DNA from: a virus | Taxonomy: Duplodnaviria > Caudoviricetes | Strand: one strand, 5' to 3' | IMG/VR virus record: IMGVR_UViG_3300000439_000004 | Span: 98,181 to 162,180 of that record | Length of the DNA: 64,000 nucleotides | Shown: positions 1-64,000 of the stretch, piece by piece | How the letters are laid out: each line of letters starts with the position of its first letter | Numbering within the stretch: position 1 is the first letter of the stretch | Notes under the pieces: generated by a model | What the model was told of the DNA's origin: nothing | The model's database searches: none | The model's input: only the letters and a program-made list of their open reading frames with translations | Program-made: the position numbers and the translations under genes

Positions 1-684
1 TTTTCTAATTTGTTTATGGTAATAATCGGGATTAAAAAATAATGGATTACAGTGCCAATAATCACCATAACATTCAATTAATATTTTATTATTTATTAAA
101 ATATCAGGAAATGTTTTTCTCATTTTTAAATCTATAAATCCATTTGAATCAACTGTTAAATTTTTAATTTTTAATTTTAAAAATTCAAATATTTCTTTTT
201 CAAATTTAGATGTTCTTTTACCAACAAATTTAGACTTACACTCATTTGAACAATAACCTTCATCCTCCCAATTTGAACTAATATATACTTTATCACAAGA
301 ATTACATTTTCTTTTTATTCTACCTGATAAGTGTTTACATTCATTTGAACAAAATTTAGAAACTTTTCGATAATTCCAAGTTTCATATTCTTTACCACAA
401 TGATCACATGAAAATTTATTTTTTTTTAATTTTATAGTATTATTATTTTTCTGTTGATTCTTACTTGCACATGATATTGAACAAAATCTTCTTTTAGTGT
501 AATTTTGAACCTCAACTTCTTTATCACATTCTTCACATTTAATAATTTTTCTTTTTCTTAATGGATTTAATATTGTTGACATTGAATTGATTCTACATTC
601 ATTTGAACAATATTTTGAATGATCTCTATTTGTTAAAAATTCTTTATTACATTGTAAGCATATTTTTTCTTGTTTTTCACACAT
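1..684 (-). CDS. Free-standing Vsr/PD-(D/E)xK-like homing endonuclease with repeated CxxC..CSxxC zinc modules (runs off the window edge); lies in the break of the split dUTPase
   Basis: Hand translation from ATG 684: MCEKQEKICLQCNKEF..YCSNEC..CEECDK..FCSISC..CDHCGK..FCSNEC..CNSCDK..YCSNEC..TSKFEKEIFEFL..FPDILINNKILIECYGDYWHCNP; not in the ORF track because there is no stop in the window. Confidence 0.8.
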   Translation of the reverse strand, partial: MCEKQEKICLQCNKEFLTNRDHSKYCSNECRINSMSTILNPLRKRKIIKCEECDKEVEVQNYTKRRFCSISCASKNQQKNNNTIKLKKNKFSCDHCGKEYETWNYRKVSKFCSNECKHLSGRIKRKCNSCDKVYISSNWEDEGYCSNECKSKFVGKRTSKFEKEIFEFLKLKIKNLTVDSNGFIDLKMRKTFPDILINNKILIECYGDYWHCNPLFFNPDYYHKQIRK

Positions 685-740
685 ATAACCACATTCTATT
701 ACAATAAATATCCAATAGAATGTAAAAGAATACGATATAT

Positions 741-1433
741 TTACATAAATCTTAAGATTTCGTCATTTTCTGTTAAATCAAAAACTTTTTTCCATCCTGA
801 TTTAGTAAAAACTTCTTTTTCATGTGGTAATTCTACAATATCTCCATCTTCTGTGGTAATTCTCAATAAATCTTTATTTTCTACTATCCACATATCTGTA
901 ACCATATCAGTTTCTATTGAATTTAATTCTTCGTTATATGATAAAATTGGTATTGATATATTTTCAAATAAATCTTCAACATTAATATCCCCATTAATAG
1001 TTTTTATTTTTGTTCCAGATGGAACACAATCTACAACCCCAACTGCGTTACTTAATAATAAATCATATTCTCTAACAGAAGAACGTGGGAATATCAGTCC
1101 AACATATCCTCTAGGTATTTCCATGGCAATACCAAATCCATAAGTCACATCTCCATCAGTTTGATTAATTATTTCAGTAATTGTTAAATCCATACCAGCA
1201 TCACCATCTTTTGAATATGATGGTATAACTGCATTTGGATGTGTTTTTTTAACTTTAATTTCCATTGCTGATGAATTTGTTACCATAGTTTTTTGTACGT
1301 CAGTATTTAACTTTAATAACAAATCATCTAATTCACTTATAAAACCTAAATCAATTTCTTCATCATCTGATTTTAATTGACTTTCAAAATTTTGTAACTT
1401 ACTAATGTAGTCTTTAATCTCTTCTTTTTCCAT
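741..1433 (-). CDS. dut: dUTPase N-terminal fragment fused to the N-half of a split intein (ORF track starts at 1445)
   Basis: dUTPase motifs DAGMDL, PRSS, GVVD followed immediately by intein block A CVPSGTKIKT..GWKKVFDLTENDEIL and a stop; motifs 4-5 are absent. Confidence 0.88.
   Translation of the reverse strand: MEKEEIKDYISKLQNFESQLKSDDEEIDLGFISELDDLLLKLNTDVQKTMVTNSSAMEIKVKKTHPNAVIPSYSKDGDAGMDLTITEIINQTDGDVTYGFGIAMEIPRGYVGLIFPRSSVREYDLLLSNAVGVVDCVPSGTKIKTINGDINVEDLFENISIPILSYNEELNSIETDMVTDMWIVENKDLLRITTEDGDIVELPHEKEVFTKSGWKKVFDLTENDEILRFM
744..1028 (-). other. Split intein N-fragment (95 aa) in dUTPase motif 3
   Basis: Starts with Cys after GVVD and ends at a stop shortly after the GW..DL..xD motif. 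Confidence 0.85.
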
Positions 1434-1989
1434 GTTCTTTTTCATCTATTATTGCCAATTCTATTCCTTGTTTAACAATATTTGTTAATGCTTCTGAATA
1501 GAATTTAGCTTGTTTATCGGTTTCGTCTTTATCCAAATTTACGATTGCTTGGAACTCGATTTCCTTCAATTTAACACCATAATTAATTGCATAATATGCA
1601 GATCTTTCACCTGTTCTTAATGAAACAATATCATCGTTAAATTCATACATTTTACCTAAGTTTTTTCTATGCCATTCACTTGCATTTGGTTTAAATAAAA
1701 AGACTTTACCTATTTGTGAAAGAAATACACACTTAATAATGGATTCTTTATTTTGTCTAATTGTTTCAGGTAATAAATCATTAATTTGGACAGCGTATTT
1801 ACACGCTTTAATCAAATGATTTAATAAACCACCCGGAAAACAACCATACATCTCCAATGTGGGAGATGCTGGTGAAATATAAAATCCATCACCTAAAAAA
1901 TCTAATAATTCTGGTGTGAAAATTTCATATTTATTATTTGTTTCAATAAACTTTTGTTTATTTGCATCTAATTGTTGTGTTGTTAACAT
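1414..1989 (-). CDS. Degenerate HD-domain protein
   Basis: PAS..YGCFPGGLLNH..FLSQIGK resembles PAS..YH..PGGL..H..LLHDxGK with the metal ligands replaced. Confidence 0.55.
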   Translation of the reverse strand: MLTTQQLDANKQKFIETNNKYEIFTPELLDFLGDGFYISPASPTLEMYGCFPGGLLNHLIKACKYAVQINDLLPETIRQNKESIIKCVFLSQIGKVFLFKPNASEWHRKNLGKMYEFNDDIVSLRTGERSAYYAINYGVKLKEIEFQAIVNLDKDETDKQAKFYSEALTNIVKQGIELAIIDEKEHGKRRD

Positions 1990-1996
1990 AATTTTT

Positions 1997-2185
1997 TTAT
2001 TTAATATAATCCCGATTTTCTTTTTTTGCTAAACTTAATTTTAGTTGTAGATGGTCAATTAATTTTTTGTAATTAATTCTGTCAGAATCACTCATTTTTT
2101 TAGTATCTAACTCAAATTTTCTTTTAGCAATTAAACCTTCAAGTAATTCAATAAAAGTTATTACTTTAAATTTTTTTATACCCAT
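1997..2185 (-). CDS. Hypothetical protein
   Basis: 62-aa ORF tightly packed in the operon. Confidence 0.6.
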   Translation of the reverse strand: MGIKKFKVITFIELLEGLIAKRKFELDTKKMSDSDRINYKKLIDHLQLKLSLAKKENRDYIK

Positions 2186-2188
2186 TAA

Positions 2189-2422
2189 TTAACCTTTATA
2201 AAATTCGGGAGTATTTTTTTTGTCAATAACACATTCAATTGGTAGTTTAACAATTGATAGAGTTTCGCTTGCTCTGATATCACCTTCTCTGTATTTTGCG
2301 GCAACTAACATTGCTTCCTCAGCAGATTCTGCTTCTAAAGCGTACTTTAATTTTTGAAGACGGTTATTTCCGTTTCTGTCTACTTGTTCGGTTTCATAAC
2401 CGATTGTAACTAAATAATGCAT
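2189..2422 (-). CDS. Hypothetical protein
   Basis: 77-aa ORF preceded by a promoter motif. Confidence 0.7.
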   Translation of the reverse strand: MHYLVTIGYETEQVDRNGNNRLQKLKYALEAESAEEAMLVAAKYREGDIRASETLSIVKLPIECVIDKKNTPEFYKG

Positions 2423-2442
2423 ATTTTATAATTTTAATAAAT

Positions 2443-2474
2443 CAAATATAATCAATATTTTTTGATTTACCAAA
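2443..2474 (-). promoter_or_regulatory. Bacteroidota-type sigma promoter (-33 TTTG / -7 TATATTTG)
   Basis: Plus strand caaatata at 2443-2450 and caaa at 2471-2474, 20-nt spacer. Confidence 0.6.
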
Positions 2475-4838
2475 TTATTGGGTGATAGTTTTAAAAAACT
2501 CCACTCTATCTTTACATACATTCCTCAATGCAAATTTATCTTTAACAGTTTCATAAAGACGATTACCAAGATCTTCAATCATATTGGGATTATCCACTAA
2601 ACGTTTCATATGTTTACCCCAATCTTTATGGTTTCTATTAGGGTCTACTAATAGAGCATTACCTTTATCATTAAATTTACCACTATCTACCGCAGATATT
2701 AAATCCAAATTATATGGTTTAACATTACTAGCAATTAACGCCTTTTTATGGAAACCTGCTTCAATAACCTTTAATTGTGATTTATTTGCATTAAAATGAG
2801 ACTCTGCTAATGGTGCTAAAGAAATATCAAAATAGTTATAATTTATGGCATATTTTGCAACATCCAATGTCCATCTTCTTCTATATGTTTCATTATCATC
2901 TTTATATTCAGGGGATGGTGTAAATGATTTAAGATAAGTTTCGTATGTAGGATTAGTTACTCGATAATTATCGGTAAATATTTGTTCATACTTATACCAA
3001 ACTGTTTCTTCTGGTTTTATTGGTCTTTGTGTTACTTGTTTTGTGTCTGGATTAAATTCACTAACAGTACCTCTAGTATCAAATCCACATAGTACAAATT
3101 GAGTATTTTCAGGTTTTTCATGTTGGATACTTGAAATACCATTTCTAAGTAATTCTAGGTCATGTAAGTGACTATTACCTATCCAAAATGGTTTACCATT
3201 TCTTCTAACATAAATAATGTGATTAGTAACCTCAACACAATAAACAAATCCATTGTAGTATCTTTGATATTGTTCATTACTTTTTACTAATGGTGTTGAT
3301 TTATTATGTTTACTAATATTTGGATTTTTTGAAAAATTAATTTGATAACTATCAAATTGATTTATAATTTGTCTACCTTTAATATATGATGTTCTTTTAC
3401 CTCTATTTTTAATCGTACTTGGTAAACCAATTTTTAATGATATTTCTTGTAAATCGTCAATTAATGATTTAGAACTACTCCACGCTCTTTTTCTTTTATA
3501 AATATTATTTTCAATATTACCATCACCATTTATAAACCATTCTAAAAATATATTTAATTGTCTACTAGATAATTCTTTTAAATCTTTTGGAATAAATTTA
3601 TCATTTGCATAACCAAATTGTGAAAGATAATACCATAATTGTTTATCAAATATACGAATTTGTTTTTTATCTTTACTATATATTGGTTTAAATCCCATTT
3701 TTTCCAATAAATTAAACATCGTTTCAAGATAATTATTATCTTTAATTTGTGCAATACCAACCTGGTGTAAACCTTTAGTTTTACTTGTCCAACCTTCTGC
3801 CATCCAAAAACCAAAAAATTTTAACCAATCATCCATTTCAAATTCTTTTTCATTTCCATATTTATTAAATAAACGTGTTGTTTTAATAAATTTTTTAGAT
3901 ATGATATTATCTATTTCAGATGTTTCCAATTCTAATTCTTCATAAAATTCAATGCTAGGTAATGTAAAAAATTCTTTTTCAATACCATTCCATATAGCAT
4001 CTCTTTTAACGTGGAAATTTTTTCCATGTATTTTTTCCGATTGTACTAACCCCAAATTTAATTTTTTATGACCCAAATGTTTTATTTCAGACGCATACAT
4101 ATTATGATTTGGTGTTACTTCGTACTCAATTAATTTATTTTTACCACAATTTAAATTACCTTTAAATGGTTCACAAATATATCCAGATGGTTTATGATAT
4201 TCAATTTCATTTGTATTTGGATTTAATGTTGCAACTTTTTCAGTTTTATCTAATTGATCAAATCTTATCCAACCATTATCTGTTAATATTTCTGTATCAG
4301 GTGTCATACAACTTCCCCCTAACCATCCGAATCTAATTTTATCAGATTTAAATGGTTTTGGTTGGAATTGTGGTTCTTCATCATTAACCGCATTTGGAAA
4401 TATTGTTGTATTTTTTAACCCTAATTTTTCTTTAATTGTATTTGCAAATATAGTTGTTGTTGTGGTAATATGGTCAACCAATCTTAACATCTCAATTTTT
4501 TTCTCACCAATTTTATGTTCTTTAACTTGGTGGTACATTGGGTGTCTCATATCAACAAACCAAAGGTCATCAATATCCATTACTGTTTTAATTCCCTTTT
4601 CTTTTAACCATTTAATACGAGCAATATTTGCTTCATGGGTTGTAGGTACAACAAAACTATGGAAAACAACTACATTATAATCTTTGAAGAAATCATCATT
4701 ATCTTCAGGATTAAAAGAAATATCTACATGTATTTCATCTGAGTAGTTATCACCAATATATCTAAATGGATCTAAAATTCTAAATTTACCTACACCGAAT
4801 TTATCTGATGGGATTGCTAATATCTTTATTTTTGACAT
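2475..4838 (-). CDS. GT-B (GT4-like) glycosyltransferase containing a LAGLIDADG intein
   Basis: DIDDLW, FPNAV, GWLGGS|..|SHLHDL, DISLAPL..FNANKSQLKVIEAG..IASNVKPY. Confidence 0.85.
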   Translation of the reverse strand: MSKIKILAIPSDKFGVGKFRILDPFRYIGDNYSDEIHVDISFNPEDNDDFFKDYNVVVFHSFVVPTTHEANIARIKWLKEKGIKTVMDIDDLWFVDMRHPMYHQVKEHKIGEKKIEMLRLVDHITTTTTIFANTIKEKLGLKNTTIFPNAVNDEEPQFQPKPFKSDKIRFGWLGGSCMTPDTEILTDNGWIRFDQLDKTEKVATLNPNTNEIEYHKPSGYICEPFKGNLNCGKNKLIEYEVTPNHNMYASEIKHLGHKKLNLGLVQSEKIHGKNFHVKRDAIWNGIEKEFFTLPSIEFYEELELETSEIDNIISKKFIKTTRLFNKYGNEKEFEMDDWLKFFGFWMAEGWTSKTKGLHQVGIAQIKDNNYLETMFNLLEKMGFKPIYSKDKKQIRIFDKQLWYYLSQFGYANDKFIPKDLKELSSRQLNIFLEWFINGDGNIENNIYKRKRAWSSSKSLIDDLQEISLKIGLPSTIKNRGKRTSYIKGRQIINQFDSYQINFSKNPNISKHNKSTPLVKSNEQYQRYYNGFVYCVEVTNHIIYVRRNGKPFWIGNSHLHDLELLRNGISSIQHEKPENTQFVLCGFDTRGTVSEFNPDTKQVTQRPIKPEETVWYKYEQIFTDNYRVTNPTYETYLKSFTPSPEYKDDNETYRRRWTLDVAKYAINYNYFDISLAPLAESHFNANKSQLKVIEAGFHKKALIASNVKPYNLDLISAVDSGKFNDKGNALLVDPNRNHKDWGKHMKRLVDNPNMIEDLGNRLYETVKDKFALRNVCKDRVEFFKTITQ
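3174..4310 (-). mobile_element. Cis-intein (379 aa) with LAGLIDADG endonuclease
   Basis: CMTPDTEILT..VTPNH..FGFWMAEGW..FINGDG..VYCVEV..WIGN|S. Confidence 0.92.
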
Positions 4839-4888
4839 AAAATTTGTTTATACGTCAATAATAATATATATAATCCAAAAAGAAAAGG

Positions 4889-5635
4889 TTATTTCGCCTT
4901 GTTAACTTTAGTAATTTTTCCTGAAAATACTGAATCACCAACTTTAACAACTAAATTTTCATTTATTGAAGTTGTTTTTTGTGCGGTCAATAATTGATTT
5001 AATTTTTCATCCATTATTTTACGAATAGTATTTTCAATGATAGGTGTTAACGCAGTTATAATTTCATTAACATCTTGTTTTGAATGAATTACTTGTGTTT
5101 GTTGTGGTCTTGATGATGTTTTTGATTTACTTGGTCCAACACCTTCTTGTTCCATTAATTTTCTTGCTTTATTAACAAAATTAATATCAAGTGAATCTGC
5201 CAATGATATTTGTTGTGGTTGTTGTATAGGATGTTCTATCATTAGTTTTTTTATATTTTCTGGTAGTTTAGTGTTTTGTATTCTATTAACGTCTAAAACA
5301 TTTGAGCTAACTGGTCTTGTTGGGGCTGGTCTTGATTCTTCCATCATACCCATCATATCATATCCACCCATTTGTTGTGGCATATGTCTTTGTTGTGGTA
5401 CCATTCTTTGTTGTGGTACCATTCTTTGTTGTGGTACCATTCTTTGTTGTGGCATCATTGGTTGGTTCATACCCATTCCACTTGAAGCTAATTCTTCAGG
5501 TGCAGATCTTAAAACTTGTTCATTTACATTGCCAGTTTCATAATCACCATTATCCACTTTATTCATTATTTTTTTTGCTTGTACTAATCTCATCATTAAA
5601 TCATTTTCTGAGATTACTCCATTTCCTTGTTGCAT
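4889..5635 (-). CDS. Hypothetical protein with QQRMVP repeats
   Basis: 248-aa ORF, M/Q/P-rich linker. Confidence 0.75.
   Translation of the reverse strand: MQQGNGVISENDLMMRLVQAKKIMNKVDNGDYETGNVNEQVLRSAPEELASSGMGMNQPMMPQQRMVPQQRMVPQQRMVPQQRHMPQQMGGYDMMGMMEESRPAPTRPVSSNVLDVNRIQNTKLPENIKKLMIEHPIQQPQQISLADSLDINFVNKARKLMEQEGVGPSKSKTSSRPQQTQVIHSKQDVNEIITALTPIIENTIRKIMDEKLNQLLTAQKTTSINENLVVKVGDSVFSGKITKVNKAK
5387..5452. repeat. 18-bp coding tandem repeat (about 3.7 copies)
   Basis: tctttgttgtggtaccat repeated. Confidence 0.9.
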
Positions 5636-5666
5636 ATTTAATATATTTTATTAATTATAATTATTA

Positions 5667-6392
5667 TTATGATAACATTAAAGTTTTAATTCTTTTAATA
5701 TTTTCTTTTAATGTTTCATCTTCTGGATTTTCTTCCGGTTTTTCTTCGGGTTTTGGTTGTGGTAATTCAGTAGATGGTTTTATTTCTTTATTTGGTTCAA
5801 CCGGAGTTGGTTCAGGTTTCACCTCTGGTTTTGGTTGAGGTAATTCTGTTGGTTTAGTTGGTTCAACAGGGGGTTTTACTTCGGGTTTTGGTTGAGGTAA
5901 TTCCGGTTCAACTTTTTTAATTGGTTCTTTTATAGGTTTTGGTTTTGGTTCTTTTTTAACCGGTGTTGTTGTATCCCAATTTGATTTAACATACGTAACT
6001 CTCATTCCACCATATCTTGGAGTTTCATCACCTTCTTTATAACCTGGTCTTTTTTCATTGAATTGGGTATTATTATTAACTTGAACATTACTCATTCTAC
6101 TAACCATAAATGTTCTCCATCCGTGTTCATTAAAACCTTTTTTTGAAACAGAAGGTGGTTGTACATACGCTCTAATCACTAAATTACCTTTACTATTAAC
6201 ACCCATAGCAACCGCCTCTGCGTTAATCCTTTTTCCTTGTTTAACACTTTTTTCTTTTGGTTTTTTTGGACCTGTATAATAAAAGGTAATAGGATTCCTA
6301 TTAACAATTGCATCGACAATTGGTTTACTTTGTCTTGTTTTAAGAACATTTTGTTCTTCAAGTATTTTAAAAAATAATTTAGTTAATTTCAT
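5667..6392 (-). CDS. WYL-like domain protein with Pro/Glu/Lys-rich linker
   Basis: ITFYY..KRINAEAVAMG..VIRAY..GWRTFMVSRMSNV; ELPQPKPE repeats; likely start MKLTK at 6392. Confidence 0.6.
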   Translation of the reverse strand: MKLTKLFFKILEEQNVLKTRQSKPIVDAIVNRNPITFYYTGPKKPKEKSVKQGKRINAEAVAMGVNSKGNLVIRAYVQPPSVSKKGFNEHGWRTFMVSRMSNVQVNNNTQFNEKRPGYKEGDETPRYGGMRVTYVKSNWDTTTPVKKEPKPKPIKEPIKKVEPELPQPKPEVKPPVEPTKPTELPQPKPEVKPEPTPVEPNKEIKPSTELPQPKPEEKPEENPEDETLKENIKRIKTLMLS

Positions 6393-6393
6393 A

Positions 6394-6837
6394 TTAAAAA
6401 TCAGGATATGTTTTTTTTCCATTATATTTATTCGATGCAATTTCATTATTTCTATTATTTATGTCAAGTGGAGTTACTGCTTGATCATTATTTAATGTTG
6501 AATAAGCATCATTGGAGTTATACTGATTAGTTGCATTATATGTATTGATTGCTTCTTCTGTGGTTCTATTAGTAATATCCAGTGGAGTTACCGCCAAATC
6601 TTTATTTATTACTGAATAAGCAACATTAGAACCATATGGTTTATTAGGACCATATGTGTTAATTGACTGTTCAGTATTTCTATTATTAATATCAACGGGT
6701 GTTACTGCTTGATCATTATGTAGTGATGAGTATGCGTCATTACTATCATAAATTGAACTTGGGTTATACTTATTTACCGCAATTTCTGTCGGTCTTAATT
6801 CATTTGCAATTGCTTCTAATGGTGAAATATTTGGCAT
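6394..6837 (-). CDS. Hypothetical protein with three 38-aa repeats
   Basis: SNDAYS..NDQAVTPxDINNR..E..xNxY repeated three times. Confidence 0.75.
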   Translation of the reverse strand: MPNISPLEAIANELRPTEIAVNKYNPSSIYDSNDAYSSLHNDQAVTPVDINNRNTEQSINTYGPNKPYGSNVAYSVINKDLAVTPLDITNRTTEEAINTYNATNQYNSNDAYSTLNNDQAVTPLDINNRNNEIASNKYNGKKTYPDF

Positions 6838-6838
6838 G

Positions 6839-7336
6839 TTAATATGTTATTAATTTTTTTATTTTTTCAATTTCCTCAAATAAACCTAATGAAACTATTG
6901 GGGATATTGATGATTTATGTGAATTACTTTTAATCAAATTTGTTGGTACAGTAAATCCAAATTTTTTTGTATGTTTTTTTAAATATGAATTTTTTCTTTC
7001 TCCAGTAATTGCTGACATTTCATCAGCATCTTTTCTTCCTTCTTTCCTATTATCAATTAAATCGCGTTCACCTTGTAAATGTTTTTTTGACCAATTATCC
7101 ATTAATTGACCACCATAAAGATTATATCTAACTCTATCTTTAATTTTATCAATAGTTTGTAAATCATGGATAATTCTTTTTAATTGTCCATAAGTTACTT
7201 TTTTATCGTTTAATATATTTTGAGCACGTTGAACACCATGTGTATTCTTATCTTGTAAACCAGTTATTGTATGGTTAATTAGATTAAGAATATCTTGTGG
7301 GACATCAAAAACTCTATCTTTTAATTCTCTATTCAT
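6839..7336 (-). CDS. Hypothetical protein (possible internal head protein)
   Basis: 165-aa ORF ending LFEEIEKIKKLITY. Confidence 0.7.
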   Translation of the reverse strand: MNRELKDRVFDVPQDILNLINHTITGLQDKNTHGVQRAQNILNDKKVTYGQLKRIIHDLQTIDKIKDRVRYNLYGGQLMDNWSKKHLQGERDLIDNRKEGRKDADEMSAITGERKNSYLKKHTKKFGFTVPTNLIKSNSHKSSISPIVSLGLFEEIEKIKKLITY

Positions 7337-8082
7337 TATTTTAAATGTTTCAAAATATCCTTTAATGATAAATTGTGACTATCCAAACTATTTTTTAATG
7401 ATTTTAATTGTTTTAAAACAATTGGGTTAATTTCTTTTTCTTCATCCAAATCATTATCAAGAATATCATTTGGATCATTTTTTCTTGATAAGATACTTTC
7501 AAGATATTCTTCCATGAATTTTTTAGGATTTTCAACTAATCTAATTTTATCATCAGGTAGTTTTTGATCATAACCCATTTGACCTAATCTTTCAATAGCT
7601 TCTTCATGTGTTAAACCTAATTCTTTTGTAAAATGTCTATAAGCTTCTTTAAAACTTTCATCATCACCTAAAGTATCTTCATAACCTAAAGATTTACTCA
7701 AATCTGCTTCTGACATACCAAAATATTTCATTGACACAGCACCATATGCACTAGATGACCCCATTTGTCCTGTTGACATTTTAACGACTTCATCAGTAGT
7801 TTTATTGTCTGTAACACCTTTGGTATTGAAATCTGTTGGTTTTTTACCTCTAGCAATGTTTCCTTCATCATCAACGATTTCATCAACCTCTTTTTTAGGT
7901 TTTTTAACTTTTTTTGGTAAATGTTTAAAATCTGTTTTATCTGAAAATTCATGAGCCATTTTACCCCATTTTTTCCTTTCTTTTGGTGAGGTTGATTTAT
8001 CTCCCGCTTTTGCATAGAAAAATTTTTGTTGTGCTTTTGACACAAATTTCTCTTCTATTATCTGTTTTATAAAATTATTCAT
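7336..8082 (-). CDS. Hypothetical protein (possible internal head protein)
   Basis: 248-aa ORF starting MNNFIKQIIEEK. Confidence 0.7.
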   Translation of the reverse strand: MNNFIKQIIEEKFVSKAQQKFFYAKAGDKSTSPKERKKWGKMAHEFSDKTDFKHLPKKVKKPKKEVDEIVDDEGNIARGKKPTDFNTKGVTDNKTTDEVVKMSTGQMGSSSAYGAVSMKYFGMSEADLSKSLGYEDTLGDDESFKEAYRHFTKELGLTHEEAIERLGQMGYDQKLPDDKIRLVENPKKFMEEYLESILSRKNDPNDILDNDLDEEKEINPIVLKQLKSLKNSLDSHNLSLKDILKHLK

Positions 8083-8135
8083 TAAATATTGCTTTTATAT
8101 AAATATCAAAAGTTATTAAAGATATTTATATAATT

Positions 8136-9452
8136 ATGGCAAGTCAAAATATTTTTAATTATTATGGTATTAAATTAGATGGTAAGGTGGATTTTTCTGA
8201 GGTATATGACTATGAAATCACAAAAAATGATTTAGATTATAATTCAGATGTTATCCAATTTAATTACGATATCACATATACATCTCTTACAATAAATAGT
8301 GGTTTAAGTGGATTTACTTGTGTTAGAGACTCTATTACAATTAGTGATGGTACAAGTAATTATACCTTTGATTACAATGATTTTATTAATTTTTTTGGTG
8401 ATCAATATGAATATATAATATTAAATAATGATGTTTATGTCAATTTAGATGGTATTACATATTATAATATTATTAGTTATAATGATATTATTAACACCCC
8501 TTCTTCATGGTTAATAAATAATTTATCAGGGTCAACAATAGAATGCGAAAGTAAAATAACCAATTCATCAAATTGTTGTCCACCTTCTCCACAATTGGAA
8601 AATAAACCTTGGGCTTATAAATTTAATACCGGTGGTGGAAATGATTATTGTTCACCATATATTAAAAGAAGAACAGAAAAAGGTTGGACTTTAGATTTTA
8701 TTTTTAATAGAGAACATAGTGGTTGGACTGAAGGTTCTGTTTTTTATTATATTGGTGTAAGAGGTGAAGATAATGTTGCAAATTATGCAGATAATAACTT
8801 ATCTTTTCAATTTACACCTGATGGTAGAATAAAATTTATTTCTGTTAGATATTCTGGTGTTTGTGACCCGGTATCAGGTTATAGTGATGGTTATTATATT
8901 GAAAGTGGTCAAACCCCAACTTTATGTACAACAGGTGATACAAAAGATTTTAATGTAACTATTGTATTTGATAGAGATTATAGATTAACAGATTGTAATA
9001 TTGAAAATGATGGTGGTTGGAATGATCTAATTGAGGAATATGTAATAACACCATTAGACACAACTGATTCTGAAATAACATCAACTCAAATTGCAACATT
9101 TAATACATATGAGATTTTGAATAAAAAATGGGAATCAGAAATAAAACAAAGATTGGGAACATTGAAAATATATTTAAATGGTAATCCAATTTATAAAATA
9201 AAAGAATGGGAAGAGATTATACCATCAACAAGGGGAACTCAACCATTTATTCAATCTTGGGGTGGTGGAACAGGTTTAATGGGTGGTATTCATGAAGGTA
9301 CATGTTGTTTTGATATAAAAAGTATTAAATATTATGAAGAACCTCTAGATTATTTTCATGTTAGACATAATTTCCTAATGTCATTAAAAAGTGGTGATTA
9401 TGATTATTTCATATGTGGAAATAATTGTGTGGATAATGTAACCGCATTATAA
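8136..9452 (+). CDS. Putative virion structural protein (beta-rich, possibly lectin/LamG-like)
   Basis: N/T/S/Y-rich; LKIYLNG..IKYYEEPL; TATTTATA motif upstream. Confidence 0.5.
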   Translation: MASQNIFNYYGIKLDGKVDFSEVYDYEITKNDLDYNSDVIQFNYDITYTSLTINSGLSGFTCVRDSITISDGTSNYTFDYNDFINFFGDQYEYIILNNDVYVNLDGITYYNIISYNDIINTPSSWLINNLSGSTIECESKITNSSNCCPPSPQLENKPWAYKFNTGGGNDYCSPYIKRRTEKGWTLDFIFNREHSGWTEGSVFYYIGVRGEDNVANYADNNLSFQFTPDGRIKFISVRYSGVCDPVSGYSDGYYIESGQTPTLCTTGDTKDFNVTIVFDRDYRLTDCNIENDGGWNDLIEEYVITPLDTTDSEITSTQIATFNTYEILNKKWESEIKQRLGTLKIYLNGNPIYKIKEWEEIIPSTRGTQPFIQSWGGGTGLMGGIHEGTCCFDIKSIKYYEEPLDYFHVRHNFLMSLKSGDYDYFICGNNCVDNVTAL

Positions 9453-9471
9453 AAAAATAATATTTATTAAT

Positions 9472-9840
9472 ATGGAATTTTATATAAGACAAGGGGCAAG
9501 TGACCCAATTTTAAAGTTAAAGTTAATTGATGATGGTATAAATGATAAATCATCAATTAATGATTTATTGGAAAATTCTGATATTACATTTGAAATGTCA
9601 GAATATAAAACAAATATTCCTGTTATATTGAATGGTACTTGTTGGACAACATCAAGAACTAAAAAATATGATATGACTACTGATGAATATTACATTACAT
9701 TTAGATTTACAGAAGAACAAACATGTCAAATAGGTAAATTTGAAGGTAAATTTATTGTTCAATTTTTAGATACAAATCAAGACCCAACTACTAAGTTAAT
9801 TCTACCTGTAAAAGAGAAACTATACATCAATATTTTTTAA
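9472..9840 (+). CDS. Small putative structural protein (BppU N-domain-like)
   Basis: FYIRQG..GKFEGKFIVQF..LP pattern. Confidence 0.45.
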   Translation: MEFYIRQGASDPILKLKLIDDGINDKSSINDLLENSDITFEMSEYKTNIPVILNGTCWTTSRTKKYDMTTDEYYITFRFTEEQTCQIGKFEGKFIVQFLDTNQDPTTKLILPVKEKLYINIF

Positions 9841-9927
9841 TCTGACTTTTTTTGACTATATTTATTTTTTGTTAAGACTAACTACGATTTACTCGTAAGC
9901 TAATGTGTCAATTTAAAAGTAAAATAT

Positions 9928-12900
9928 ATGTCAGAAGTAATCTCACAGGAACTTATCGAAAGTTTCCTTAATGGTGGCGACCCCGAACAATTTATAGTCG
10001 GAGTAGAATTCAGTTACGCCACGAACAAAATTCACAAAATTATTCAAGACCCAGAAAAGGGTAAAATTGTAAAAATGGATTCATTTACACCATTCCTATG
10101 GGTTGGTGATTTGAATAATCAAAACTTTTACAACAACAATAAGTCACTTCAAAAACAAAAAATGGGTGAACATGGTATTCTAATTGAAAAATTGAATACC
10201 GGTGGTAATGAAAGACTTGAAAATGGTCATAAATTTTTAGTAAAAAGTATTAAAGGTTATGGTGATTTAATAAATTTCTTTAAACAAGGTGGAATAGATC
10301 CTTGGGGTGAAAAACATAGACACTTATTTACCATATTATCTCCTGTTGAACAATATTTAGTTCAAACAAAGAAACGTTTATTTAAAGGTATTGATGAATA
10401 TTCAGATGTTTATCGTTTTGTATTTGATATTGAAACCACTGGATTAGAACCTGAGACTTGTAATATCATATTGATTGGAGTTAAGGATAATCGTGGTTTA
10501 AATAGAACAATCTCTGCATTTGGTGAGGATGGTGAAAAGAAATGTATTGAAGAATTTTTCAAAATAATTAGAGATAAAAAACCAACAATTATTGGTGGTT
10601 ATAATTCCGCATCATTTGACTTTCCATTCATATTAAAAAGAGCCGAGATATTAGGTGTCAATGTGAAAGATTTAACCAAAATATTTACGGATGATGGAAT
10701 TAAACAAAGAGAAGGTGTTTTAAAACTCGCAAATGAAGTTGAACCATATACACAACATATTATATGGGGATTTAATATCATTGATATTTCACATGCGGTT
10801 AGAAGAGCACAAGCAATTAATTCAGAAATTAAGAAATGGGGATTAAAATATATTACCAAATATTTGGAAAAAGAAAAACCAAATCGGGTATATGTGGAAG
10901 GTGGTTCAATATCTAAGATATACTTGGATAATGAACAATATTATGTAAACCCAAAAACAGGTGGATATAGAAAAATGGGTTCTCCCGGTACTGAAAATTT
11001 ATTAAGTAAATATCCCGGTAAATTTGAGATATGGTCAGGTTCAAGAATTGTTGAACAATACCTTGATGATGACTTATATGAAACAATGTTAGTGGATGAT
11101 TCATTTAGTCAGTCTACATTTCTAATATCAAAACTTGTACCTACAACATATGAGAGAATTGCAACAATGGGTACTGCAACATTATGGAAAATAATAATGT
11201 TAGCATGGTCATACGAAAATAACCTTGCCGTACCATATAAGGCAGAACGTAGATCAATTACAGGTGGTCTTTCAAGATTATTAAAAGTTGGATATGCTAG
11301 GGATATTGTTAAATTTGACTATGCATCTCTTTATCCATCTATTCAACTTGTATATGATGTATTTCCTGAATGTGATATTATGGGTGTACAGAAATCAATG
11401 TTAAAGTATTTCCGTAACATTCGTATTAAGTATAAAAGACTTAAAGAAGTTCATGAAAAAACCGATCCTATATTAGCGGAATCATATGATAGAAAACAAT
11501 TACCAATTAAGATATTCATTAATGCTTACTTTGGTTCATTATCAGCACCACATGTATTTCCTTGGGGTGATATGGATAAGGGTGAAACAATCACTTGTGT
11601 TGGTCGTCAATGTTTACGTATGATGATTATGTTCTATTTGAAAAAAGGTTATGTACCTTTGGTAATGGATAGTGTAGAATATGATACCCCTATTTATCTA
11701 AAAGATATTGACGATAATTTGGTTATTTTGCCTATATGTGATTTATTTGATGATACCAAAAAAATAACATCTGAAATTGGTGAAAGAGATTTTTCTGAAA
11801 AAGAATATACTGTATTAACAAGAAGTGGTTGGAAAAATATTAATTATGTTTATAGACATGAAACTAATAAACCAATACATAAAATTGTAACTAAAAATAG
11901 ATTAGTTAATTGTACATCAGATCATTCATTATTTCAAAATGAAATCCAAATAAAACCATCTTCATTAAAAAGAGGTGATAAGATTGATATAATTGACATA
12001 CCTCTTTTAAAAAATGAAAATAATATGTCCACTGATATGGCGAAACTAATTGGTTTTTTTATTGGTGATGGTTCATCATATTATAAAAAGGTTAATAGGA
12101 CATACTCAAGTAAAAAATTGGGGTTACGTTCATATAGTTCATTTAAAGGAGAGTTTACATTAAATAATTCTAATATTGAACTATTGAATAGTATGGAAGA
12201 TTTAATAAAAAAAGAATTTAACATAGACTGTCCAATTAAAGATTATCGTTCACATTCAAAAGTTTTTAAATTAAAAACATCTAAAACTCTATTATCTAAA
12301 TGGTTTTCTGAAAAATGTTATACATCATATCGTGAAAAACAAATACCAAAAGAAATTTTAAATGGCAATATTGACATATTAAAATCATTTATGGATGGGT
12401 TTTATTTGGCAGATGGTTGGGGGAATGATTTCAATGAACCTAAAGATATTACACAGAAATCTAAAGTATGTTTAGCAGGAATATCTTATATTTTAAATAG
12501 ATTAGGTGTCAATTATATAATATCAATAAGAAAAGATAAACCTAAAATAAGTTCCTTAATTTTAGGTACTGAAAAAAAAGATGTTTACTATAAATTAAAC
12601 AATGAAAAATCAAAAAGAAAAGAAAACGAAGTATGGTTTAATGAAATACAAGAAAACAGTAATAAATTTGTTTATGATATCTCAACTGAAGATGGTACAT
12701 TTGTTGGTGGTATTGGTGGTATTATATTAAAAAACACCGATGGTGTTAACTTTGAAACACCTGAAGATATAGAAGATCACGTTTATATAGGTAAGGGTTT
12801 AAATGAATTGGTAGAAGAAGGAAAAGAATATCGTGGTATTAAAGCGGATACTGCTGAGTTTAACGATATTTTTATGAGAAATGAAATGGGTTTAGATATT

Positions 12901-13887
12901 GACTATGTTGCAAAATCTTGTATTAATGTGTCAAGAAAAAACTACATTATTAAAATGGAGAAAAAAGGTAAGGAAAAAATTAAACTTACCGGTAATACCA
13001 TAAAATCTAAGAAACTACAACAATATATTGTGGAATTCTTAGATGAAGGATTAAAATTTTTATTAAATGGCGATGGATTATCTTTTGTTGAGTTGTATTA
13101 TTCTTATGTGGAAAAGATATGTAATAAGGAAATCCCACTTTCCAAGATAGCAAATAAATCTCGTGTTAAACAAGGTGTTGAAGATTATAAGAAACATTGT
13201 AAAAAACAAACCAAATCAGGTTCTTTGATGTCAAGACAAGCACATATGGAATTAGTTATAATGAATAATTACCCTGCCGGTCTTGGTGAAACAATTTACT
13301 ATGTTAATAATGGTACTAAGAAATCTTCTGGTGATGTTCAAAAAATAAATAAACCAACTAAGAAACAGAACGAAGAATATCAAAATAAATATGGTGTTCC
13401 AATGCCGTCTGAATATATTGAAGTTAATTGTTATATGATACCTGAAAAGGAAATAATGGAAAATCCTGATATGGTTGGTGATTATAATGTTGCTCGTTAT
13501 TTGAATAATTTTAATAAACGTGTTGAACCGTTATTGGTTGTATTTAAACCTGAAATAAGAGAAGATATTTTAGTTGAAAACTTAGATGATAGACAATTCT
13601 TTACGAAACTTCAATGTGAATTAGTTAATGGTTTTCCATTAAAAGAAAGTGGTCAAGATAAGTTTGATGAAGTTATGACATTATCTGAAAGTGAAGTTGC
13701 ATTTTGGAACAGAGTTCGTAGAGATCCTTATTTCATGTACATTGAGGATAGTTTAAAACTTGCTGATCCATTTTGGGTTGAACATAATAGACGAGTTGTA
13801 AATTATGAAGAAGTTTCGACAACTAGTAATGAAGATGAATTATTAAATGATGATTCAGATTTAATGTTACATGCAAATCACGTTTAA
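9928..13887 (+). CDS. polB: Family B DNA polymerase with 3'-5' exonuclease and an intein
   Basis: FDIETTG, GYNSASFDFPFI, DYASLYPSI, KIFINAYFG, MD|TDG. Confidence 0.95.
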   Translation: MSEVISQELIESFLNGGDPEQFIVGVEFSYATNKIHKIIQDPEKGKIVKMDSFTPFLWVGDLNNQNFYNNNKSLQKQKMGEHGILIEKLNTGGNERLENGHKFLVKSIKGYGDLINFFKQGGIDPWGEKHRHLFTILSPVEQYLVQTKKRLFKGIDEYSDVYRFVFDIETTGLEPETCNIILIGVKDNRGLNRTISAFGEDGEKKCIEEFFKIIRDKKPTIIGGYNSASFDFPFILKRAEILGVNVKDLTKIFTDDGIKQREGVLKLANEVEPYTQHIIWGFNIIDISHAVRRAQAINSEIKKWGLKYITKYLEKEKPNRVYVEGGSISKIYLDNEQYYVNPKTGGYRKMGSPGTENLLSKYPGKFEIWSGSRIVEQYLDDDLYETMLVDDSFSQSTFLISKLVPTTYERIATMGTATLWKIIMLAWSYENNLAVPYKAERRSITGGLSRLLKVGYARDIVKFDYASLYPSIQLVYDVFPECDIMGVQKSMLKYFRNIRIKYKRLKEVHEKTDPILAESYDRKQLPIKIFINAYFGSLSAPHVFPWGDMDKGETITCVGRQCLRMMIMFYLKKGYVPLVMDSVEYDTPIYLKDIDDNLVILPICDLFDDTKKITSEIGERDFSEKEYTVLTRSGWKNINYVYRHETNKPIHKIVTKNRLVNCTSDHSLFQNEIQIKPSSLKRGDKIDIIDIPLLKNENNMSTDMAKLIGFFIGDGSSYYKKVNRTYSSKKLGLRSYSSFKGEFTLNNSNIELLNSMEDLIKKEFNIDCPIKDYRSHSKVFKLKTSKTLLSKWFSEKCYTSYREKQIPKEILNGNIDILKSFMDGFYLADGWGNDFNEPKDITQKSKVCLAGISYILNRLGVNYIISIRKDKPKISSLILGTEKKDVYYKLNNEKSKRKENEVWFNEIQENSNKFVYDISTEDGTFVGGIGGIILKNTDGVNFETPEDIEDHVYIGKGLNELVEEGKEYRGIKADTAEFNDIFMRNEMGLDIDYVAKSCINVSRKNYIIKMEKKGKEKIKLTGNTIKSKKLQQYIVEFLDEGLKFLLNGDGLSFVELYYSYVEKICNKEIPLSKIANKSRVKQGVEDYKKHCKKQTKSGSLMSRQAHMELVIMNNYPAGLGETIYYVNNGTKKSSGDVQKINKPTKKQNEEYQNKYGVPMPSEYIEVNCYMIPEKEIMENPDMVGDYNVARYLNNFNKRVEPLLVVFKPEIREDILVENLDDRQFFTKLQCELVNGFPLKESGQDKFDEVMTLSESEVAFWNRVRRDPYFMYIEDSLKLADPFWVEHNRRVVNYEEVSTTSNEDELLNDDSDLMLHANHV
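11671..12735 (+). mobile_element. Cis-intein (355 aa, Ser1, LAGLIDADG) in the catalytic DTD motif
   Basis: MD|SVEYDTP..CTSDHSL..IGFFIGDGS..FYLADG..VYDISTEDGTF..LKN|TDG. Confidence 0.93.
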
Positions 13888-15005
13888 ATTACATTAATAG
13901 GTGAAGGCATTGCTCTGAACTTCAAAGATTTATTAAGATTCTCCGCCTCGTTAGCTTTACGTTCCATCATTTTATCGGGGCGGAGTCTTTCTAATCTAGT
14001 CATTAATTCTTCGGCTAATTTTAATTTTTCATCTTTTCCTTCAGTTAATAATGTTGTATAATCTAATTTAATTTCACTATCAGGTACTTTAAGATCACCT
14101 GAATATTTACCCCAAATTCTACCTAAACCTTCTTTAGAGTATGCAATTAAGTATTTTCTAACCCAATTTTGTGATGGATTATTTAATTTATCCCAAGTTA
14201 ATTGTTCAGTCATAACATCAGATGGTAATTTAATTACATCTCTATTAATATCCAAACAAGTATCTCTATCCATCGTATCATAATACCAATACCAAACTTG
14301 ATAATTACCATCATTTTCTTGATTTCCAAAATCAAATCTACCTCCTGGTACGTTATATAAATGAACATGTTTTGTTCCGTTTGGTCCAGCAGTAATTCTA
14401 TATGTTACATCACCACCAATTAAACGGTTTTTAATATTTCTATCACCCATTCTTAATAATAAGTCATACGCAGGCATCATAAAATATGACCCAGATGAAC
14501 CTTGTTGTGCAAAACCACCTATACCACCAAAACCTACTCCACCAAGGCCACCAAATCCACCTAAAAATGGATCAATAATTGAGTCAGATAAAGTGGCTCG
14601 AGTAAACCATAATAATTCATTAATTTCACGTCCTGCGGGTATTTCATATACTTGTTGATTATCTACAAGAGTAAAATAATCTTTTTTTAGTTCCCAAGGA
14701 CCATTCGACTGTAAACCAACAATTTTTGAATATGAATATGTGTATTGTGTTTCATAATCCAAACTTCTTGTTGTAAATGCACGAGTTAATGATTGGGTAT
14801 CAACATTAAGACCCATTAATGATGACCATTGTGATTCAATCAACCAATCACTAACATATTGTTCATATTCTGCAATGGATAATTCTAAAAAAGTATCCAT
14901 TTGTTCTTCTGTTAATTCAATACCACGAACTGGCATACCTAAAAGGTGGAAAACCTGTGTATATAATTTTTCTTTATCTATTGGACTAATGATGGTTGAT
15001 GACAT
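13884..15005 (-). CDS. Neck/head-tail connector protein (T4 gp13-like)
   Basis: LLGMPVRGIELTEEQMD..WVRKYLIAYSKEGLGRIWGKY.. Confidence 0.7.
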   Translation of the reverse strand: MSSTIISPIDKEKLYTQVFHLLGMPVRGIELTEEQMDTFLELSIAEYEQYVSDWLIESQWSSLMGLNVDTQSLTRAFTTRSLDYETQYTYSYSKIVGLQSNGPWELKKDYFTLVDNQQVYEIPAGREINELLWFTRATLSDSIIDPFLGGFGGLGGVGFGGIGGFAQQGSSGSYFMMPAYDLLLRMGDRNIKNRLIGGDVTYRITAGPNGTKHVHLYNVPGGRFDFGNQENDGNYQVWYWYYDTMDRDTCLDINRDVIKLPSDVMTEQLTWDKLNNPSQNWVRKYLIAYSKEGLGRIWGKYSGDLKVPDSEIKLDYTTLLTEGKDEKLKLAEELMTRLERLRPDKMMERKANEAENLNKSLKFRAMPSPINVI

Positions 15006-15008
15006 ATA

Positions 15009-15040
15009 TTTGTTTTATTAAATAAATATTACTATATTTG
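15009..15040 (+). promoter_or_regulatory. Bacteroidota-type promoter TTTG-N20-TATATTTG, overlapping a divergent TATTTAT motif
   Basis: tttg 15009-15012, tatatttg 15033-15040, ATG at 15046. Confidence 0.6.
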
Positions 15041-15045
15041 GTATT

Positions 15046-16020
15046 ATGACATTTAATGATTTCAAAACATTTTTTTCAAGTAACCTAAAATGGGTATATA
15101 GAGATAAATGTGATGCTGTTCTTAAAAGACAATACACTAAAATTGGTAAATATCGTTTTTGTGATAAAAATCAAAAATATGGTATCCTTGATAATGATGG
15201 TAGATGGGGGTTTGAAAATACCATAAATACTAATTCAAGATGTGCATTAGAATTATATAATATTTATCTTGAGTTTGGTAATGAAAAATTAGATTTTTTT
15301 GATAATACAGAATATTCAATTAATAAATTATGGAATTTTATTGAAGAAAACTTTGAATTATTGTTAACTTATAATATTGAAACAAAATACTATCATAGGT
15401 TTAGACTTATTTGTAATCTTTCTTGGTCAAGAGGTCAAATAACATCGGTTTTATTTTACCTAACTCATAAAAATATATTTCCTGACACTATTAAAACGAC
15501 TATTGAATTAGAAAGAGGTTTGTTTTTAGATTTAAAAGGAATTGATGGATTGTTAACACAAAAAGATGGGACTGATATAACGTTACAAATAAAAAGTGGA
15601 TCTTTTGAAAAGAAGAAACGATTTTATATAATTAATGGTGCTCAAAATGATTTTAATAGTCCCACTAATTATTATTGTTATATTAATATCGGTGAAAATA
15701 ATAACCAAATTATTGTTTTTGAAAATAAAAAAGAAAACATAATGTCAAATGGTAGTCAATGTATAATTGATGAAGAATTTGTAAAATATATAGATATGGA
15801 AAATAAAGAAAATATATCACAAAAATTAATGGAAATATTATTGTTTTGTTCAAAAAATAAATTTGTTTTTGAATTAAAAAATAATGAAGATGAAAATGGA
15901 TTTAAAATTGATACTGAACCTGAAAAAGTGGTAACAATTTCAATTAAAGATTTTGAAGATAAAGATTTATATGATTTATTGGAAGAGAACTTTAACTTAT
16001 TAAAGAATCTCCCCCAATAA
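15046..16020 (+). CDS. Hypothetical protein, possible PD-(D/E)xK nuclease fold
   Basis: DLKGIDGLL..TLQIKS. Confidence 0.45.
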   Translation: MTFNDFKTFFSSNLKWVYRDKCDAVLKRQYTKIGKYRFCDKNQKYGILDNDGRWGFENTINTNSRCALELYNIYLEFGNEKLDFFDNTEYSINKLWNFIEENFELLLTYNIETKYYHRFRLICNLSWSRGQITSVLFYLTHKNIFPDTIKTTIELERGLFLDLKGIDGLLTQKDGTDITLQIKSGSFEKKKRFYIINGAQNDFNSPTNYYCYINIGENNNQIIVFENKKENIMSNGSQCIIDEEFVKYIDMENKENISQKLMEILLFCSKNKFVFELKNNEDENGFKIDTEPEKVVTISIKDFEDKDLYDLLEENFNLLKNLPQ

Positions 16021-18846
16021 TTCTTTCGTAAAGGATTCTGAATATTCCCCGTCACCCATTACCTGATCTATAATGTTTTTCTTTTTATTCAACATATTAT
16101 AGATTATTCTTTCTATTGTATTATCAAATATTGGGTAATAAACCATGACACCCTTTTTTTGACCATATCTGTATGCCCTATCTTCTGCTTGTGAATGTAA
16201 TGCCGGTACAAATGCCAAGTCATTCATAATTACAACTTCCGCTGCAGTTAAAGTAATGCCAACACCACCAGCAACAATGTTAGAAATGAATATTTTTATT
16301 TTATCTTCATTTTGAAATTTATCAACACTTTCCTGTCTTTTTTCTTTTGACATTCTACCATCTAATATTACTGAATTTTTCTTGTATTTTTCATGTAACA
16401 TATCCAATGTCATTGTGAAATTAGTAAATACAATAACCTTTTTATCTTGTTCTAATGCTTTATCAATTAATTCACAAGTATAGTCTATTTTTTCAAATGA
16501 TATTACTTGTCTAATTTTCATTAAACGATTGATTGTAACGGTAATATTTTCATTATCCTTCTTTTCGTTAGAAATCCTCATGAAATCTTCCAACTCTTCT
16601 TCATAATAGGTACTTTTTAACTCCAAAAAAACTGGTGATATAAACTTCTCTGGCAAATCTAATATATCCGTCTTCATTCGTCTTAAAACAAGGTTTTTTG
16701 TACGTTCTCTTAGTTCATCTAAGTGACTAGCACCACTAGTATTCCATATTTTTTTACCATTTACAGTAAATTGAAATCCTTTACAATATCTTTTAACATA
16801 ACTTTGCCAATTAAGAGTTAAAGGTGATTCAACAATGTTCAAAAGATTAAAATAATTTATAGGTCTTGATGTCATGGGTGTACCAGTTAATAACCAAACT
16901 TTAGGTATTTTAGATAAAATATCATTTAATAGTTTAGTTCTATTTGCTGTGGTGTTTGAAATCATATGTGCTTCATCCACGATGGCTAAATCAAATTTTT
17001 CATTTTCTATTAAATTTAATTCAGGGTTTTCGTTACCTATTGCATGATAGTTTTTTATAATATCATAATTGATAATATAAAACTTAAATGTAGACCCCCA
17101 TTTTTTACCTTCGACAATTAAAACACGTTCATCTGAATAGTTTTTAATTTCTCTTAACCAGTTAATCTTTAATGATGCTGGACAAATAATTAATATTTTT
17201 TTTGCACCACTTTCTAATGATGCAATGGCAGCTGAGGTTGTATTATGTGTAACAATAGCATGTTCAGCAACATATAATTTATCAGGTGAATCAACTGAAA
17301 TACATGTGCATTCACTTTCACCATATTTTTCAATATTGGTAATATATCTACCCGTTGGATATTTTTTAGGTTCATTATATAATTCTAATTTTCGTTTTAA
17401 ACGAAATGGGTTCATACCTGGTGGTAATTTTATATTTAATCTATATGATATTTTACATTCAACTCTAACCCCGTTTTTTTTGTAAAAACTTCTTCTTGAC
17501 CTTTTTCTACATATACCACCTAAAGTATGTACAATTTCAGCAAGATCGTCACATAATTTTTCAGATACGGTTGAATATTCAGTTCCATTAAAATTACCAT
17601 TTTTTGATTTCATACAATGTCCATCAGTATCCATTAAACCTTGTAAAATAGATAAACGATTTTCAATTGATGAATATTTGTATATATCAGGTATAAATTT
17701 ATTATGTGATCGAGTATGTTCCAAATGTAGATCAAATAATGAATTTCCAACATTTATATAACCATTTCTTTTGTTATCTTGTGGTTTATTTTCTTTTAAT
17801 CCAAATAAACTAAATAAAGAATCATAATCATCTTTATGAACAGAAAATTTTATGTTTTTATTTTTAAATGACCCGTCACCCAATCCAAGTCCTAACAAAT
17901 AAGGATCAATCGGTAAAATATTTTTATTATCAAATTCTATTGGTTTAACAATTGGTATTTGCCACTTATTATTTCCATTGGGGGATTTATAATATGTTTC
18001 AATTTTGTAATCTCTATCTTCATTATAACCACTACCTTTTATTAAAATTTTCCCACCTTCAAACATTTGTTTAGTTGATAATACTAAAGATTTTTTTAAT
18101 CTATCATTTTTTCTATTTTTACCATAATTTGGAGATGAAACTGACCATAAATGTTCATCCCCACTTAAAATTGTATATCCATCATTAAAAGTTATTTTAT
18201 ACGTTTCTTTTTTACCTTGAGGAAATACACCAATTACATTACACGGTTTACCATTTGAACCGATTACCTTATCACCAATAACAATTTCACCCATTTTTTT
18301 CACACCTAACTCATTGTAAATCAATGTGTTATTGTCTAAAAATTTCCCTAAACCCATATCATCCGCTAATATGAATTTATCATTTGCCAATAATTTTTCA
18401 ATTGCAATTTTTTGATGATCCATTGGTGGTCTGGTACTATAAGGACTATAATCAATAACTCTATTTAACTTTTTTTCAGGTTGAACAATTGCCGCCTTTG
18501 GTAACCAAAATGCATGATTAACTTCGTGATCAAGATATTTTCCCCATATATGGTAAGCCTTATCGCTTTCACATAATAATTTTTCACACCAAATATGTTC
18601 CAATTTATCTAATAATAGACGTTCATCCATTATTTTTTCAGCGAAAGAATCAACTATTTTAATATGTTTTTTTGCTACTTTTGGTTCAACGTTATGGTAG
18701 TTTAATACATAATCTGATTGTGGGCGTGTCAATTTAAAGTTCTTAACAGACGTGAACTTGTTCTTCAATTCTAATAGATGGTTATTTGCACCACTATATT
18801 CTAATAATATTTCTCTAGCCCTGATTTCAGGAATTTTATTATTCAT
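16000..18846 (-). CDS. SNF2/SMARCAL1-like helicase with an intein in Walker A
   Basis: DDMGLGK|T, CPASL, DEAH, LTGTP, QAEDRAYRYGQ. Confidence 0.92.
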   Translation of the reverse strand: MNNKIPEIRAREILLEYSGANNHLLELKNKFTSVKNFKLTRPQSDYVLNYHNVEPKVAKKHIKIVDSFAEKIMDERLLLDKLEHIWCEKLLCESDKAYHIWGKYLDHEVNHAFWLPKAAIVQPEKKLNRVIDYSPYSTRPPMDHQKIAIEKLLANDKFILADDMGLGKFLDNNTLIYNELGVKKMGEIVIGDKVIGSNGKPCNVIGVFPQGKKETYKITFNDGYTILSGDEHLWSVSSPNYGKNRKNDRLKKSLVLSTKQMFEGGKILIKGSGYNEDRDYKIETYYKSPNGNNKWQIPIVKPIEFDNKNILPIDPYLLGLGLGDGSFKNKNIKFSVHKDDYDSLFSLFGLKENKPQDNKRNGYINVGNSLFDLHLEHTRSHNKFIPDIYKYSSIENRLSILQGLMDTDGHCMKSKNGNFNGTEYSTVSEKLCDDLAEIVHTLGGICRKRSRRSFYKKNGVRVECKISYRLNIKLPPGMNPFRLKRKLELYNEPKKYPTGRYITNIEKYGESECTCISVDSPDKLYVAEHAIVTHNTTSAAIASLESGAKKILIICPASLKINWLREIKNYSDERVLIVEGKKWGSTFKFYIINYDIIKNYHAIGNENPELNLIENEKFDLAIVDEAHMISNTTANRTKLLNDILSKIPKVWLLTGTPMTSRPINYFNLLNIVESPLTLNWQSYVKRYCKGFQFTVNGKKIWNTSGASHLDELRERTKNLVLRRMKTDILDLPEKFISPVFLELKSTYYEEELEDFMRISNEKKDNENITVTINRLMKIRQVISFEKIDYTCELIDKALEQDKKVIVFTNFTMTLDMLHEKYKKNSVILDGRMSKEKRQESVDKFQNEDKIKIFISNIVAGGVGITLTAAEVVIMNDLAFVPALHSQAEDRAYRYGQKKGVMVYYPIFDNTIERIIYNMLNKKKNIIDQVMGDGEYSESFTKELLGEIL
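17242..18342 (-). mobile_element. Cis-intein (367 aa), class 3 signature, Phe at position 1
   Basis: GK|FLDNNT..DEHLW..LGLGLGDG..GLMDTDG..CTCISV..VTHN|T. Confidence 0.9.
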
Positions 18847-18894
18847 AATAAAATATAATAAAATGGAATGACATTTTAAAGTATTTATAAGTAT

Positions 18895-18948
18895 ATGGAT
18901 AATAAATTACCTATCACGCGTCTTTCTAAATTAAAAATCTATTTATAA
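18895..18948 (+). pseudogene. Truncated relic 5' end of the head-completion gene at 19708
   Basis: MDNKLPITRLSKLKIYL* versus MSDSRIPITRLSKFISE. Confidence 0.8.
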
Positions 18949-18950
18949 TT

Positions 18951-19715
18951 ATGATAATTTATAAAACAACAAATATAATAAACAATAAAATTTATATCGG
19001 TCAAGATAAAAATAATAATCCTAATTACATTGGTTCTGGTAATCTAATAAAATATGCAATAAAGAAATATGGAAAAGAAAATTTTATTAAAGAAATTTTA
19101 TACTATTGTTTAACGATAAATGAGTTAAATGAAAAAGAACGTTTTTATATAAAACAATATAATTCTACCGATAAAAATATTGGTTATAATATTTCTGTTG
19201 GTGGAACGAATGGCGTGATGTTGTTTAGAAAACATACAAAAGAAACAATTGAAAAAATGAAAAATTCATCAATAGGTAAAAAAAAGTCAGAATCTCATTG
19301 TAAAAACATTGGATTATCTAAAAAAGGTAGAATAGTATCCGATGAAGAAAAAAGAAAAAGAAGTGAGAATAGTCCATTAAAGGGAATTAAAAAATTACCA
19401 ATGAGTGATGAAATTAAAAAAAAGATTAGTGAAACGAAAAAGGGTACTAAACATCGTAAAGAAACTATACTAAAATTAAGGGAATTAAATATTGGATCAA
19501 AAAATTATTTTTATGGTAAAAAACATTCAGAAGAATTTTTAAAATCTAAAAGGAAAAAAATAATACAAATTAGTTTAAATGATGAATTTATCAAAGAGTG
19601 GGAAAGTTTAAGTGAAGCAAGTAAAAACTTGAATATTTATGTAAGTAATATCTGTAATGTCTTAAAAGGAAGATATAAGACTACAGGTGGTTTTAAATTT
19701 ACATATTATGAGTGA
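18951..19715 (+). CDS. GIY-YIG homing endonuclease (Seg-like) with NUMOD3/NUMOD1 domains
   Basis: IIYKTTN..KIYIGQ..YIGSG; KHTKETIEKM repeats; C-terminal FIKEWESLSEASK..GGFKF. Confidence 0.9.
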   Translation: MIIYKTTNIINNKIYIGQDKNNNPNYIGSGNLIKYAIKKYGKENFIKEILYYCLTINELNEKERFYIKQYNSTDKNIGYNISVGGTNGVMLFRKHTKETIEKMKNSSIGKKKSESHCKNIGLSKKGRIVSDEEKRKRSENSPLKGIKKLPMSDEIKKKISETKKGTKHRKETILKLRELNIGSKNYFYGKKHSEEFLKSKRKKIIQISLNDEFIKEWESLSEASKNLNIYVSNICNVLKGRYKTTGGFKFTYYE

Positions 19716-20223
19716 TTCAAGAATTCCTATTACGAGACTTTCTAAATTTATTTCTGAAGATGATTTTCAACTCAATATTTCAATGGGGGAAGAATACCTT
19801 CATGGTGATTTAAATATGAAACTTGTATTATATAGGGTTGATAGACAAAAAACAGATATTGACAATGTATATGGTGAAGTTGGGATGGATGAAATTAAAT
19901 ATCAACCACCTGTTGAATTTAATGCTTTGGTTAAAATTATTGAACCAAAAAATAGTTCATATAAGGATGGTTTGGTAAGATATAATGAACCCGGAAATAT
20001 GACTGTATCAGTTTATATCAAACATTTAAATGATATGAAAATTGATATTAAATATGGTGATTATATAGGTTATCCTGAATCTGAAACAAAAACAAGATAT
20101 TATAGTGTTGTGGACGATGGAAAAGTAACTTCAGACAATAAACATACGATGTTCGGTTATAAACCTTTTTACAGGACTATAACTTGTTCACCTGTACAAG
20201 ACGGAGAATTTAGAGGAGTTTAA
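19708..20223 (+). CDS. Head completion/neck protein (gp14-like)
   Basis: Position before the terminator and sheath genes; VYGE motif; start overlaps the endonuclease stop (ATGAGTGA). Confidence 0.6.
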   Translation: MSDSRIPITRLSKFISEDDFQLNISMGEEYLHGDLNMKLVLYRVDRQKTDIDNVYGEVGMDEIKYQPPVEFNALVKIIEPKNSSYKDGLVRYNEPGNMTVSVYIKHLNDMKIDIKYGDYIGYPESETKTRYYSVVDDGKVTSDNKHTMFGYKPFYRTITCSPVQDGEFRGV

Positions 20224-20224
20224 T

Positions 20225-21460
20225 ATGGGAATACCAAGAAGAAAAACGAATATTCAAATATATTCGGGGAAAATTTTAACGGATAGAAGACAAGAATTGT
20301 TAGATAACATCACAAAAAATGATCCTTATCTACCTGATAGTATATTGCATGATGATTTAGATAGAGGTTTATTGGATTATGTGATTGATAATTTTAAAGT
20401 TACATCTGATGGTAAACAAATTCCTATTATAGAAAAAATATTAACAATACAAAGATGGGCAGAATTTACAAATAATTGGGAGTTTACAGATGAGGATGGT
20501 GTTGTTCAATTACCATTTGTTTCAATTATTAGAAAACCTGATGTACAATTTGGTACAAATCCATCCGTTCAAAGAACAATACCTGATAGACATCAGTTTT
20601 ATTATTCTGTTGTACAAACTTGGAATGGTAATGAGAAAGGTGCCGATGTTTATAAAATACCACAACCAATACCTGTTGATATTACATATGATGTTACAAT
20701 TATTTGTAATAAGTTTAGAGATGTGAATAAATTTAATAAAATTGTTTTACAACATTTTGCATCAAGACAAGATTATACAATTGTTAAAGGACATTATATT
20801 CCAATAGTTCTTGACAAAATTGAGGATAATACACCGATGCAAACATTGGATGGTCGTAGATTTTATGTTCAAAATTATCAATTCACAATGTTAGGATTTT
20901 TAATTGATAGTGATGAATTTGAAGTTAAGCCGGCAATAAGTAGGGCAATATTGACTGATGAAATCATTGTAGAAGGTAAACCAAATAAATCAATAAAACA
21001 AACTGTTATTGATATTAGTATGGCTTCTTTCACTGGAAATGACTCTCAAATAATATTTTCAGTAGGTGAACCTATGGGTGTTTTATTTAATGTAACAATT
21101 AATGGTTTAACACAAAGGGAAGGGGTAGATTATTTTCACATTGCAAATTCTTCAAGAATATCATTCTCAGTACCACCACAATCCGGTAGTGTAATACTTA
21201 TAACATATTATAAAGGAAGAAACTCAACAATTACAAATAGTGATGGTTTAAGATTAAATTACACTATTGAATATTTTACCTATGATGGTTCAACTTTAAT
21301 ATTTAATACATCAAATACAATTGCTAGTGTTGTATTTTTAGAAGTTAATGGTTTAATTGAAGAAAAATCAGTTGATTATAGAATTTCTACTTTAGGTGGT
21401 TTAGAACTATTACAATCCCCTGTTATTGGATCTACCATTGGTGTTGGTTACTTATATTAA
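20225..21460 (+). CDS. Tail terminator/sheath stabiliser (gp15-like) with two C-terminal beta modules
   Basis: PQPIPVDITYDVTI; two modules with INGL..GVDY / VNGL..SVDY. Confidence 0.6.
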   Translation: MGIPRRKTNIQIYSGKILTDRRQELLDNITKNDPYLPDSILHDDLDRGLLDYVIDNFKVTSDGKQIPIIEKILTIQRWAEFTNNWEFTDEDGVVQLPFVSIIRKPDVQFGTNPSVQRTIPDRHQFYYSVVQTWNGNEKGADVYKIPQPIPVDITYDVTIICNKFRDVNKFNKIVLQHFASRQDYTIVKGHYIPIVLDKIEDNTPMQTLDGRRFYVQNYQFTMLGFLIDSDEFEVKPAISRAILTDEIIVEGKPNKSIKQTVIDISMASFTGNDSQIIFSVGEPMGVLFNVTINGLTQREGVDYFHIANSSRISFSVPPQSGSVILITYYKGRNSTITNSDGLRLNYTIEYFTYDGSTLIFNTSNTIASVVFLEVNGLIEEKSVDYRISTLGGLELLQSPVIGSTIGVGYLY

Positions 21461-21615
21461 TCGTCACCATATAAATCTTTTTTTATTGGTTTACAATGTT
21501 GTTCAATCCATTTCTCAATAATTTTATGGATTTTTAATCCATTTTTTTCACAATGATTTTTTAACATTGTGTGGTGTTTTTCACTTATTTTAACGTTTTT
21601 CTGTTTATTTTCCAT
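21457..21615 (-). CDS. Small ribbon-helix-helix-like DNA-binding protein (52 aa)
   Basis: Hand translation MENKQKNVKISEKHHTMLKNHCEKNGLKIHKIIEKWIEQHC..; divergent from the sheath gene. Confidence 0.65.
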   Translation of the reverse strand: MENKQKNVKISEKHHTMLKNHCEKNGLKIHKIIEKWIEQHCKPIKKDLYGDD

Positions 21616-21741
21616 ATAAAGATAATTTATGATATAAAAAGATATTTTATTATCTTAATTCTCAAATATAAGTAAATCTTTGATAAAAATAAAGATATTT
21701 ATTAAATAAGAAATAAAATATTAATAAAAACAACAAAATCA

Positions 21742-24700
21742 ATGGCAAATTCAAACAGAGTATTCGTTTCTCCGGGTGTATATACATCAGAGCTCGATTT
21801 AACATTTGTGGCACAAAGTGTTGGTGTTACAACATTGGGTTTAGTGGGTGAGACTTTAAAAGGTCCGGCTTTTGAACCTATCTTAATTTCATCTTGGGAT
21901 GATTTTACAACATATTTTGGTAGTTCTTCACCTGAAAAAGATGGTGTTGGAAATCCAAAATACGAATTACCTTACTTCGCAAATTCTTATTTATCAGAAG
22001 CAAATCAATTATTCGTTACAAGAATACTTGGTTATACAGGGTATAAACAATATAATACATTTGGTATTAGTACAGAAGGTGGCGCACAAATTACAAACTA
22101 TTCAACAAGTGCATTAACAATAACAACTGTAACTGGTATTACTATTCCATCAAATCATGTTATAATTTCATCATTTAGTAATTACACTTCAATATCTGGT
22201 ACAATGCAAAAAGCGTTTTCAGGTATGACAGGAAGTACTTTTTACTCAAATTTATCAGGAAAAACTGCCGTTAGTGGAACAACAGGTACAACAGTTGTGT
22301 CATATATAACTGGTGGTACCTTTAATAATGGTGATTATTTCACTATTGGTTATGTACCAACAGGTTTAACATCAGGATTAACAGGTAATACATTAGTGTC
22401 TCCAATTGGTACTTTAACAGATTTAAATTGGAATGATGTGTATTATACAGGTACAACTGCAAGTATTACATCAACAACTGGTGTTTATTCATATTTATTT
22501 GTTTATTCAGCATCAACATCTACTTTTAATGTCACTAGATTACTTTATAGTGCTTCATATCAATATAGTATAAATGACCCTAATTTCCAATTTTATCCAC
22601 AATTATCTGGTAACACCGCAAGTAATGGAACATTATTAAATAATTATATTTTATCAAATATTAGTGGTAATACAAGTACTGATAGTACATGGTTTACAAT
22701 TGGTCTTGTACCTAGTAGTTATACTAGTGGTTTAACAACAACTTTAAATGTACCATCGCCAGTAACATCAAGAAATAATGCTAGCGATTATAATGGTAAA
22801 GAATGGTATAATATTTTTTGTGATTTGGATTTATCAGGTAATATACAAAGTGTTTCATCATATTTATTTCAATATTATTTAAATAGTGATAATACTAATA
22901 CACCTTTTTATAGTGTAACAAGATTTCAATATCCAGCCACTATAAATTCAGCATACGATGACATTATTGTTGCCGCATTAAGACCTCGTGGACATTATTC
23001 AAGTAATGTATTGAAATATGAGGTTACTGGTAGTTCATATGTTAATATCACATCATCATATGATTTATCACAAAACCCATTCGCTGATTTTGTAATAAAT
23101 GTAACCGGTAATACTGGTGGTGCTAAATCATTGACAGTTAATTTAGATCAAACATCAAATAAATCAATAACAAAAGTATTAGGTACAGATGTTTATGATA
23201 GAAATTACACAGATAATCCATTATATGTTTTTGAATTCTATCCTAACTTTTTATTAAACGCATTTGAACAAGGTTATATTAGAGGTATTTCAACACAAGT
23301 TATTTATGATACAAATAATGATTCATTTTTACCTAACCCTAATGGAGATTATGGTTCATATAAAGCATATGATACCCCAATGTCACCAACGGTTGTTTCT
23401 GAAGTAAGAGGTGGTAAAGTATTAGATTTATTTAATATAATTACAATATCAGATGGTGACTCAGCAAATGAAGATATTAAAATAACAATTCAAAATATCA
23501 ATACAGATACTGGTGAATTTGATTTAATTGTTAGAGATTTTAATGATAGTGATTCAAATCAAGTTTTACTTGAAAAATTTTCAAGATGTTCTATGAATCC
23601 AGATGTTCCAGGTTATGTGGCGTTAAAAGTAGGTACATCTGATGGACAATTCCCATTATTATCAAAATATATAATGTTGAGTATGGACCCTAACGCACCT
23701 TCTGATGCAATACCTGCTGGATTTAGAGGTTTTGTAAGAAATAGTGATTTTGGTTCAGGTAATGAAAAACTTGGTTCAGTACTTTATAAAACACAATATT
23801 TCACCGCTGGTGATACAATGTATTATGATAGTACAGGTGCACCTATTACTTCATCAGGTGATAAAGTTAGAAACGTAACATTAGGTTTATCTTCATCAAA
23901 TGGTTTCAATTATGATGCAGATTTATTCAAATATAAAGGTTGGAGATCAGCGGGACAAACATTTGGTTTCCACTTATCCGTAAATGCAACTGGTATAACT
24001 CAAACTGGTACAACATATCAAACAACACCTTACGATTTTGAGGGTCAAACTGGTACTAATAATATGTTAAATACACCAGCGAATTGTAAATTTACTTTTG
24101 CAGTATGTGGTGGTTTTGATGGTTGGGACATATATAGAAACACTAGAACATATGGTGACGCTTATATTTTAGGTAAATCAACATACAATAATAATAACAT
24201 AAACAATGGAGGTATATTTAACGTAACGAATGGTAATTCGGATTACTATTCATATTATGACGGTATCCAAACATTTGCAAATCCAGAAGCAGTAGATATT
24301 AATGTATTCGCAACACCGGGTATTAACTTCTTTGATCATAGTTCTTTAACAAATCAAGCAATTGAAATGATTGAAGTTGATAGAGCGGATTCATTATATG
24401 TCATATCATCACCTAATGAAAGTACTGCGGATGGTGTAATTGGTGATATTATGGATCAAGAATATGATAGTAACTATTCGGCAACATATTGGCCTTGGAT
24501 TCAAGTAAAAGATGTTGATAATGCAACCCAAATTTATATTCCACCAACAGGGGAAGTATTGAGAAATATTGCGTTAACTGATAATATAGCATACCCTTGG
24601 TACGCATCGGCTGGTTATTCAAGAGGTCTTGTTAATTCAATTAAAGCAGTTAAAAAATTAACTGCCGATGAAAGGGATAATTTATATAAAAATAGAATTA

Positions 24701-25089
24701 ACCCAATTGCAACATTCTCCGATACTGGTACAATCATTTGGGGTAATAAAACACTTCAAGTTAGAGAATCTGCACTTGATAGAATTAACGTAAGAAGATT
24801 ATTATTGAGAGCAAGAAAATTAATTTCAGCTGTTTGTGTAAGATTATTGTTTGAACAAGATGATGATCAAATTAGACAAGAATTCTTGAGATTAGTTAAT
24901 CCAATTCTTGATGCAATTAAGAAAGAAAGAGGTTTAACTGATTTCCGTGTAACTGTTTCTAATGACCCGGCAGATATTGATGCTAACACTTTGAGTGGTA
25001 AAATATATATTAAACCAACTCGTAGTTTGGAATTTATTGATGTAGAATTTATCATAACTCCAACAGGAGCTTCATTTGAAAACGTGTAA
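21742..25089 (+). CDS. Contractile tail sheath protein with a large insertion domain
   Basis: SPGVYTSE, YWPW, PWYASAG, INPI..IWGNKTL..RINVRRL, PTRSLEFI. Confidence 0.95.
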   Translation: MANSNRVFVSPGVYTSELDLTFVAQSVGVTTLGLVGETLKGPAFEPILISSWDDFTTYFGSSSPEKDGVGNPKYELPYFANSYLSEANQLFVTRILGYTGYKQYNTFGISTEGGAQITNYSTSALTITTVTGITIPSNHVIISSFSNYTSISGTMQKAFSGMTGSTFYSNLSGKTAVSGTTGTTVVSYITGGTFNNGDYFTIGYVPTGLTSGLTGNTLVSPIGTLTDLNWNDVYYTGTTASITSTTGVYSYLFVYSASTSTFNVTRLLYSASYQYSINDPNFQFYPQLSGNTASNGTLLNNYILSNISGNTSTDSTWFTIGLVPSSYTSGLTTTLNVPSPVTSRNNASDYNGKEWYNIFCDLDLSGNIQSVSSYLFQYYLNSDNTNTPFYSVTRFQYPATINSAYDDIIVAALRPRGHYSSNVLKYEVTGSSYVNITSSYDLSQNPFADFVINVTGNTGGAKSLTVNLDQTSNKSITKVLGTDVYDRNYTDNPLYVFEFYPNFLLNAFEQGYIRGISTQVIYDTNNDSFLPNPNGDYGSYKAYDTPMSPTVVSEVRGGKVLDLFNIITISDGDSANEDIKITIQNINTDTGEFDLIVRDFNDSDSNQVLLEKFSRCSMNPDVPGYVALKVGTSDGQFPLLSKYIMLSMDPNAPSDAIPAGFRGFVRNSDFGSGNEKLGSVLYKTQYFTAGDTMYYDSTGAPITSSGDKVRNVTLGLSSSNGFNYDADLFKYKGWRSAGQTFGFHLSVNATGITQTGTTYQTTPYDFEGQTGTNNMLNTPANCKFTFAVCGGFDGWDIYRNTRTYGDAYILGKSTYNNNNINNGGIFNVTNGNSDYYSYYDGIQTFANPEAVDINVFATPGINFFDHSSLTNQAIEMIEVDRADSLYVISSPNESTADGVIGDIMDQEYDSNYSATYWPWIQVKDVDNATQIYIPPTGEVLRNIALTDNIAYPWYASAGYSRGLVNSIKAVKKLTADERDNLYKNRINPIATFSDTGTIIWGNKTLQVRESALDRINVRRLLLRARKLISAVCVRLLFEQDDDQIRQEFLRLVNPILDAIKKERGLTDFRVTVSNDPADIDANTLSGKIYIKPTRSLEFIDVEFIITPTGASFENV

Positions 25090-25110
25090 AATTTAAACAT
25101 AATAATTTTA

Positions 25111-25146
25111 AAAAACCTTTTAAGAATTTCTTAAAAGGTTTTTTTA
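25111..25146 (+). terminator. Intrinsic terminator
   Basis: aaaaccttttaaga..tcttaaaaggtttt followed by a T run. Confidence 0.8.
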
Positions 25147-25208
25147 TTTTAATACTTTTTACTATATTTATGTATATATGTTAACGTTACCATTAAATAT
25201 ATTTTACC

Positions 25209-26721
25209 ATGAAGATAGAATTAAAATGTAAAAATTGTAATGAGTCATTTATGACTGATTTTAAATTTAGAGATAAAAGTTTTTGTAATAGAAAATGTTA
25301 TTTTGAGTATGCAAATGAAAATAAGTTACTGGGTAATAAGAAAGATGAATCAGTAAGGGAGAAGAGAATTTGTGTTCAATGTGGAGATGAATTTTTGGAG
25401 AGAAAAAAATATGAAAGAAAATTATGTTCTGAAAAATGTAGAAAAGAATGGAATATTACTGAGGATAATAAAAATGACAGAATAAAAAAATCAAAAGAAT
25501 CGATGATTAATAAATATGGTGTTGATTGTCATTTTAAAACTAATGATTTTAAACTTAATGTTAAAAATTTAATGTTTGAAAAACATGGTGTTTATCACCC
25601 AATGGAAAAAAAAGAATTTGTTGATAAATTAAAAAATACCTTTCGTGAAAATCATTTACCAAAATTAATACAGGAATTAAAAATAAATAATATAGAATTA
25701 ATTGATGATTACATAAACAATAAAGATAAAAATACAAGTAGAACATATAATTTTAAATGTTTAAAATGTGATAATATATTTTCAAGTACATTATTAGGTT
25801 CTGGTAAAATACCTATTTGTAGAAAATGTTATCCAATAATTAAAAATTCATCTATAGAAGTCTTTATTAAATGAAAACCAAATAACACATGTAGATGGTA
25901 ATAGAAAAATTTTAAATGGTAAAGAAATTGATATTTTAATTAAAGAAAAAAATATTGGGTTCGAAATAAATGGTAATTATTATCATTCAGAAATAAGTGG
26001 AGAAAAAGACAAAAATTATCATATTAATAAAAGTAAAATATGTTATGATAATAATATCAAATTAATACATATATATGAAGATGAAATAATGTTAAAATTT
26101 CCGATAGTTAAATCTAGAATTAAAAATATATTGGGAATTTCTGAAAATAAAATATATGGTAGGAAATGTATTGTTAAAGAAATCGATAAAAAAACGGCAT
26201 CTAATTTTTTAGATAAAAATCACATACAAGGTAATTGTGTCGATAAAATTAGATTAGGTTTATTTTATGAAAACACATTGGTTTCTATTATGACATTTTC
26301 AAATAAAAGAAAAGTATTAGGTAATAAATCCGCAATAAATGAATTTGAATTAATACGATTTTGTAATATAGTTGATTCAAATGTAATTGGATCATTTTCA
26401 AAATTATTGAATTATTTTATTAACAATTTTTCACCAAATAAAATTATTACATACGCAGATATTAGATGGTCAGGTTTAAATCCTGAAAGTACAATATACA
26501 AAAAATATGGTTTTAAATTTATAGGTACAACACCACCAAATTATTGGTATTTAAATAGAGAAAATTATTTAAATAGATACCATCGTTTTAATTTTAGAAA
26601 AGATATTTTATTAAAAGAAGGATTTAATAAAATTCAAACAGAATGGGAAATTATGAAATTAAAAAATTATGATAGAATTTGGGATTGTGGATCAATGAAA
26701 TTTGAACTAAATTTATTATAA
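25209..26721 (+). pseudogene. Hef-like/Vsr-like homing endonuclease, frameshifted near 25865
   Basis: Zn-ribbon N-part ends SSIEVFIK*; another frame continues LNENQITHVDGNRKILNGKEIDI..GFEINGNYYHSE into ORF 26089 (KIYGRKC..NHIQG..RIWDCG). Confidence 0.75.
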
Positions 26722-26741
26722 CACCAATAGGTGACTCATTT
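26712..26741 (+). pseudogene. Relic copy of the tail sheath 3' end
   Basis: Reads FIITPIGDSF versus sheath C-terminus FIITPTGASF. Confidence 0.7.
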
Positions 26742-26778
26742 AAAAAAGACCTTGATTTATTTCAAGGTCTTTTTTTTT
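26742..26778. terminator. Bidirectional intrinsic terminator
   Basis: aaaaaagaccttga-tttatt-tcaaggtctttttttt. Confidence 0.85.
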
Positions 26779-26797
26779 ACTTTTTTTTATATAAAAT

Positions 26798-26944
26798 ACT
26801 AGAACTAGATATACTAGAACTAGATATACTAGATATACTAGAACTAGATATACTAGAACTAGATATACTAGAACTAGATATACTAGAACTAGATATACTA
26901 GAACTAGATATACTAGAACTAGATATACTAGAACTAGATATACT
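26798..26944. repeat. Intergenic tandem array: 9 x ACTAGAACTAGATAT plus one 9-bp partial unit
   Basis: Read directly from the sequence. Confidence 0.95.
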
Positions 26945-27059
26945 GGGTACCTAGCAAATATAAATAAAAAAATTCAAATAAAAAAGTCTTTTTTAAAAAA
27001 AAATAAAAATCAACATATTTATAATAAAAAGAATAAAAGAATTAAAACAATAAAATAAA

Positions 27060-27548
27060 ATGGCAGATTTATTAATGAAAATGCCGGTTCCTTATGAACC
27101 GAAGAGAGTTAACCGATTTATATTAAGATTTCCAAGTTCATTAGGAATCAATGAATGGTTTGTAACGTCTACATCAAGACCTAAAGCAAAAATTAATTCA
27201 GTTGAAATACCTTTTATCAATACATCAACATTTGTTGCTGGTAGATTTAATTGGGAAGAAATGCAAGTGACTTTCAAAGATCCAATCGGACCTTCTGCAG
27301 CTCAAGCGTTAATGGAATGGTTTCGTTTACATGCGGAATCAGTAACAGGTCGTATGGGTTATGCTGCTGGATATAAAAAAGATATTGAACTTGAAATGTT
27401 AGATCCAACAGGTGTTGTAGTTGAAAAATGGATACTTCAAGGTACATTTATGACTGGATTCGATGGTCAGAACTTAGATTACTCAAGAGACGAACTTGCA
27501 ACTATTCAAGTAGGTTTACGTCCGGATAGATGTATATTAGTTTATTAG
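27060..27548 (+). CDS. Tail tube protein (gp19-like)
   Basis: EPKRVNRFIL..AGRFNWEEM..YKKDIELEMLDPTGVVVEKWIL; follows the sheath. Confidence 0.85.
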   Translation: MADLLMKMPVPYEPKRVNRFILRFPSSLGINEWFVTSTSRPKAKINSVEIPFINTSTFVAGRFNWEEMQVTFKDPIGPSAAQALMEWFRLHAESVTGRMGYAAGYKKDIELEMLDPTGVVVEKWILQGTFMTGFDGQNLDYSRDELATIQVGLRPDRCILVY

Positions 27549-27622
27549 TTTTATACAAAAATATATCTATCGGGTTTACATTTTACTATTATTTCCATAT
27601 ATTTATCTAAAAAGGTAGATAT

Positions 27623-28528
27623 ATGGAAATTTTTATTTGTAAGATATGTAAAAAAGAGTTTAATAGTTTATTAGGTGTTTCAAATCATTCTAATAGATTT
27701 CATGGTATAAGTCCTAAAATGACTTATGTTGATTTTGTTTTAAATAATATAGAACCTAAATGTGAATGTGGTTGTGGTGAAAAAACAAAATTTTTAACTA
27801 TAAATAAAGGTTTTAGTAAGTTTATTTCCGGGCATAATAGTTCCACATCAAATAATAACTTTCATAAAAATCCTGAAAGTAAAATTAAATCAGCTAAGAC
27901 ACAATCTGAAAATTGGAGTAAAGGTATGTATCGTAGATGGTGGGAAGAGGATACTGAAGATACTAAACAAAAAATTGAAGGGATAAAAGAAAAATTAAGA
28001 AACGATAAAGTAAGAGGTAAAAAAATATCTGATAAATTATCAGGTGTACCTAAAACAGAAGAAAGTAAAATTAAAAATTCATTATCTCAAATTGAGAGAT
28101 ATAAAAATAATCCGCAATTAAAAATTGATGCGTCTAAAAGAAAATTAATTTGGATGAGAAATAATTCAAAAGTTAAAACATCTAAATTAGAAATTATTTT
28201 CTCTAAAATTTTAGATAATCTTGGTTTAATAAAAGATGTTGATTATATACATAATCATTTAATATATGAAATTAAAACTTTTTTTGATTTTTATTTTATC
28301 AATAAAAAAATATTAATTGAAGTTGATGGTGATTTTTATCATTGTAATCCAAATAGTAAATTTTCAATTCCAAAATACGAAATACAAAATAAAAACATAT
28401 CAAACGATAAAAGAAAAAATACATGGTGTAAAAATCATAATATTACATTACTTCGTTATTGGGAAAAAGATATAAACGAAAACCCTGAATATATAATAAA
28501 AGATTTAAAAGAAAAATTAGACATTTAA
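27623..28528 (+). CDS. Free-standing Vsr/DUF559-like endonuclease with C2H2 finger and NUMOD3
   Basis: CKIC..H..H, CECGCG, DFY..IEVDGDFYH..LLRYWE. Confidence 0.8.
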   Translation: MEIFICKICKKEFNSLLGVSNHSNRFHGISPKMTYVDFVLNNIEPKCECGCGEKTKFLTINKGFSKFISGHNSSTSNNNFHKNPESKIKSAKTQSENWSKGMYRRWWEEDTEDTKQKIEGIKEKLRNDKVRGKKISDKLSGVPKTEESKIKNSLSQIERYKNNPQLKIDASKRKLIWMRNNSKVKTSKLEIIFSKILDNLGLIKDVDYIHNHLIYEIKTFFDFYFINKKILIEVDGDFYHCNPNSKFSIPKYEIQNKNISNDKRKNTWCKNHNITLLRYWEKDINENPEYIIKDLKEKLDI

Positions 28529-28556
28529 TTTTTTATACATATTTTATTAAATTATA

Positions 28557-28589
28557 CAAATTCCCATATTTTATATGGGAATTTTTTTA
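28557..28589 (+). terminator. Intrinsic terminator
   Basis: aaattcccatat-ttt-atatgggaatttttt. Confidence 0.8.
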
Positions 28590-28641
28590 TTTATAACAAA
28601 ATTCTTTACTTTCAACTATATATTAATTAAATTAATGTATT

Positions 28642-29382
28642 ATGGAAGAATTAAGAATTGACCCAAGTATTATGTACGATGTCGTACCGTTACCTTCACA
28701 AGGTATTCATTATGAAAATAAGAAAAAAAGTGTAAGAGTTGCATATCTAACCGCAGCAGATGAAAACATTTTAATGTCACCAAATTTATTACAGAGTGAT
28801 ACTGTTGTAAATGAATTACTAAAAAGAAAAGTTTTAGATAGAGACTTAGATTTAGAAGAATTGGTTGATGAAGATAAACAAGCAATTTTATTATTTTTAA
28901 GAAACACTGCATTTGGTAGTGAATATAAAGTAAAATTAAATGATCCAAAGACAGATAAAGTTTTTGAAGCTGTTTTAGATGTATCCGTATTGAAAACTAA
29001 GGAATTAAATTTAGTTCCTGATGAAAAGGGTGAATTTGAATATTATTTACCAATATCAAAGAAAACTGTTAAGTTTAAATTCTTAAATAAAAAACAAGAA
29101 TTAGAATTAGATAAAATTAGAAATGGTGGTGGGGTTGTACCTATTAATACCAAGAAATTAGAATTTATGATTAAGTCAATTGATGGAGATAGAAATCAAA
29201 TGACAATATATCAATTTATTCAAATTATGCCAATCAAAGATTCACAAGACTTCAAGAAGTTTGTAGATGAAAATAAACCAGGTTTAGATTTAATTGTTGA
29301 AACAATAGCCCCATCAGGAGAAAAAGTCCCAGTTTATGTCGACTTTGGGGTAGAATTTTTTCGTCCTTTCTACGGAATATAA
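28642..29382 (+). CDS. Baseplate hub assembly/tail assembly chaperone (gp26-like)
   Basis: VPLPSQG..YLTAADENIL..AILLFLRNTAFG..EFFRP; lies between tube and tape measure. Confidence 0.65.
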   Translation: MEELRIDPSIMYDVVPLPSQGIHYENKKKSVRVAYLTAADENILMSPNLLQSDTVVNELLKRKVLDRDLDLEELVDEDKQAILLFLRNTAFGSEYKVKLNDPKTDKVFEAVLDVSVLKTKELNLVPDEKGEFEYYLPISKKTVKFKFLNKKQELELDKIRNGGGVVPINTKKLEFMIKSIDGDRNQMTIYQFIQIMPIKDSQDFKKFVDENKPGLDLIVETIAPSGEKVPVYVDFGVEFFRPFYGI

Positions 29383-29506
29383 GAAATATCAATTAACGAT
29401 TCAGAATTTTTTAATAAGACATGGTTATACTTATCATGATTTTTTAATAATACCAATTCATGAAAGAACCAATATTGTTAATCAATTATTGGATGATGAA
29501 AATTAA
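29354..29506 (+). CDS. ATG-less +1-frame ORF, probable frameshift extension of the chaperone
   Basis: NFFVLSTEYKKYQLTIQNFLIRHGYTYHDFLIIPIHERTNIVNQLLDDEN*; overlaps TTT TTT CGT. Confidence 0.55.
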   Translation, partial: NFFVLSTEYKKYQLTIQNFLIRHGYTYHDFLIIPIHERTNIVNQLLDDEN

Positions 29507-29536
29507 TTAAGAACTATTTATTTTTAAAGAAATTAT

Positions 29537-31513
29537 ATGGCAGATGATTTAAAATCAACGATTGAAAAAATTATTAAAAGTTCAAAAAATGCAGAAGATG
29601 CAACACAAAAAGTAATTTTACAAAAAAAGGCATATAATGCTGCAAATCCGAATAATACTGTAAAAACAGAATTAACGTATGAAGAAAATCAATTAATTGC
29701 TGAAAAACATTTAAAGACAAATGGTAATGTACAGAAAAGTCTTACAGATAGCATATCAAGTGCTTTTATTGACACAAAATCAAATGAATCAGGAAGGGTA
29801 AAGTTTAGTGATTTTACAAAAGGAATTTCAGATATTTCATCTGTTTTTAAAAATGCTCAAGGTATTACTGGATTAATAACAGGATTAGTAACAACAATTG
29901 CTTCAAAAGGTGGATCTCTTTTAATTGATTTGGCGAGAAATCAAACTGATTTGATAGGACAAATAAAAGGTTCAACAGGGTATATTGGTGAGTTTGGTGA
30001 TGATATGGTTGAAATGGTAAGTTCAACATTAGCGGCAAGTCAAGCTATTGGAGTGTCTAGTAGAGAAGTTATTAATGGTTTTGGTAAAATGGTTGAAAAT
30101 TCAGGAAAAGTAACATTATATTCAAAACAAACAATTGAAGAGGGTGTTAAAGCTTCGGCAGCTTTCATGAGAAGTAATACTGATTTATTGGAAAATGCTG
30201 AAAAATATAGAGATGTTGGTATATCATTATATGATGCGTCTAAGTCAATAACAGATATTGGTATGAAATCTGTAAATTTAGGTTTAAATGCAAAAAAAGT
30301 CACACAAACTATAACAGAAAATGTAACACTATTAAATGCAGTTGGTTTTAAAAATGGTATTGAAGGACTTTCTAAAATGGTACAACAAGCTCAAGCACTA
30401 AATTTTGATTTTAATAAAACGATTGATCTCGCAGATAAATTATTTGACCCAAGCGCTGCAATTGATATGACAGCAAGATTACAAGCAATTGGTGGTGCAA
30501 TGGGTAATTTAAATGACCCATTAAGAATGATGTACGATGCAACAAACAATGTTGAAGATTTACAAACATCAATTTTAGGTGCTGCAAAAAGTTTGGCCAC
30601 GTATAATACAGAACAAGGTAGATTTGAGGTAACCGGTATAAATTTAAGAAGAGCAAAAGAAATGTCTCAAGCATTGGGTATTTCAATGAATGATTTAACA
30701 AGTGCAGCAATAAAGGGTTCTGTTAGAATGGAGGCGATGTCCAAAATAAATATGTTTCCTAACCTTAAAGAAGATCAAAAAGAATTTGTTGCAAATCTTT
30801 CAACAATGAAAGATGGTAAAGTTGGTTTTGATATACCCGAAGGTATTGCAAAAAGAATATTTGGTGACAATGCAGAAGGTGGATTTAGATCTATGGAGGA
30901 AATGGGTGGTAATATGGATAAATTTATTGATATACAACAAAAAATCGCCAAAGAAAAACCGGAAGATATTGCTAGAGACCAATATAATGAAACAACAAAA
31001 ACAAATAATATATTAACCGCAATATGGTTAGAAGGTCAAAATAGAGCAAGGTATAGTGAAATAGGTAGGGGTGGAGTAAAACTACAAAGAACAGGAACAC
31101 AATTCATTACTAAAATTGCAGATAAAGATAAATATAAGGCCGAAGATGTTGGAAAAGATGTTGTTGTAGAAGGAGCAAAAGGATTGTATCATAAAATTTT
31201 AGAAACAATTGGTATTGAAAATAATAACACAACAATTCAAAAACAAACCGCTGGAAAAATTACCTCTGGTATTGAAAATAATAACACAACAATTCAAAAA
31301 CAAACCGCTGGAAAAATTACCTCAATGGAAAATTTAGGTAAAGAACAAACAAATACAAATAATAATAAAAATACAAATAATACCACACCACAAAATGAAC
31401 AAACAAAAGTTCATATAGAAATTAGAAATTTAGATCCAAATACGAAATTGACTGAAAGAAATAGTGCTAGATCATATACAAATCAGCCAGTAACTATTGT
31501 TGGTGCTAAGTAA
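29537..31513 (+). CDS. Tape measure-like protein
   Basis: A/G/S/K-rich helical ORF after the tube and chaperone genes. Confidence 0.65.
   Translation: MADDLKSTIEKIIKSSKNAEDATQKVILQKKAYNAANPNNTVKTELTYEENQLIAEKHLKTNGNVQKSLTDSISSAFIDTKSNESGRVKFSDFTKGISDISSVFKNAQGITGLITGLVTTIASKGGSLLIDLARNQTDLIGQIKGSTGYIGEFGDDMVEMVSSTLAASQAIGVSSREVINGFGKMVENSGKVTLYSKQTIEEGVKASAAFMRSNTDLLENAEKYRDVGISLYDASKSITDIGMKSVNLGLNAKKVTQTITENVTLLNAVGFKNGIEGLSKMVQQAQALNFDFNKTIDLADKLFDPSAAIDMTARLQAIGGAMGNLNDPLRMMYDATNNVEDLQTSILGAAKSLATYNTEQGRFEVTGINLRRAKEMSQALGISMNDLTSAAIKGSVRMEAMSKINMFPNLKEDQKEFVANLSTMKDGKVGFDIPEGIAKRIFGDNAEGGFRSMEEMGGNMDKFIDIQQKIAKEKPEDIARDQYNETTKTNNILTAIWLEGQNRARYSEIGRGGVKLQRTGTQFITKIADKDKYKAEDVGKDVVVEGAKGLYHKILETIGIENNNTTIQKQTAGKITSGIENNNTTIQKQTAGKITSMENLGKEQTNTNNNKNTNNTTPQNEQTKVHIEIRNLDPNTKLTERNSARSYTNQPVTIVGAK
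31210..31323. repeat. Perfect 57-bp in-frame tandem duplication
   Basis: GIENNNTTIQKQTAGKITS twice. Confidence 0.9.
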
Positions 31514-31551
31514 AATTTTTAAAAAATCTCTATTTATAATAAAACACAATA

Positions 31552-34500
31552 ATGCCAAGTTATTTAGATTTTAATTCAACAAAGTCTTTTAGAGATTATT
31601 TAATAAGTAAAACATTAAATCAACCTAACGGACCACAAACATTTACTAGTACAAATTATCCTGAACAAGGTACAAATGACTATTCTGATATATATCAAGG
31701 TACGGTAGAGGATGTTAGAACATTTGAATTAACACAATCTCAAAATGTTAATGTATATAAACCTACGACATACTTTATTGATGATACATTAAATACTTTA
31801 CCAAGGAAGGCAAACTTATCATTATACCCTTATTTCGTATCTAGTGATCATAATCTAATTGGTATTATGACAAGTGGTGATGATACGACTGAATCAGAAT
31901 TATATCGTTTTGCAGCACATTATATTAAAACAGATTCAAATGGACCTGTATTAGCTAGGGTCACACAAAATTTACAATCAGCCACAATTGGTAGATTTAG
32001 ATTGGCTGATGCTTTAAATGGTGATACTGCAACAGCATTAAATTTATTAACAGGTAGAGAACCTTTAATTGAACCTAATTATAAAGTTACTGTATCAAGT
32101 TCATTACTTGGTCAAGCTGTTGATTTTATTCAAACAGTTGCAGGTACACAATTACCATTTTCAACAATACCTGGTGATTATTTAACAGATCCAAGAAATC
32201 CAATTAATTTTAGACCAACACCAAGTACACAATTAGGTTCAATAGTACAAGATGTTACAGGGGCTATTGGTTCTTTAATTGGTATTCAAAGAAGACCAAA
32301 AACAACAAGAAAACCATCTGATTTATTAATTGAAAATACAAGTAATGGTCAATTAAATAGATTATATGATTTATTATCGTTTTCAAAATACGCACCAAAT
32401 TACACAACGACAGCAAGATCGCAAAATTCATCTAAATTATTTAATTTTATTGATAAATTCGCTCAGGGTGTAAAAAACATTTTAGGAACAGAAGCACCGG
32501 CAGGTGTGGCATATATTGGTGACGATAGATCAGATAATGTTATAAATGCAATGACAGACCAATTTCAAAGACCTGTTCATAGTACATATTATTTAGGTTT
32601 AAAATTTGATCCAATTCAAACAGACTATTTTGAAAAACCAAAAAATATAACAGAAGGTGGTGGTATTTCTGGTAAATTAACATGGTATGGTATTAACTCT
32701 ATAAAGAATAATAAATTAGGTGTAAACAATGTAAATTATACGAATTCACAAGAAAGTAAATTTACACCTACATTATCAACTAATACTACATTTAGAGAAG
32801 GTTCTATATTAGGTGTAACTCAAGATTTACTTAACACAATGCCACCAGGTGGTCAAGCACGTACCCATGTTGGTAATGTAATTGATCAAACAAGCAGAGT
32901 CTTCAAAGAAGGACAACAAATGTTATCAAGAGGTTCGGCTATTAAATACACAAATAAATTCACTGGAATTGAAACTGGTGTAGAATATTGTAGAGTTTGG
33001 ACTAAGGATAGACCATATTATACGATGAGTGATACCATGAAACGTACTGCAAATGTTAGAAAAATGGATAGTAGTGTTTTAGGTGGAAAAAGTCGTGTTT
33101 GGAATTTAAATTACGCACCAATGTCAAATGGTAACAAAGATTTTACAAATTCAACAAATATAACTAAAGCAGGTGCAAATAATAAATTCTATGCACCAAA
33201 TGAATTTTATGCCAAAAAATATATGTTTTCAATTGAAAATTTAGCATGGAAAACATCAAACACACCAGGTTTTACTGTTAGTGATTTACCATCATGTGAA
33301 AAAGGTAATAATGGTGGTAGAGTTATGTGGTTTCCACCATATGATTTAAAAGTACAAGAGTCCAATAATGCAAGATGGGAATCAAATACATTTATTGGAA
33401 GACCTGAACCAATTTATACATATCAAAATACAGAAAGAACAGGTACAATTAGTTTTAAAGTAGTTGTGGATCACCCAAGTATTTTAAATTTATTAGTTAG
33501 AGAGTATTTTAAAGGAATGTCAGATGAAGAAGCAGATAACTATATCAATGCTTTTTTTGCAGGATGTCAAGATTTAGATTTTTATGGTTTAATTCAAAGA
33601 TTTACAACATTAAATGGTGATGATTTAAAATTAGTCATGAATTATCTTAATGATAAAAATGCAAAACCCGAAGAAATTACTAAATATAAAACAGTTATTG
33701 ATGATACTGTTACACAAGATCCATCACAAGATCAAAAAAATACACAACCACCGGTTGATTTTAATTTTGTTTTAAATTTTGATAATGATGAACCTGATCA
33801 TGGTAGTCCTAGTATAATTTCGACACAAGATTATACTACAACATATAGTTTATATTCAGGTAAATCAAATACATATATTAATGGATTAACTAATGCCTTA
33901 AATACAACATTAATTACAAAGGATATAAATTTATTAACTGGTGGGAATACACCATTAACCACAGAAAATAAAAATACAATAATAAGTGGTTTAACAAAAT
34001 CTTTTAATGATTTACAAACAAATTATGGAAATTATACAACAAAATTAAATCAATTAAAATCTGATATATCAGGAAAAACAGGACAAAATATTAAAGTTAA
34101 AATTTTATCCTCTTGTTCTTCAGTTGCAACTGAAGCATATAATGCTGATTTATCATTAAGAAGAAGTCATAGTATAACCCAAGATATATTTAATAACATT
34201 AGTGTAGATGGTGGAACAACTAAACCAAATATTCAATGGGTAGATATTTCAAATGTAAATACAAATGGAGGACAAACGAATTTTACTGAAACATATAATT
34301 TAAAAGACTTTGGATGGAGTGATAATGATAACACAATAGAATTTGATTATACAAGTTATGGTGAAGGATATAAAGGACCTGAAGCAAATACAAATTGTAT
34401 TAATAAAGATTTTCTTAATCAAGATTTAAAAGTAGTATCACCAATTGCGTTTTTTTGTAGACAAGTAAGTATTGGTATTAAATATGATAAATTACCTGGT

Positions 34501-36285
34501 CCTCCACCGCCTCCACCAGTGGTATCACCAAAATATAAAGTTGTTGAAGATGGAAAACCAATATCAATACCCTCAAAAACAAAAAAGCCAACAATTGATG
34601 TTATGAAGAGGATTATAATGAAAACATTGACAGAATGTTATTATTTCAAACAATTGGAAGATACATCACCTGTTGCATTTTCATCATTAAGGGAAAAATT
34701 AAAATATTTCCATCCAGGTTTCCATTCAACAACTCCAGAAGGTTTAAATAGTAGATTAACATTTTTACATCAATGTATTAGACCCGGTGAGACATTACCA
34801 ATAAAAGGTCTATCAGATGTTAGTGATTTGCCGGCAAGAAATACAACATTTGGTCCTCCACCAATTTGTATTATTAGGATTGGGGATTTTTATCATTCTA
34901 AAATCATTATTGAAAATGTTAATATAACATATGAAGAAAATGGTGGGATTATATGGGATTTAAATCCAGAAGGTATTGGTGTCCAACCAATGATTGCAAG
35001 TGTTACATTACAGGTTAAATTTATTGGTGGACAAGGGTTAGAAAAACCAGTCGAAAGATTGCAAAACGCGTTAACATCTAATTTTTATGCAAATACTGAA
35101 ATGTATGATGAGAGATCCCAAGTTACAAATGAAACAATAGGTGGAATAGATAAAGATACATTTACAAAAGAATTTTTGGAAGGTTTAAAAAGAAGACCAT
35201 CAAATAATGCAAATCCTGTTACTAAAAGTACAAATAAAATTAGTACTGGTGAATATATTGGTTCAACAGATGGTACTAATTTAACTGAAACAAAAATAGT
35301 AAATGATTTATTTACAAATGTAACAAGTTATTTTTCAAATTATGAAATTTTATATAATATTTTATTAACCACGTATGGTCCTGAAATAATGCCTGTTTTA
35401 TTATCACCAAATTATAGAACAATAAAAAATTATGATGTATATACACCATCTGTTAATACTATAAATTTATTTGGACTTTATCCTACTGGAAGTGAATCTG
35501 ATGTGTTAATCAATAATTTGGTAGATTCGTTAAATAATGCGATAAATAATTCTAATGATTTATCTGCAATATTTGATTTTTCAAGTAATGCATTAAAAAA
35601 TAAATCTGATTTAATATTGGCATCAAATAATTTATTAAGACCATATTTATTAGGTATTATTAATACAAAAATACACACTAATTTAATTGATGATAAGAGT
35701 ACAAGTGAGTTTGAAACACTTAGAAATAATGTAATTACAACATTGGATAAATTAAATTATTTAATAACATATAGTGCTGATGCAAAAGTAAATGTAAATG
35801 GTAATGATGGTACGAAAGCAGTGTTTAGTGGTTTTTCAAATATAGATTTATATACTGAGATTGGTAAAGTTATTGATTATATAACCAATAATACAAATAA
35901 AATGTATAGTGGATTAGGTACATTGATAAATTATAGTAACATAGTTATTAATGATAGTGTTTTAATAACTATATTACCTGTTTTATTAAAAAATGAAAAA
36001 ACAAACATTTTAAATCTTTATAAATCAGCACCAAATACCTTTAGTCAAAAAGTAATTGATGATATTGAAGCTAATTTTAATGATTTCATTAAACTACAAC
36101 CAAAATCAACATCATTAAAATTTGATAAACCGGTGATTAGAACAAATAGTAAAGAATTAAAATATACATATACCGAATCACCAATAACAGATAGTGATGG
36201 TAATATGTTAAATGAAATTAAATTAATTAAATCAGATCAAACTGATGTAATTAATAATAAATTAAATTTTTATAGAAAAAAATAA
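31552..36285 (+). CDS. Large baseplate/tail protein with an embedded OmpA-like domain
   Basis: FIGRPEPIYTY, PPICIIRIGD tube-initiator-like motifs; YNADLSLRRS. Confidence 0.55.
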   Translation: MPSYLDFNSTKSFRDYLISKTLNQPNGPQTFTSTNYPEQGTNDYSDIYQGTVEDVRTFELTQSQNVNVYKPTTYFIDDTLNTLPRKANLSLYPYFVSSDHNLIGIMTSGDDTTESELYRFAAHYIKTDSNGPVLARVTQNLQSATIGRFRLADALNGDTATALNLLTGREPLIEPNYKVTVSSSLLGQAVDFIQTVAGTQLPFSTIPGDYLTDPRNPINFRPTPSTQLGSIVQDVTGAIGSLIGIQRRPKTTRKPSDLLIENTSNGQLNRLYDLLSFSKYAPNYTTTARSQNSSKLFNFIDKFAQGVKNILGTEAPAGVAYIGDDRSDNVINAMTDQFQRPVHSTYYLGLKFDPIQTDYFEKPKNITEGGGISGKLTWYGINSIKNNKLGVNNVNYTNSQESKFTPTLSTNTTFREGSILGVTQDLLNTMPPGGQARTHVGNVIDQTSRVFKEGQQMLSRGSAIKYTNKFTGIETGVEYCRVWTKDRPYYTMSDTMKRTANVRKMDSSVLGGKSRVWNLNYAPMSNGNKDFTNSTNITKAGANNKFYAPNEFYAKKYMFSIENLAWKTSNTPGFTVSDLPSCEKGNNGGRVMWFPPYDLKVQESNNARWESNTFIGRPEPIYTYQNTERTGTISFKVVVDHPSILNLLVREYFKGMSDEEADNYINAFFAGCQDLDFYGLIQRFTTLNGDDLKLVMNYLNDKNAKPEEITKYKTVIDDTVTQDPSQDQKNTQPPVDFNFVLNFDNDEPDHGSPSIISTQDYTTTYSLYSGKSNTYINGLTNALNTTLITKDINLLTGGNTPLTTENKNTIISGLTKSFNDLQTNYGNYTTKLNQLKSDISGKTGQNIKVKILSSCSSVATEAYNADLSLRRSHSITQDIFNNISVDGGTTKPNIQWVDISNVNTNGGQTNFTETYNLKDFGWSDNDNTIEFDYTSYGEGYKGPEANTNCINKDFLNQDLKVVSPIAFFCRQVSIGIKYDKLPGPPPPPPVVSPKYKVVEDGKPISIPSKTKKPTIDVMKRIIMKTLTECYYFKQLEDTSPVAFSSLREKLKYFHPGFHSTTPEGLNSRLTFLHQCIRPGETLPIKGLSDVSDLPARNTTFGPPPICIIRIGDFYHSKIIIENVNITYEENGGIIWDLNPEGIGVQPMIASVTLQVKFIGGQGLEKPVERLQNALTSNFYANTEMYDERSQVTNETIGGIDKDTFTKEFLEGLKRRPSNNANPVTKSTNKISTGEYIGSTDGTNLTETKIVNDLFTNVTSYFSNYEILYNILLTTYGPEIMPVLLSPNYRTIKNYDVYTPSVNTINLFGLYPTGSESDVLINNLVDSLNNAINNSNDLSAIFDFSSNALKNKSDLILASNNLLRPYLLGIINTKIHTNLIDDKSTSEFETLRNNVITTLDKLNYLITYSADAKVNVNGNDGTKAVFSGFSNIDLYTEIGKVIDYITNNTNKMYSGLGTLINYSNIVINDSVLITILPVLLKNEKTNILNLYKSAPNTFSQKVIDDIEANFNDFIKLQPKSTSLKFDKPVIRTNSKELKYTYTESPITDSDGNMLNEIKLIKSDQTDVINNKLNFYRKK

Positions 36286-36290
36286 AAAAA

Positions 36291-36614
36291 ATGAGAAATT
36301 ATTTCGATAGATATCAATATTTTTTAAATGACGGTAATTTTAGGATTGTCCCTGGATTAGATATTCCGATTAAATCAACTGATAGGTATATGTTATATAA
36401 AAAAGGTAAAGATAGGTTGGATAAAATATCACAACAAAATTATGGTACACCGGTATTTGGTTGGTTGATATTAACTGCGAACCCATCTGCTGGTGGTTTA
36501 GAGTTTGAAATAGAAGATAATTTTTTATTAAGGATACCATTTCCTTTGATTACGACTTTACAAGATTACAAAAGATCGGTAGATTTATATACTTTATATT
36601 ATGGCGAACAATAA
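36291..36614 (+). CDS. LysM-like baseplate wedge protein (gp53/gpX-like)
   Basis: DRLDKISQQNYG..WLILTANP..LRIP. Confidence 0.7.
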   Translation: MRNYFDRYQYFLNDGNFRIVPGLDIPIKSTDRYMLYKKGKDRLDKISQQNYGTPVFGWLILTANPSAGGLEFEIEDNFLLRIPFPLITTLQDYKRSVDLYTLYYGEQ

Positions 36615-39600
36615 TTTATCAGATAATGAAAATATTTTAATTAAGGTTGATCAAAACAATTTAATGTATATTGATCCAAATAGTGTTATTGATAACGATG
36701 GAAACACACAACCTAGAAATATTAAACAAGAAAATTTAATGATGTATATTAATCTTGAGGCTGATTTGGTCCCAAGAACAATTCTTGCGTCTGAAAATAG
36801 TCCAAATACATTAACATCAATTGCTTCAGGAACATTTAATATGTTAAAAAATGCAAATGGTGATTATTATGATACCACATGGACTGATTCATTTATAAAT
36901 AAACCAGCAGAAAATACACAAGTAAAACAAAATAATAACGATTCAAATACGGGTCCTAGTTATTATAATACCGATTCTTCAAGTCAAACTTTTGGTATAC
37001 AAAGTGTTAATATTCAAGTTAAAGGTATGAATTATATACCTCAAGTTGATATGACATTTATTGATGTTAGAGGTAAGACTTTATTTGAATCACCTGAAAA
37101 TTCTCCATATAACGCATTTTTTCATTTACCTTGGCCAATATTTTATTTAACTGTTAAAGGTTTTTATGGTAAAGCAATAAGATATCGTTTACATTTAGTT
37201 AAGTTTAATACAAGATATAATGATAATACCGGTAATTTTGATATAACTACAAAATTCATTGGTTCAACATATGCATTTTTAACAGATATACCATTAAAAG
37301 GTGTTTTAAATGCACCATATATGTTTCCTATTGAAAATAATACACAACCAACATTTAATCCTAAAACGGGAAGATATGAACAAATGGTTTCTAAATCATC
37401 TAGAGGTTATACATTATTAAAAACAGTTTATTCTGAATATAAACAAAAGGGTATTTTACCAAAAGACTTTCCTGTTAAAACATTAAGAGAGGTTCTTGTT
37501 GTTGCAAGAAGTTTAGATAAAATATTAGAAAGGGAAATATTAGATCAGGTAGTTAATATAAAAGTTGTTGGTGCTTTAAAGGAATATGACGATATATTAA
37601 CAAATTTTGAAAACGATATTAAAAGTTGGGCATCAACAAATTTATCTGCAGAATATGTTATTAATAACGATACAAAAGAGTATGGTTATTATTTATCAGG
37701 ACAAGATAAAACAACTTTAAAAAATATTACCGGTTTAACTAAAAATGATTCATTAGAATTTAAAATAAATGATTATAATAAAAAATTAAAAGAATCACAA
37801 AGTTTAATTAATAGTATTACCAAAGAAAAAGGTAATCCTAATTTTATTAAAATATCATCAAAAACGACTAGTTATGTTGATAAATATTTTTATCTATTAT
37901 CAGGTTCAACACAAGTGATTGTTGAAATAAACAAACTAGTAAATGAAATTTTAGATATAAGAAAAGATTTTAACGAACAAAATAATAAATTTGAAGATTT
38001 TATTGAAAATAAGATAAATGAAATTGTTAAAGACCCTAAAAAAGGTATCGGTTTTAGCCCAACTATTAGAAACATTTTTGGTGTACTATTGGCTAATGCT
38101 GAAGTTTTTATTCGAATGATGCAAGAAACTCATAGAAAGGCATTTGAAGTTTCTGATAAAAGAAAAGATTTAATAAAAGGATTTACTGATGAAACAATTG
38201 GTAATGCAATTTATCCTTGGCCAGAAATTAAAAAAACATTTGGTGAGAATAAACAAAAAGTTATTGCCTATCCGGGAGAACCTGATTTACAAACTAAATT
38301 AAATTCAAATAACCCAATATTATGGCCTGAGATTGATTTTCTTGAAAATTATAAATCAATTGCAACACAAAAAATAGACCCTTTAACAGAAAAAGAAGGT
38401 GGTGTAAATAAATCAACTTTTGTATTTGAAAGTAATAGTGAAGAAAAAACAATTAATAGTATTGGTACACTATCATATCTTATAAATACTATTCCATATG
38501 GTGATGATACTCCATCCACAACCTTTTATGAAATTTGGGAAAGAGCATTATATTATAATAGTTTTGATACTTTTGATAATGATACAATTTTAGAATTAGC
38601 AAATTTAGAAAGTGATAACATAAGAAATTCATTTATTGAAGATGAAAATATATTAACATTTTTAAGAGAAAAAGTAACAACCCCAAAAGAATTACAAGAT
38701 CTTTTAAAATCTTCATCACCATTCCAAAGATATCCGTATTTTTTAGACTCATTACCAACAACACCATATTTAACTGATGCTTTAAATGTACCATTTTCAA
38801 TTGAATCTAATGTCAATATGTCTGGTACATCAAGTAATGATTTGGATTATGTAAAAACAAATAATTGTTTATTAAAATATACACCAGAAGAATATAGAAA
38901 ATATATTTATCCATTTAATTCTGATTTATATTTATCATATCAAAAACAAAATAATAATGTTTATTCCTCATTAAAAGATTATGAAGATAAAACATTAAAA
39001 TTTAATGGTAATTTAAGTATTAATACAAAAGAATCTTTTATTGTATCACCAATAAATCCAAAATCTTGGGTTAAAATAAATAATGGTTATACACAAAATT
39101 TATTTTCTCAACAATTAAATATAGGAACAGATAATGTTAATATATTAAACACACCATATTTTCATAAACAACTTCTTAGTGATTATGGAAAAAATGGTAG
39201 TTTTGGTAAATACGTAGGATCAGCATATCTTTTATTAAATTCTTTACCATTTTATGATTTAGAAGATAAAATAGATTTAAGTAATGGGGGAAATACAAGT
39301 ATTGTAATGTCTGATTTATTTAGAGAGATAGGTTCAACACATTATATACCATATCATTTGATTGTTAAATGGGGATCTATTTATCATAGATATAAAACAT
39401 ATCTTCTTGATGGGTTTGATATACTTAATGGATTTTTAAATACCGATAATACAACAACCATAATTGATGGACAAACATTTTTCAACAATAATTTAACTGG
39501 TTCATCATATACTGCCTATACATTAAATAATAATGGTACTAATTATGATGTTACATATGATCTTATAACTAATGATGTAGGTGTACATCCATATTATGAT

Positions 39601-42390
39601 GCAATTTATCATCAAATAGTTAATGGTTATACACCTTATGATATATATAGTGGAAACACATCATTTAGTGGTAATGTGATTAATGGTAATATACAAACAA
39701 GAATGAGAACTGTTGGTACAAATAGTATAAATTATTGGACAACATTTGTAGATAATTCGAAATATAATACAAGTGATTTAAGATATACTTTTTTACCTTC
39801 AGATGGTGGAAATGAAATAAATAAAAAAAGAATTTTTACATTAGCGGGAATAACCACAACAACAAATACCGAAAATATTTATCAAGCTGAACAATCTAAT
39901 TTAAGAATTATTTGGTCAGATGAAATTCTTAGTTTAACAAATAATTTTAACGGAATAACACATCCATCATATTCTGAGTATAGTAGGACATATAATACAG
40001 GATTAACACCGGATAATATATATGGTTTTGATAAAGTCTATAGAAAAGTGATAGATTTAATTAGTACATTTAGTCCTGATATTTTAAATGAATTTGAAAA
40101 TATATTTTTAAATTTTGCATCTGAAAGTATTAATTCGGAAGTAAGTAATAACCTTTTTGATTTAGTAAAACACGCATCTTTTCAAGATATGTTAAAATCA
40201 TTATGTTCTGTTATTAAAGACCCTAATGATAGTTCATTAACATTAAATGATTTAATAAATACATTAAAAACAAGACAAGTTACTAATTTAAATCAAGTAA
40301 CAAATGAAATATTGTCAGATAATAATTTATTAAAATTAACAATTGCAAATCCTAAAGAAATTAACTTATATGTAATTGAAGGATTTGGTAATAATTCAAA
40401 TAGTAGTTTTACATATAATCCATTTAATGTTGGTCAATTAACAACAGAAAATAGAAATTATATTAAACTATATATTGGTGAAGATATTGATCTATACTAT
40501 GAAAACTTTTTTGAACAAAATAATGTTGAGCTTAGTATGGAAAATATCTTAAATTTTAGACCATTAATATTAATTTATGCTGGTTATAAAAAACAAGGTA
40601 ACACAATATCTTTTAATGATTATATCAATTCTAATATTATAGAACCTAGTATTCAGAGATCATCAACATTTTTAACGAATTTAATTAGAACATTTAGAAA
40701 TAATAATTTTAAAGCAAGTAATAACAAAACTAACATTAAAATACAAGCAGGTTATAATCAAAGAGATGTAAATATTGAATTATATAATTATTTCAAGACA
40801 TTAAATGACAAATGGATTGCTGGTAATTCTATTGGTCAAAGATTATTAATGGATGAATTCTTATTTTTAGATAAAGCCAATAAAGATATTGGTGATAAAT
40901 TATTTTTAGACTTAACTAGATTAACAAGTGTTATTGATGAAAACAACATTGAAAAAGATTTATATAGTGCAATATCTATGATGATACAAGGTACTGGTTT
41001 AGATATGAGACCATTACCATCATATGTTAATTTTTATGGTACTAATTTTTCAACAACACCTAAATTAACAACATCTAAAAATGTTGCTAAAAATATTTTT
41101 GGTACATTCTTAGAAGTTGATTATCAAGAATCAACACCAAAAATTATTATACAATTAGTTGGTTTAAATTCAAAACATTTAGATATTGTTAGTAAAAAAT
41201 ATTTATTTAAAGATGATGGTTTTGATTTATCAAATACAAATAATAATCCATTAATAATAACAACAAATCAAGCATTTACCGTAAGTGATTTTTCAAAATC
41301 AAATAAAGTAGTTGCCTTTGAAGTTAGTTTTGGTGATCAAAATCAAAGTATATTTAAAAGTGTACAACTAGATCAATCAACCATAAAAGAAACAACGGCA
41401 TCAATGTATGCATTGGAACAATTAGCTAGATCTGAATCAGGTGCTGGTGCATATAACGTGGATATTGGTTTATTTGATTATTATAGACAAGCATCATATA
41501 GTTGTGAAGTTACTTGTATGGGTAATGTTATGATACAACCTACAATGTATTTTTATTTAAAAAATATACCAATGTTTAAGGGTTCATATTGGATAACTGA
41601 AGTTAGTCACGATATTAAACCTGGTACAATAACAACAAAATTTACAGGGTCTAGAATACCATCATCATCATTACCTGATCCAAATGATAGTTTTACATCA
41701 AGTTATAAGTCTTATTTTGAAAAAATAAAATCAATTGCATTAACAAAAATTGATTTTACAGCTAAAAATATACCTGTTCAAGTAATAACAGTTGGTAAAT
41801 ATAAAACAGATCCGGGTAACTTTGTTGCAGGTGAAACACTTAACTCATTCTACCAAGATGGTGGATATAGTAAAATTGGTGGAATACCATATAATGGTAT
41901 TAATGGTGATGAAACAATTCAAATGGTCACATATAAAGGTGATAATGGTAATGATCTTTGGTTAAGAGCAAGAGTAGTAAATATGGGAAATGAAACCGAA
42001 TATCCTTTGGATGATAATGTTGCAATGAGTTTAATTAGTAAATTAGATCCAAAAACACATATTATTAACCCATCAACATTACTTTGGTCAGAGTTAAAAT
42101 TAACTACAACTGATAATTATTTTTATTCGACTAAATTTGATAAAAATACAGATGTAAATAAATTAATGGATAACACTATAACTAAATTCTATAACCCTGT
42201 TAATACTAAAATTGTTTTAGTTGAATCATTATATCAATTAAATAGTATGGCCGGAGTAAGATTAGCTCAAGGTCCTGTTAGTATAATGCCAACAGTAAAA
42301 AATTATGGTATTGCCATGTCAGAAAAATTAATGAGAGAACTATCATTGACAACCGGAGATGTGGTATATTTTAGAATTCAAAATAAATAA
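36601..42390 (+). CDS. Very large baseplate hub-like structural protein
   Basis: 1929 aa; C-terminal YSCEVTCMGN..GSYWITEVSHDI..TKFTG hub-like motif. Confidence 0.55.
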   Translation: MANNNLSDNENILIKVDQNNLMYIDPNSVIDNDGNTQPRNIKQENLMMYINLEADLVPRTILASENSPNTLTSIASGTFNMLKNANGDYYDTTWTDSFINKPAENTQVKQNNNDSNTGPSYYNTDSSSQTFGIQSVNIQVKGMNYIPQVDMTFIDVRGKTLFESPENSPYNAFFHLPWPIFYLTVKGFYGKAIRYRLHLVKFNTRYNDNTGNFDITTKFIGSTYAFLTDIPLKGVLNAPYMFPIENNTQPTFNPKTGRYEQMVSKSSRGYTLLKTVYSEYKQKGILPKDFPVKTLREVLVVARSLDKILEREILDQVVNIKVVGALKEYDDILTNFENDIKSWASTNLSAEYVINNDTKEYGYYLSGQDKTTLKNITGLTKNDSLEFKINDYNKKLKESQSLINSITKEKGNPNFIKISSKTTSYVDKYFYLLSGSTQVIVEINKLVNEILDIRKDFNEQNNKFEDFIENKINEIVKDPKKGIGFSPTIRNIFGVLLANAEVFIRMMQETHRKAFEVSDKRKDLIKGFTDETIGNAIYPWPEIKKTFGENKQKVIAYPGEPDLQTKLNSNNPILWPEIDFLENYKSIATQKIDPLTEKEGGVNKSTFVFESNSEEKTINSIGTLSYLINTIPYGDDTPSTTFYEIWERALYYNSFDTFDNDTILELANLESDNIRNSFIEDENILTFLREKVTTPKELQDLLKSSSPFQRYPYFLDSLPTTPYLTDALNVPFSIESNVNMSGTSSNDLDYVKTNNCLLKYTPEEYRKYIYPFNSDLYLSYQKQNNNVYSSLKDYEDKTLKFNGNLSINTKESFIVSPINPKSWVKINNGYTQNLFSQQLNIGTDNVNILNTPYFHKQLLSDYGKNGSFGKYVGSAYLLLNSLPFYDLEDKIDLSNGGNTSIVMSDLFREIGSTHYIPYHLIVKWGSIYHRYKTYLLDGFDILNGFLNTDNTTTIIDGQTFFNNNLTGSSYTAYTLNNNGTNYDVTYDLITNDVGVHPYYDAIYHQIVNGYTPYDIYSGNTSFSGNVINGNIQTRMRTVGTNSINYWTTFVDNSKYNTSDLRYTFLPSDGGNEINKKRIFTLAGITTTTNTENIYQAEQSNLRIIWSDEILSLTNNFNGITHPSYSEYSRTYNTGLTPDNIYGFDKVYRKVIDLISTFSPDILNEFENIFLNFASESINSEVSNNLFDLVKHASFQDMLKSLCSVIKDPNDSSLTLNDLINTLKTRQVTNLNQVTNEILSDNNLLKLTIANPKEINLYVIEGFGNNSNSSFTYNPFNVGQLTTENRNYIKLYIGEDIDLYYENFFEQNNVELSMENILNFRPLILIYAGYKKQGNTISFNDYINSNIIEPSIQRSSTFLTNLIRTFRNNNFKASNNKTNIKIQAGYNQRDVNIELYNYFKTLNDKWIAGNSIGQRLLMDEFLFLDKANKDIGDKLFLDLTRLTSVIDENNIEKDLYSAISMMIQGTGLDMRPLPSYVNFYGTNFSTTPKLTTSKNVAKNIFGTFLEVDYQESTPKIIIQLVGLNSKHLDIVSKKYLFKDDGFDLSNTNNNPLIITTNQAFTVSDFSKSNKVVAFEVSFGDQNQSIFKSVQLDQSTIKETTASMYALEQLARSESGAGAYNVDIGLFDYYRQASYSCEVTCMGNVMIQPTMYFYLKNIPMFKGSYWITEVSHDIKPGTITTKFTGSRIPSSSLPDPNDSFTSSYKSYFEKIKSIALTKIDFTAKNIPVQVITVGKYKTDPGNFVAGETLNSFYQDGGYSKIGGIPYNGINGDETIQMVTYKGDNGNDLWLRARVVNMGNETEYPLDDNVAMSLISKLDPKTHIINPSTLLWSELKLTTTDNYFYSTKFDKNTDVNKLMDNTITKFYNPVNTKIVLVESLYQLNSMAGVRLAQGPVSIMPTVKNYGIAMSEKLMRELSLTTGDVVYFRIQNK

Positions 42391-42429
42391 GAACATTAGT
42401 GAAAATTGAGATATTTATAATAAAACATT

Positions 42430-42633
42430 ATGGATAATAATAAAATAAATAATTCATTAGACCAATTCTTAAATCCAAATGTGGTTAAGAATTTTTCTAA
42501 TAACGGAAAAGAACAAGAAGTTTGTGATTTACAAACTGGTGAATGTTACACAATAAAATCTAAAGACGGTATCGTTGAAAGAATAAATAAAAGATTCATT
42601 ACCGAAGACGGTAGACAATTATTACAAGACTAA
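42430..42633 (+). CDS. Hypothetical protein
   Basis: 67-aa ORF with TATTTATA upstream. Confidence 0.7.
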   Translation: MDNNKINNSLDQFLNPNVVKNFSNNGKEQEVCDLQTGECYTIKSKDGIVERINKRFITEDGRQLLQD

Positions 42634-42638
42634 GAACC

Positions 42639-43337
42639 ATGTTAGAAAAACAATTACACGAAGAATTATTGCGTTACAGAGAAATCAATAATTACGGAAA
42701 AAGATTTATAAATGAACAAGCAGATTTACCTCCAGCACCCGGTGCAGACTCACCACCAGCAGGAGGAGATGTTCCACCTGCATCTGGTGCGGATGCACCA
42801 CCAGCAGGGGGTGATTTAGGTGCTGGAGCACCACCAGCAGGAGATACAGGAACACCACCAGCAGGAGATACAGGAGCACCACCGGCAGATGCACCATTAC
42901 CCGAAGCAGATTCAACAGAAGAAATTGATATTACTGATTTAGTTAATATGACTAAAAACATTAAAAAAGATGTTGAATCAAGTAAACAAGATCATGGTTC
43001 TGTTTTATCTAAAATGGATGATGTATTTACTAAATTAGATGACTTGGCAGCAAAATTATCTGAAATGGATGCTGTTATTCAAAAAATTGATCAATTAGGT
43101 GCTGAGGTTAAACAAATGAAACCTGAAACACCGGTAGAGAAATTAGAAATGAGATCATTAGATTCATATCCATTTAGTCAAAAACCAACTGACTTCTTTA
43201 ATCAGAAACAAGCTGAAATGAGAACAAGTGGTAAAAATGAATATGTATTAAGAAAGGATGATATTAGTAACTATTCTAAAAACACTATAAAAGATACATT
43301 TAACCCTGAAAAAGAAGACGATGAATATAGGTTCTAA
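42639..43337 (+). CDS. Hypothetical protein with PPAG(G)D repeats and a coiled coil
   Basis: ORF composition. Confidence 0.75.
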   Translation: MLEKQLHEELLRYREINNYGKRFINEQADLPPAPGADSPPAGGDVPPASGADAPPAGGDLGAGAPPAGDTGTPPAGDTGAPPADAPLPEADSTEEIDITDLVNMTKNIKKDVESSKQDHGSVLSKMDDVFTKLDDLAAKLSEMDAVIQKIDQLGAEVKQMKPETPVEKLEMRSLDSYPFSQKPTDFFNQKQAEMRTSGKNEYVLRKDDISNYSKNTIKDTFNPEKEDDEYRF

Positions 43338-43692
43338 GGTGAAATTCTTTATGGAAGTTCACGCACAATTTAAAATTAACCATTGGCAAACTAAAGGGTT
43401 TGCTAGACATAATGCCTTTGGTGGTATATATGATGAACTTATTGAATTAATTGATAAGTTTGTTGAGGAAGCCATGGGTAAATATGGTAGATTTGTATTA
43501 GAAGGTGATGATAAGACACTTGAGTTGAAAAATTTAAGTGAAATTGATATGAAATCTATGATTAAGACTATTAGAGAAGCACTTATACAATTTACTGATG
43601 AATTTGACGAGACAGATACTAACTTATTAAATATACGTGACGAAATGTTGGGTGAAGTTAATAAGTTATCGTATCTACTTACTTTAGAGTAA
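43321..43692 (+). CDS. Ferritin/Dps-like four-helix protein
   Basis: HWQTKGFARHNAFGGIYD..DKFVE. Confidence 0.7.
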   Translation: MNIGSKVKFFMEVHAQFKINHWQTKGFARHNAFGGIYDELIELIDKFVEEAMGKYGRFVLEGDDKTLELKNLSEIDMKSMIKTIREALIQFTDEFDETDTNLLNIRDEMLGEVNKLSYLLTLE

Positions 43693-43787
43693 GAAAAACT
43701 TTATTTAAAAAAAACGACTAATCCATTTTTTTTATTGATTTTATTTTACTATATTTGATTTATTACAAAGATATTTAAACAACAATT

Positions 43788-44633
43788 ATGAGTACATTTG
43801 ACGCGGTACTGGCACAGTACGAAAAAAACAAGAATGGTTCTTACAATGGAACCCCACAGATGTCTGAAGCAGACAGATTAAAAAAGTATTTCAACACGGT
43901 TTTACCGAAAGGACAAACCACTGGTGAAAAAAGAATCAGAATCCTACCTACTAAGGACGGTTCAACACCATTCGTTGAAGCTTATTTCCACGAAATTTAT
44001 GTGGATGGAAAGAAAGTAAAACTTTACGATCCAAAACAAGATGGTAAACGTTCTCCTTTAAACGAAGTAAAGGAAGGTTTACTAATGACCAAAAAACCAG
44101 AAGACAAAGAACTGGCAAGACAATATACTTCTAAGAAGTTTTATATTGTTAAAGTTATCGACAGAGATAATGAAGCAGATGGACCTAAGTTCTGGAGATT
44201 TAAACACGCTTCAAAAGGAGATGGTATCTTAGATAAGATTGTTCCAATTTGGAGAAACAGAGGAAATCTTGCAGATATTAAGGAAGGTCGTGATTTGACA
44301 CTTTCATTGTCACTTCTAAAATCAAATACTGGTGGTGAATATACCGCAGTATCATCTATCATCCCTGAAGATAAAGCACCATTACATACTGATCAGTCAA
44401 TTGCTGATAAGTGGATTAATGATGAAATGACATGGGATACCGCTTATGCAAAAAAATCAGAAGATTACTTGGATTTGGTTGCAAATGGTGAAACACCAAA
44501 GTGGGATGCTGATTTGAAGAAATATGTGTCAATGACAGTTTCTGATGAAACTATTGGTAGTCCAAAAACTTCAACACCAAAAATTGTTGACCCACAAGAA
44601 GATGATGAACCCGCAGATGATCTTCCGTTCTAA
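43788..44633 (+). CDS. ssDNA-binding protein (gp32-like)
   Basis: IRILP, VIDRD, acidic tail DDLPF. Confidence 0.8.
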   Translation: MSTFDAVLAQYEKNKNGSYNGTPQMSEADRLKKYFNTVLPKGQTTGEKRIRILPTKDGSTPFVEAYFHEIYVDGKKVKLYDPKQDGKRSPLNEVKEGLLMTKKPEDKELARQYTSKKFYIVKVIDRDNEADGPKFWRFKHASKGDGILDKIVPIWRNRGNLADIKEGRDLTLSLSLLKSNTGGEYTAVSSIIPEDKAPLHTDQSIADKWINDEMTWDTAYAKKSEDYLDLVANGETPKWDADLKKYVSMTVSDETIGSPKTSTPKIVDPQEDDEPADDLPF

Positions 44634-44656
44634 TTTAAAAAAACAATAAACTTTAC

Positions 44657-44703
44657 GGCACAGACTTATTTATTAATTAATATTAATGTCTGTGCCATTT
44701 TTA
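44657..44703 (+). terminator. Stem-loop after the SSB gene
   Basis: ggcacagac..gtctgtgcc followed by Ts. Confidence 0.6.
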
Positions 44704-44716
44704 TCAAAAAAAGAAA

Positions 44717-45703
44717 ATGGCAACAATTAAGAAAAAAGAAATTGGGGATTACAAAAGTAAGTATTCAAGTAAAACAAAATACAAAGAACAAAATTTTTAC
44801 TTTTGTGGTGATGCTTTCTTTAAAGCATCAGGTGTACCGGGACCTATAATGGGTGGAATTAATATGTTTTTAGGACATTCCAACTCATCAAAAACAACGG
44901 CAATGATTTTATCTGCAGCAGATGCACAAAAGAAAGGTGATCTACCTGTTTTTATTATCACAGAGAAAAAATGGGATTGGAAACACGCAGTTGAATTAGG
45001 ATTACAAGCAACTAAGAATTCTGATGGAGAATGGGAAGGTGATTTTATATTCAATGATACATTTGATTATATCGAACAAGCAACAGATTTTGTCAATGAA
45101 TTATTAGATGCACAAGAAAAAGGTGAAATACCTCGTAATTTAGTATTTTTATGGGATTCAGTAGGTTCAATACCATGTAAAATGACTTATGAAGGTAAAG
45201 GTGGTAAGATGCACAATGCATCCGTATTATCTGATAAGATAGGTATGGGTATTCATTCAAGAATATCTAAATCTAAAAAAGAAGATTACCCATATTATAA
45301 TACTATGGTTATAGTTAACCAACCTTGGGTTGATTTACCGGATAATCCATTTGGACAACCAGAAATTAAAGCAAAAGGTGGTGAAGCTATATGGTTGGCA
45401 TGTACATTGGTATTTTTATTTGGTAATCAAAAGAAAGCGGGTATCAGTCATATTGACGCTACCAAAAATGGTAGAAAGGTTACATTTGGTACAAGGACTA
45501 AGGTATCTGTGGTTAAAAACCATATGAGTGGTCTTTCTTATAAAGATGGTAAAATCATCGCAGTACCTCAAGGTTATATTGAGGATACAAAAGAAGCATT
45601 GGAAGAATACAAAAAACAATATTCCGATTATTGGAATGGTATTTTAAGTGGAACAGGAGAAATCGACTTTACTGAAACAAGTAAAGAATTCGAGGAAGAA
45701 TAG
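44717..45703 (+). CDS. RecA/UvsX-like recombinase
   Basis: GHSNSSKTT, WDSVGS, VNQ, KGGEA, VVKNH. Confidence 0.8.
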   Translation: MATIKKKEIGDYKSKYSSKTKYKEQNFYFCGDAFFKASGVPGPIMGGINMFLGHSNSSKTTAMILSAADAQKKGDLPVFIITEKKWDWKHAVELGLQATKNSDGEWEGDFIFNDTFDYIEQATDFVNELLDAQEKGEIPRNLVFLWDSVGSIPCKMTYEGKGGKMHNASVLSDKIGMGIHSRISKSKKEDYPYYNTMVIVNQPWVDLPDNPFGQPEIKAKGGEAIWLACTLVFLFGNQKKAGISHIDATKNGRKVTFGTRTKVSVVKNHMSGLSYKDGKIIAVPQGYIEDTKEALEEYKKQYSDYWNGILSGTGEIDFTETSKEFEEE

Positions 45704-45729
45704 TATTTTTTAACAATAAATAAACATGA

Positions 45730-46758
45730 ATGTCAGTATTACTGGTAGATGGTGACAATCTTTTAATACAAGGTTTTTACGGGGTTAAAAACTATTTCTA
45801 TAAAGGACAACATATTGGGGGAATTTTTCATTTTCTCAATACTCTTAGGAGATCATTTGAGACTTACAACTTAGATAAAATAGTTGTATTTTGGGATGGT
45901 GAAGAAGGGTCTAGAAGTAGAAAACTTATATATCCTTATTATAAGGAAGATAGGAAAACTAAAACCAAGAGTGAGGAAGAAATTAACTCTTATAACTATC
46001 AAAGATCACGTATACAACAATACCTTGAAGAACTTTATGTTAGACAAGGTGAATATAAGTATTGTGAAACCGATGATAATATTGCATATTATGTTCAAAA
46101 TTCACCCAATGAAAACAAAATTATATACTCATCTGATGGTGATTTAACACAATTAGTATCTCCAAATACAAAATTGTTTAATCCATCACACCAAAAATTG
46201 TATAATAGTAGTGATATTATTATATATGAACATCAAGAAGTTTTAATTGAAAATGTTAAGATGATTAAGATGATGTGTGGTGATAAGTCAGATAGTATTT
46301 CAGGTATTAAGGGTCTTGGGGTAAAAACATTTTTATCCCTATTCCCTGAACTGAAAACAACTCCCCTTAGTGTAGACTACATCAAAGAAAAAGGTAATCT
46401 CCTTTTTGAACAAAATAACAAAAGTAAGACAATAACTAATTTATTGACAGGTGTTACAAAACATGGTGTCTTAGGTGACGAGTTTTTCGATGTCAATAAT
46501 CGAATAGTGAGTCTTGATGTACCGTTCTTAACGGATGATGCAAAAGAAGAGATTACTAATTTAATCAATGAAAATATGGATTCTGAGGGTAGGTCGTATA
46601 AGAATACCATGAAGATGATGGTTCAGGATGGAATATTCAATGTTTTACCAAAATCAGAAGATGCGTGGATTAACTTTTTAAATCCATTTTTAAGATTAAC
46701 AAGAAAAGAAAAAAACAAAAAATTAACAAGAACAATTAAAATTAACAATCATGAGTAA
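45730..46758 (+). CDS. 5'-3' exonuclease/flap endonuclease (RNase H-like)
   Basis: LLVDG, YKEDR, ETDD, SSDGDLTQL, GDKSDSISGIKGLG. Confidence 0.88.
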   Translation: MSVLLVDGDNLLIQGFYGVKNYFYKGQHIGGIFHFLNTLRRSFETYNLDKIVVFWDGEEGSRSRKLIYPYYKEDRKTKTKSEEEINSYNYQRSRIQQYLEELYVRQGEYKYCETDDNIAYYVQNSPNENKIIYSSDGDLTQLVSPNTKLFNPSHQKLYNSSDIIIYEHQEVLIENVKMIKMMCGDKSDSISGIKGLGVKTFLSLFPELKTTPLSVDYIKEKGNLLFEQNNKSKTITNLLTGVTKHGVLGDEFFDVNNRIVSLDVPFLTDDAKEEITNLINENMDSEGRSYKNTMKMMVQDGIFNVLPKSEDAWINFLNPFLRLTRKEKNKKLTRTIKINNHE

Positions 46759-47197
46759 CAATCAAGAGTTAACAAAGTTAGAGTTTCTATTAACATTGGA
46801 AGGAAACATCATTTGTCAGAGGTATTTTAACGTTAGGGATTTCAATCCTCAAGCAACAAGGTCGATGGATTTACATGAATATGTAAAAAATATTTGTAGA
46901 AAAATATCTGAAGATTTGAAAATAAAAAGTTCCAATTATTTGTGTGAAAATAAGGAATATATCCTTGGTTTGGAAGATGTGGAAGATACGACCGCAGTGG
47001 AAAATGAATACTTTTTGTTGCAAATTAAACAAAATGATCACGTATTTATTCAAAGAATATTCCCCGCATATGTGTTTCATCCAAAGGTGAGATATACGGT
47101 TGATATTCGTCCAATGTTAAAAAACTTTTTAACCGATTTGACAACAATTATGTCAATGGAAGAATTGGAAACAACCTATTTGGGTTATAATTTATAA
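46751..47197 (+). CDS. Hypothetical protein
   Basis: 148-aa ORF in the replication operon. Confidence 0.7.
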   Translation: MSNNQELTKLEFLLTLEGNIICQRYFNVRDFNPQATRSMDLHEYVKNICRKISEDLKIKSSNYLCENKEYILGLEDVEDTTAVENEYFLLQIKQNDHVFIQRIFPAYVFHPKVRYTVDIRPMLKNFLTDLTTIMSMEELETTYLGYNL

Positions 47198-47215
47198 TTA
47201 AAAAAAAAAATTAAT

Positions 47216-49660
47216 ATGGAAGAAAGGAATTTTGGGTATTTGGGTGCTACGTTTCAACAATCATTAATCAAAGCGATTATTGAGGATAAAAAGTATGGTG
47301 AGAACATCATTGATGTAATAGAATCACGTTTCTTTGATAATAATGCTTTTAAGTTTATTATGGAGAACTTGAAAGAATTATATAGATCATATAATAAAAT
47401 TCCTGATTATAATACGTTAGCTCAAAAGATAATGGCAGAAAACGGTAATAAAGAATCTGCTAGAATTCACATTGACACACTAGAAATAATTAAAAATAGT
47501 GTTGAAACAGAATATGTTAAAGATACCGCACTTAATTTTTGTAAACAACAAAATTTAAAGAGAGAACTTAAAAACGTACAAAGTATTATTGAAAATGGTG
47601 ATTTTGAAAATTATGCAAAAATTGAACAAATCATTCAAAAGGCGTTACAAGTTGGTATTATTAATGATGACGCAACAGATGTATTTCACGATATTGAAGG
47701 TGCTTTAGAGAAAGATTTTAGACATCCAATACCAACAGGTATTGTAGGTATTGATAATCTTTTAAAAGGTGGTTTAGGATTAGGTGAATTGGGTGTTGTA
47801 TTAGCACCAACTGGTACTGGTAAAGCATTACCTATAAGTGAACCAATATTGACTCCAAATGGTTGGATGAAAATTGGGGATATTAAATGTGGTGATAAAA
47901 TTATAGGTTCTGATGGTAATGAACAATTTACAATAGGGGTTTTTCCACAAGGTAATAGACCAATATATAGAGTTGAATTTACTGATAATACTTTTGTTAA
48001 CTGTGATCAAGAACATTTATGGTCAGTTAATACTCTTAATATGAGAACAACAAAAATAAGAAAAAATGGTAAATCTTTATATAAACCAAATAACAATTAT
48101 AAAGTTATGAAAACATCTGAAATGATGTTGGATATAAAAAAACGAGGTAGATATAATTATCGTTTACCTATTGTTGAACCAATTAACTTTAATGAAAAAG
48201 AAGTATTTATTGATCCATATTTATTAGGTTTACTCTTGGGTGATGGTTGTTTAGGTTGTGATACAATACAAATTTCAACTAAAGATGATGAAATATTCGA
48301 TAATATTAAACATTTGAATATTCATACATCATTTAATGAATATGAAAGAGAAACATTAACTGGTATAAAAACAATAAAGAAAATTTTATTAAATTACACA
48401 ATTAAAAAAGATTTAGAAAAATATAATTTATTGGGGACAGAATCTAATAATAAATTTATCCCAAATGATTATTTATATAATTCATTTGAAGTTAGATTAT
48501 CAATTTTACAAGGTTTAATGGACACTGATGGTTATGTGGATAAAAAAGGTTGTACACAAATAATAACAATTTCAAAAGATTTATCGTTAAATATTAGAGA
48601 ATTAGTTTTATCATTAGGTGGAACATGTAATATAACTTTAAAACAACCAACTTTTAAATATAAAGGTTTTAAAAAGTTAGATCAAATGGCATATGTTGTA
48701 ACAATATCTTTTTCAAATAATATTGTACCATTTAGATTAATAAGAAAAATAGAAAGATTTAGAAAAAGAAAAAAATATATTTCACAAAAATTTATTAAAT
48801 CAATTAATTTTTCACATAACGAAGAAGCGGTATGTATAAAAGTATCAAATACAGATGAATTATTTGTTACTAGGGATTATGTATTAACACATAACACAAC
48901 ATTATTAACTAAATTTGCAAACACTGCTTATAATTTAGGTTATAATGTACTTCAAGTATTTTTTGAAGATAATCGAGGTAATATTAAAAGAAAACACTAT
49001 ACAATTTGGTCAGGTATCGCACCTGATGAACAAAGTGATAACAAAGAAGAAGTTTTGTTTCGTCTTAAGGAAATACAAGATAACACAAAAGGTTCAATTA
49101 AATTATTGAAATTACAATCTGATGGTGTTACTATTTCTGAGATTAAATCTAAAATCAGAAAGATGTATTCAGACGGATTTAAGGTCGATTTATTGTTGAT
49201 TGACTACGTTGACTGTATTTCACCTGAAAGGTCAAATAACGGGGAAGAATGGAAGGGAGAAGGGTCAATTATGAGACAATTGGAGTCAATGACCAGTGAG
49301 TTTGAAATGGCAATATGGACGGCAACACAAGGTAATCGTGATTCAATATCATCTGAAGTGGTTACCGCAGATCAAATGGGTGGTTCTATTAAGAAAGCAC
49401 AAATTGGTCACGTTATTTTATCTATCGGTAAAACTTTGGAACAAAAAGAACATAACTTAGCAACTTTAACATTACTTAAATCTCGTATTGGTAAAGATGG
49501 TGTTGTGTTTCAAAATTGTAAATTTAATAATGAATATTTGGATATCGACACAGAGATGCAAAATACGTTATTAGGTCACGAAGAAGAAAAGACAAAGAAC
49601 AATATTAATAGGGCTAGAGAGGCGTATCAAAGGAGAAACCAAATGGCCAATAATCAATAA
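47216..49660 (+). CDS. dnaB: DnaB-like replicative helicase with an intein
   Basis: APTGTGK|TT, IDYVD, TATQGNR, LKSRIG. Confidence 0.9.
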   Translation: MEERNFGYLGATFQQSLIKAIIEDKKYGENIIDVIESRFFDNNAFKFIMENLKELYRSYNKIPDYNTLAQKIMAENGNKESARIHIDTLEIIKNSVETEYVKDTALNFCKQQNLKRELKNVQSIIENGDFENYAKIEQIIQKALQVGIINDDATDVFHDIEGALEKDFRHPIPTGIVGIDNLLKGGLGLGELGVVLAPTGTGKALPISEPILTPNGWMKIGDIKCGDKIIGSDGNEQFTIGVFPQGNRPIYRVEFTDNTFVNCDQEHLWSVNTLNMRTTKIRKNGKSLYKPNNNYKVMKTSEMMLDIKKRGRYNYRLPIVEPINFNEKEVFIDPYLLGLLLGDGCLGCDTIQISTKDDEIFDNIKHLNIHTSFNEYERETLTGIKTIKKILLNYTIKKDLEKYNLLGTESNNKFIPNDYLYNSFEVRLSILQGLMDTDGYVDKKGCTQIITISKDLSLNIRELVLSLGGTCNITLKQPTFKYKGFKKLDQMAYVVTISFSNNIVPFRLIRKIERFRKRKKYISQKFIKSINFSHNEEAVCIKVSNTDELFVTRDYVLTHNTTLLTKFANTAYNLGYNVLQVFFEDNRGNIKRKHYTIWSGIAPDEQSDNKEEVLFRLKEIQDNTKGSIKLLKLQSDGVTISEIKSKIRKMYSDGFKVDLLLIDYVDCISPERSNNGEEWKGEGSIMRQLESMTSEFEMAIWTATQGNRDSISSEVVTADQMGGSIKKAQIGHVILSIGKTLEQKEHNLATLTLLKSRIGKDGVVFQNCKFNNEYLDIDTEMQNTLLGHEEEKTKNNINRAREAYQRRNQMANNQ
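47825..48895 (+). mobile_element. Cis-intein (357 aa), class 3 signature, Ala1
   Basis: GK|ALPISEP..QEHLW..LGLLLGDG..GLMDTDG..AVCIKV..LTHN|T. Confidence 0.92.
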
Positions 49661-49674
49661 AATAAAAAAATAAA

Positions 49675-50625
49675 ATGAAAGAAAGAATTTTAACGGAAAA
49701 TCCGGACAGGTTTGTATTGTTTCCCATTGAACATAATGATTTATGGGAATTTTATAAGAGTCACCAATCTGCATTTTGGACAGCGGAAGAAATTGATTTG
49801 AGTGGTGATATCAAAGATTGGGGTAAATTAACAGATAATGAAAAGTTTTTTATTAAAAATGTTTTATCATTCTTTGCAGCATCTGATGGAATTGTAAATG
49901 AAAACTTGGCAGAAAACTTCTATAAAGAAGTACAATATACAGAAGCTAAGTTTTTCTATGGTTTTCAAATTGCTATGGAAAATATACATTCCTTGATGTA
50001 TTCATTGTTGATTGATACTTATATCACCAATGAAAAAGAGAAAGACGAATGTTTTCATGCAATTGATAGATTACCCGCAGTTCAGAAGAAAGCAAAGTGG
50101 GCATTAGATTGGATTGAAAGTGCATCTTTTCAAGAAAGATTGGTAGCGTTTGCTGCAGTTGAGGGTATATTCTTCTCTGGATCTTTTTGTTCTATCTTTT
50201 GGTTAAAATCAAGAGGTATTATGCAAGGTTTATGTAATGCAAATACTTTGATTTTTAAGGATGAAAATTTACATTGTGATTTTGCAATTAATATTTTAAA
50301 TAATCACCTTGAAAATAAACCAAGTGAAGAAAGAATTAGACAGATTTTATTATCTGCTTTAGAGATAGAAAAAGAGTTCATTACAGAATCATTACCAGTA
50401 TCTTTGATAGGTATGAATGATAATTTAATGAAACAATATTTGGAGTTTGTTGTTGATGGTTTATTGGTAAAAATGGGTTGTAAGAAAGAATTTAACGTTG
50501 AACAACCATTTAAATTTATGGAACAAATTGCAATTGAAACAAAGGGTAATTTCTTTGAATCAAGAACGGTAGAATACCAAAAAGCAAAATTGGGAGAAAG
50601 TTTAACATTTACTGATGATTTTTAA
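49675..50625 (+). CDS. nrdB: Ribonucleotide reductase class Ia beta subunit
   Basis: [40 protein letters not shown]. Confidence 0.95.
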
Positions 50626-50637
50626 TATTTATAATTT

Positions 50638-52221
50638 ATGTCACTAAGAATTAAGAAAAGAAGTGGGAGTGATGAGTCATTCAACCCACAAAAAATTTAC
50701 AACAGAATAAAGAAAGCATCTAAAGGATTAAATGTTAATTCAGATGAGATTTTCATAAAAGTTATCACATCTGTACCAACCGAAGGTCAGATAAAAACAA
50801 GAGAAATAGATAAATTGGTATATGAAATTGCAGCATCATACACTGGTAGCCATCACGATTATTCGAGATTGGCCGCCATAATTGCAATATCTTCTTATCA
50901 TAAAAAAACAAACCCAAGTTTTTCTGAGACAATGAAAACTCTATATGATGAGGGTGTTATAAATATTGAGTTAATAAACACAATTGAAAAGTATGGTGCG
51001 GATAAAATAGATTATATTATTAATCATGAAAATGATTATAATTTTGATTATTTTGCATGGAGATCATTGGCTGAAATGTATTTGTTAAAGAACTCAAAGG
51101 GTAAATTATCTGAAAGACCACAACATATGTATATGAGAGTGGCTTTGTGGGTAACAAAATCTTTTGAAGATGCTGTTGAATATTACAAATCATTATCAAC
51201 ACAATTAATATCTCCTGCAACACCAATTATGATCAATGCTGGTACTAAAGTTCCTCAACTTGCATCTTGTGTGTTGAAATATAATGAAGCAGATTCAAGA
51301 GAAGGTCTTTTGGGTACAATGAATGATATCTCAACATATTCATCTGATGCTGCTGGTATTGGTTTATGTATGTCAAATATCAGAAGTAAAGAAAGTAGAA
51401 TTTCATCATCAGGTGGTTATGCTGGTGGTCTTTTAAAATACCTTAAAATTATAAATGAATCATTAAGATTCTTTAACCAACAAGGTAGAAGACCTGGTAG
51501 TGCTGCAATATATCTTGAACCTTGGCATAAAGATATAATGGATCTTTTGGAGATTAAAAAGAACACAGGTGCGGAAGAGTTAAGGGCAAGGGATTTGTTT
51601 ACTGCATTATGGATACCTGACAACTTCATGGAGGCTGTTAAATCTGACTCTGATTGGTATTTATTCTGTCCAAATGACATCATTAAAAATGGTATTAAAC
51701 CATTACAAGATTCATATGGTGATGAATATTTGGAGAATTATAATAAGGCGGTAGAATTAGGTATTGGTAGGAAAGTTAAGGCACAAGATATATGGAATAA
51801 AATAATTGAGTCTCAGGTTGAAACTGGTGTACCTTATTTATGTTCTAAAGATAATGCTAATAAGAAAACAAATCATCAAAACTATGGTGTTATCAAACAA
51901 TCAAATCTCTGTTGTTTAACTGGAGATGTCCAATTAAACATCCAAAGAGAAAATGGTGATGTTGAAAATTTAACAATTAAAAACGTAATTGATTTAATTG
52001 AAACTTCGGAAAAATTAAAAGTAAAAAGTGAAAACGGTAAATTTGTTGATATATTAACCGGAAAATTAACTAAAAAAAATTCTGAAATTTTAGAAATAAT
52101 TGATGAAGAAACTGGAAAAAGTATAAAATGTACCCCAGATCATTTGATTTTCACTAAGAATCGTGGTTATATTAGAGCGGATGAATTAGTTGAAACGGAT
52201 GTTTTAGATGTGTACAAATAG
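50638..52221 (+). CDS. nrdA: NrdA fragment 1 (ATP cone to radical Cys) + split intein 1 N-half (51913-52218)
   Basis: ERPQ, SPATP, ASC, QGRRPG, QSNLC|CLTGD..CTPDHLIFT..DVLDVYK*. Confidence 0.93.
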   Translation: MSLRIKKRSGSDESFNPQKIYNRIKKASKGLNVNSDEIFIKVITSVPTEGQIKTREIDKLVYEIAASYTGSHHDYSRLAAIIAISSYHKKTNPSFSETMKTLYDEGVINIELINTIEKYGADKIDYIINHENDYNFDYFAWRSLAEMYLLKNSKGKLSERPQHMYMRVALWVTKSFEDAVEYYKSLSTQLISPATPIMINAGTKVPQLASCVLKYNEADSREGLLGTMNDISTYSSDAAGIGLCMSNIRSKESRISSSGGYAGGLLKYLKIINESLRFFNQQGRRPGSAAIYLEPWHKDIMDLLEIKKNTGAEELRARDLFTALWIPDNFMEAVKSDSDWYLFCPNDIIKNGIKPLQDSYGDEYLENYNKAVELGIGRKVKAQDIWNKIIESQVETGVPYLCSKDNANKKTNHQNYGVIKQSNLCCLTGDVQLNIQRENGDVENLTIKNVIDLIETSEKLKVKSENGKFVDILTGKLTKKNSEILEIIDEETGKSIKCTPDHLIFTKNRGYIRADELVETDVLDVYK

Positions 52222-52263
52222 TCGTTTACTCATTATTGATATATTTATATATGAACAATTTTT

Positions 52264-53436
52264 ATGAATTATTATGTGTATGTTTTATTGGATGATAGAT
52301 TTCCAGGTAATTATGATAATCCATATTATTCTGGAATCACTTTCAAACCGTTTTATGTTGGAAAGGGATTACATGAAACTAAAAATAAAATAAAAAGACA
52401 TTTGTTCCATTATGTTAAAAATCCGATATCATGCGATGGGGATGTTAATCCCAATAAATGCAGAACTGTAAAATTATTAAAAGAAAACAATTATGAACCA
52501 AATTATATAATTGTTTACGAAAGTGAAGATGAAAATTTAGTTTTGAATATTGAACGTGAATTAATAAAATTTTACGGTAAAAGTATTGATGGAGGTATTT
52601 TAACAAATATAACTGATGGTGGAACAGGAGGTGATATTTTAAAATTTATTCCCGATAAGAAAGATAAAATAAATAAAATTTTGTCAAAAAATTGGTCAGG
52701 AGAAAAAAATCCAAATTTTAAAAGGCCAATTGAAGAAAATTTTAGCCATTTACGTAAAATAAACAATAATCATTGGAATAAAGGTAAAATAATGAGCGAT
52801 GAGACTAAACGAAAAATAATTAAAACTAGAAAAGAAAAATTACCAATTGTTGAAATGATAGATATTAATACAAAAGAAATTTTAGATAGATTAACAACAA
52901 TCTCAGCAATTGAAAAATATAAATTAACACCGTCTAGACTTTATTCATGTTTAAAAAATGGGGGAACACATAAAAATTACCATTGGAAATTTGAAAATAA
53001 AGATTTAGTTATTTTAAAATCTTTTAGAAATGACTATATTAAACCTAAAATAAAAGAAAAAATTAACAAAAAAGTTTTTTTTAAAAAAAACATAAACGAC
53101 ACTGTTGAAGTTGAGTATAAAAACACCTCCGAAGCGTCCAAAGAACATGGATTTTGTGTTGAGTTTATTCGTAGGAAATGTAAAAAAAACACTAGTTATG
53201 ATAACATTTTTAGATATGAAAATAGCGAATATAAAATTGAAATACCTAAAGGGGTAAAAAAATCTGTTGTTAAAATAGATTCCAATGGTAACAGAACAGT
53301 ATTTCAAAGCGCGACAGAGGCATCTAAAAGTATTGAAAATGGTAATATTTCAGCAATAGTGTCTGTATGTAAAGGTAAAAGAAACACTTATAAAAAATAT
53401 AAATTTGAATATTTAAAAAATGATAAAAATAAATAA
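52264..53436 (+). CDS. GIY-YIG homing endonuclease with NUMOD3/NUMOD1 domains, in nrdA break 1
   Basis: YYVYVL..PFYVGKG..LTNITDGG. Confidence 0.85.
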   Translation: MNYYVYVLLDDRFPGNYDNPYYSGITFKPFYVGKGLHETKNKIKRHLFHYVKNPISCDGDVNPNKCRTVKLLKENNYEPNYIIVYESEDENLVLNIERELIKFYGKSIDGGILTNITDGGTGGDILKFIPDKKDKINKILSKNWSGEKNPNFKRPIEENFSHLRKINNNHWNKGKIMSDETKRKIIKTRKEKLPIVEMIDINTKEILDRLTTISAIEKYKLTPSRLYSCLKNGGTHKNYHWKFENKDLVILKSFRNDYIKPKIKEKINKKVFFKKNINDTVEVEYKNTSEASKEHGFCVEFIRRKCKKNTSYDNIFRYENSEYKIEIPKGVKKSVVKIDSNGNRTVFQSATEASKSIENGNISAIVSVCKGKRNTYKKYKFEYLKNDKNK

Positions 53437-54400
53437 ATTAATTAAAAAAGAAGACGTATATGATATACAAGTACCAGAAACGGAATGTTTTTATGGTAAT
53501 GATATATTGGTACATAATTGTGAGATTTATCAATATACTGATTCTGAAACAACTGCAATCTGTACATTATCTTCTATTGTTTTAAAGAACTTTATTGTTG
53601 ATGGTAAATTTGATTTCCAACTATTGTATAAAGAAGTAAGGAAAGTAGTTAATGCACTTAATAAAGTAATTGATATCAATAGTTATTCTACTCAAAAAGG
53701 TAGAAAGGGTGGATTAGAACAAAGAGCAATTGCAATTGGTACTCAAGGATTAGCAGATGTATTTTATTTGTTAGATTATATTTTCACATCAGAGGAGGCA
53801 AAAAAATTAAATAAACAAATATTTGAAACAATATATTTTGCGGCAATTACTGAAAGTAATGATCTTTGTAAAACTGGTAAATATTTGAATTATGAAGGTT
53901 TTGATGGTTCACCAATGTCAAAAGGTATTTTCCAATTTGATATGTGGGATAATGTTGAACTATCAGGTTTATGGGATTGGAACACATTAAAAGAAGATGT
54001 TAAAACATATGGTGTTTGTAATAGTTTAGTTACGGCACAAATGCCAGTAGCTTGTCAAACATCTGATACAAAGGTAATAACTGAAAAGGGTGTTTTAAGT
54101 TTTAAAGAGATTTGTGAATTAAATGATATAGATGTTGATAACATTGAAAAAAATGAAAATGGTGGTGTTTGGTATAATTTTAAAACTCCAATTTTAATAA
54201 AAACCTTAAATGGATATTCAATATCGGATAAAATTTATTACAACGGTTACTCTGAAATTATTAATATAGAAATGGAAGACGGTACTATTTTTAAATGTAG
54301 TCCGGAACATAAATTTTTAATTAATAGAAATAATGAAAACATATGGGTTAAAGTTAAAGATTTAAATGAAAATGATGACATAATTAATATAAACGAATAA
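53420..54400 (+). CDS. nrdA: Split intein 1 C-half (53420-53518) + NrdA fragment 2 + split intein 2 N-half (54053-54397)
   Basis: VYDIQV..ILVHN|CEIYQ..AICTLSS..RAIAIGTQGLAD..AQMPVA|CQTSDT..CSPEHKF..DLNENDDI*. Confidence 0.93.
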   Translation: MIKINKLIKKEDVYDIQVPETECFYGNDILVHNCEIYQYTDSETTAICTLSSIVLKNFIVDGKFDFQLLYKEVRKVVNALNKVIDINSYSTQKGRKGGLEQRAIAIGTQGLADVFYLLDYIFTSEEAKKLNKQIFETIYFAAITESNDLCKTGKYLNYEGFDGSPMSKGIFQFDMWDNVELSGLWDWNTLKEDVKTYGVCNSLVTAQMPVACQTSDTKVITEKGVLSFKEICELNDIDVDNIEKNENGGVWYNFKTPILIKTLNGYSISDKIYYNGYSEIINIEMEDGTIFKCSPEHKFLINRNNENIWVKVKDLNENDDIININE

Positions 54401-54459
54401 TATCTGTCATTTACGTGTTAAAAAAAAATAAAATAACATATTTATAAAAAACAATTAAT

Positions 54460-55944
54460 ATGAATATGTTATTTTTCAACAATACCAAAATTAAAACTAA
54501 AAACAGTATTATTTTTTTTATGTTAAATTTAGATGAAAACGTTATAAAAATTAATGGAGATGAAAGTTTTTTATTTAAAATATTAGAAATTAGCGATGAA
54601 AAAATTAAACCATTTGAAATAATTGATATTTTTATTAAAAACAAAAAACAAATTAGAAGTGTTATAAAATACATTGAAAATAATAAAACAAATATCGATA
54701 TTGATAGAATGGTTAAATTTTTAAATTATAAAATGATGAATTTAAATGATTCTAACAGTAAAACATTTTTATGTTTAATGTATGGAGATGAAATTGGCAA
54801 TGAAAAATTTAAAAATAATCAAAAACAATTTTCAAAATACTATGATAAAAATTATTATATTAATCTAGGATTTACTGAAGAAGAAGCTTTGGAAAAAATA
54901 TTTTCTTATAAAACTAAAAAATCAACTACTAAAATTAATTTTATAAAAAAATACGGCGAAAAAGAAGGTATTCAGAAATATGACGATTATGTTAATAAAA
55001 GTAAAAACACTATAGAAAATTTTAAAATAAGATATGGAAGTGAATGGTTAGAAAAATGGGAAAATTACATTAAAAAAGATTCATCATCCCTTTCTTGGGC
55101 GTTGAAAAAATCAAATGGAGATGTTGAAAAATCAAAACAAATATTTGATGAAAAAAATAAAAAAACAACAATTAATTTAAATTTTTTCAAAAAAAAATAT
55201 GGTGACAATATATACATTGAAAAATATATCGAAAATAATCTTAAAAAAGACAATTCAAGTTTAAATTATTTTTTAAAAAAATATGACGATTTAGAAAAAA
55301 GTTTAAAAGAGTATAAAATTAAAAATCAAAAAAAAGATTCTAATAGTTTGGATTTTTTTAAAAAAAAGTATGACGAAAATGGTGAATTATTGTATAAAGA
55401 AAAATGTAAATTATCGGATAATAAATCTTTAGGTTATTTTATTAAAAAAGAAAACGATTACGAAAAAGGTTTTAAAAAATATCAAGAGACTAAAGAAAAA
55501 TTATTTGTTAAAATCTTAAAGGCAAGTAAAAGTAGTTTAAGACATTTTAAACCATTATATGATTTTTTAATTGAAAATAATTATGACGATGTTTATTTAG
55601 GTGTGGAAAATAATAAAGAATATTTTATTAAAGATAAAAAAAACATTTATTTCTATGATTTTACCTTAAAAAACAAAAAAATAATTATAGAATATAATGG
55701 TAGTTATTGGCATCCTAATTGGGAGAAACATGAGATTAACGAATCAATAAAAAAATTCAAAAATAAAATTGTTGACCCAATTAAAGTAATAAATAAAGAT
55801 AAAGAAAAAATTAATATTGCAATAAATAATGGTTTTGAAGTTTTAATATTATGGGAAGAAGATGGGTTTTATTTTAATGAAGAAAAATTAAAAAATTTTT
55901 TAAATAAAAAAGGTATAAATTATGAAAATAAAAAAAATTACTAA
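54460..55944 (+). CDS. Vsr/PD-(D/E)xK-like endonuclease with helical KKYG repeats, in nrdA break 2
   Basis: FYDF..IIIEYNGSYWH..GFEVLILWE. Confidence 0.8.
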   Translation: MNMLFFNNTKIKTKNSIIFFMLNLDENVIKINGDESFLFKILEISDEKIKPFEIIDIFIKNKKQIRSVIKYIENNKTNIDIDRMVKFLNYKMMNLNDSNSKTFLCLMYGDEIGNEKFKNNQKQFSKYYDKNYYINLGFTEEEALEKIFSYKTKKSTTKINFIKKYGEKEGIQKYDDYVNKSKNTIENFKIRYGSEWLEKWENYIKKDSSSLSWALKKSNGDVEKSKQIFDEKNKKTTINLNFFKKKYGDNIYIEKYIENNLKKDNSSLNYFLKKYDDLEKSLKEYKIKNQKKDSNSLDFFKKKYDENGELLYKEKCKLSDNKSLGYFIKKENDYEKGFKKYQETKEKLFVKILKASKSSLRHFKPLYDFLIENNYDDVYLGVENNKEYFIKDKKNIYFYDFTLKNKKIIIEYNGSYWHPNWEKHEINESIKKFKNKIVDPIKVINKDKEKINIAINNGFEVLILWEEDGFYFNEEKLKNFLNKKGINYENKKNY

Positions 55945-56629
55945 ATCAATTCTAAAAGAACCCGTATGGGATATTGAAGTTGAAAATGATCACCATTACA
56001 TAACTGAAAATGGTTGTGTTAGTCACAATAGTTCTGCTAAAATCACAGGTTCATTTGAGATGACAGAACCTGCACACTCTGCATTATTTAACAGAAGAGT
56101 AGTTGGTGGTGAGATATTGATTGTTAACAAATATTTGATTAATGATTTTGAAAAACTTGGTATTTGGTCTGAAGAATTAAAGAATGAGATTATTATGAAT
56201 GATGGTTCTATTCAAAATATTAATTTTAATAATTATTTGGATAAAGAAGAAAAGAATTATACTAAAAAAATTCAAAGAATTGAACATTTGATTTTAAAAT
56301 ATAAAACAATTTGGGAAATTTCACAGAAAGAATTGATTAATATGTCAGCAGATAGAGGACCATTTATTGATCAGTCTCAGTCAATGAACATATATATGTC
56401 AAACCCAACATTATCAAAAATTTCATCTTCACATTTTTATTCATGGGAGAGGGGTCTTAAAACATTATGTTATTATGTTAGAACAAAGGCGATATCAACG
56501 GGAGCAAAACACTTGGCGTTAGATACAACAAAAATTCAACAAACTAAGACCGATAAACCTAAAGTAGATTATGTTGAAACAACTAAACCAACAGATTCTA
56601 TATTTGAATGTGTAGGTTGTAGTTCATAA
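55922..56629 (+). CDS. nrdA: Split intein 2 C-half (55922-56029) + NrdA fragment 3
   Basis: VWDIEV..VSHN|SSAKITG..IDQSQSMN..GLKTLCYYVR..ECVGCSS. Confidence 0.93.
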   Translation: MKIKKITKSILKEPVWDIEVENDHHYITENGCVSHNSSAKITGSFEMTEPAHSALFNRRVVGGEILIVNKYLINDFEKLGIWSEELKNEIIMNDGSIQNINFNNYLDKEEKNYTKKIQRIEHLILKYKTIWEISQKELINMSADRGPFIDQSQSMNIYMSNPTLSKISSSHFYSWERGLKTLCYYVRTKAISTGAKHLALDTTKIQQTKTDKPKVDYVETTKPTDSIFECVGCSS

Positions 56630-56665
56630 AAAAAATCCCAATATTAAAAGTATTGGGATTTTTTA
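56630..56665 (+). terminator. Intrinsic terminator
   Basis: aaaaatcccaata-ttaaaag-tattgggattttt. Confidence 0.8.
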
Positions 56666-56767
56666 TTTATTAGATTCAGAAAATATAGTCAAATTTCCCA
56701 CAGAACCAATTTTTTCACAATTTAATTTATATTTATGTAAATAAGTAATAAGTTATTTATATAAAAT

Positions 56768-58012
56768 ATGAAAACATACTCAATTAGATTATTTCCAACT
56801 CAAGAACAAATATTACAACTTAACCAGTTGTCGAATATTAGAATGGATGTATGGAATACTCTTATTGATATTCAACAAAAATATTACGAAATAAATAAAA
56901 AAATATATTCAAAATTCGAATTAATTAATCTTCTTCCAAAATTAAAAAATGTAACAAAACCAGAATGGAAATTACTTAACGCAAAGGCAATACAAACAAT
57001 TGCAACCGAAGTCTCCCAATCATATCAATCATTCTTTACCCTAATTAAAAAAGATAATACAGCAAAACCGCCTAAACAAAAAGAATTAGGAAGATATCAT
57101 ACCTTAGTTTTTAACCAATCAGGTTGGGTATTTAAAGATAATAAAATACAAATAAATAAAATATTATTTAACTATAAATCTAACCTAACTAATGTATCAG
57201 AATTAAATATTAAACAAATTTGTGTTAAATTTAATAATAATAATAATAAATGGTTATGTGATATTGTGATTAACGACACAATATCATATAATGATAATGT
57301 TATAATTAATACTAAGGTATTGGCGTTTGATTTGGGATTAAAAAATTTAGGAACTGGTGTGGATAATAAAGGTAATGTATTTATCTTAAAGAATAAAGCT
57401 AAAAAGATTAATCAGTATTTTGGTAAACAAATTAATGAAATTAAATCTAAATTAAGTAAAAAAGAAAAAGGAAGTAAAAATTACAATAAACTAAATAAGG
57501 TTAAGAAAAAATTATATTCTAAAAAAAATACTCAAATAAAAGAAACTCTACATATTCAGAGTAAACAATTAGTGAATATGAACTACAAAACAATTGTAGT
57601 AGGTGAATTAACAATTAAATCTTTAATGTCAATAGAAGGTATTAATAAGAATAAAAAAAGTATTAGAAAATCATTTAATGAATCTAATATTAATATGTTC
57701 TTAGAATTTCTTAAATATAAATTACAAAATAAACAATGTGATTTAATTAAGATAAATGAAAGAAATACAACACAACTTAATTCTTTAACAGGAAAAATAT
57801 TTAAGAATAAGGTAGAATTAAAAGATAGAATTGTTAAATTAAGTGATAAAGTCGAAATAGATAGAGATTTAAATTCGGCTATTAATATTTTGAAAAGATA
57901 TTATGACAATCACCTTGCTTCTATGACAGAGCCATTAGATTATACTAATGTAATTATGAACTTTAATGTTTGTAATAACCATTCCTCAATTGGTAATTTT
58001 ATTGTTTTTTAG
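56768..58012 (+). mobile_element. tnpB: Solo IS200/IS605-family TnpB RNA-guided nuclease
   Basis: YSIRLFPTQEQ; RuvC residues AFDLG, VGEL, DRDLNSAINI; no tnpA adjacent. Confidence 0.88.
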
Positions 58013-58065
58013 ACAATGATAGGATGTCATTTATTACCATTTTGATATTTACTATATTTATGAAT

Positions 58066-58518
58066 ATGGCAGTAACATATGGTGTAGATTTTCCATTTAG
58101 AGATAGTTTTAAAGGACATTTTGTACAAATGACAGAAAGTCCTGAAAGAGAAGTTCGTGCTGATTTAATTCATTTAATATTAACAAGAAAAGGTAGTAGA
58201 TATTATTTACCCGATTTTGGTACTAGATTATATGAATTTATATTTGAACCAAATGACCAAACTACTTGGGATTTAATTGAAACAGAAATTAGGGAAGCGG
58301 TAAAAAATTATATCCCAAATTTAGATATTAATTCAATAACAGTAACATCTGCAGAAGATGATCCAAATAATCAAGTAACATCAAATATACTTGAAGATGA
58401 AAGATTATTTAGAGTATCAGATGCGTCCACAGAACCATATACCGCAGTAGTAAAAATAGATTATACTGTAAATAATGGAGCATTTTCATCTTCCGATTTT
58501 ATAATTATCAATATATAA
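58066..58518 (+). CDS. Baseplate wedge protein (gp25-like)
   Basis: LTRKGSRYYLPDFGTRLYEFIFEP. Confidence 0.88.
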   Translation: MAVTYGVDFPFRDSFKGHFVQMTESPEREVRADLIHLILTRKGSRYYLPDFGTRLYEFIFEPNDQTTWDLIETEIREAVKNYIPNLDINSITVTSAEDDPNNQVTSNILEDERLFRVSDASTEPYTAVVKIDYTVNNGAFSSSDFIIINI

Positions 58519-58521
58519 ACC

Positions 58522-60354
58522 ATGAGTAAAAAAATATCATACGCAGTTCGTGATTTTGCGGGATTAAGACAAGAATTAGTTAACTTAACAACAGATTATT
58601 ACCCAAATTTAGTGGGTAATACTAATGATGCTTCAATATATTCAGTATTATTGGATTTAAATGCCGCAGTTGCGGATAATTTACATTTTCATATTGATAG
58701 GGTTTGGCAAGAAACAATGTTGGATTTTGCACAACAAACACAATCATTATTTCACATTGCAAAAACATATGGAATAAGAATACCAGGTTTAAGACCTTCA
58801 GTTGCCTTATGTGATTTTTCAATTAATGTTCCTGTTAGAGGAGATAAAGAAGACGGTAGATATTTGGGTGTATTAAAAACAGGTGCACAAGTTTCTGGTG
58901 GTGGACAAATATTCGAAACAATTAATGATATTGATTTTTCAAATCCATTTAATGATAGGGGTGAATCAAATCGTTTAAAGATACCAAATTTTGATAACAA
59001 TAATAAATTAATATCATATACTATTACTAAAAGAGAACCGGTTGTTAATGGTATTACAAAAATTTATAGAAGAGTAATTACAAATTTAGATCAAAAACCA
59101 TTTTTAAAACTATATTTACCTGAACAAAATGTATTAGGTGTTACTTCTGTTATACATAAGGAAGGTACATCATTTAATGCTGACCCAACATCATCAGAAT
59201 TTTATTCTTCACAAAACAAATGGTATGAAGTTAAGACAATGATACAAGATAAAGTATTTGTACCTGATCCAACATCTGCATCAGATACACAAAATTTTAA
59301 ATCTGGTGTTTATTTACCTGTTACAAATAAATTTGTTACAGAATATACCCCACAGGGTTATTTTTCTTTAACATTTGGTTCTGGTTCTGTTGACCCATTA
59401 TCTAATTTAGATGATTATATGACAGGAAATATGAGAGTTTCCTTGGGTTCATATCTTAATAATTTATCATTAGGTGCAACACCAAAAGTAGGAACGACAT
59501 TATTTGTTCAATATAGAATTGGTGGTGGTAAAGATTCTAATTTAGGTGTTAATGTTATAACTAGTGTGGACGATATTGACTTTGCGGTACAAGGACCAAA
59601 TTCAAGTGTTAATGATCAAGTCACACAATCATTAAATGTAACAAATGTAACACCAGCAGTAGGGGGTGCTGACCAACCAACAGTTGAAGAAATGAGAAAT
59701 ATGGTTGCATATAATTTTGCTGCACAAGACAGGGCAGTAACATTAAATGATTATAAAACACTAATAGAAACAATGCCATCAACATTTGGTGCTCCTGCTA
59801 AGGTAAATGTAATGGAAGTTGATAATAAGATTCAAATTAAATTATTATCATATGATGAATTAGGTAATTTAACTGATGTCGTTTCAAACACATTAAAAAA
59901 TAATATTTTAACATACCTTTCTGAATATAGAATGATAAATGATTATTTGGATATTGTTAGTGGTGAAGTAATTGATTTAGGTTTACAAATTGACTTAATA
60001 ATAGACAAAAACTCAAATCAAACTGATATTGTTAGAACATGTATTAATGATACAATAACTTATTTCGATATTACAAAAAGAAAAATGGGTGACCCATTAT
60101 TTGTTGGTGATTTAATTAGACAATTAGGTAGTGTTAATGGTGTGGTTAATGTGGTTGATGTTAGAGTTTATAATTTAATTGGTGGTAATTATTCTACATC
60201 TCAAGTTGCACAAGATTTTGTTGACTCTATAACAATGGAAATTCAACAACAAGATATGACTATTTTTATGAAGTCAAATCAAATATTTCAAATTAGAATA
60301 CCAAATACCGATATAAAAGTTAGGTTAAAAACTTTAGGAACGACTACATATTGA
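58522..60354 (+). CDS. Baseplate wedge protein (gp6/J-like)
   Basis: RDFAGLRQEL, YRIGGG, GGAD, QDRAVTLNDY. Confidence 0.88.
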   Translation: MSKKISYAVRDFAGLRQELVNLTTDYYPNLVGNTNDASIYSVLLDLNAAVADNLHFHIDRVWQETMLDFAQQTQSLFHIAKTYGIRIPGLRPSVALCDFSINVPVRGDKEDGRYLGVLKTGAQVSGGGQIFETINDIDFSNPFNDRGESNRLKIPNFDNNNKLISYTITKREPVVNGITKIYRRVITNLDQKPFLKLYLPEQNVLGVTSVIHKEGTSFNADPTSSEFYSSQNKWYEVKTMIQDKVFVPDPTSASDTQNFKSGVYLPVTNKFVTEYTPQGYFSLTFGSGSVDPLSNLDDYMTGNMRVSLGSYLNNLSLGATPKVGTTLFVQYRIGGGKDSNLGVNVITSVDDIDFAVQGPNSSVNDQVTQSLNVTNVTPAVGGADQPTVEEMRNMVAYNFAAQDRAVTLNDYKTLIETMPSTFGAPAKVNVMEVDNKIQIKLLSYDELGNLTDVVSNTLKNNILTYLSEYRMINDYLDIVSGEVIDLGLQIDLIIDKNSNQTDIVRTCINDTITYFDITKRKMGDPLFVGDLIRQLGSVNGVVNVVDVRVYNLIGGNYSTSQVAQDFVDSITMEIQQQDMTIFMKSNQIFQIRIPNTDIKVRLKTLGTTTY

Positions 60355-60410
60355 TCTTAAAATTATTTATATTAAAATTAGAAAATTAATTTTTTTCTAT
60401 TTATATAAAT

Positions 60411-60524
60411 ATGGGTATACAAAAACATAGAATTTACACCAATATTGGTGTAGATCAAAATATTACCGTAGAACTAAAACAAAATTTCGACATTCTTGAA
60501 ATTTTAAGTTTAAACAGACATTAG
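60411..60524 (+). pseudogene. Truncated relic 5' end of the gene at 61432
   Basis: MGIQKHRIYTNIGVDQNITVELKQNFDILEILSLNRH* versus MNKYRISTNIGKDQFLTINLENSYDLLEILSLKISQ. Confidence 0.85.
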
Positions 60525-60554
60525 GTTTTTTTGAAATTTTATATATTTATAATT

Positions 60555-61439
60555 ATGGAATATATATTTAAAGAAAGAATTAATGTTATTAGTTATAATT
60601 GTGTTTATATGATAAAAAATATTATAAACAACAAAGTTTATATTGGATCAACTATTAAATTAAAAAAAAGAATAATAGTTCATTTTAATTTATTAAAAAA
60701 TAAAAAACACACTAGCATAAAATTACAAAGATCTTGGAATAAACATGGTGAAGAGTCTTTTAGATTTTATATAATTGAAGAAAATATTGATATTAAATTT
60801 TTAATAGAAAGAGAACAATTTTACATTGATACTTATAATTCTGTAAAAAATGGGTTTAATTTAACACCAAAGGCAGGAACTACATTAGGAAATAAATGGT
60901 CTGAAGAATCAAAATTAACGTATTCTAAAATGAAAAAATCATTAGAGCTGGGTGAACCAGTAGTACAATATGATTTAAATGGAAATAAATTGAATGAATT
61001 TAAAAATATGAAAATTGCTGCACTTACAATAGGTTTAAAAAATTCTTCAAATATAGGTATGGTTTGTAGAAAAGAACGTAAAACTTTTGGTGGGTTTATA
61101 TGGGAATATAAAGATTTAGAAAAACAAAAAAAATATGGGGTTCATGAATTTAATAACAATTTTAAATTAGAATGTCCACATTGTAAAAATATTGATTTAA
61201 ATCGAGCTGGATTTGTTTATTTAAAAAATATAAAAAAACAAAATTATAAATGTAAAAATTGTTTAAAAAGATTTAGTGAGACTACTAATAACGGATTTCC
61301 ACCTAATTCTGACATAGAAAAACACAAACAAATAAGAGAACTAAAAGATAAACTAACTTATAAAGAAATTAGTGAAATTGTAAATTTACATCCAAACTCT
61401 GTATATCGAATAATAAAAAAATATATAATTAATGAATAA
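60555..61439 (+). CDS. GIY-YIG homing endonuclease with NUMOD1, Zn ribbon and HTH
   Basis: CVYMIKN..VYIGST..REQFYID; CPHC..CKNC. Confidence 0.88.
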   Translation: MEYIFKERINVISYNCVYMIKNIINNKVYIGSTIKLKKRIIVHFNLLKNKKHTSIKLQRSWNKHGEESFRFYIIEENIDIKFLIEREQFYIDTYNSVKNGFNLTPKAGTTLGNKWSEESKLTYSKMKKSLELGEPVVQYDLNGNKLNEFKNMKIAALTIGLKNSSNIGMVCRKERKTFGGFIWEYKDLEKQKKYGVHEFNNNFKLECPHCKNIDLNRAGFVYLKNIKKQNYKCKNCLKRFSETTNNGFPPNSDIEKHKQIRELKDKLTYKEISEIVNLHPNSVYRIIKKYIINE

Positions 61440-64000
61440 GTATAGAATATCAACTAATATTGGTAAAGATCAGTTTTTAACTATAAATTTGGAAAATTCT
61501 TATGACTTATTAGAAATACTTTCCCTAAAAATTAGTCAAACAGACGTATATAGATCATTTTGTAGTGATTATGGTGTTGTTGTTGGTAGAGTAACTGCAA
61601 ACAATGGATTTGGTGTACCAAATATAAGAGTTTCAATATTTGTACCATTAGATGATGTGGATGTTAATGATCCCGTAATTTCAGTTTTATACCCTTATAC
61701 CACAGTAGAAGATAAAGACGATAATAATTATCGTTATAATCTATTACCCTCAAGAAAACAACATGGAGGACATGAACCAACAGGAACATTTCCGGATCAA
61801 GAAGATATTTTAACTCGTGAAGAATATTTGGAAGTATTTGAAAAATATTATAAATATACAGTTAAAACAAATGATGCTGGTGATTTTATGATATGGGGAG
61901 TACCATTAGGTCAACAAACAATACATTTTGATGGGGATTTATCTGATATTGGTTGTTTTTCATTAAGACCCGATGATTTCATTAGACAAGGTAAAGGTGT
62001 CGATCAATTCAAAAACACATATCAATTTAAATCATCTGAAGATTTAGATTCACTTCCTCAAATTTTTAAATATAATAAAACAATACAAGTTTCACCATTT
62101 TGGGGAAATCAAGATATATGTCGAATTGGTATAACAAGAACTGATTTTGATTTATCCTCTATTGGTATAAGAATTAAACCGATGGCTTTAATAATTGGGG
62201 GAACATTTACTGATACAGGGAAACATTCAGTAAATAAAAATTGTATGCCCACAAAAGAAATGGGTAGAAAATGTACTTTATCTACAACTAAAGGTAAAAT
62301 TGAAGCAATACGTTTTACAACGGAAAAAGATGAATTAAATAGACCATATTTAGAAGAAGTTATTTTAAATGAAGACATTGGAGATGACGGTGCTTTTGCA
62401 TTTAGTATTGAGATGAATATGGATTATTTATATACGAATGAATTTGGTGAAAATGAATATACCAATGATCCAAATAAAGGTATACCAACCTCATCTTGTT
62501 ATCGTTTTAGGTTCACATTAAAAGATGAAGGATTGGCTAGAGTTAGGGCAAGAGCAAGTTTTTTAGTACCAAATATTAGAGAATTTAATGATGAAAATGG
62601 TATTGATTTAAATTCATATGCATGGACAACAGACTATTCAGGATATCCTTCAAATGGGATTTCTTTAATATTAAATAATTATGAAGGGTTTTATTATCCC
62701 CAAGATTATTTTTATAGATTTACATATAATAAAGTTTATACAGTTTCTTCATTCCACAGTAGATTACCTGGTGATATTACAAATAATAGTAATAAGTATG
62801 TCGGTATAAAAGATATTGTACCATCCGAAGAAAAAGATTGTATAAGTAGTGTTAACACATTACCAACAAATTTTGCAACAAAACATAGTGGATTAAATTT
62901 TAATATTTTAATAGGTACATTAGTTGCATTTATAACATTTGTTTTTGCTGTTATAAAATTAGTTGTTTTTGAATTTGTTGGTACATTTTTATATGATGTC
63001 GGAAAGGGATTATATGGAATATATTTTGGTTGGCCATTTAATTGGAGACCATTTGCCGCAATTGGTGAAAAATTTATAAATGCAGCCTTTAATGTATGTG
63101 TTGCTGGACAAAAAGTTTTACCATTAACAATTTATGATGATTGTGAATTATGTTCAGATGATGATACGTCATATACCACAGGATTTAATACGGGTGTTTA
63201 TGCAAAAATAGGTGAATTAAAATTTGATATTTTACAAACTTGGGTACCTAATACATCTAATTACATTATAGGAAATAGTATTAGTACTTTTAGAAATAAT
63301 GATACTGATTATATGTATTTGTTTTTAAGTACAGGTACGACTAGTTTAAATGAAGATATTAGTGGTAATACTTCCAATATTTTAACTAATACAAACGCAA
63401 GAGATTATTGTGTTTATTCTAGTTACACTGCATCCGGTTGTGTAAATAATGGTTCATATCAAATTTCACAAAGTGGTTACACATATTTAGGAAGTGCTGA
63501 AGAGTTTACCGACCCGGATAATGGTGAAGTTTTCCCAAGATTTTTTATTGATTTAGGTCTTTCTCCATCAGGATCACCAATTAATGAAGTTTCATATTAT
63601 CTTAATAATAAAGGTCCTATAGGTGGTATGGATCCAAATACAAATCAAACAAATCAAATTTATCTTGTTGAACAAAATGGTTACCCAAGTGGTTCAATAT
63701 TTGGTTTTTATAAAGGTAATGTTACTATATTAACTGAAGTTGCCATCAATAATGTCCCTTTAACAACTATTTATCCTGATGGTACACCATATATGATAAT
63801 TAGTAAAAATGATATGTTAAATTTATTTGGTATAACATTTAATGGTGATTCACCTAATAATGGAACAATAATAAGTGGAACAACATATGGTTATATTGAA
63901 GATAGAATGTTTAAAAAAACAAATAAACAATATACAGGTTCTACAATATTGGAAAGTTGTAACATATATAATAGATTATATGATAAATCTATAGCCGATG
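61432..64000 (+). CDS. Large putative structural protein (partial; runs off the window)
   Basis: Hand translation MNKYRISTNIG..GVVVGRVTANNGFGVPN..; follows the baseplate genes; openness to the window end inferred, not checked codon by codon. Confidence 0.7.
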   Translation, partial: MNKYRISTNIGKDQFLTINLENSYDLLEILSLKISQTDVYRSFCSDYGVVVGRVTANNGFGVPNIRVSIFVPLDDVDVNDPVISVLYPYTTVEDKDDNNYRYNLLPSRKQHGGHEPTGTFPDQEDILTREEYLEVFEKYYKYTVKTNDAGDFMIWGVPLGQQTIHFDGDLSDIGCFSLRPDDFIRQGKGVDQFKNTYQFKSSEDLDSLPQIFKYNKTIQVSPFWGNQDICRIGITRTDFDLSSIGIRIKPMALIIGGTFTDTGKHSVNKNCMPTKEMGRKCTLSTTKGKIEAIRFTTEKDELNRPYLEEVILNEDIGDDGAFAFSIEMNMDYLYTNEFGENEYTNDPNKGIPTSSCYRFRFTLKDEGLARVRARASFLVPNIREFNDENGIDLNSYAWTTDYSGYPSNGISLILNNYEGFYYPQDYFYRFTYNKVYTVSSFHSRLPGDITNNSNKYVGIKDIVPSEEKDCISSVNTLPTNFATKHSGLNFNILIGTLVAFITFVFAVIKLVVFEFVGTFLYDVGKGLYGIYFGWPFNWRPFAAIGEKFINAAFNVCVAGQKVLPLTIYDDCELCSDDDTSYTTGFNTGVYAKIGELKFDILQTWVPNTSNYIIGNSISTFRNNDTDYMYLFLSTGTTSLNEDISGNTSNILTNTNARDYCVYSSYTASGCVNNGSYQISQSGYTYLGSAEEFTDPDNGEVFPRFFIDLGLSPSGSPINEVSYYLNNKGPIGGMDPNTNQTNQIYLVEQNGYPSGSIFGFYKGNVTILTEVAINNVPLTTIYPDGTPYMIISKNDMLNLFGITFNGDSPNNGTIISGTTYGYIEDRMFKKTNKQYTGSTILESCNIYNRLYDKSIAD

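Follow-up and report, generated by a model that had tools for sequence, protein, structure and literature searches.

How can a free-standing homing endonuclease gene lie within the coding sequence of a phage virion gene, and how does that gene then begin? The question is raised by a locus in the 64,000 nucleotides of viral DNA analyzed here, referred to as the window, which is the final 64 kb of a 162-kb IMG/VR record with a G+C content of 27%. CheckV estimates this record to be 52% complete, and the full genome is therefore probably about 300 kb long. The phage lineage is known from metagenomes only; a tblastn search of GenBank phages with the neck protein gave no match, and all sequences compared below are metagenomic assemblies. 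Five endonuclease-like genes are found in the genome. With a probability of roughly 85%, we propose that the locus is a mobile homing-endonuclease cassette, which resides within the 5' end of the coding sequence of an essential late gene and is associated with neither an intron nor an intein.

The features of the locus are listed in Table 1. The neck gene lies beside a divergent SNF2 helicase gene, which is on the minus strand and has its end at position 18846. Relative to the canonical neck gene of 170 aa, the 816-nt insertion falls after codon 12, and consists of an 18-nt leader with its own copy of TATTTATA, the endonuclease gene, and a substitute 5' end for the neck gene. The endonuclease and the neck protein have separate ORFs, which are read in different frames and overlap by 8 nt. 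The peptides specified by codons 1-12 of the upstream relic and by codons 2-13 of the 171-aa ORF are almost identical. In the DNA, the locus contains a direct repeat, 18910-18932 and 19726-19748, in which 20 of 23 positions match. No other match to the 23-nt repeat, allowing up to three mismatches, was found in the window, and none in 100 shuffles. A first-pass annotation of the DNA had described a promoter motif, a relic ORF, a second motif, a GIY-YIG gene and an 8-nt overlap, all of which we located where it had placed them. Its account of the relic is correct in position and incomplete in extent, in that the reading frame does not end with the shared peptide; the 12 canonical start codons are followed by five junction codons and then a stop.

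Table 1. Features of the neck-gene cassette and of a second cassette in the same window.
Feature	Position	Strand	Remarks
Native spacer, 48 nt, divergent SNF2 gene to neck gene	18847..18894	+	Identical to empty-site loci L001-L003
Native start-proximal motif TATTTATA	18883-18890	+	Inside the native spacer
Relic of native 5' end, 17 codons	18895..18948	+	Peptide is the commonest N-terminus of 170-aa relatives
Second TATTTATA	18940-18947	+	Within the 18-nt leader of the insertion
Insertion relative to canonical gene, 816 nt	18933..19748	+	Repeat spacing 816 nt
Endonuclease gene, 254 aa	18951..19715	+	TIGR01453, PHROG and Pfam NUMOD matches
Substitute 5' end of neck gene, codons 1-13 plus 2 nt	19708..19748	+	ATG overlaps endonuclease stop by 8 nt
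Working neck gene, 171 aa	19708..20223	+	Stopper / T4 gp14-like fold predicted
Second, independent cassette, same design	60411..61439	+	Relic, GIY-YIG gene and new start
Relic of second cassette, 37 codons	60411-60524	+	56 nt after baseplate wedge gene; begins like relatives' starts
Second GIY-YIG gene	60555-61439	+	Pfam GIY-YIG, E 3e-13
New start of downstream baseplate-region gene	61432	+	8-nt overlap with endonuclease stop; different N-terminus

The designation of the interrupted gene as a neck gene is reasonable rather than firm, and derives from a structural model. The 171-aa protein has 1354 homologues; no Pfam, PHROG or TIGR family was matched, and no PDB sequence, using phmmer and profile searches. 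The model has a pLDDT of 62, and residues 1-33 are disordered. When this pLDDT-62 model was compared using VIA, phage stopper and neck chains, including T4 gp14, were matched with Z-scores of 8-9.6, and nearly all of the best 30 rows are neck or stopper chains. Foldseek searches of the PDB with the same pLDDT-62 model returned weak rows, the best with an E-value of 3e-3, and VIA was the more informative of the two. A gp13-like gene is found near the neck gene in the relative L233, and in the window the tail sheath gene lies downstream at 21742. Within the N-terminal region of the 171-aa protein, Pro7, Ile8, Arg10, Lys13 and Phe14 are invariant in 24 aligned homologues.

The 254-aa protein encoded by the insertion is a GIY-YIG endonuclease of the I-TevI/Seg type, with the GIY-YIG domain at the N-terminus. 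We base this assignment on TIGR01453 (75.5 bits, against a cut-off of 56.05), on PHROG 314 (E 4e-47) and PHROG 5123 (labelled 'with GIY-YIG motif'), and on the motifs visible in the protein; the Pfam GIY-YIG family PF01541 gave no match at E<0.01. Two Pfam domains are found in the C-terminal half, namely NUMOD3 (35.3 bits, cut-off 20.4) and an I-HmuI-like NUMOD domain (36.1 bits, cut-off 27). At the nucleotide level, the gene is similar to T4-type segB and to other phage endonuclease genes; no PDB sequence was matched by phmmer or profile search. Among seven loci, dN/dS for the endonuclease is 0.12-0.35, i.e., the gene is under purifying selection. Because of these values, and because TIGR01453 is matched above its cut-off, the enzyme is likely to be functional.

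The ancestral state of the locus can be read from relatives that lack the endonuclease. Among 80 related viral-contig loci, 78 have no endonuclease, and in about 75 the gene has a canonical start that is identical to the relic peptide, with no endonuclease. In the empty loci that retain the start of the SNF2 gene, a spacer of 48-58 nt is followed directly by a gene of 169-170 aa; a single pair of loci among the 80 has an unrelated ORF within a spacer of 621 nt. The relic peptide matches the commonest N-terminus of the 170-aa relatives letter for letter. The closest relatives of the window, L001-L003, are empty (neck protein 93-95% identical, SNF2 protein 95-97%), and over their spacer and first 17 coding bases they do not differ from the spacer and relic of the window. 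Given that the relic matches the starts of empty sites in both peptide and position, it is the displaced native start, still at its native position. The first-pass annotation had proposed that in endonuclease-free relatives the relic should correspond to the ancestral start, and the alignment bears this out, with the same peptide located 48-58 nt after the SNF2 gene.

The association between the insertion and the altered start holds across all loci: a lengthened start accompanies every endonuclease or endonuclease remnant, and a canonical start accompanies every ordinary short spacer. Several loci (L034-36, L080 and L035) were considered as unoccupied sites with a long start, and were rejected; their starts are canonical, and the tblastn match had merely been extended upstream.

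Occupied loci related to that in the window are L081, L082, L083, L102, L147, L148, L227-230, L233 and L234/235, with endonuclease identities of 56-90%. Two of these, L147 (which overlaps L120) and L148, were gained from a metagenome scan with an endonuclease profile, in which the 78 other loci found are homologues located elsewhere. The 10 occupied loci that include upstream sequence share one layout, namely spacer, relic, TATTTAT, endonuclease and new start. The junction follows the same Lys codon in every occupied locus, and wherever both are visible, the stop codon of the endonuclease lies within 8 nt of the ATG of the neck gene. The relic varies in its state of preservation: in six of these 10 loci it retains its ATG and reading frame, and in the other four the ATG is absent and there are in-frame stops, two of which are common to three of the decayed relics. 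The substitute start is intact in all 15 loci in which it was compared. This pattern suggests that the relic is under no visible coding constraint, being intact in young insertions and decayed in older ones.

Further contigs preserve the new start after deletion of the endonuclease, and are of three kinds. In L237, the relic and approximately 213 endonuclease codons are gone, and the last 42 codons are kept together with the new start; here the native TATTTATAA is joined to a similar internal sequence. In L236 and in L231/232, there is no endonuclease, and a cassette-type start is found behind spacers of 65 and 81 nt, respectively. That the cassette supplies the working gene start is supported by the persistence of this start even in contigs from which the endonuclease has been deleted. 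In two more loci, a different gene is found in front of a lengthened start. In L010, a cassette-type start with the same 8-nt overlap lies behind the C-terminal end of another protein, which is HNH-like and has HTH repeats, and in L077 a GIY-YIG gene of 55% identity precedes yet another start, which is one codon longer.

These loci also bear on whether the element could be a group I intron, or another spliced element, with the relic as a first exon that is spliced onto the gene body at the RNA level. TIGR01453 takes its name from intron-encoded enzymes, and a junction of 18932 with 19749 would give back precisely the canonical protein of 170 aa. Nevertheless, in four occupied loci the relics lack an ATG and contain in-frame stops, beside intact neck ORFs that begin with the substitute start; the deletion footprints keep the substitute start without any relic; and the substitute start varies synonymously between loci, as coding sequence does. 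No intron family in Rfam was matched at E<=10. We therefore reject the intron reading, whose probability we put at no more than a few in a hundred, and the earlier proposal that neither an intron nor an intein is involved is upheld by the Rfam result and by the decayed relics.

Mobility of the cassette is indicated by comparison of the window with L227, one of four independent assemblies (L227-230) that carry it. A single mismatch is found across 987 nt (18795-19781), and none in 757 positions of the endonuclease gene; beyond the cassette, divergence between the two sequences is 8.6% in the body of the neck gene and 8.0% in the gene that follows. The comparison with the empty loci L001-L003 is complementary. 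Against a background divergence of about 5-8%, there is no mismatch in 18833-18911, whereas the 3' part of the relic differs at 8 of 21 positions and the substitute start at 10-11 of 22; past the substitute start, the first mismatch is found at 19812 (L001) or 19773 (L002 and L003). The foreign tract is thus essentially the cassette plus a few tens of flanking bases, as is expected for break repair with short co-conversion. When mapped onto a gene-body tree, the occupied state requires at least eight changes, at least four of which are forced by well-supported branches, and the window groups with the empty loci L001 and L002 with support of 99/93. Chimeric assembly could sharpen the mosaic boundaries of the window, but could not create the architecture, because the same layout recurs in independent assemblies.

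An alternative is that the gene start was duplicated in tandem long ago and has been inherited vertically, with an immobile or domesticated endonuclease and a patchy distribution that results from repeated loss. Several observations are in line with this idea, i.e., the existence of deletion derivatives, the similar magnitude of endonuclease and host-gene divergence (the endonucleases of different loci are 56-70% identical), and the two stop codons common to three decayed relics, which imply co-inheritance with the endonuclease. It is nonetheless difficult to reconcile with a near-identical cassette in backgrounds that are 8% apart, or with an endonuclease under purifying selection. The nearest relatives of the window, moreover, are empty, and the 8 differences in 21 positions between their start and the window relic indicate that they were not derived from a window-type allele by simple deletion. 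We thus consider purely vertical descent unlikely, and retain the reading of a mobile cassette. Long vertical inheritance with repeated loss nonetheless explains part of the patchy distribution, given the similar divergence of endonuclease and host gene and the stops that the three decayed relics have in common.

In the mechanism that we propose for the mobile cassette, the enzyme would cut the uninterrupted allele of a co-infecting relative near codons 1-13. Repair from the occupied allele would then use the spacer and relic as the left arm, and the gene body past the substitute start as the right arm, so that the leader, the endonuclease gene and 13 new codons are copied into the break. The recipient's own start would remain in place and become the new relic. 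A relic formed in this way accounts for the mosaic in the window, where the first 17 bases of the relic are of the window's own lineage and the 21 that follow appear to be of outside origin. In the occupied allele, the site would be broken twice: the relic ends at codon 12, and the new copy has an altered beginning, with an extra codon and changes in codons 2-6, and lacks the native upstream sequence.

The altered beginning was examined by comparing 40 canonical with 15 cassette-type starts, position by position. Relative to the canonical start, each of the 15 is one or two codons longer, and 14 begin with Met-Ser, the exception being L077. The fixed differences consist of an extra second codon and two substitutions, all within codons 2-6; from the Pro codon onward, no consistent difference between the 40 canonical and the 15 cassette-type starts was found. 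This comparison qualifies the earlier description of a recoded, cleavage-resistant start. The fixed changes are confined to codons 2-6, and the codons that had been cited within the shared peptide differ as a matter of ordinary allelic variation, and their recoding was therefore rejected as a consistent feature. A recognition site located wholly from the Pro codon onward would leave the occupied allele unprotected; immunity may instead depend on a site that extends across the start region and is disrupted in the two copies alike.

It is also conceivable that, for the same cassette, immunity arises solely because the insertion splits the target, in which case the altered first codons would be no adaptation against cleavage; rather, they would be a by-product of embedding the endonuclease stop in the new start, where the additional Ser codon generates the overlap, or of descent from a divergent donor allele. 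The lack of fixed differences from the Pro codon on agrees with this possibility, as does the fact that, in most loci, the extra codon is exactly that which holds the overlapping stop. Start variants occur among the empty alleles, too. However, the same changed beginning recurs in 14 of 15 loci across 50-95% host-gene divergence, with a different one-codon extension in L077, and the changed start is kept in the footprints, where the overlap serves no purpose. On balance, we regard protection by splitting alone as a serious contender, at somewhat less than even odds.

As to how the neck gene is expressed from its new start, only four of the 143 ORFs of the genome have a Shine-Dalgarno-like sequence. 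The motif TATTTAT is found within 30 nt of the ATG in 49 of the 143, mostly at 11-13 or 21-23 nt upstream, and the complementary control motif is rarely proximal to a start. The native start and the endonuclease have one TATTTAT each. The substitute start has none, and transcription of the neck gene must therefore proceed through the endonuclease gene. Translation could begin by reinitiation at the stop/start overlap or by ordinary leader-independent initiation. Coupled reinitiation, as first suggested for this locus, is plausible in view of the conserved overlap; such coupling would not be required, since nearly all genes in this genome start without a Shine-Dalgarno sequence.

The neck gene is not the only site of this kind in the genome. 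The second cassette (Table 1) is independent of the first, and at the corresponding site none of 80 relatives has this endonuclease; all 80 have a relic-like start at the position of the relic, behind spacers of 49-64 nt. No close relatives of the second endonuclease were found, and its distant matches are 27-38% identical. In addition, the last residues of the sheath protein are near-copied in this genome, with a second terminator, at about 26712-26741, and this near-copy sits behind two ORFs that jointly match one homing-endonuclease family. Thus, in a single genome, unrelated endonucleases are associated with the same arrangement at the neck gene start, at the start of a baseplate-region gene and at the sheath gene end. 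Separately, at the neck-gene junction itself, the ORF present in L010 is a different one, of HNH-like type. Whether there exists a general class of 'end-swapping' endonuclease cassettes in large freshwater myophages, homing into the ends of essential virion genes, is a question on which we see the chances as evenly balanced. If so, transcription of the host gene would pass through a selfish gene, and the changed start would be a lasting scar.

The closest precedent for this design is found in fungal mitochondria, where mobile endonuclease ORFs (mORFs) bring in a C-terminal gene segment of foreign origin, the native segment persisting further downstream as a relic; these were first described for atp6 of Allomyces macrogynus, and later for atp6, atp9, cox2 and nad3 of Glomus (PMC3630166). 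As in the mORFs, an endonuclease ORF lies inside a gene end, a foreign duplicate is joined to the core of the gene, and the native relic is kept; in both systems, moreover, the relic is nearer than the inserted copy to the sequence of close relatives (PMC3630166). There are also clear differences. The mORFs are at the 3' end, whereas the phage cassette is at the 5' end, and must thus supply a start codon and expression. Several mORFs are fused in frame, whereas the phage endonuclease has an ORF of its own, with which the new start overlaps. Lastly, and unlike in the mORFs, the interrupted gene encodes a phage structural protein, and all steps from the empty site to the footprint can be seen.

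Among phages, the free-standing endonuclease genes of T4-type genomes have been described as intergenic, with the exception of a few insertions that split genes into two polypeptides (PMC2988022). The cassette is similar to the T4 Seg and Mob elements in that a GIY-YIG enzyme with NUMOD/HTH tails is encoded with no intron or intein and with short co-converted flanks, and in that it overlaps neighboring ORFs and is patchily distributed among relatives (PMC2988022). Unlike those intergenic genes, it follows codon 12 within a coding sequence, and the gene start is present in duplicate; the word stem 'duplicat' is absent from the review of T4-type endonucleases (PMC2988022). The gene-splitting insertions, i.e., mobE in nrdA of phage Aeh1, mobA with T4 genes 39 and 60, and seg in gene 43 of phage 25, are alike in that the coding region houses a free-standing endonuclease and the gene remains functional with no need for splicing (PMC2988022). 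Those insertions, however, result in two polypeptides that reassemble, whereas here a single full-length protein is encoded, because the cassette carries a replacement for the part that was cut off. With the endonucleases of group I introns such as I-TevI, the enzyme shares the family of its catalytic domain and a modular DNA-binding tail; in contrast to them, no ribozyme was found with Rfam, and the upstream 'exon' decays in relatives. In a limited search of the literature, we found no description of a phage cassette that replaces the 5' end of a gene, nor is this architecture described in the parts of Barth et al. 2023 that were consulted (PMC10448857).

These findings have practical consequences for the annotation and study of phage genomes. 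Gene callers can be misled by the scars of such cassettes, which can take the form of short orphan ORFs or of unusual N-termini in phage structural proteins. Cassette boundaries are markers of recombination breakpoints between phage lineages. The enzyme and its predicted natural target of about 40 bp, furthermore, form a pair with which to study how GIY-YIG endonucleases discriminate between occupied and empty alleles.

More broadly, free-standing phage endonucleases have been described as restricted to intergenic DNA, rare gene-splitting cases aside, on the grounds that insertion into a coding sequence would be lethal without splicing. The neck locus represents a third way in, whereby the element comes with its own duplicate of the gene end it displaces. 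For this one site, all stages are represented in metagenomes, namely empty, freshly occupied, old, and deleted with a scar, and the homing cycle can thus be read directly from sequence data.

The arrangement of the main cassette, in which a GIY-YIG endonuclease gene and a substitute start are inserted into the 5' end of the neck gene, is found a second time in the window. In this second cassette, a relic of the native start spanning 37 codons is followed by TATTTATA, then by the endonuclease gene, and finally by a substitute start for the downstream gene, which overlaps the endonuclease stop by 8 nt. The encoded endonuclease has 294 aa and is of the GIY-YIG/NUMOD1/HTH type. The site is empty in 80 of 80 relatives, whose gene starts resemble the 37-codon relic.

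A 3'-end version lies behind the sheath gene, where two ORFs are located past the stop and terminator of that gene. These ORFs match the two halves of a single homing-endonuclease family, phrog_3339, and look like one gene that has been split or frameshifted. Downstream of both, at ~26712-26770, the C-terminal residues of the sheath are near-copied, together with a second terminator.

Elements found in the window and in related viral contigs (L005, L010, L148)
Feature	Coordinates	Strand	Remark
SNF2 helicase gene	16000-18846	-	adjoins main cassette
LAGLIDADG intein in SNF2 helicase	~17242-18342	-	residues ~169-535
3'-end cassette version	25090-26760		behind sheath gene
Its two ORFs	25209-25874; 26089-26721
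Second cassette	60411-61439		main-cassette design
Downstream gene	from 61432		begins at substitute start
ORF at neck-gene junction	L010:1-286		HNH-endonuclease-like C-terminus, repeated HTH modules
Main-cassette layout, relic intact	L148:2320-3200		distant relative
~190-aa ORF, no function assigned	L005:3365-3997		between SNF2 and neck gene; likewise in L004

At the neck-gene junction itself, the L148 layout accompanies a neck protein of ~50% identity and a shorter endonuclease (215 aa) that lacks the C-terminal HTH-like domain. The dissimilar L010 ORF, on a contig that stops 278 nt upstream, again overlaps the neck gene by 8 nt at its end, and the neck gene opens with the same cassette-type start; this suggests that one endonuclease was swapped for another within the cassette. 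In L005, the ~190-aa ORF takes up the 633-nt spacer between the SNF2 and neck genes, and the neck gene start is canonical; this ORF and its L004 counterpart are ordinary intergenic insertions, at a hotspot shared with the main cassette. Downstream of the neck gene, L231, L233 and L234 carry a gene of 195-201 aa that is missing from the window; it lies before the 415-aa gene.

The SNF2 intein is a second selfish element adjoining the main cassette and independent of it. It is found in L001-3, L015, L021, L025, L032/33, L231 and L234, and is absent from most relatives.

Across the whole genome record, a Shine-Dalgarno-like sequence precedes only 4 of 143 long ORFs. The motif TATTTAT occurs within 30 nt of 49 ORF starts, with peaks 11-13 and 21-23 nt upstream of the ATG, and may be a phage promoter that yields very short leaders or none.

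What the first reader, a model, noticed from the sequence alone, without database searches (positions are those of the whole stretch)
29341..29506. Probable programmed +1 (or -2) frameshift at UUU_UUU_CGU upstream of the tape measure
Seen: the chaperone ends GAA TTT TTT CGT CCT TTC TAC GGA ATA TAA. The +1 frame opens just after a TAG at 29351-29353 and runs 50 codons with no ATG, filling the gap to the tape measure gene, so any shift is confined to 29354-29382. Established: tailed phages make G/GT chaperones by frameshifting at this gene position (usually -1; Mu uses -2), and UUU_CGN is the +1 shift motif of influenza PA-X. Inference: a +1 G/GT-like system in a jumbo myovirus.
Basis: partly seen in the sequence, partly recalled or inferred. 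Interest (0 to 1): 0.7.

Follow-up and report, generated by a model that had tools for sequence, protein, structure and literature searches.

The report
Forward frameshift in phage tail-chaperone gene
One tail-assembly gene of this large uncultured phage very probably makes a short and a long protein because some ribosomes slip forward one base on a run of U's, doing with one gene what phage T4 does with its two genes 26 and 51.

Summary
ORF1 (28642-29382, 246 aa) ends GAA TTT TTT CGT CCT TTC TAC GGA ATA TAA. The +1 frame is open from 29354 to 29506 and has no ATG or GTG.

- **Conservation.** The +1 ORF is present in all 79 evaluable sources of the first set, in 5 of 5 cultured relatives examined, and in 18 of 19 hold-out loci. 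It encodes a conserved about 45-residue domain. In 24 of 72 unique sequences it has no ATG, GTG or TTG.
- **Shift site.** The site is always (U/C)UU followed by U or C, with LIS04's UUU_UUU_A as a partial exception.
- **Natural fusions.** Nine natural in-frame fusions are collinear with the predicted transframe protein.
- **Family.** ORF1 belongs to the T4 gp26/gp51 family (PF12322). It ends where gp26 ends, and the long form reaches where gp51 reaches.

My reading is a G/GT-like chaperone pair made by +1 ribosomal slippage at UUU_Y. Cyanophages S-SM2 and P-SSM2 carry the same arrangement in the -1 direction on U_UUU_UUC.

No GenBank record I examined annotates the shift, and no paper in the library reports it. 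This scan found the same thing before on other DNA: one +1 note, and several of 298 notes matching my search words that describe the -1 form.

Not shown: the transframe peptide, the shift efficiency, +1 versus -2, and the tape-measure identity of the downstream gene.

The parts
27060..27548 (+). Tail tube gene (T4 gp19-like), the upstream neighbour of the chaperone gene
   Evidence: phrog_4542 'tail tube protein' E 6.9e-24. PF06841 E 2.4e-5, below its cut-off. Tube homologues lie just upstream of ORF1 in 62 unique related loci.
28642..29382 (+). ORF1, the short product (246 aa): gp26-like hub / tape-measure assembly chaperone
   Evidence: phrog_150 E 2.8e-8, residues 16-241 on profile positions 18-233. 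PF12322 E 5.8e-4, below its cut-off. PF12322 matches 62 of 65 members of family alignment A3, best E 4.7e-22. The C-terminal G-V-E-F-F aligns with G-L-K-E-F-F at the end of T4 gp26.
29347..29350 (+). GGGG, a Shine-Dalgarno-like run 5 nt upstream of the first UUU; candidate stimulator, function not shown
   Evidence: The Gly codon here is GGG in 23 of 23 unique close relatives, against 23 of 214 Gly codons elsewhere in the same ORF1s. GGG lies within 15 nt upstream in 23 of 23 close and 30 of 51 far relatives, against 3.1% and 4.5% of background windows.
29356..29362 (+). Shift site UUU_UUU_C: tRNA-Phe on UUU re-pairs one base forward on UUC (or UUU), and reading resumes at GUC
   Evidence: TTT TTT is invariant in 23 of 23 close relatives. 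The next codon is CGN in 23 of 23, while CGN makes 19 of 203 Arg codons elsewhere in these ORF1s. The shift window is bounded by TAG 29351-29353 and TAA 29380-29382. Relatives all carry (T/C)TT followed by T or C, except LIS04, which has TTT TTT A.
29363..29506 (+). ORF2 (+1 frame; open from 29354): the 47 residues added to the long product (287 aa), gp51 C-terminal-like three-helix module
   Evidence: Conserved peptide in all evaluable relatives. A profile of 65 ORF2s finds 1496 cluster representatives at E<=0.001. Model helices lie at 244-259, 264-269 and 272-286, with pLDDT 79-88. On phrog_150 the match extends to profile position 269.
29537..31513 (+). Downstream 658-aa gene, tape measure protein by position only
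   Evidence: No Pfam or PHROG hit. No similarity to the immuto tape measure or to T4 gp29. 466 unnamed homologues. In cultured relatives the gene at this place is annotated tape measure.

Best explanation
Gene 28642-29382 is decoded in two ways. Most ribosomes stop at TAA 29380 and make a 246-residue protein that corresponds to T4 gp26. A fraction slip forward one base while tRNA-Phe holds UUU at 29356-29361 (UUU_UUU_C, the bacterial shift-prone UUU_Y type). They resume at GUC 29363 and make a 287-residue protein. Its extra three-helix C-terminal module corresponds to the C-terminal domain of T4 gp51. The pair acts like lambda gpG/gpGT: non-structural chaperones of tape measure and hub assembly, made at a ratio set by the shift frequency.

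Shown: the conserved start-less +1 ORF, the conserved site, the family membership, and the natural fused forms. Inferred: ribosomal rather than transcriptional slippage, +1 rather than -2, the ratio, and the chaperone function.
For: (1) The +1 ORF2 is present in 79 of 79 evaluable sources: the window plus L001-L082, with 4 more running off their locus. It is present in 5 of 5 cultured relatives examined and in 18 of 19 evaluable hold-out loci from genome contigs.

(2) ORF2 is translated. Its codon-position differences are 0.394/0.277/0.543, and its profile finds 1496 cluster representatives at E<=0.001.

(3) There is no conserved start. 24 of 72 unique sequences lack ATG, GTG and TTG, and 62 of 72 lack ATG.

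(4) Nine of the 150 best ORF2-profile hits are 293-318-aa natural in-frame fusions of ORF1 and ORF2. They align collinearly with the transframe product.

(5) The site shows synonymous-site constraint: TTT TTT in 23 of 23, CGN in 23 of 23 against 19 of 203 elsewhere, and GGG in 23 of 23 against 23 of 214 elsewhere.

(6) Relatives with only 3-4 T's (TTC TTT TGG, TTT CTT TGG, TTT CTA, TTC TTT CGT) still allow a +1 re-pairing of tRNA-Phe or tRNA-Leu.

(7) UUU_Ynn is described as especially prone to +1 shifting in bacteria (PMC5009743, passage read).

(8) gp26/gp51 correspondence. T4 gp26 and gp51 both match PF12322, at 8.8e-64 and 3.9e-52. On phrog_150, gp26 ends at profile position 235, window ORF1 at 233, gp51 at 280, the transframe product at 269, and the fused forms at 273 and 277. 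hhalign of the family against the gp51 family gives probability 85.5%, E 5.7e-6, end to end. The ORF2 profile against the small 'gp51' ORF of P-SSM2 gives E 1.8e-4. Both models end in helices of like length: 16/6/15 residues here against 14/5/16 in the gp51-type model.

(9) Position: sheath, tube, this gene, tape measure in cultured relatives.

(10) T4 gp26 and gp51 are listed as hub assembly chaperones, and gp51 is absent from the particle (PMC3004832, passages read).
Against: - No protein or RNA data exist for any member, and sequencing runs could not be searched for this window.
- The window and its clade show no downstream RNA structure. The mean z is +0.23 with 0 of 23 below -2, the window itself has z +0.95, and there is no Rfam match.
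- The 'hungry codon' idea is weak. CGT occurs at 5.06 per 1000 codons genome-wide, while the +1 codon GTC occurs at only 1.92. The phage itself encodes tRNA-Arg(ACG). Relatives carry UGG, UAC, CAC, AGU or CUA at that place.
- LIS04 has UUU_UUU_A, where only the first UUU can re-pair.
- The ORF2 to Gp51_C link is not significant by plain HMMER: only 2 of 92 gp51 homologues score above the best of 1932 decoys. ORF2 profile against the gp51 family gives E 0.031 at probability 1.6%. The gain on phrog_150 from adding ORF2 is only 2.3 bits.
- The likeness to solved tail assembly chaperones is weak: YqbN 3klu Z 5.8 and HK97 2ob9 Z 4.9, both under the Z 8 level where chance matches are common.
Confidence: 0.75

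Rival explanations
1. The same two products arise by a -2 ribosomal shift on the U run. The long form would then carry one extra Phe (..EFFFVLS..).
For: U6 and U7 runs allow tRNA-Phe to re-pair two bases back. The frame reached is the same as for +1.
Against: Relatives with TTT CTT TGG, TTC TTT TGG, TTC TTT CGT or AAC TTT CTA do not allow a clean -2 re-pairing, but they do allow +1. The natural fused forms carry two hydrophobic residues at the junction, not three, although a one-residue difference in a linker is weak evidence.
Confidence: 0.07
2. RNA polymerase slips on the T6 run, so a share of the mRNAs lack one U and encode the fused protein in one frame.
For: The run is T6 in 23 of 23 close relatives and T7 in most far relatives, longer than coding alone needs.
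Against: Seven relatives have runs of only 3 or 4 T's and keep the same arrangement: L002, L030, L031, L043, immuto, HSE3 and GXN1. From my own knowledge, not checked here, slippage-prone runs in bacteria are usually 8-9 or longer.
Confidence: 0.07
3. ORF2 is a separate small gene translated on its own, as several GenBank records and many gene callers have it, for instance by a rare start codon or by re-initiation after the ORF1 stop.
For: Most ORF2-profile hits are 56-132-aa called proteins. P-SSM2, Mel-JY01, immuto, SP-15 and HSE3 annotate a small CDS here. L002 has an ATG five codons before the site.
Against: 24 of 72 unique sequences have no ATG, GTG or TTG, and in many the +1 frame opens only 3 codons before the site. 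Conservation of the +1 peptide begins inside the overlap at FF-G-L / FF-V-L, upstream of the ORF1 stop. The natural fusions are collinear. The called starts are mostly GTG or TTG generated by the Gly-Val codons of ORF1 (my reading).
Confidence: 0.04
4. An assembly error or a recent frameshift mutation in a homopolymer split a single gene.
For: The break lies in a T6 run. One short hold-out contig (L097) has its ORF2 in another frame.
Against: The same frame relation holds in 79 of 79, 5 of 5 and 18 of 19 independent assemblies, including finished phage genomes. The 0-frame tail RPFYG(I/L/V) plus stop is itself conserved in 22 of 23 unique close relatives, with RAFYGL in L022.
Confidence: 0.01

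Closest known systems
Phage T4 gp26 (208 aa) and gp51 (249 aa), hub assembly chaperones
   Same: Same protein family: PF12322 matches both T4 proteins and 62 of 65 members of this family. ORF1 ends at the same profile position and motif as gp26, and the long form reaches the gp51-specific C-terminal part. Both T4 proteins are listed as assembly chaperones (PMC3004832).
   Different: T4 uses two separate, divergently transcribed genes and no recoding. Gene 25 follows gene 26 directly. Here one gene with a +1 shift makes both forms, and it sits between tube and presumed tape measure rather than in a hub gene cluster.
Lambda gpG/gpGT and the conserved tail assembly chaperone frameshift of long-tailed phages (Xu, Hendrix and Duda 2004, as described in PMC5009743)
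   Same: Gene position before the tape measure, a short and a C-terminally extended product from overlapping frames, and a second ORF without a start.
   Different: The direction is net +1 on UUU_UUU_C, not -1 on X_XXY_YYZ. No sequence homology was found to gpG-type families. The fold likeness to solved chaperones is only weak. The review calls T4 the exception to this frameshift.
Cyanophage gp26 plus small 'gp51' ORF (S-SM2, P-SSM2)
   Same: Same family and same two-frame layout before a large protein. The same letters TTTTTTCG lie at the junction. The ORF2 profile matches the P-SSM2 'gp51' ORF at E 1.8e-4.
   Different: There ORF2 is in the -1 frame and the phase is U_UUU_UUC, a canonical -1 heptamer. 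Here the phase is UUU_UUU_C and the frame is +1. I checked only two genomes. Neither record annotates a joined CDS.
Bacterial +1 shift-prone UUU_Ynn sites (E. coli argI; proposed UUU-UGG of Yersinia yopN-tyeA) and influenza PA-X UCC_UUU_CGU
   Same: P-site UUU is followed by a pyrimidine, so tRNA-Phe can re-pair at +1. The far relatives carry exactly UUU_UGG, and the window carries UUU_CGU.
   Different: There is no UCC in the E site. The yopN site itself was not confirmed by mutagenesis (PMC3789692, passages read). Here the shift would be a conserved part of gene expression in a phage family.
Known +1 tail-chaperone frameshifts: haloarchaeal myovirus HSTV-2 (PMC5009743) and 350 forward cases in the SEA-PHAGES set (PMC10274946)
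   Same: A +1 shift in the chaperone gene before the tape measure (passages read).
   Different: I did not examine those genes, and their protein families and sites were not compared here.

Membership tests
T4 gp26/gp51 hub assembly chaperone family (PF12322, phrog_150) | Match to the family profile over most of its length | tested here: met
   Window ORF1: phrog_150 E 2.8e-8 over profile positions 18-233 of 282. PF12322 gives only 20.0 bits against a cut-off of 24.5. However, 62 of 65 aligned family members match PF12322, best E 4.7e-22. BFVD fold hits number 68 at E<=0.001, among them SP-15 'baseplate hub subunit' and 'baseplate hub assembly protein, T4-like'.
T4 gp26/gp51 hub assembly chaperone family (PF12322, phrog_150) | The short form ends just after a G-h-x-x-F-F motif | tested here: met
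   T4 gp26 ends ..GLKEFFEL*, the window ..FGVEFFRPFYGI*, S-SM2 ..GLAGFFA*, and P-SSM2 ..GLQSFFV*.
T4 gp26/gp51 hub assembly chaperone family (PF12322, phrog_150) | The long form carries the gp51 C-terminal domain (Gp51_C, PF28602) | tested here: inconclusive
   For: profile end positions on phrog_150; hhalign probability 85.5% end to end; E 1.8e-4 to the P-SSM2 'gp51' ORF; matching three-helix ends in the two models; the ESM Atlas's nearest named cluster carries Gp51_C in 25% of members, score 0.89. Against: plain HMMER is not above decoys, and ORF2 profile against the gp51 family gives E 0.031. The Pfam copy at hand lacks PF28602.
Lambda-type G/GT tail assembly chaperone pair | Lies between the major tail (tube) gene and the tape measure gene | tested here: inconclusive
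   The tube gene is upstream in the window and in 62 unique related loci. Cultured relatives are annotated sheath, tube, this gene, tape measure. The window's downstream gene has no tape-measure homology.
Lambda-type G/GT tail assembly chaperone pair | A second overlapping ORF without its own start, conserved among relatives | tested here: met
Lambda-type G/GT tail assembly chaperone pair | A -1 slippery heptamer X_XXY_YYZ in the zero frame | tested here: not met
   The zero-frame phase is UUU_UUU_C and ORF2 is in the +1 frame.
Lambda-type G/GT tail assembly chaperone pair | Homology or shared fold with gpG-type chaperones | tested here: inconclusive
   VIA-align over 48,161 chains: YqbN 3klu Z 5.8 (rmsd 3.9, 84 aligned) and HK97 chaperone 2ob9 Z 4.9 (rmsd 4.5, 92 aligned), both under Z 8. 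Foldseek against PDB finds nothing at E<=0.001. An hmmsearch of the family profile against PDB sequences finds no chaperone.
Lambda-type G/GT tail assembly chaperone pair | Both products made at a set ratio, needed for tail assembly, absent from virions | not testable with these tools
UUU_Y +1 shift-prone sites / PA-X UCC_UUU_CGU | P-site UUU followed by U or C | tested here: met
   Window TTT TTT C. All relatives carry (T/C)TT followed by T or C, except LIS04, which has TTT TTT A.
UUU_Y +1 shift-prone sites / PA-X UCC_UUU_CGU | UCC in the E site (PA-X cassette) | tested here: not met
   The preceding codons are GAA UUU.
UUU_Y +1 shift-prone sites / PA-X UCC_UUU_CGU | A slowly decoded zero-frame A-site codon | tested here: inconclusive
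   CGN makes 9.4% of Arg codons in the close-clade ORF1s and 19% genome-wide. The phage encodes tRNA-Arg(ACG). Relatives use UGG, UAC, CAC, AGU or CUA.
prfB-type +1 frameshift | A stop codon in the A site of the shift site | tested here: not met
   The A-site codon is CGU. The ORF1 stop lies six codons downstream.
prfB-type +1 frameshift | A Shine-Dalgarno-like element a few bases upstream | tested here: inconclusive
   GGGG at 29347-29350 is held by synonymous-site conservation. Its spacing is 5 nt to the first UUU and 8 nt to the second. Its function is untested. One 248-kb relative was binned with a Flavobacteriaceae genome (L108), a group that, from my own knowledge, makes little use of such elements.

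The most novel reading that the evidence does not exclude
The gp26/gp51 family is the missing G/GT system of T4-type tails. The ancestral state would be one gene read in two frames. The same U6C motif is used in both directions, -1 as U_UUU_UUC in cyanophages and +1 as UUU_UUU_C or UUU_UUU_U here. Some lineages fused the frames. T4 resolved the pair into two paralogous genes, 26 (the G form) and 51 (the GT form). This would explain the long-noted 'except T4' and assign a role to two T4 proteins of unclear function.
Probability: 0.65. Interest if true: 0.8.

Novelty: new variant of a known kind. Interest (0 to 1): 0.7.

Why it matters
Reviews state that the tail-chaperone frameshift is conserved in long-tailed phages 'except T4' (PMC5009743).

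This finding places a conserved frameshift in the very protein family to which T4 gp26 and gp51 belong. It suggests that T4's two genes are the split form of a G/GT pair.

It also adds a large natural set of +1 UUU_Y sites, with a -1 counterpart on the same letters in cyanophages. That is useful for studying what sets the direction and frequency of slippage.

In practice, the long product is missing from all the GenBank records I examined: SP-15, HSE3, LIS04, GXN1, immuto, Mel-JY01, S-SM2 and P-SSM2. Several of these phages are cultured, so the claim can be tested directly.

Tried and rejected
- **Downstream stimulatory RNA.** None was found in the window or its clade. A 6-bp GC hairpin with three compensating arm variants exists only in 6 of 49 far relatives.
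- **In-frame fused close relatives of the window's own ORF2.** A word search found none. Fused forms were found only among distant members.
- **Pfam or PHROG identity of ORF2 alone.** There are only weak DUF6760 hits in 13 of 65 members, best E 1.5e-4, below the cut-off. No PHROG hit stands out. No paper mentions DUF6760. The family does not match in the phage's own genome.
- **Plain HMMER link of ORF2 to gp51.** Not significant.
- **Tape-measure homology of the 658-aa gene.** None was found.
- **Solved-structure match.** Foldseek against PDB found nothing, and an hmmsearch of the family profile against PDB sequences found only zinc-finger noise.
- **Read-level evidence for RNA slippage or homopolymer error.** Could not be sought.
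- **The open +1 frame as a statistical oddity on its own.** Rejected.
- **Literature.** Ten searches found no report of a frameshift in a gp26/gp51-family gene. Subscription papers and supplements were not seen.
Full report
**What is in the window.** One search shows ORF1 (28642-29382, frame 1) ending GTA GAA TTT TTT CGT CCT TTC TAC GGA ATA TAA. In the +1 frame a TAG lies at 29351-29353. That frame is then open for 50 sense codons to a TAA at 29504-29506, with no ATG or GTG. Reading the gene with one four-letter step at TTTC gives a 287-residue product..DFGVEFFVLSTEYKKYQ.. (P0001).

The neighbours are:
- a gp19-like tail tube gene at 27060-27548;
- a homing endonuclease at 27623-28528;
- a 658-aa gene at 29537-31513;
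- a 1577-aa gene at 31552-36285.

The record is a 162,180-bp virus contig with 27.6% G+C and an estimated completeness of 52%.

**Is the open frame more than chance?** On its own, no. In this genome 27 of 107 long ORFs have at least 41 open +1 codons past their stop, mostly because the next gene lies in that frame. The case rests on comparison with relatives.

**First set of relatives.** A pattern scan of IMG/VR with three ORF1 proteins found 321 relatives, of which the best 80 were kept.
- Of 83 sources (the window, two GenBank records and these 80), 4 run off their locus.
- In all other 79 the +1 frame is open across the ORF1 stop and encodes a recognisably conserved peptide.
- Among 69 unique complete loci, the +1 frame runs 39/67/89 codons (min/median/max) past the stop, against 1/10/75 for the -1 frame. 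It is the longer of the two in 67 of 69.
- In the 34 codons beyond the ORF1 stop, the 23 unique close relatives differ most at codon position 3 and least at position 2 (0.394/0.277/0.543). This is the pattern of a translated frame.

**Second set and cultured phages.** A hold-out set from bacterial and archaeal genome bins gave 21 loci, of which 2 were partial. ORF2 lies in the +1 frame in 18 of the 19 evaluable ones. The exception, L097, is a 1.1-kb contig.

Five cultured phages show the same arrangement: Flavobacterium phage immuto, Bacillus phages SP-15 and vB_BceM-HSE3, Listeria phage LIS04 and Streptococcus phage GXN1. So do Microcystis phage Mel-JY01 and a 484-kb uncultured phage. None of these records annotates a joined CDS. 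Several annotate a small 'hypothetical protein' or nothing at all.

**No independent start.**
- Of 72 unique sequences, 62 have no ATG between the opening of the +1 frame and eight codons past the site.
- 24 have no ATG, GTG or TTG at all.
- In many the frame opens only three codons before the site.
- Conservation of the +1 peptide begins inside the overlap, at FF-V-L-S-T-E-Y-K in the window's clade and FF-G-L-T-P-E-Y-K in the far clade.

In the far clade the zero-frame tail after F-F-W-P varies in length and sequence, while the +1 reading is conserved. In the window's clade the zero-frame tail R-P-F-Y-G is itself conserved, in 22 of 23 unique relatives, and the changes there are synonymous in frame 0. 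I cannot explain that beyond a role for the C-terminus of the short form.

**The fused protein exists in nature.** A profile of 65 ORF2 peptides (A2) was scored against 1.84 billion cluster representatives. It found 1496 at E<=0.001 and 436 at E<=1e-10.
- Of the 150 best hits, 140 are proteins of 56-132 aa, that is, ORF2 called alone.
- One is a 171-aa fragment.
- Nine are proteins of 293-318 aa with the ORF2 domain at their C-terminus.

Their junctions read SIFGLS, DIFNIRP, NVFGISS, SMLDLPP, DIFGFSP, SILGLEP, SFFGITP, DFFGMDG and VFFNLDE. Several cannot be T-runs at the DNA level, so they are true in-frame genes and not homopolymer errors. They align without a gap at the junction to the predicted transframe product.

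**The shift site.**
- The 23 unique close relatives read GGG GTN GAN TTT TTT CGN CCY. TTT TTT is present in 23 of 23. CGN is present in 23 of 23, although CGN makes only 19 of 203 Arg codons elsewhere in these genes. GGG is present in 23 of 23, against 23 of 214 Gly codons elsewhere.
- Far relatives mostly read TTT TTT TGG CCT or TTT TTT TAC CCT.
- The informative exceptions are TTC TTT TGG (L030, L031), TTT CTT TGG (L043, immuto), AAC TTT CTA (L002), TTC TTT CGT (HSE3, GXN1), TTT TTT CAC (SP-15) and TTT TTT AGT (LIS04).

The common denominator is (U/C)UU followed by U or C. A P-site tRNA-Phe, or tRNA-Leu on CUU, can therefore re-pair one base forward on UUU or UUC. In LIS04 only the first UUU allows this. 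[quoted passage not shown] The proposed yopN-tyeA site is UUU-UGG, although mutagenesis did not confirm that site (PMC3789692, passages read). Runs of only three or four T's argue against transcriptional slippage and against -2 as the general mechanism.

**Stimulators.**
- I found no downstream structure in the window's clade: mean z +0.23 and 0 of 23 below -2; window z +0.95; no Rfam match.
- The rare-codon idea is weak. CGT occurs at 5.06 per 1000 codons genome-wide while the +1 codon GTC occurs at 1.92, and the phage carries tRNA-Arg(ACG) and tRNA-Phe(GAA) among its 22 tRNA genes.
- The one unexplained constraint is the G run upstream. GGG lies within 15 nt in 23 of 23 close and 30 of 51 far relatives, against 3.1% and 4.5% of background windows.
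- It may act like the Shine-Dalgarno-like element of prfB, but its spacing differs and its function is untested.

**What the protein is.** Window ORF1 matches phrog_150 'baseplate hub' (E 2.8e-8) and, weakly, PF12322. PF12322 matches 62 of 65 aligned family members, best E 4.7e-22. The AlphaFold model of the transframe protein is confident (pLDDT 93.1, pTM 0.88). It finds 68 viral predicted structures at E<=0.001, named baseplate hub subunit, assembly protein or assembly chaperone. Among solved structures only weak matches appear. Two of them are tail assembly chaperones, YqbN (Z 5.8) and the HK97 chaperone (Z 4.9). Both are under the level where chance matches are common.

**Correspondence to T4 gp26 and gp51.** T4 gp26 (208 aa) and gp51 (249 aa) both match PF12322, at 8.8e-64 and 3.9e-52. 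On the 282-position phrog_150 profile:

| Protein | Ends at profile position |
|---|---|
| T4 gp26 | 235 |
| Window ORF1 | 233 |
| T4 gp51 | 280 |
| Window transframe product | 269 |
| Natural fusions P0111, P0023 | 273, 277 |

A third fusion, P0141, matched only positions 19-118.

Further evidence for the link:
- hhalign of the family, long forms included, against 28 gp51 homologues aligns end to end (probability 85.5%, E 5.7e-6).
- A model of a gp51-type protein ends in helices of 14, 5 and 16 residues. The transframe model ends in helices of 16, 6 and 15.
- In cyanophage P-SSM2 the small ORF after gp26 is annotated 'gp51', and the ORF2 profile matches it at E 1.8e-4.

Evidence against the link:
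- ORF2 profile against the gp51 family alone gives E 0.031.
- Plain HMMER does not separate gp51 homologues from decoys.
- Adding ORF2 raises the phrog_150 score by only 2.3 bits.

I put the equivalence of ORF2 with the gp51 C-terminal domain at about 0.7.

**Function.** T4 gp26 and gp51 are listed as hub assembly chaperones, and gp51 is not in the particle (PMC3004832, passages read). Two GenBank records of Acinetobacter phages name their gp26 and gp51 homologues 'tape measure protein assembly chaperone'. The gene sits after the tube gene in 62 unique related loci and before the annotated tape measure in cultured relatives. The G/GT-like function is an inference from position, expression strategy and these labels. 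The window's own downstream gene shows no tape-measure homology.

**The -1 counterpart.** In S-SM2 and P-SSM2 the gp26 gene ends GGT TTT TTC GCA TAG and AGT TTT TTC GTA TAA. The conserved ORF2 lies in the -1 frame, 61 and 58 codons past the stop. So the same letters TTTTTTCG are read as U_UUU_UUC for a -1 shift there and as UUU_UUU_C for a +1 shift here.

**Earlier notes of this scan.** After I had reached the gp26/gp51 reading, I looked up the scan's earlier notes.
- A word search returned 298 notes holding all my search words. The eight shown describe the -1 form in T4-like phages.
- One note describes a +1 form at UUU-UUU-CGU-C in another giant phage.

This is therefore a repeat find within the scan. 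My tests agree with those notes.

**Literature.** Ten searches of the library found no paper reporting a frameshift in this family. The SP-15 genome paper does not contain the words frameshift, chaperone or tape measure. The review PMC5009743 says the G-T frameshift is conserved 'except T4'. Subscription papers and supplements were not seen.

**Verdict.** This is a real, conserved, unannotated programmed frameshift (about 0.9). It is most likely ribosomal +1 at UUU_Y (about 0.75 overall). It makes gp26-like and gp51-like chaperone forms from one gene. It is a new variant of the known G/GT strategy, in the family that was thought to be its exception.

Noticed in passing
window 27623-28528: A homing endonuclease gene (phrog_9084 / phrog_559, zinc-finger N-terminus) sits between the tube gene and the chaperone gene. 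In most relatives the tube gene ends about 100-150 nt before ORF1, so this is an insertion private to this genome or to a few genomes. Earlier notes of the scan describe other endonuclease cassettes in the same genome.
   Followed up: partly
own genome G000:C1 35257-35328 (minus strand), outside the window: Among the 22 tRNA genes, one has anticodon CUA (ARAGORN labels it tRNA-Pyl), which looks like an amber suppressor. TAG ends 6 of 107 long ORFs, and reading it through would add only 1-41 codons. I saw no sign of general TAG recoding.
   Followed up: partly
window 27546-27671: The tube gene ends in TAG, and 41 further codons are open behind it. With a suppressor-like tRNA in the genome, a read-through form is conceivable. 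It may equally be chance, since the stretch runs into the inserted endonuclease gene.
   Followed up: no
L045, L048, L051, L075, L079, L080 (6 nt after the first base of the A-site codon): Six of 49 far relatives carry a perfect 6-bp GC hairpin with a 9-nt loop that holds the ORF1 stop. There are three arm variants: GCCGCC/GGCGGC, GCGGGC/GCCCGC and GCCGGT/ACCGGC. The changes compensate each other even though they alter the +1 protein. Controls: 0-2 with slid registers; shuffled arms give mean 1.63 and maximum 5. This is probably a lineage-specific stimulator.
   Followed up: partly
window about 31190-31310: The 658-aa downstream protein holds a perfect tandem repeat of 19 residues (GIENNNTTIQKQTAGKITS, twice). 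Its closest relative, P0153 (92% identity), is 639 aa, exactly 19 residues shorter. Copy-number change of a repeat would fit a length-ruler protein, but this was not examined.
   Followed up: no
alignment A3; window 28642-29382: Many family members, and T4 gp26 and gp51, carry two Cys pairs (CPxC ... CxxC, a zinc-ribbon pattern). The window's clade has lost all four (D-P-K-T ... P-S-G-E) while keeping the fold.
   Followed up: no
L097 and L029: L097 is a 1.1-kb contig with eight T's, and its conserved ORF2 is not in the +1 frame. L029 is a divergent member with no FF motif at the end of ORF1, yet it has a 58-codon +1 ORF with a similar M-x-I-R-D-R-K-F-Y motif. Neither was resolved.
   Followed up: no
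GenBank MN709128 (phage Berthold) and MN782535 (phage Lazarus): The gp51 and gp26 homologues of these Acinetobacter phages are annotated 'tape measure protein assembly chaperone'. The functional idea is therefore already present in some annotations, though without any frameshift.
   Followed up: no

Follow-up and report, generated by a model that had tools for sequence, protein, structure and literature searches.

A doubly fractured phage nrdA, very probably joined from three proteins at two split inteins

Layout of the locus and the NrdA exteins

The window analysed here, a stretch of 64,000 nt within a 162-kb record, belongs to an uncultured myophage, large and AT-rich, whose genome is abundant in mobile elements and whose host is probably a member of the Bacteroidota. 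It carries the class Ia ribonucleotide reductase (RNR) gene nrdA. A preliminary description of this DNA had proposed that nrdA lies in three separate ORFs with a free-standing endonuclease gene in each gap. All five ORFs are present, the endonuclease gene of gap 1 being probably GIY-YIG/NUMOD and that of gap 2 probably Vsr-like, and are listed here with their flanking features.

49675..50625, + strand: nrdB, RNR small subunit (Pfam Ribonuc_red_sm, E = 1.7e-105), directly 5' of nrdA piece 1
50638-52221, + strand: ORF1, an extein of 425 aa followed by IntN1 of 102 aa
50638..51912, + strand: NrdA extein 1, 425 aa (Pfam ATP-cone, Ribonuc_red_lgN and Ribonuc_red_lgC positions 1-213); last residues SNLC
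51913..52221, + strand: IntN1, 102 aa plus stop (Cys1; block B T-x-x-H; match to NrdJ-1, PDB 8UBS)
52222..52263, + strand: non-coding spacer 1, 42 nt, containing a TATTTATA box 22 nt 5' of the endonuclease ATG
52264..53436, + strand: free-standing probable GIY-YIG/NUMOD homing-endonuclease gene, 390 aa (Pfam NUMOD3); 17-nt 3' overlap with ORF3
53420-54400, + strand: ORF3, comprising IntC1 of 33 aa, an extein of 178 aa and IntN2 of 115 aa
53420..53518, + strand: IntC1, 33 aa (NCBIfam intein_Cterm; terminal HN, +1 Cys)
53519..54052, + strand: NrdA extein 2, 178 aa (Ribonuc_red_lgC positions 213-390); first residues CEI with the catalytic Glu, last residues MPVA
54053..54400, + strand: IntN2, 115 aa plus stop (Cys1; block B S-x-x-H; NCBIfam intein_Nterm)
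54401..54459, + strand: spacer 2, 59 nt, with a TATTTATA box 21 nt 5' of the endonuclease ATG
54460..55944, + strand: free-standing probable Vsr-like (I-Bth0305I-type) homing-endonuclease gene, 494 aa; 23-nt 3' overlap with ORF5
55922-56629, + strand: ORF5, comprising IntC2 of 36 aa followed by an extein of 199 aa
55922..56029, + strand: IntC2, 36 aa (NCBIfam intein_Cterm; terminal HN, +1 Ser)
56030..56629, + strand: NrdA extein 3, 199 aa plus stop (Ribonuc_red_lgC positions 391-523; Tyr-Tyr pair, CxxC tail)
56630..56664, + strand: terminator-like hairpin and T run, directly 3' of the last nrdA piece

Stop codons end IntN1 and IntN2, and IntC1 and IntC2 each have their own ATG; the split-intein halves lie on separate polypeptides here, as they do in independent assemblies. 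Judged by position, nrdB and the nrdA pieces probably form one operon, and the five ORFs would probably be co-transcribed with nrdB. The hairpin downstream of ORF5 is the sole one of its type across 49.5-58.1 kb. Four genes, namely nrdA piece 1, tnpB and the two endonuclease genes, have the TATTTATA box 12-22 nt 5' of the ATG. With 25 occurrences in the window versus 28 expected, the box shows no enrichment, and we therefore do not propose it as a promoter. A sigma-70 promoter scan performed no better than shuffles.

The gene might nevertheless be continuous, its breaks being assembly or sequencing errors or introns removed from the RNA, given that the source is a metagenome assembly and that the nrdA of a relative, Klebsiella phage KP13-7, does contain a single group I intron, at another place. 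This is extremely unlikely: many independent assemblies and one isolate genome share the breaks, the intein halves and the start codons, complete endonuclease genes fill both gaps, and no Rfam family, introns included, is matched in 49500-58100.

The three exteins tile the Pfam profile Ribonuc_red_lgC (1-213, 213-390 and 391-523) with neither gap nor overlap. Piece 1 contains both the ATP-cone and the all-alpha domain (Pfam), and its barrel part runs through the thiyl-radical Cys. Extein 2 shows similarity to eukaryotic R1 structures (E = 5e-44), and the YY and CxxC motifs of extein 3 are invariant among relatives. The marks of a class Ia NrdA are thus all in place, namely the ATP-cone, the all-alpha domain, the barrel, the thiyl Cys-x-Glu loop, the Tyr-Tyr pair, the CxxC and an adjacent NrdB. 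Removing the intein halves restores the junctions SNLC-CEI and MPVA-SSAK, as the preliminary description had stated, and intein-free relatives are uninterrupted at both (SNLC-N/A-EI and MPVASSAKITG), a read-through far beyond chance. This locus is the only nrdA in the 162-kb record; a second RNR elsewhere is possible because the record is only about half complete.

A different reading takes nrdA to be decaying under selfish elements, with the phage depending on the RNR of its host. The nrdA of Campylobacter phage CPt10, which has the same site-1 fracture, is labelled a pseudogene in GenBank, and the many mobile elements of the present genome would suit such decay. The locus itself does not look decayed: the three ORFs are intact, each with its own ATG; the thiyl Cys, catalytic Glu, Tyr-Tyr pair and CxxC are all retained; and dN/dS of extein 3 is 0.03-0.14, a rough value because synonymous sites are near saturation. 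Furthermore, the layout has been maintained across deep divergence and persists after loss of the endonuclease genes. We consider decay very unlikely.

Two distinct split inteins

The Pfam Intein_splicing profile matches all three pieces, and both inteins have the complete set of class-1 residues: Cys1, block B Thr/Ser and His, block F Asp, the terminal His-Asn and a +1 Cys or Ser. These splicing residues hold without exception in 9-18 relatives (38-84% identity). Values of dN/dS for the intein halves, rough for the same reason as those of the extein, are about 0.05-0.45, pointing to purifying selection on both inteins.

The sequence of intein 1 places it among the relatives of the NrdJ-1 split intein, whose insertion site it shares. 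IntN1 matches the NrdJ-1 structure (PDB 8UBS; E = 4.5e-14), and around block B the two are almost identical; block B reads T-P-D-H, and its Thr and His, together with Cys1, are unchanged in 9 relatives. IntC1 scores 27.6 bits against the NCBIfam intein_Cterm cut-off of 15.6, and its block F Asp and terminal His-Asn are invariant in 17 sequences. The +1 residue at site 1 is Cys in intein-bearing alleles versus Asn or Ala in intein-free alleles, and this tracking of the +1 Cys with intein presence points to a requirement for splicing at site 1.

Intein 2 represents a distinct lineage from a mostly split family, whose members stand for the most part at protein ends. IntN2 scores 31.9 bits against the intein_Nterm cut-off of 24.5 (NCBIfam) and finds no match in a PDB sequence search. 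Its Cys1 is invariant among relatives; block B reads S-P-E-H, the first position being Thr or Ser in relatives and the His invariant. IntC2 scores 30.7 bits (intein_Cterm cut-off 15.6, NCBIfam), and Trp16, Asp17, His35 and Asn36 are invariant in 18 sequences. A natural contiguous relative of intein 2 (L009) yields a model with pLDDT 85 that superimposes on solved inteins with TM scores of 0.81 (Npu DnaE) and 0.85 (gp41-1). A HINT fold is accordingly predicted for intein 2 from this modelled relative and for intein 1 from its NrdJ-1 match. The folding alignment of intein 2 was anchored on extein residues and misplaces the first ~10 residues of IntC2.

With splicing lost, the intein halves could serve only to hold three NrdA fragments together non-covalently, for which phage Aeh1 offers an established precedent: the intein-less fragments of its fractured NrdA assemble non-covalently (PMC3045599). 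Such a clasp could dispense with Cys1, the His of block B, the +1 nucleophile and the terminal Asn. Here, the catalytic residues of the two inteins are complete and do not vary among relatives, and the switch at site 1 between Cys with an intein and Asn/Ala without one is the signature of a splicing requirement. A non-covalent clasp is therefore improbable.

Productive assembly would also depend on pairing. Identity is 32% between IntN1 and IntN2, of which IntN1 alone matches NrdJ-1, and 47% between IntC1 and IntC2. In both pairs the IntN tail is acidic and the IntC head basic, and this shared polarity rules out charge complementarity as the basis of pair specificity. Because the IntC halves are 47% identical and the polarity is the same, sequence alone gives no guarantee against cross-reaction; we infer that the two pairs are sufficiently orthogonal.

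Endonuclease genes and allelic states among relatives

The gap-1 endonuclease is probably of the GIY-YIG/NUMOD type. It matches Pfam NUMOD3 above the cut-off; LEM-3_GIY-YIG and I-HmuI_NUMOD-like fall below theirs, the GIY-YIG models reaching E = 2e-4. Its nearest Atlas clusters are all GIY-YIG/NUMOD3 (score 0.96), and a homologue with 59% identity occupies gap 1 of relative L011. The gap-2 endonuclease is probably Vsr-like, an assignment drawn from sub-threshold matches and a low-confidence model. It matches NCBIfam Vsr at E = 5.7e-5, far under the cut-off, and PHROG 22677 at E = 2.6e-17, and its Atlas neighbours bear DUF559. The model (pLDDT 58.6) has 1VSR and 1CW0 (both Vsr) and 3R3P (I-Bth0305I) as its best three PDB fold matches; a profile search of the PDB reaches 3R3P at E = 0.6, without a significant match. 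Residues D400, E411, W417-H418 and D468 are invariant in 4 homologues, and homologues lie in gap 2 of relatives L071 and L073. Single-sequence PDB searches with the two endonucleases returned no match.

The preliminary description knew of no other doubly fractured gene. The layout proves to be widespread in phage metagenomes and is present in KP13-7 (OP617745, Alcyoneusvirus), a cultured jumbo phage that shares both split inteins and both insertion sites; no publication describing such a gene was found in the openly accessible literature. Among the best 120 clusters at 90% identity, 26 are IntC-extein-IntN middle pieces, and approximately 19 further representatives of 50%-identity clusters resemble middle pieces. 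Three-piece loci that lack an endonuclease gene in either gap occur on contigs of up to 295 kb. A DNA-level search of the phage collection gave short extein matches only.

Related phages with intein-free or cis-intein alleles, which the preliminary description had suggested seeking, both exist, the contiguous form being that of L009. The relatives span all states, from no intein through to both fractures with both endonucleases. These states are scattered on the extein-2 tree, identical exteins can differ in state, and at least 6 changes are forced.

Proposed three-piece assembly and its counterparts

The gene ends bear matching halves of two split inteins, and NrdA is for this reason very probably a single protein joined from three. 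That one NrdA arises through two trans-splicing reactions, as the preliminary description proposed, fits the conservation of catalytic residues, the purifying selection and the lack of an intron signal; we regard a doubly fractured nrdA whose three polypeptides are so joined as highly likely. The cognate pairs would be IntN1/IntC1 and IntN2/IntC2, each rebuilding a HINT domain. In the class-1 scheme, an acyl shift at the intein Cys1 would be followed by transfer to the +1 residue, Cys at site 1 and Ser at site 2, and by cyclisation of the terminal Asn. The predicted product is an NrdA of 802 aa with junctions SNLC-CEI and MPVA-SSAK, its active site drawn from all pieces: the thiyl Cys from piece 1, the catalytic Glu from piece 2, and Tyr-Tyr and CxxC from piece 3. 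Splicing, as well as the order in which the two reactions would run, is deduced here from the arrangement. The endonuclease genes appear to occupy the place of an intein's own endonuclease domain, and the enzymes would most likely carry IntN-endonuclease-IntC cassettes into intein-less nrdA of co-infecting relatives.

The fractured genes reported by Dassa, London, Stoddard, Schueler-Furman and Pietrokovski in 2009 (NrdA-1 to -7, NrdJ-1/2, gp41 and IMPDH; PMC2677866) have spacers of 27-51 nt and, in 15 loci, an endonuclease 3' end overlapping the IntC frame by 6-69 bp. Their layout, in which a break at a split intein is followed on the same strand by a short spacer and a free-standing endonuclease gene with a 3' overlap, is found twice here on one strand, the endonuclease types being GIY-YIG or Vsr-like there and probably so here, with overlaps of 17 and 23 nt inside that range and spacers of 42 and 59 nt, the second slightly longer than theirs. 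Shared, too, are the phage setting and, for one of their targets, the insertion into the thiyl-Cys loop of an RNR catalytic subunit. By contrast, those genes have one fracture each, whereas two fractures here create an internal IntC-extein-IntN polypeptide, and site 2 (MPVA|SS) is absent from the split-intein sites of that paper. Site 1, after the thiyl Cys, equals their NrdJ position; their NrdA site is one residue upstream. NrdJ-1, an ultrafast tool intein, shares with intein 1 the insertion point, one residue past the thiyl Cys, and the IntN/IntC split geometry but resides in a class II NrdJ, compared with a class I NrdA and a +1 Cys here.

The natural two-fracture layout is an addition to the known fractured genes, its printed counterparts being engineered only; a search of the openly accessible literature found engineered systems and no natural gene with two split inteins. 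In the three-piece trans-splicing engineered by Pinto et al. 2020 (PMC7090010), the middle fragment likewise has an IntC head and an IntN tail, and ordered assembly requires two pairs that do not cross-react. Those systems are man-made with inteins of unrelated genes, whereas the present one is natural and lies in one essential gene, with pairs whose orthogonality is predicted. Phage Aeh1 also has an nrdA that is interrupted by a free-standing homing endonuclease gene (nrdA-a / mobE / nrdA-b) and remains functional (PMC3045599); it lacks intein halves and its fragments join non-covalently, whereas canonical split inteins flank both breaks here.

We lean towards a broader view, in which nature runs obligate three-piece (tandem) trans-splicing on an essential enzyme; two split-intein lineages, one of them close to the ultrafast NrdJ-1, have resided in one gene for long enough to become mutually orthogonal; and a phage lineage retains every step of the fractured gene (the empty site, a contiguous mini-intein, and split inteins both lacking and accompanied by an endonuclease) together with related inteins one residue apart at both sites. 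Multi-fragment ligation requires split-intein pairs without cross-reaction, and the sets used so far were screened from unrelated genes. A gene that works only if its pairs stay separate would supply pre-selected orthogonal pairs with dozens of diverged variants, one pair being an NrdJ-1 relative. In the model of Dassa et al., a mini-intein invaded by a free-standing endonuclease becomes a split intein and the endonuclease is perhaps lost later; an allelic series within one lineage makes this model directly testable on natural sequences.

Annotation is also affected, as such pieces are now labelled hypothetical or pseudogene, isolate genomes included. The nrdA of KP13-7 has homologous IntN1/IntC1 and IntN2/IntC2 at the same sites and an endonuclease gene per gap, and differs in its extra group I intron, which lies upstream with an HNH gene, and in its gap-2 endonuclease, a different protein; its pieces bear no annotation beyond hypothetical protein or nrdA_1 and nrdA_2.

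Anatomy of the fractured nrdA locus

The window spans the final 64 kb of an IMG/VR virus record of 162 kb (completeness ~52% by CheckV) and has a G+C content of ~27%. Its nrdA is genuinely fractured at two sites and very probably depends on two protein trans-splicing reactions to yield the class Ia ribonucleotide reductase (RNR) large subunit. The preliminary description placed three NrdA pieces, bordered by intein halves and separated by two free-standing endonuclease genes, at 50638-56629, and our ORF reading of the window matches these five plus-strand ORFs exactly.

Features of the nrdA locus (window coordinates)
50638-52221 (+), ORF1: NrdA 425 aa, then IntN1 102 aa
52264-53436 (+), endonuclease 1 gene: 390 aa
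53420-54400 (+), ORF3: IntC1 33 aa, NrdA 178 aa, IntN2 115 aa
54460-55944 (+), endonuclease 2 gene: 494 aa
55922-56629 (+), ORF5: IntC2 36 aa, NrdA 199 aa

Pieces 1, 2 and 3 match positions 1-213, 213-390 and 391-523 of the Pfam RNR barrel profile, respectively, and piece 1 also holds the ATP-cone and all-alpha domains. All three carry Pfam Intein_splicing matches, and the curated cut-offs of NCBIfam intein_Nterm and intein_Cterm are exceeded. nrdB lies immediately upstream of ORF1, the single terminator-like hairpin in the 49.5-58.1 kb interval is located 3' of ORF5, and an Rfam scan of the nrdA region matched no family and hence no group I or II intron. The endonuclease genes follow spacers of 42 nt (gap 1) and 59 nt (gap 2) and overlap the downstream IntC ORFs by 17 nt and 23 nt, a layout resembling that of published fractured genes (Dassa et al. 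2009, PMC2677866). The motif TATTTATA occurs at 50626, 52242, 54439 and 56754 (+), 12-22 nt 5' of four ATGs (nrdA piece 1, each endonuclease gene and a downstream tnpB), and is absent upstream of both IntC-led ORFs; as it is not enriched across the window overall, this placement may be a chance occurrence in AT-rich spacers.

The gap-1 endonuclease scores above the cut-off for NUMOD3 and just below those of the GIY-YIG models, and its Atlas neighbours are all GIY-YIG/NUMOD3 proteins. The gap-2 endonuclease is probably of the Vsr-like type defined by Dassa et al. (PMC2677866), an assignment drawn from individually weak lines of evidence in agreement: an NCBIfam Vsr match (E 5.7e-5), invariant Asp, Glu, Trp-His and Asp residues across four homologues, DUF559 in Atlas neighbours, and a fold, predicted with low confidence, for which the three best PDB matches are Vsr (1VSR, 1CW0) and I-Bth0305I (3R3P).

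Insertion sites, predicted splicing competence and predicted orthogonality

A search for intein-free or cis-intein alleles, proposed in the preliminary description, recovered both: nrdA is continuous and intein-free in most close IMG/VR relatives (extein identity 75-83%), and the related locus L009 carries a contiguous site-2 intein. Across site 1 the continuous genes read SNLC, then N or A, then EI, and across site 2 they read MPVASSAKITG; the window reads SNLC-intein-CEI and MPVA-intein-SSAK, with a predicted spliced product of 802 aa. Intein 1 therefore sits one residue past the thiyl-radical Cys, with the +1 residue changed to Cys. Both junctions are true intein insertion points. That of intein 1 coincides with the point given for NrdJ by Dassa et al. 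(PMC2677866), whose NrdA point lies one residue upstream.

Both inteins look splicing-competent. Each has Cys1, a Thr/Ser-x-x-His motif in block B, an Asp in block F, His-Asn at its end and Cys or Ser at +1. Across alignments comprising 9, 17 and 18 relatives (38-84% identity) these splicing residues do not vary, and the Tyr-Tyr pair and C-terminal CxxC of extein 3 are likewise invariant. Pairwise dN/dS is ~0.05-0.45 for the intein halves versus 0.03-0.14 for extein 3, with synonymous sites near saturation. For IntN1 the PDB holds a match in 8UBS, the structure of the NrdJ-1 split intein (E 4.5e-14). A sequence search of the PDB returned no relative of IntN2; for the contiguous natural intein 2 of L009, the predicted structure (pLDDT 85, pTM 0.82) has only inteins as best PDB matches, including PhoCDC21-1 (E 1.4e-8), Npu DnaE (TM 0.81) and gp41-1 (TM 0.85).

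Identity between the two inteins is 32% for the IntN halves and 47% for the IntC halves, and each intein keeps its own site from the window phage through Klebsiella phage KP13-7; at the sequence level they are distinct lineages. Since both pairs co-reside in one essential gene, it is reasonable to infer that they are orthogonal. Charge steering is ruled out as what separates them, because both pairs share the same polarity (IntN tail acidic, IntC head basic).

Allelic states, probable mobility and recurrence

Related phage loci display a range of intein and endonuclease states, and the doubly fractured layout recurs, is old and is dynamic.

Allelic states of nrdA in related loci
L067-L070 (contigs up to 295 kb): fractured at both sites, gaps without an endonuclease gene
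L071: endonuclease gene in gap 2 only
L074: endonuclease gene in gap 1 only
L072/L073: both gaps occupied, gap-1 gene differs
L009: site 1 split, site-2 intein contiguous
L010, L011: site 1 only

These states are interleaved in the extein-2 tree, and some identical extein sequences differ in intein state. For the double-split state, at least six changes are required by well-supported branches, a pattern consistent with inteins being repeatedly gained and lost through homing. In different phages, related inteins are also offset by one residue at both sites: SNL/C, before the thiyl Cys, in L057 and L073 versus SNLC/C, after it, in the window, and TAS/S in L068 versus VA/SS (L073:4549-6099, L057:5124-6096 and L068:6640-7123 compared with window 51913-53518 and 54053-56029). 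L073, whose site-1 register is the shifted one, also has an unrelated gap-1 endonuclease. The contiguous intein 2 of L009 (L009:6940-7030) retains the Met that begins IntC2 in split alleles, and its joint is ~26 nt shorter than the endonuclease-less split allele of L074 (L074:2284-2400), so that only a very small indel separates the two forms.

ORF3 was compared with protein clusters at 90% identity. In the 120 best matches, middle pieces of the form IntC1-extein2-IntN2 account for 26 clusters, while 39 have the site-1 fracture alone, one or two the site-2 fracture alone and one a contiguous site-2 intein; the remainder are without intein. IntC2-extein3 pieces form 15 clusters. Querying 1.84 billion 50%-identity representatives with IntN2 gave 520 relatives, and the domain terminates the protein in 125 of the best 150, indicating that most members of the intein 2 family are split. 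An IntC1-type head in the first 50 residues is combined with an IntN2-type tail in about 19 of the representatives (mostly 290-355 aa, two ~690-735 aa); NrdA extein 2 is detectable in 11, the others being judged on motif alone.

Two cultured phages carry related alleles. At the same two sites, KP13-7 (357 kb, Alcyoneusvirus) has homologues of both split inteins, IntN1/IntC1 and IntN2/IntC2. Its gap 1 is occupied by a GIY-YIG gene and its gap 2 by another endonuclease gene, and its nrdA pieces are annotated as hypothetical proteins. Further upstream lies a group I intron (L077:2217-2429, Rfam RF00028, 43.3 bits against a gathering score of 50, E 1.6e-9) accompanied by an HNH gene, so this nrdA would need RNA splicing plus two protein trans-splicing events. 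The nrdA of Campylobacter phage CPt10, annotated as a pseudogene, combines the site-1 fracture with a contiguous site-2 intein.

Fractured genes as a kind of element are already known, and the 26 loci of Dassa et al. (PMC2677866) have one fracture each. A gene with two split inteins is unmentioned in a phage RNR gene survey, in genome papers on jumbo phages and in a comparative review of such phages, and literature phrase searches, whose coverage lies mostly outside subscription journals, returned engineered tandem trans-splicing only. The tandem form, its abundance and the full allelic series appear to be undescribed.

Other inteins and mobile elements

A DnaB-like replicative helicase gene (47216-49660, +) contains a contiguous intein that includes a LAGLIDADG endonuclease domain and is inserted inside the P-loop (GK/intein/T). 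Position 1 is Ala (Glu in L009), leaving this intein without a position-1 nucleophile; with a block B Trp, a block F Cys and a T-H-N end, it looks like a class 3 (WCT) intein. In L009 (567-3405) the helicase gene has the same contiguous intein and a second, fractured site, where an ORF with an IntN end, an 86-aa Vsr-like ORF and an ORF with an IntC head ending HN/S make up a fractured gene of the gp41 type described by Dassa et al. (PMC2677866); the window helicase is without this second break. A TnpB/IS200-IS605 OrfB-type gene (56768-58012, +; OrfB_IS605, Cas12f1-like TNB, HTH) separates nrdA piece 3 from a gp25-like baseplate gene; this insertion is missing in relatives of the same synteny. 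At least four additional intein-splicing-domain matches, some with internal stops, lie in the remainder of the virus record (G000:C1), and the genome is unusually intein-rich.

Further intein-splicing-domain matches in the rest of the virus record
G000:C1:58322-58783 (-)
G000:C1:72368-74800 (+)
G000:C1:77758-78873 (+)
G000:C1:97934-98191 (-)

Follow-up and report, generated by a model that had tools for sequence, protein, structure and literature searches.

Results and Discussion

Organization of the locus

In the window (the whole 64,000-nucleotide stretch of Caudoviricetes DNA analyzed in this study), a baseplate wedge gene (hereafter J) and a large baseplate/tail-fibre-region gene (hereafter X) are separated by a relic of the X start and a free-standing GIY-YIG homing endonuclease gene ( Table 1 ). 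The neighbours of X on the upstream side are a gp25-like gene (hereafter W) and the gp6/J-like wedge gene. Pfam, PHROG and PDB-sequence searches with the X protein gave no match, and the sole lead was a weak Atlas match to a carboxypeptidase-regulatory-like domain. A mosaic boundary lies in X near position 62200, where the identity to an independent assembly (L053, from an ENA sample) drops from 99-100% to 55-75%.

The short ORF in front of the endonuclease gene had been taken in the first-pass annotation for a 37-residue relic of the downstream gene. It consists of a start codon and codons 1-34 (to 60512), homologous to the start of X, followed by out-of-register sequence and a TAG stop codon (60522-60524). 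The relic matched the X N-terminus of 40 related contigs in tblastn, with E-values of 1e-9 to 1e-14. The intact gene restarts behind the endonuclease as a diverged homologue, as had been described, and the two copies share 19 of 34 residues and 58% of the DNA (49/84 over the core). The 8-nt stop/start overlap of the annotation was also found. An in-frame TTG is located at 60531, 6 nt past the relic stop and ahead of the endonuclease ATG. The same structure was observed in L053 with 98-100% identity (107/109 in the relic). Since this independent assembly shows the same arrangement, the structure is not an assembly artefact.

Table 1. Positions of the features in the window.
Feature	Position	Strand	Remark
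First cassette, same design	about 18882-19750	+	
Relic of the first cassette, 12-13 codons	18895-18948	+	
GIY-YIG gene of the first cassette	18951-19715	+	ATGAGTGA overlap with gene Y, which restarts at 19708
Baseplate wedge gene J	58522-60354		directly upstream of the J-X intergenic region
Native J-X intergenic region	60355-60410	+	position and sequence conserved upstream of X in all aligned relatives
Promoter-like motif TCTATTTATA	60396-60405		within the native J-X intergenic region
Relic of the X 5' end	60411-60524	+	37-codon ORF
Older relic remnant in the endonuclease leader	60513-60538	+	homologous to X codons ~22-31
TATTTATA motif of the endonuclease	60544-60551	+	3 nt 5' of the ATG
Free-standing GIY-YIG homing endonuclease gene	60555-61439	+	294 aa from ATG 60555
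ATGAATAA overlap of the endonuclease stop and intact X start codons	61432-61439	+	read directly
Putative imported 5' end of X, codons 1-32 through L-S-L	61432-61529	+	
K-I-S codons	61528-61536	+	recipient-type sequence appears to resume; mark of the insertion point
Gene X, large baseplate/tail-fibre-region protein	61432-64000	+	856+ aa, runs off the record end

Two copies of TATTTATA are located at the junction, one before the relic (60398-60405) and one before the endonuclease, which has its own motif as previously noted. Plain over-representation of TATTTATA in the window was rejected, because 25 copies were found against 28 expected. Its placement is, however, far from random: when the ATGs of ORFs of at least 80 aa were considered genome-wide, 32 of the 87 genomic copies were located 0-25 nt upstream of an ATG, whereas chance predicts 1.2. 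These figures identify TATTTATA as a gene-start element throughout the genome. The other GIY-YIG gene of the window has the same TATTTATAATTATG in front of it, at 18940, and the leader core ATATATTTAT is conserved across the endonuclease lineages. The leader might be read as sigma-70-type (TTGAAA ... TATAAT), but this was abandoned, since the spacer, by eye, is only ~11 nt.

The endonuclease

The endonuclease matched Pfam PF01541 (GIY-YIG) above the cut-off, with an E-value of 2.9e-13, and the PHROG 'homing endonuclease' annotation with an E-value of 3e-25. HTH_23 scored 24.6 bits, exactly at its cut-off, and NUMOD1 scored 20.2 bits, under the cut-off of 22.8 bits. The conserved Tyr, Arg, Glu and Asn of the GIY-YIG catalytic domain are present, and the catalytic-type residues Y18, Y29, G31, R39, E87 and N102 are invariant in an alignment of eight homologues. 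A conserved Cys4-like C-x2-C...C-x2-C block was also seen in the alignment of the homologues. The enzyme differs from the product of the other GIY-YIG gene in the window, as the first-pass annotation held, with just 39% identity over partial length. When IMG/VR was searched with the protein, all relatives recovered were distant and lay in other contexts; the informative homologues were obtained from a large protein collection and one metagenome scan. By eye, no convincing instance of a CNNNG-type cleavage motif was found, and none is claimed.

Alleles of the X start and the insertion point

The allele nearest to the 84-nt core of the relic was that of L014/L021 (81% identity), and the intact core was identical to L015/L016 at 81 of 84 positions (96%). 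On this alignment, the putatively imported start belongs to the allele type of L015/L016, the nearest endonuclease-free relatives of the window. The specific likeness of the intact start to L015 is over by ~61582 (2*dlogL = 22). The relic ends in ...TTA AA, and gene X goes on with A ATT AGT. AAA-ATx-AGT (K-I-S) was found only in L014/L021 and in the window, all other alleles having K-F-T. This patch, which amounts to five diagnostic bases, is unique to the relic-type allele and restarts exactly at the point where the relic stops.

Two relics are stacked in the window, namely the 34-codon relic and, within the leader of the endonuclease, an older remnant of ~10 codons, in which K-Q-D-F-D-L-L-E-I has decayed to ...F-F-E-I. 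The older remnant aligns with the leaders of L054, L057, L060, L075 and L076. In L057 it still reads K-Q-D-F-D-F-F-E-I, and 22 of 27 nt match the homologous position of X, a value reached by 0 of 2000 shuffles.

Empty and occupied sites in related phages

All of the 40 related IMG/VR contigs showed the order W-J-(60-66 nt)-X across the junction, with a single start and no endonuclease. The first-pass annotation had tied the duplicated start to the endonuclease, and in agreement with this, two copies of the start were found in 0 of these 40 endonuclease-free relatives. The endonuclease at the J|X slot is polymorphic, being absent from 40/40 IMG/VR relatives and present in at least seven other lineages (L054, L055/56, L057/58/59, L060, L063, L075 and L076), with 50-61% identity among the homologous enzymes. 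These alignments demonstrate that diverged members of a single endonuclease family have entered the slot repeatedly.

Some of the occupied lineages carry long relics of 28-34 codons, and most carry the older remnant of ~10 codons. The relic ends at codon 34 in the window and L053, at codon 28 in L055, at codon 29 in L057 and at codon ~31 in the older remnant, and all of these endpoints fall inside the conserved D-L-L-E-I-L-S-L block. In L055 and L057, relic and endonuclease form one continuous frame, which opens with the start codon of the relic. The overlap between the endonuclease and X is 14-17 nt in L054, L055 and L057. The endonuclease of L063 is internally deleted and hence decayed. Since L054, L075 and L063 have the endonuclease with little or no relic, a long relic is dispensable.

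The histories of the segments could be compared in L055 and L057, the sole pair with sufficiently close backbones. Between these two, the identity is 81% in J, 82% in the relic and 80-82% in the X body from the first 100 nt past the core, whereas it is 65% in the endonuclease and 64% in the intact core (codons 1-34). The endonuclease and the intact codons 1-34 thus diverge more than their flanks, which indicates that the unit moves on its own. These separate histories support the proposal of the first-pass annotation that a mobile cassette replaced the 5' end of the gene and left the old end as a relic. Co-conversion, in which a flank of the target gene is transferred along with the endonuclease, is seen in this discordance and also in the window, where the L015-type core is followed by K-I-S. 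A comparison of endonuclease identity with intact-start identity over all lineages was uninformative, as these radiate in a star-like manner, at 50-61% identity.

Gln at core position 18 was found in 38 of 40 endonuclease-free alleles versus 1 of 8 endonuclease-linked alleles (Fisher 4e-6; p = 0.003 for unique alleles). This pattern is suggestive of a candidate immunity signature, confounded by shared ancestry. The signature is imperfect, because the relics of L055 and L057 carry Asn, not Gln, at this position.

A first cassette and the genome scan

A first cassette of the same design is present in the window ( Table 1 ). At its locus, 73 of 80 relatives have only a gap of 43-66 nt and no endonuclease. 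A genome-wide scan for upstream duplicates of gene starts had been suggested, and each gene start was compared with its own upstream 1.8 kb. The J|X pair was top-ranked, with a score of 94 (95th percentile 40), and the first cassette was also recovered, with a score of 45. A third 'relic' pair (genome positions 66436-66582 versus 66601-68196) was rejected as an internal tandem repeat of a 428-aa ORF in other frames. The other top hits of a refined scan were paralogous small genes with an MKIIITEEQLK-type start and no relics. The recurrence that the first-pass annotation had emphasized is seen at a second site in the window, in an independent assembly and in several diverged endonuclease lineages at J|X.

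Interpretation of the locus

These facts suggest that the unit is very probably a mobile homing-endonuclease cassette residing within the coding sequence of an essential structural gene, at its 5' end. On the alignments, it is demonstrably an insertion relative to the 40 relatives, with a history unlike that of its flanks, and the displaced native start demonstrably persists upstream as the relic, behind the native promoter-like motif. The analysis supports the view that the endonuclease sits ~34 codons into the baseplate gene and that its own substitute start keeps the gene intact without splicing.

It is worth noting that there are other interpretations. The endonuclease could be an ordinary intergenic free-standing enzyme with ordinary co-conversion, at home in the J-X space as the seg genes of T4 are in theirs. 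The relic would then be no more than a neutral trace of a left junction formed imprecisely through microhomology, and would contribute to neither mobility nor expression. In L054 and L075, the endonuclease indeed lies a few bases past the J stop codon; in L063, it lies directly behind the native promoter with no long relic; and there is a possible TTAAA(A) microhomology at the left junction of the window. Co-conversion of flanking markers is, moreover, standard in intronless homing (PMC2988022). However, the target-like remnant of ~10 codons is kept in the leaders of even L054, L075, L060 and L076, which suggests that the ancestral element was already inside X. A single 7-codon block contains the ends of three independent long relics and of the old one, the endonuclease frames of L055 and L057 take their start codon from the fused relics, and the identical plan is found at a second gene, that of the first cassette. 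We therefore consider the intergenic interpretation unlikely.

More improbable still is that the intact start is native and that the relic arrived with the endonuclease as the left-hand passenger of the donor. When the relic and the endonuclease are removed, the window is collinear with L015, at ~90% identity in W, J and the intergenic region and 91-96% in the intact start, whereas the relic is 59.5% identical to L015. Judged by this likeness to L015/L016 alone, the intact copy would pass for native and the relic for foreign. Since the intact start resembles the nearest backbone relatives, the native copy cannot be read from the nearest relative alone. In L055 versus L057, however, the opposite was observed, the relic going with the backbone and the intact core with the endonuclease. 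At the first cassette, too, it is the relic and the DNA upstream of it that resemble the nearest relatives, the first ~14 codons of the intact gene being foreign. The L015-type allele itself has the N-L-E-N substitution pattern of endonuclease-linked alleles, which it shares with L076. Furthermore, ATAGAAT is shared by the relic and the intact copy, and a deletion between the two at this sequence would yield exactly the start of L015. The recipient-type K-I-S sequence right after the intact core also speaks against a native intact start.

A local tandem duplication of the gene start, with the endonuclease landing later between the copies, would account for the two direct copies of the same ~100 nt flanking the endonuclease. 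It is scarcely credible, because the copies are just 58% identical, each is closer to the allele of another genome (96% and 81%), the duplication was seen in 0/40 endonuclease-free genomes, and the segments of L055 and L057 are discordant. A group I intron, an intein or a split gene, with the upstream piece as a real exon or functional fragment, has practically no weight, even though one source labels related endonucleases 'group I intron endonuclease' and the genome is rich in inteins and split genes: the start of X is complete by itself and spans the stretch of protein that the relic encodes, so that splicing would have nothing to add; the relic and the endonuclease are separated by stop codons and a frame change; the endonuclease is a separate ORF, and the residues on either side of it are duplicates, not consecutive protein parts; and a search of 60200-61800 for intron-like RNA families (Rfam) gave no match, with one sub-threshold miRNA hit only.

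Returning to the mobile cassette, the unit would comprise a short leader, the GIY-YIG endonuclease gene and substitute X codons 1 to ~32-34. It would be located at the L-S-L^K codons of X, with the substitute start codon overlapping the endonuclease stop codon. Concerning the cleavage site, immunity and coupling of expression, we infer that endonuclease-free X alleles are cut in or next to codons ~22-35 and that the break is repaired from a co-infecting endonuclease-carrying genome, the right end pairing in the X body. The left end, with recipient codons 1-34, would be joined upstream of the endonuclease via the donor relic or microhomology, and the recipient's own start would thereby become the new relic. 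The substitute start would be a cleavage-resistant allele. Transcription probably starts from the native X promoter. Re-initiation past the relic ORF may allow translation of the endonuclease, which in L055 and L057 may instead be made as an in-frame fusion, and translation of X may be coupled to the endonuclease stop. The event in the window would best be read as the import of an L015-type substitute start into a recipient with an L014-like X 5' end.

It is conceivable, and we propose it tentatively, that 'gene-start replacement' is a third, splicing-free way for phage homing endonucleases to reside inside essential coding sequences. The cassette would supply a cleavage-immune substitute start and take over the promoter and start codon of the host gene through the relic. 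Loss would be costly, as X translation would depend on the endonuclease stop codon. Stacked relics would record successive invasions, the conserved leader remnant might serve as a left homology arm and/or an autorepression operator, and L015/L016 might be resistant survivors that arose by deletion between the relic and the substitute start. Among the related contigs, one and the same site is found at different stages of the homing cycle: it is empty, holds an apparently active cassette, bears stacked relics, has a decayed enzyme or carries an endonuclease-free allele that is possibly resistant.

Such elements may explain short 'orphan' ORFs that duplicate the start of a neighbouring gene and are easily mis-annotated, and they would be a driver of allele mosaicism where a gene of the baseplate/tail-fibre region begins. 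The endpoints of the relics point to the insertion point and the likely cut region of an endonuclease from an uncultured phage, from sequence alone.

Comparison with known systems

To our knowledge, the usual account places homing endonucleases inside genes only by way of self-splicing introns, inteins or gene splitting, and otherwise between genes. The J|X locus would represent a further phage solution, in which the element probably cuts in a conserved coding block and carries a replacement for the severed part of the gene.

SegF, SegG, SegE and SegB of T4 are free-standing endonucleases with intronless homing (PMC2988022). Like these, the window endonuclease is a free-standing GIY-YIG enzyme beside its target gene, with presence/absence polymorphism among relatives and co-conversion of flanks; it would also draw on host promoters as they do, and its frame overlap, like theirs, hints at translational coupling (PMC2988022). 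The seg genes are, however, described as lying between genes and as cutting hundreds to thousands of bp away from where they insert (PMC2988022), whereas the window cassette interrupts coding sequence, apparently close to or at the cut, and the gene start is duplicated and displaced. The word 'duplicat' is absent throughout the review of intronless homing (PMC2988022).

The genes-in-pieces, namely mobE in nrdA of Aeh1, mobA in gene 60 of T4 and seg in gene 43 of phage 25 (PMC2988022), also arose when a free-standing endonuclease inserted in the coding part of an important phage gene, with neither an intron nor an intein involved. Those genes give two reassembling polypeptides; X is unsplit, being rebuilt by a substitute start, and the upstream piece is redundant. 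In the autorepression of I-TevI, an operator resembling the homing site overlaps the late promoter (PMC2988022). A target-like sequence is similarly located immediately 5' of the endonuclease promoter-like motif and is conserved across lineages, but in the window it is a demonstrable decayed copy of the target gene. By analogy, one may speculate that the leader remnant is a candidate operator.

No description of gene-start replacement in a phage was found in the literature, and the closest parallel is the replacement of gene ends by fungal mitochondrial mORFs. The mORFs, which encode GIY-YIG or LAGLIDADG enzymes, create gene hybrids in atp6 of Allomyces macrogynus and in atp6, atp9, cox2 and nad3 of Glomus (PMC3630166). 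The endonuclease gene travels with a foreign gene terminus, and the native terminus is displaced as an unexpressed duplicate; the inserted copy differs from the native one (63.5% for atp6 of Glomus), and the native copy groups with close relatives (PMC3630166). The window cassette likewise combines an endonuclease ORF with a foreign terminus in the gene and keeps the native terminus as a duplicate. The mORF order is gene core, foreign C-terminus, endonuclease and native C-terminus, often with in-frame fusions (PMC3630166), whereas that of the window is native start relic, endonuclease, foreign start and gene body. The mORF hybrids concern the 3' end of genes in organelle genomes, and the window cassette the 5' end of a phage structural gene. 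Because the 5' end is replaced, the design must also solve the problem of the promoter and the translation start, which is apparently achieved by the kept native promoter and the stop/start overlap. The window cassette thus works like an mORF hybrid and is, with the 5' end replaced, no member of the mORF set. It is the mirror image of the gene-end replacement in fungal mitochondria, which suggests a general principle.

Organization of the locus

The window makes up the final 64 kb of a viral record of 162 kb, which has a G+C content of 27.6% and was judged to be about half complete. A short relic of the start of X, a large baseplate-region gene, lies upstream of a GIY-YIG endonuclease gene at the locus, and 19 of the first 34 residues of this relic are identical to those of X. 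The stop codon of the endonuclease overlaps with the start of X in ATGAATAA. The relic, the endonuclease gene, this overlap and the upstream motif had been described in the first-pass annotation, and every observed detail was correct. The role of X is hinted at only by its location after the wedge genes W and J, a carboxypeptidase-regulatory-like domain being a weak lead.

Features of the X locus in the window and of the slot between J and X in related contigs
Sequence	Feature	Position	Strand	Remarks
Window	TnpB-like protein	56768-58012	+	OrfB_IS605, Cas12f-like TNB and HTH_OrfB domains
Window	gp25/W-like baseplate wedge protein (W)	58024-58518	+	
Window	gp6/J-like wedge subunit (J)	58522-60354	+	610 aa
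Window	37-codon ORF (relic of X start)	60411-60524	+	Residues 1-34 of X repeated
Window	GIY-YIG endonuclease	60555-61439	+	294 aa
Window	Protein X, large	61432 onward	+	Continues past record end
L054, L075	Endonuclease			Starts a few bases past J stop
L063	Endonuclease of the J/X family	2932-3233		Internal deletion; directly after native promoter motif
L055/L056	28-codon X relic			Fused in frame to endonuclease
L057/58/59	29-codon X relic			Followed by older partial relic reading K-Q-D-F-D-F-F-E-I
L060	Remnant			Retained as K-R-D-F-V-F-F-D-I

The TnpB-like ORF is preceded by the last ribonucleotide-reductase piece and followed by W; TATTTATA lies 6 nt upstream of the ATG of this ORF. The slot upstream of W looks like an insertion hot spot, since relatives have different small genes there (L057, an acetyltransferase; L009, an endonuclease-like ORF). 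The product of the 235-aa ORF at 55922-56626 corresponds to the C-terminal barrel of ribonucleotide reductase. A short intein-splicing-domain match precedes this ORF, which fits a split-intein enzyme.

Empty site in relatives and the promoter-like motif

Among the 41 related contigs encoding X in IMG/VR, 40 spanned the junction. All of these 40 showed W, J, a spacer of 60-66 nt and X, with one gene start and no endonuclease. The occurrence of both copies of the start in endonuclease-free relatives, named in the first-pass annotation as evidence against a replacement, was not observed, because every one of these relatives has a single start (0/40 with two).

Every relative has kept the spacer, including the TCTATTTATA motif, and in the window this spacer precedes the relic. 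The native motif copy of X is retained by the relic; the endonuclease has a separate copy. The count of TATTTATA showed no over-representation as such. Its placement, however, was distinctive: of the 87 copies in the genome, 32 are located no more than 25 nt ahead of the ATG of a long ORF, against 1.2 expected, and TATTTATA is therefore a gene-start, promoter-like element. In the whole viral record, it stands 3-15 nt ahead of the ATG of at least 32 long ORFs. This spacing is too short for a Shine-Dalgarno sequence, and suggests that the element is a phage promoter giving very short leaders. The arrangement resembles T4 late-promoter logic, although the sequence is not the same.

The mobile segment

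The contigs L055 and L057 have related backbones and different endonucleases. DNA identity between them was 81% in J, 82% in the relic and 80-82% in the X body (from the first 100 nt past the core, the 84-nt stretch R-I ... L-S-L), whereas it was 65% in the endonuclease and 64% in the intact core. This contrast shows that X codons 1 to about 34 and the endonuclease are one unit with a separate history, and that the relic is part of the backbone. The right border of the unit is the position where relics end.

A similar cassette is present at 18895-19750, ahead of gene Y. At this site, the endonuclease is absent from 73 of 80 relatives, in which the gap measures 43-66 nt. Both the relic and the DNA upstream of it agree with the nearest relatives, while the first ~14 codons of the intact gene are foreign and backbone identity returns directly after them. 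The recurrence of the architecture is borne out by this pattern and by the J/X slot of other lineages, and the proposal that an endonuclease cassette replaced the 5' end of X, leaving the old start as a relic, is supported.

Adjoining this first cassette is a 948-aa SNF2-like helicase gene (16000-18846, minus strand) with an apparent intein by eye, a long insert after G-L-G-K ending ...V-T-H-N before T. In the relative L082 (2376-2995), the site of the first cassette, flanked by the SNF2-like gene and gene Y, is occupied by a 618-nt insert that contains an unrelated ORF and no endonuclease. Near-identical first 10-16 residues (MKIIITEEQLK-like) are shared by eight or more small genes outside the window (genome 6132, 7352, 8116, 8628, 10448, 84726, 86366 and 86909); these genes are one family of paralogues, with the shared residues as a conserved N-terminal tag. 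A further candidate relic pair was rejected; it was mimicked by a 428-aa ORF (genome 65436-66722, L077 937-2223), whose two tandem copies of a ~40-residue proline/lysine-rich unit look like a relic pair in other frames.

Other lineages and stacked relics

In a large protein collection, an independent assembly, L053, carries the same relic and an endonuclease 98% identical to that of the window, and homologues of 50-61% identity occupy the J/X slot in other related phages. The DNA of L053 is 98-100% identical to the window from the relic to ~62100. At ~62150-62250 in X there is a sharp recombination boundary, where identity to L053 falls from 99-100% to 55-75% and the best-matching relative also switches in the L015 and L009 comparisons. 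The boundary probably lies between a conserved part of X for attachment to the baseplate and a distal, variable part. The endonuclease of L063, of which ~30 N-terminal residues and the C-terminal helix-turn-helix part are left (about 300 nt in total), represents a stage in the homing cycle at which the enzyme decays.

Alignment of the leaders across lineages identified window positions 60513-60538, between relic and endonuclease, as the same old remnant as in L057 and L060. The L057 remnant matches the homologous X position at 22 of 27 nt, a value reached in none of 2000 shuffles. Two stacked relics are therefore present in the window. Relics end at codons 28, 29, about 31 and 34, all within the conserved D-L-L-E-I-L-S-L codons.

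The insertion event in the window

Over the core, identity between relic and intact copy is 58%. The intact core is 96% identical to that of the endonuclease-free L015/L016 (28/28 residues), and the allele closest to the relic core is L014/L021 (81%). Without relic and endonuclease, the window aligns collinearly with L015, at ~90% over W, J, spacer and intact start, and the intact start might on this ground be taken for the native one. Four observations, however, speak for the opposite reading. First, L015-specific similarity drops abruptly (core 96%, next 63 nt 86%, then 72-77%), with the best breakpoint at 61582 (2*dlogL = 22). Second, L-S-L is directly followed in the window by K-I-S (AAA ATT AGT), shared solely with L014/L021, all other alleles having K-F-T. 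Third, the L015-type core has an unusual N-L-E-N, as do endonuclease-linked starts (e.g. L076); no other endonuclease-free allele has it. Fourth, the L015 start, in which native first codons precede a cassette-type core, is the expected product of a relic/substitute-start deletion at the shared ATAGAAT. From these observations we infer that the window was the recipient of an L015-type cassette, and that its X start was L014-like before. L015/L016 would then have arisen by loss, or else have supplied the captured start. Since recipient-type K-I-S resumes exactly at the relic end, the insertion point is placed at ...TTA AA^A ATT AGT.... A recent local duplication of the X start is excluded, because the two copies are different alleles, each nearer to that of another genome.

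Proposed mechanism

All sequences are metagenomic, and from them, except where an observation is given, we infer the following steps. The endonuclease would recognize and cut endonuclease-free X within or beside the strongly conserved codons ~22-35. During repair, a co-infecting carrier would serve as the template from which the cassette is copied, and the right end would pair within the X body. The left end, still with the recipient's codons 1-34, would be joined upstream of the endonuclease by donor-relic pairing or microhomology, so that the recipient's own start would become the relic. TTAAA(A) is common to the window junction and the J-stop region of L054-type donors.

The substitute start is probably cleavage-resistant. 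Gln at core position 18 occurs in 38/40 endonuclease-free and 1/8 linked alleles (Fisher 4e-6; unique alleles 0.003), a resistance signature weakened by shared ancestry and by Asn in the L055/L057 relics. Expression of the cassette appears to be piggy-backed on native X signals. The native promoter-like motif and start codon would drive the relic ORF; the endonuclease follows at 30 nt, with an in-frame TTG 6 nt past the relic stop, or is instead fused in frame to the relic (L055, L057). The X start codon lies within the endonuclease stop overlap.

Comparison with known systems

In the literature searched, we found no description of gene-start replacement by an endonuclease in phages. A study of ICP1 phage nuclease genes at recombination boundaries is without this arrangement. 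The T4 seg and mob genes show similar promoter borrowing and overlaps; the review covers intronless homing, embedded promoters and genes-in-pieces, and does not describe duplicated gene ends (PMC2988022). The J/X site gives a population view, with many lineages in a single slot, stacked relics, common endpoints and a decayed enzyme, together with a direct test of the mobile segment and an insertion point resolved to the base. The nearest parallel described is in fungal mitochondria, where mobile endonuclease ORFs bring a C-terminal gene end of foreign origin into atp6, atp9, cox2 or nad3, and the native end stays downstream as a duplicate (PMC3630166). It is a mirror image, the gene end being replaced there and the gene start here. 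The X locus is a phage version, at the 5' end, of gene-terminus replacement borne by an endonuclease, or of intronless homing, and apparently adds capture of the promoter and coupling of stop and start.
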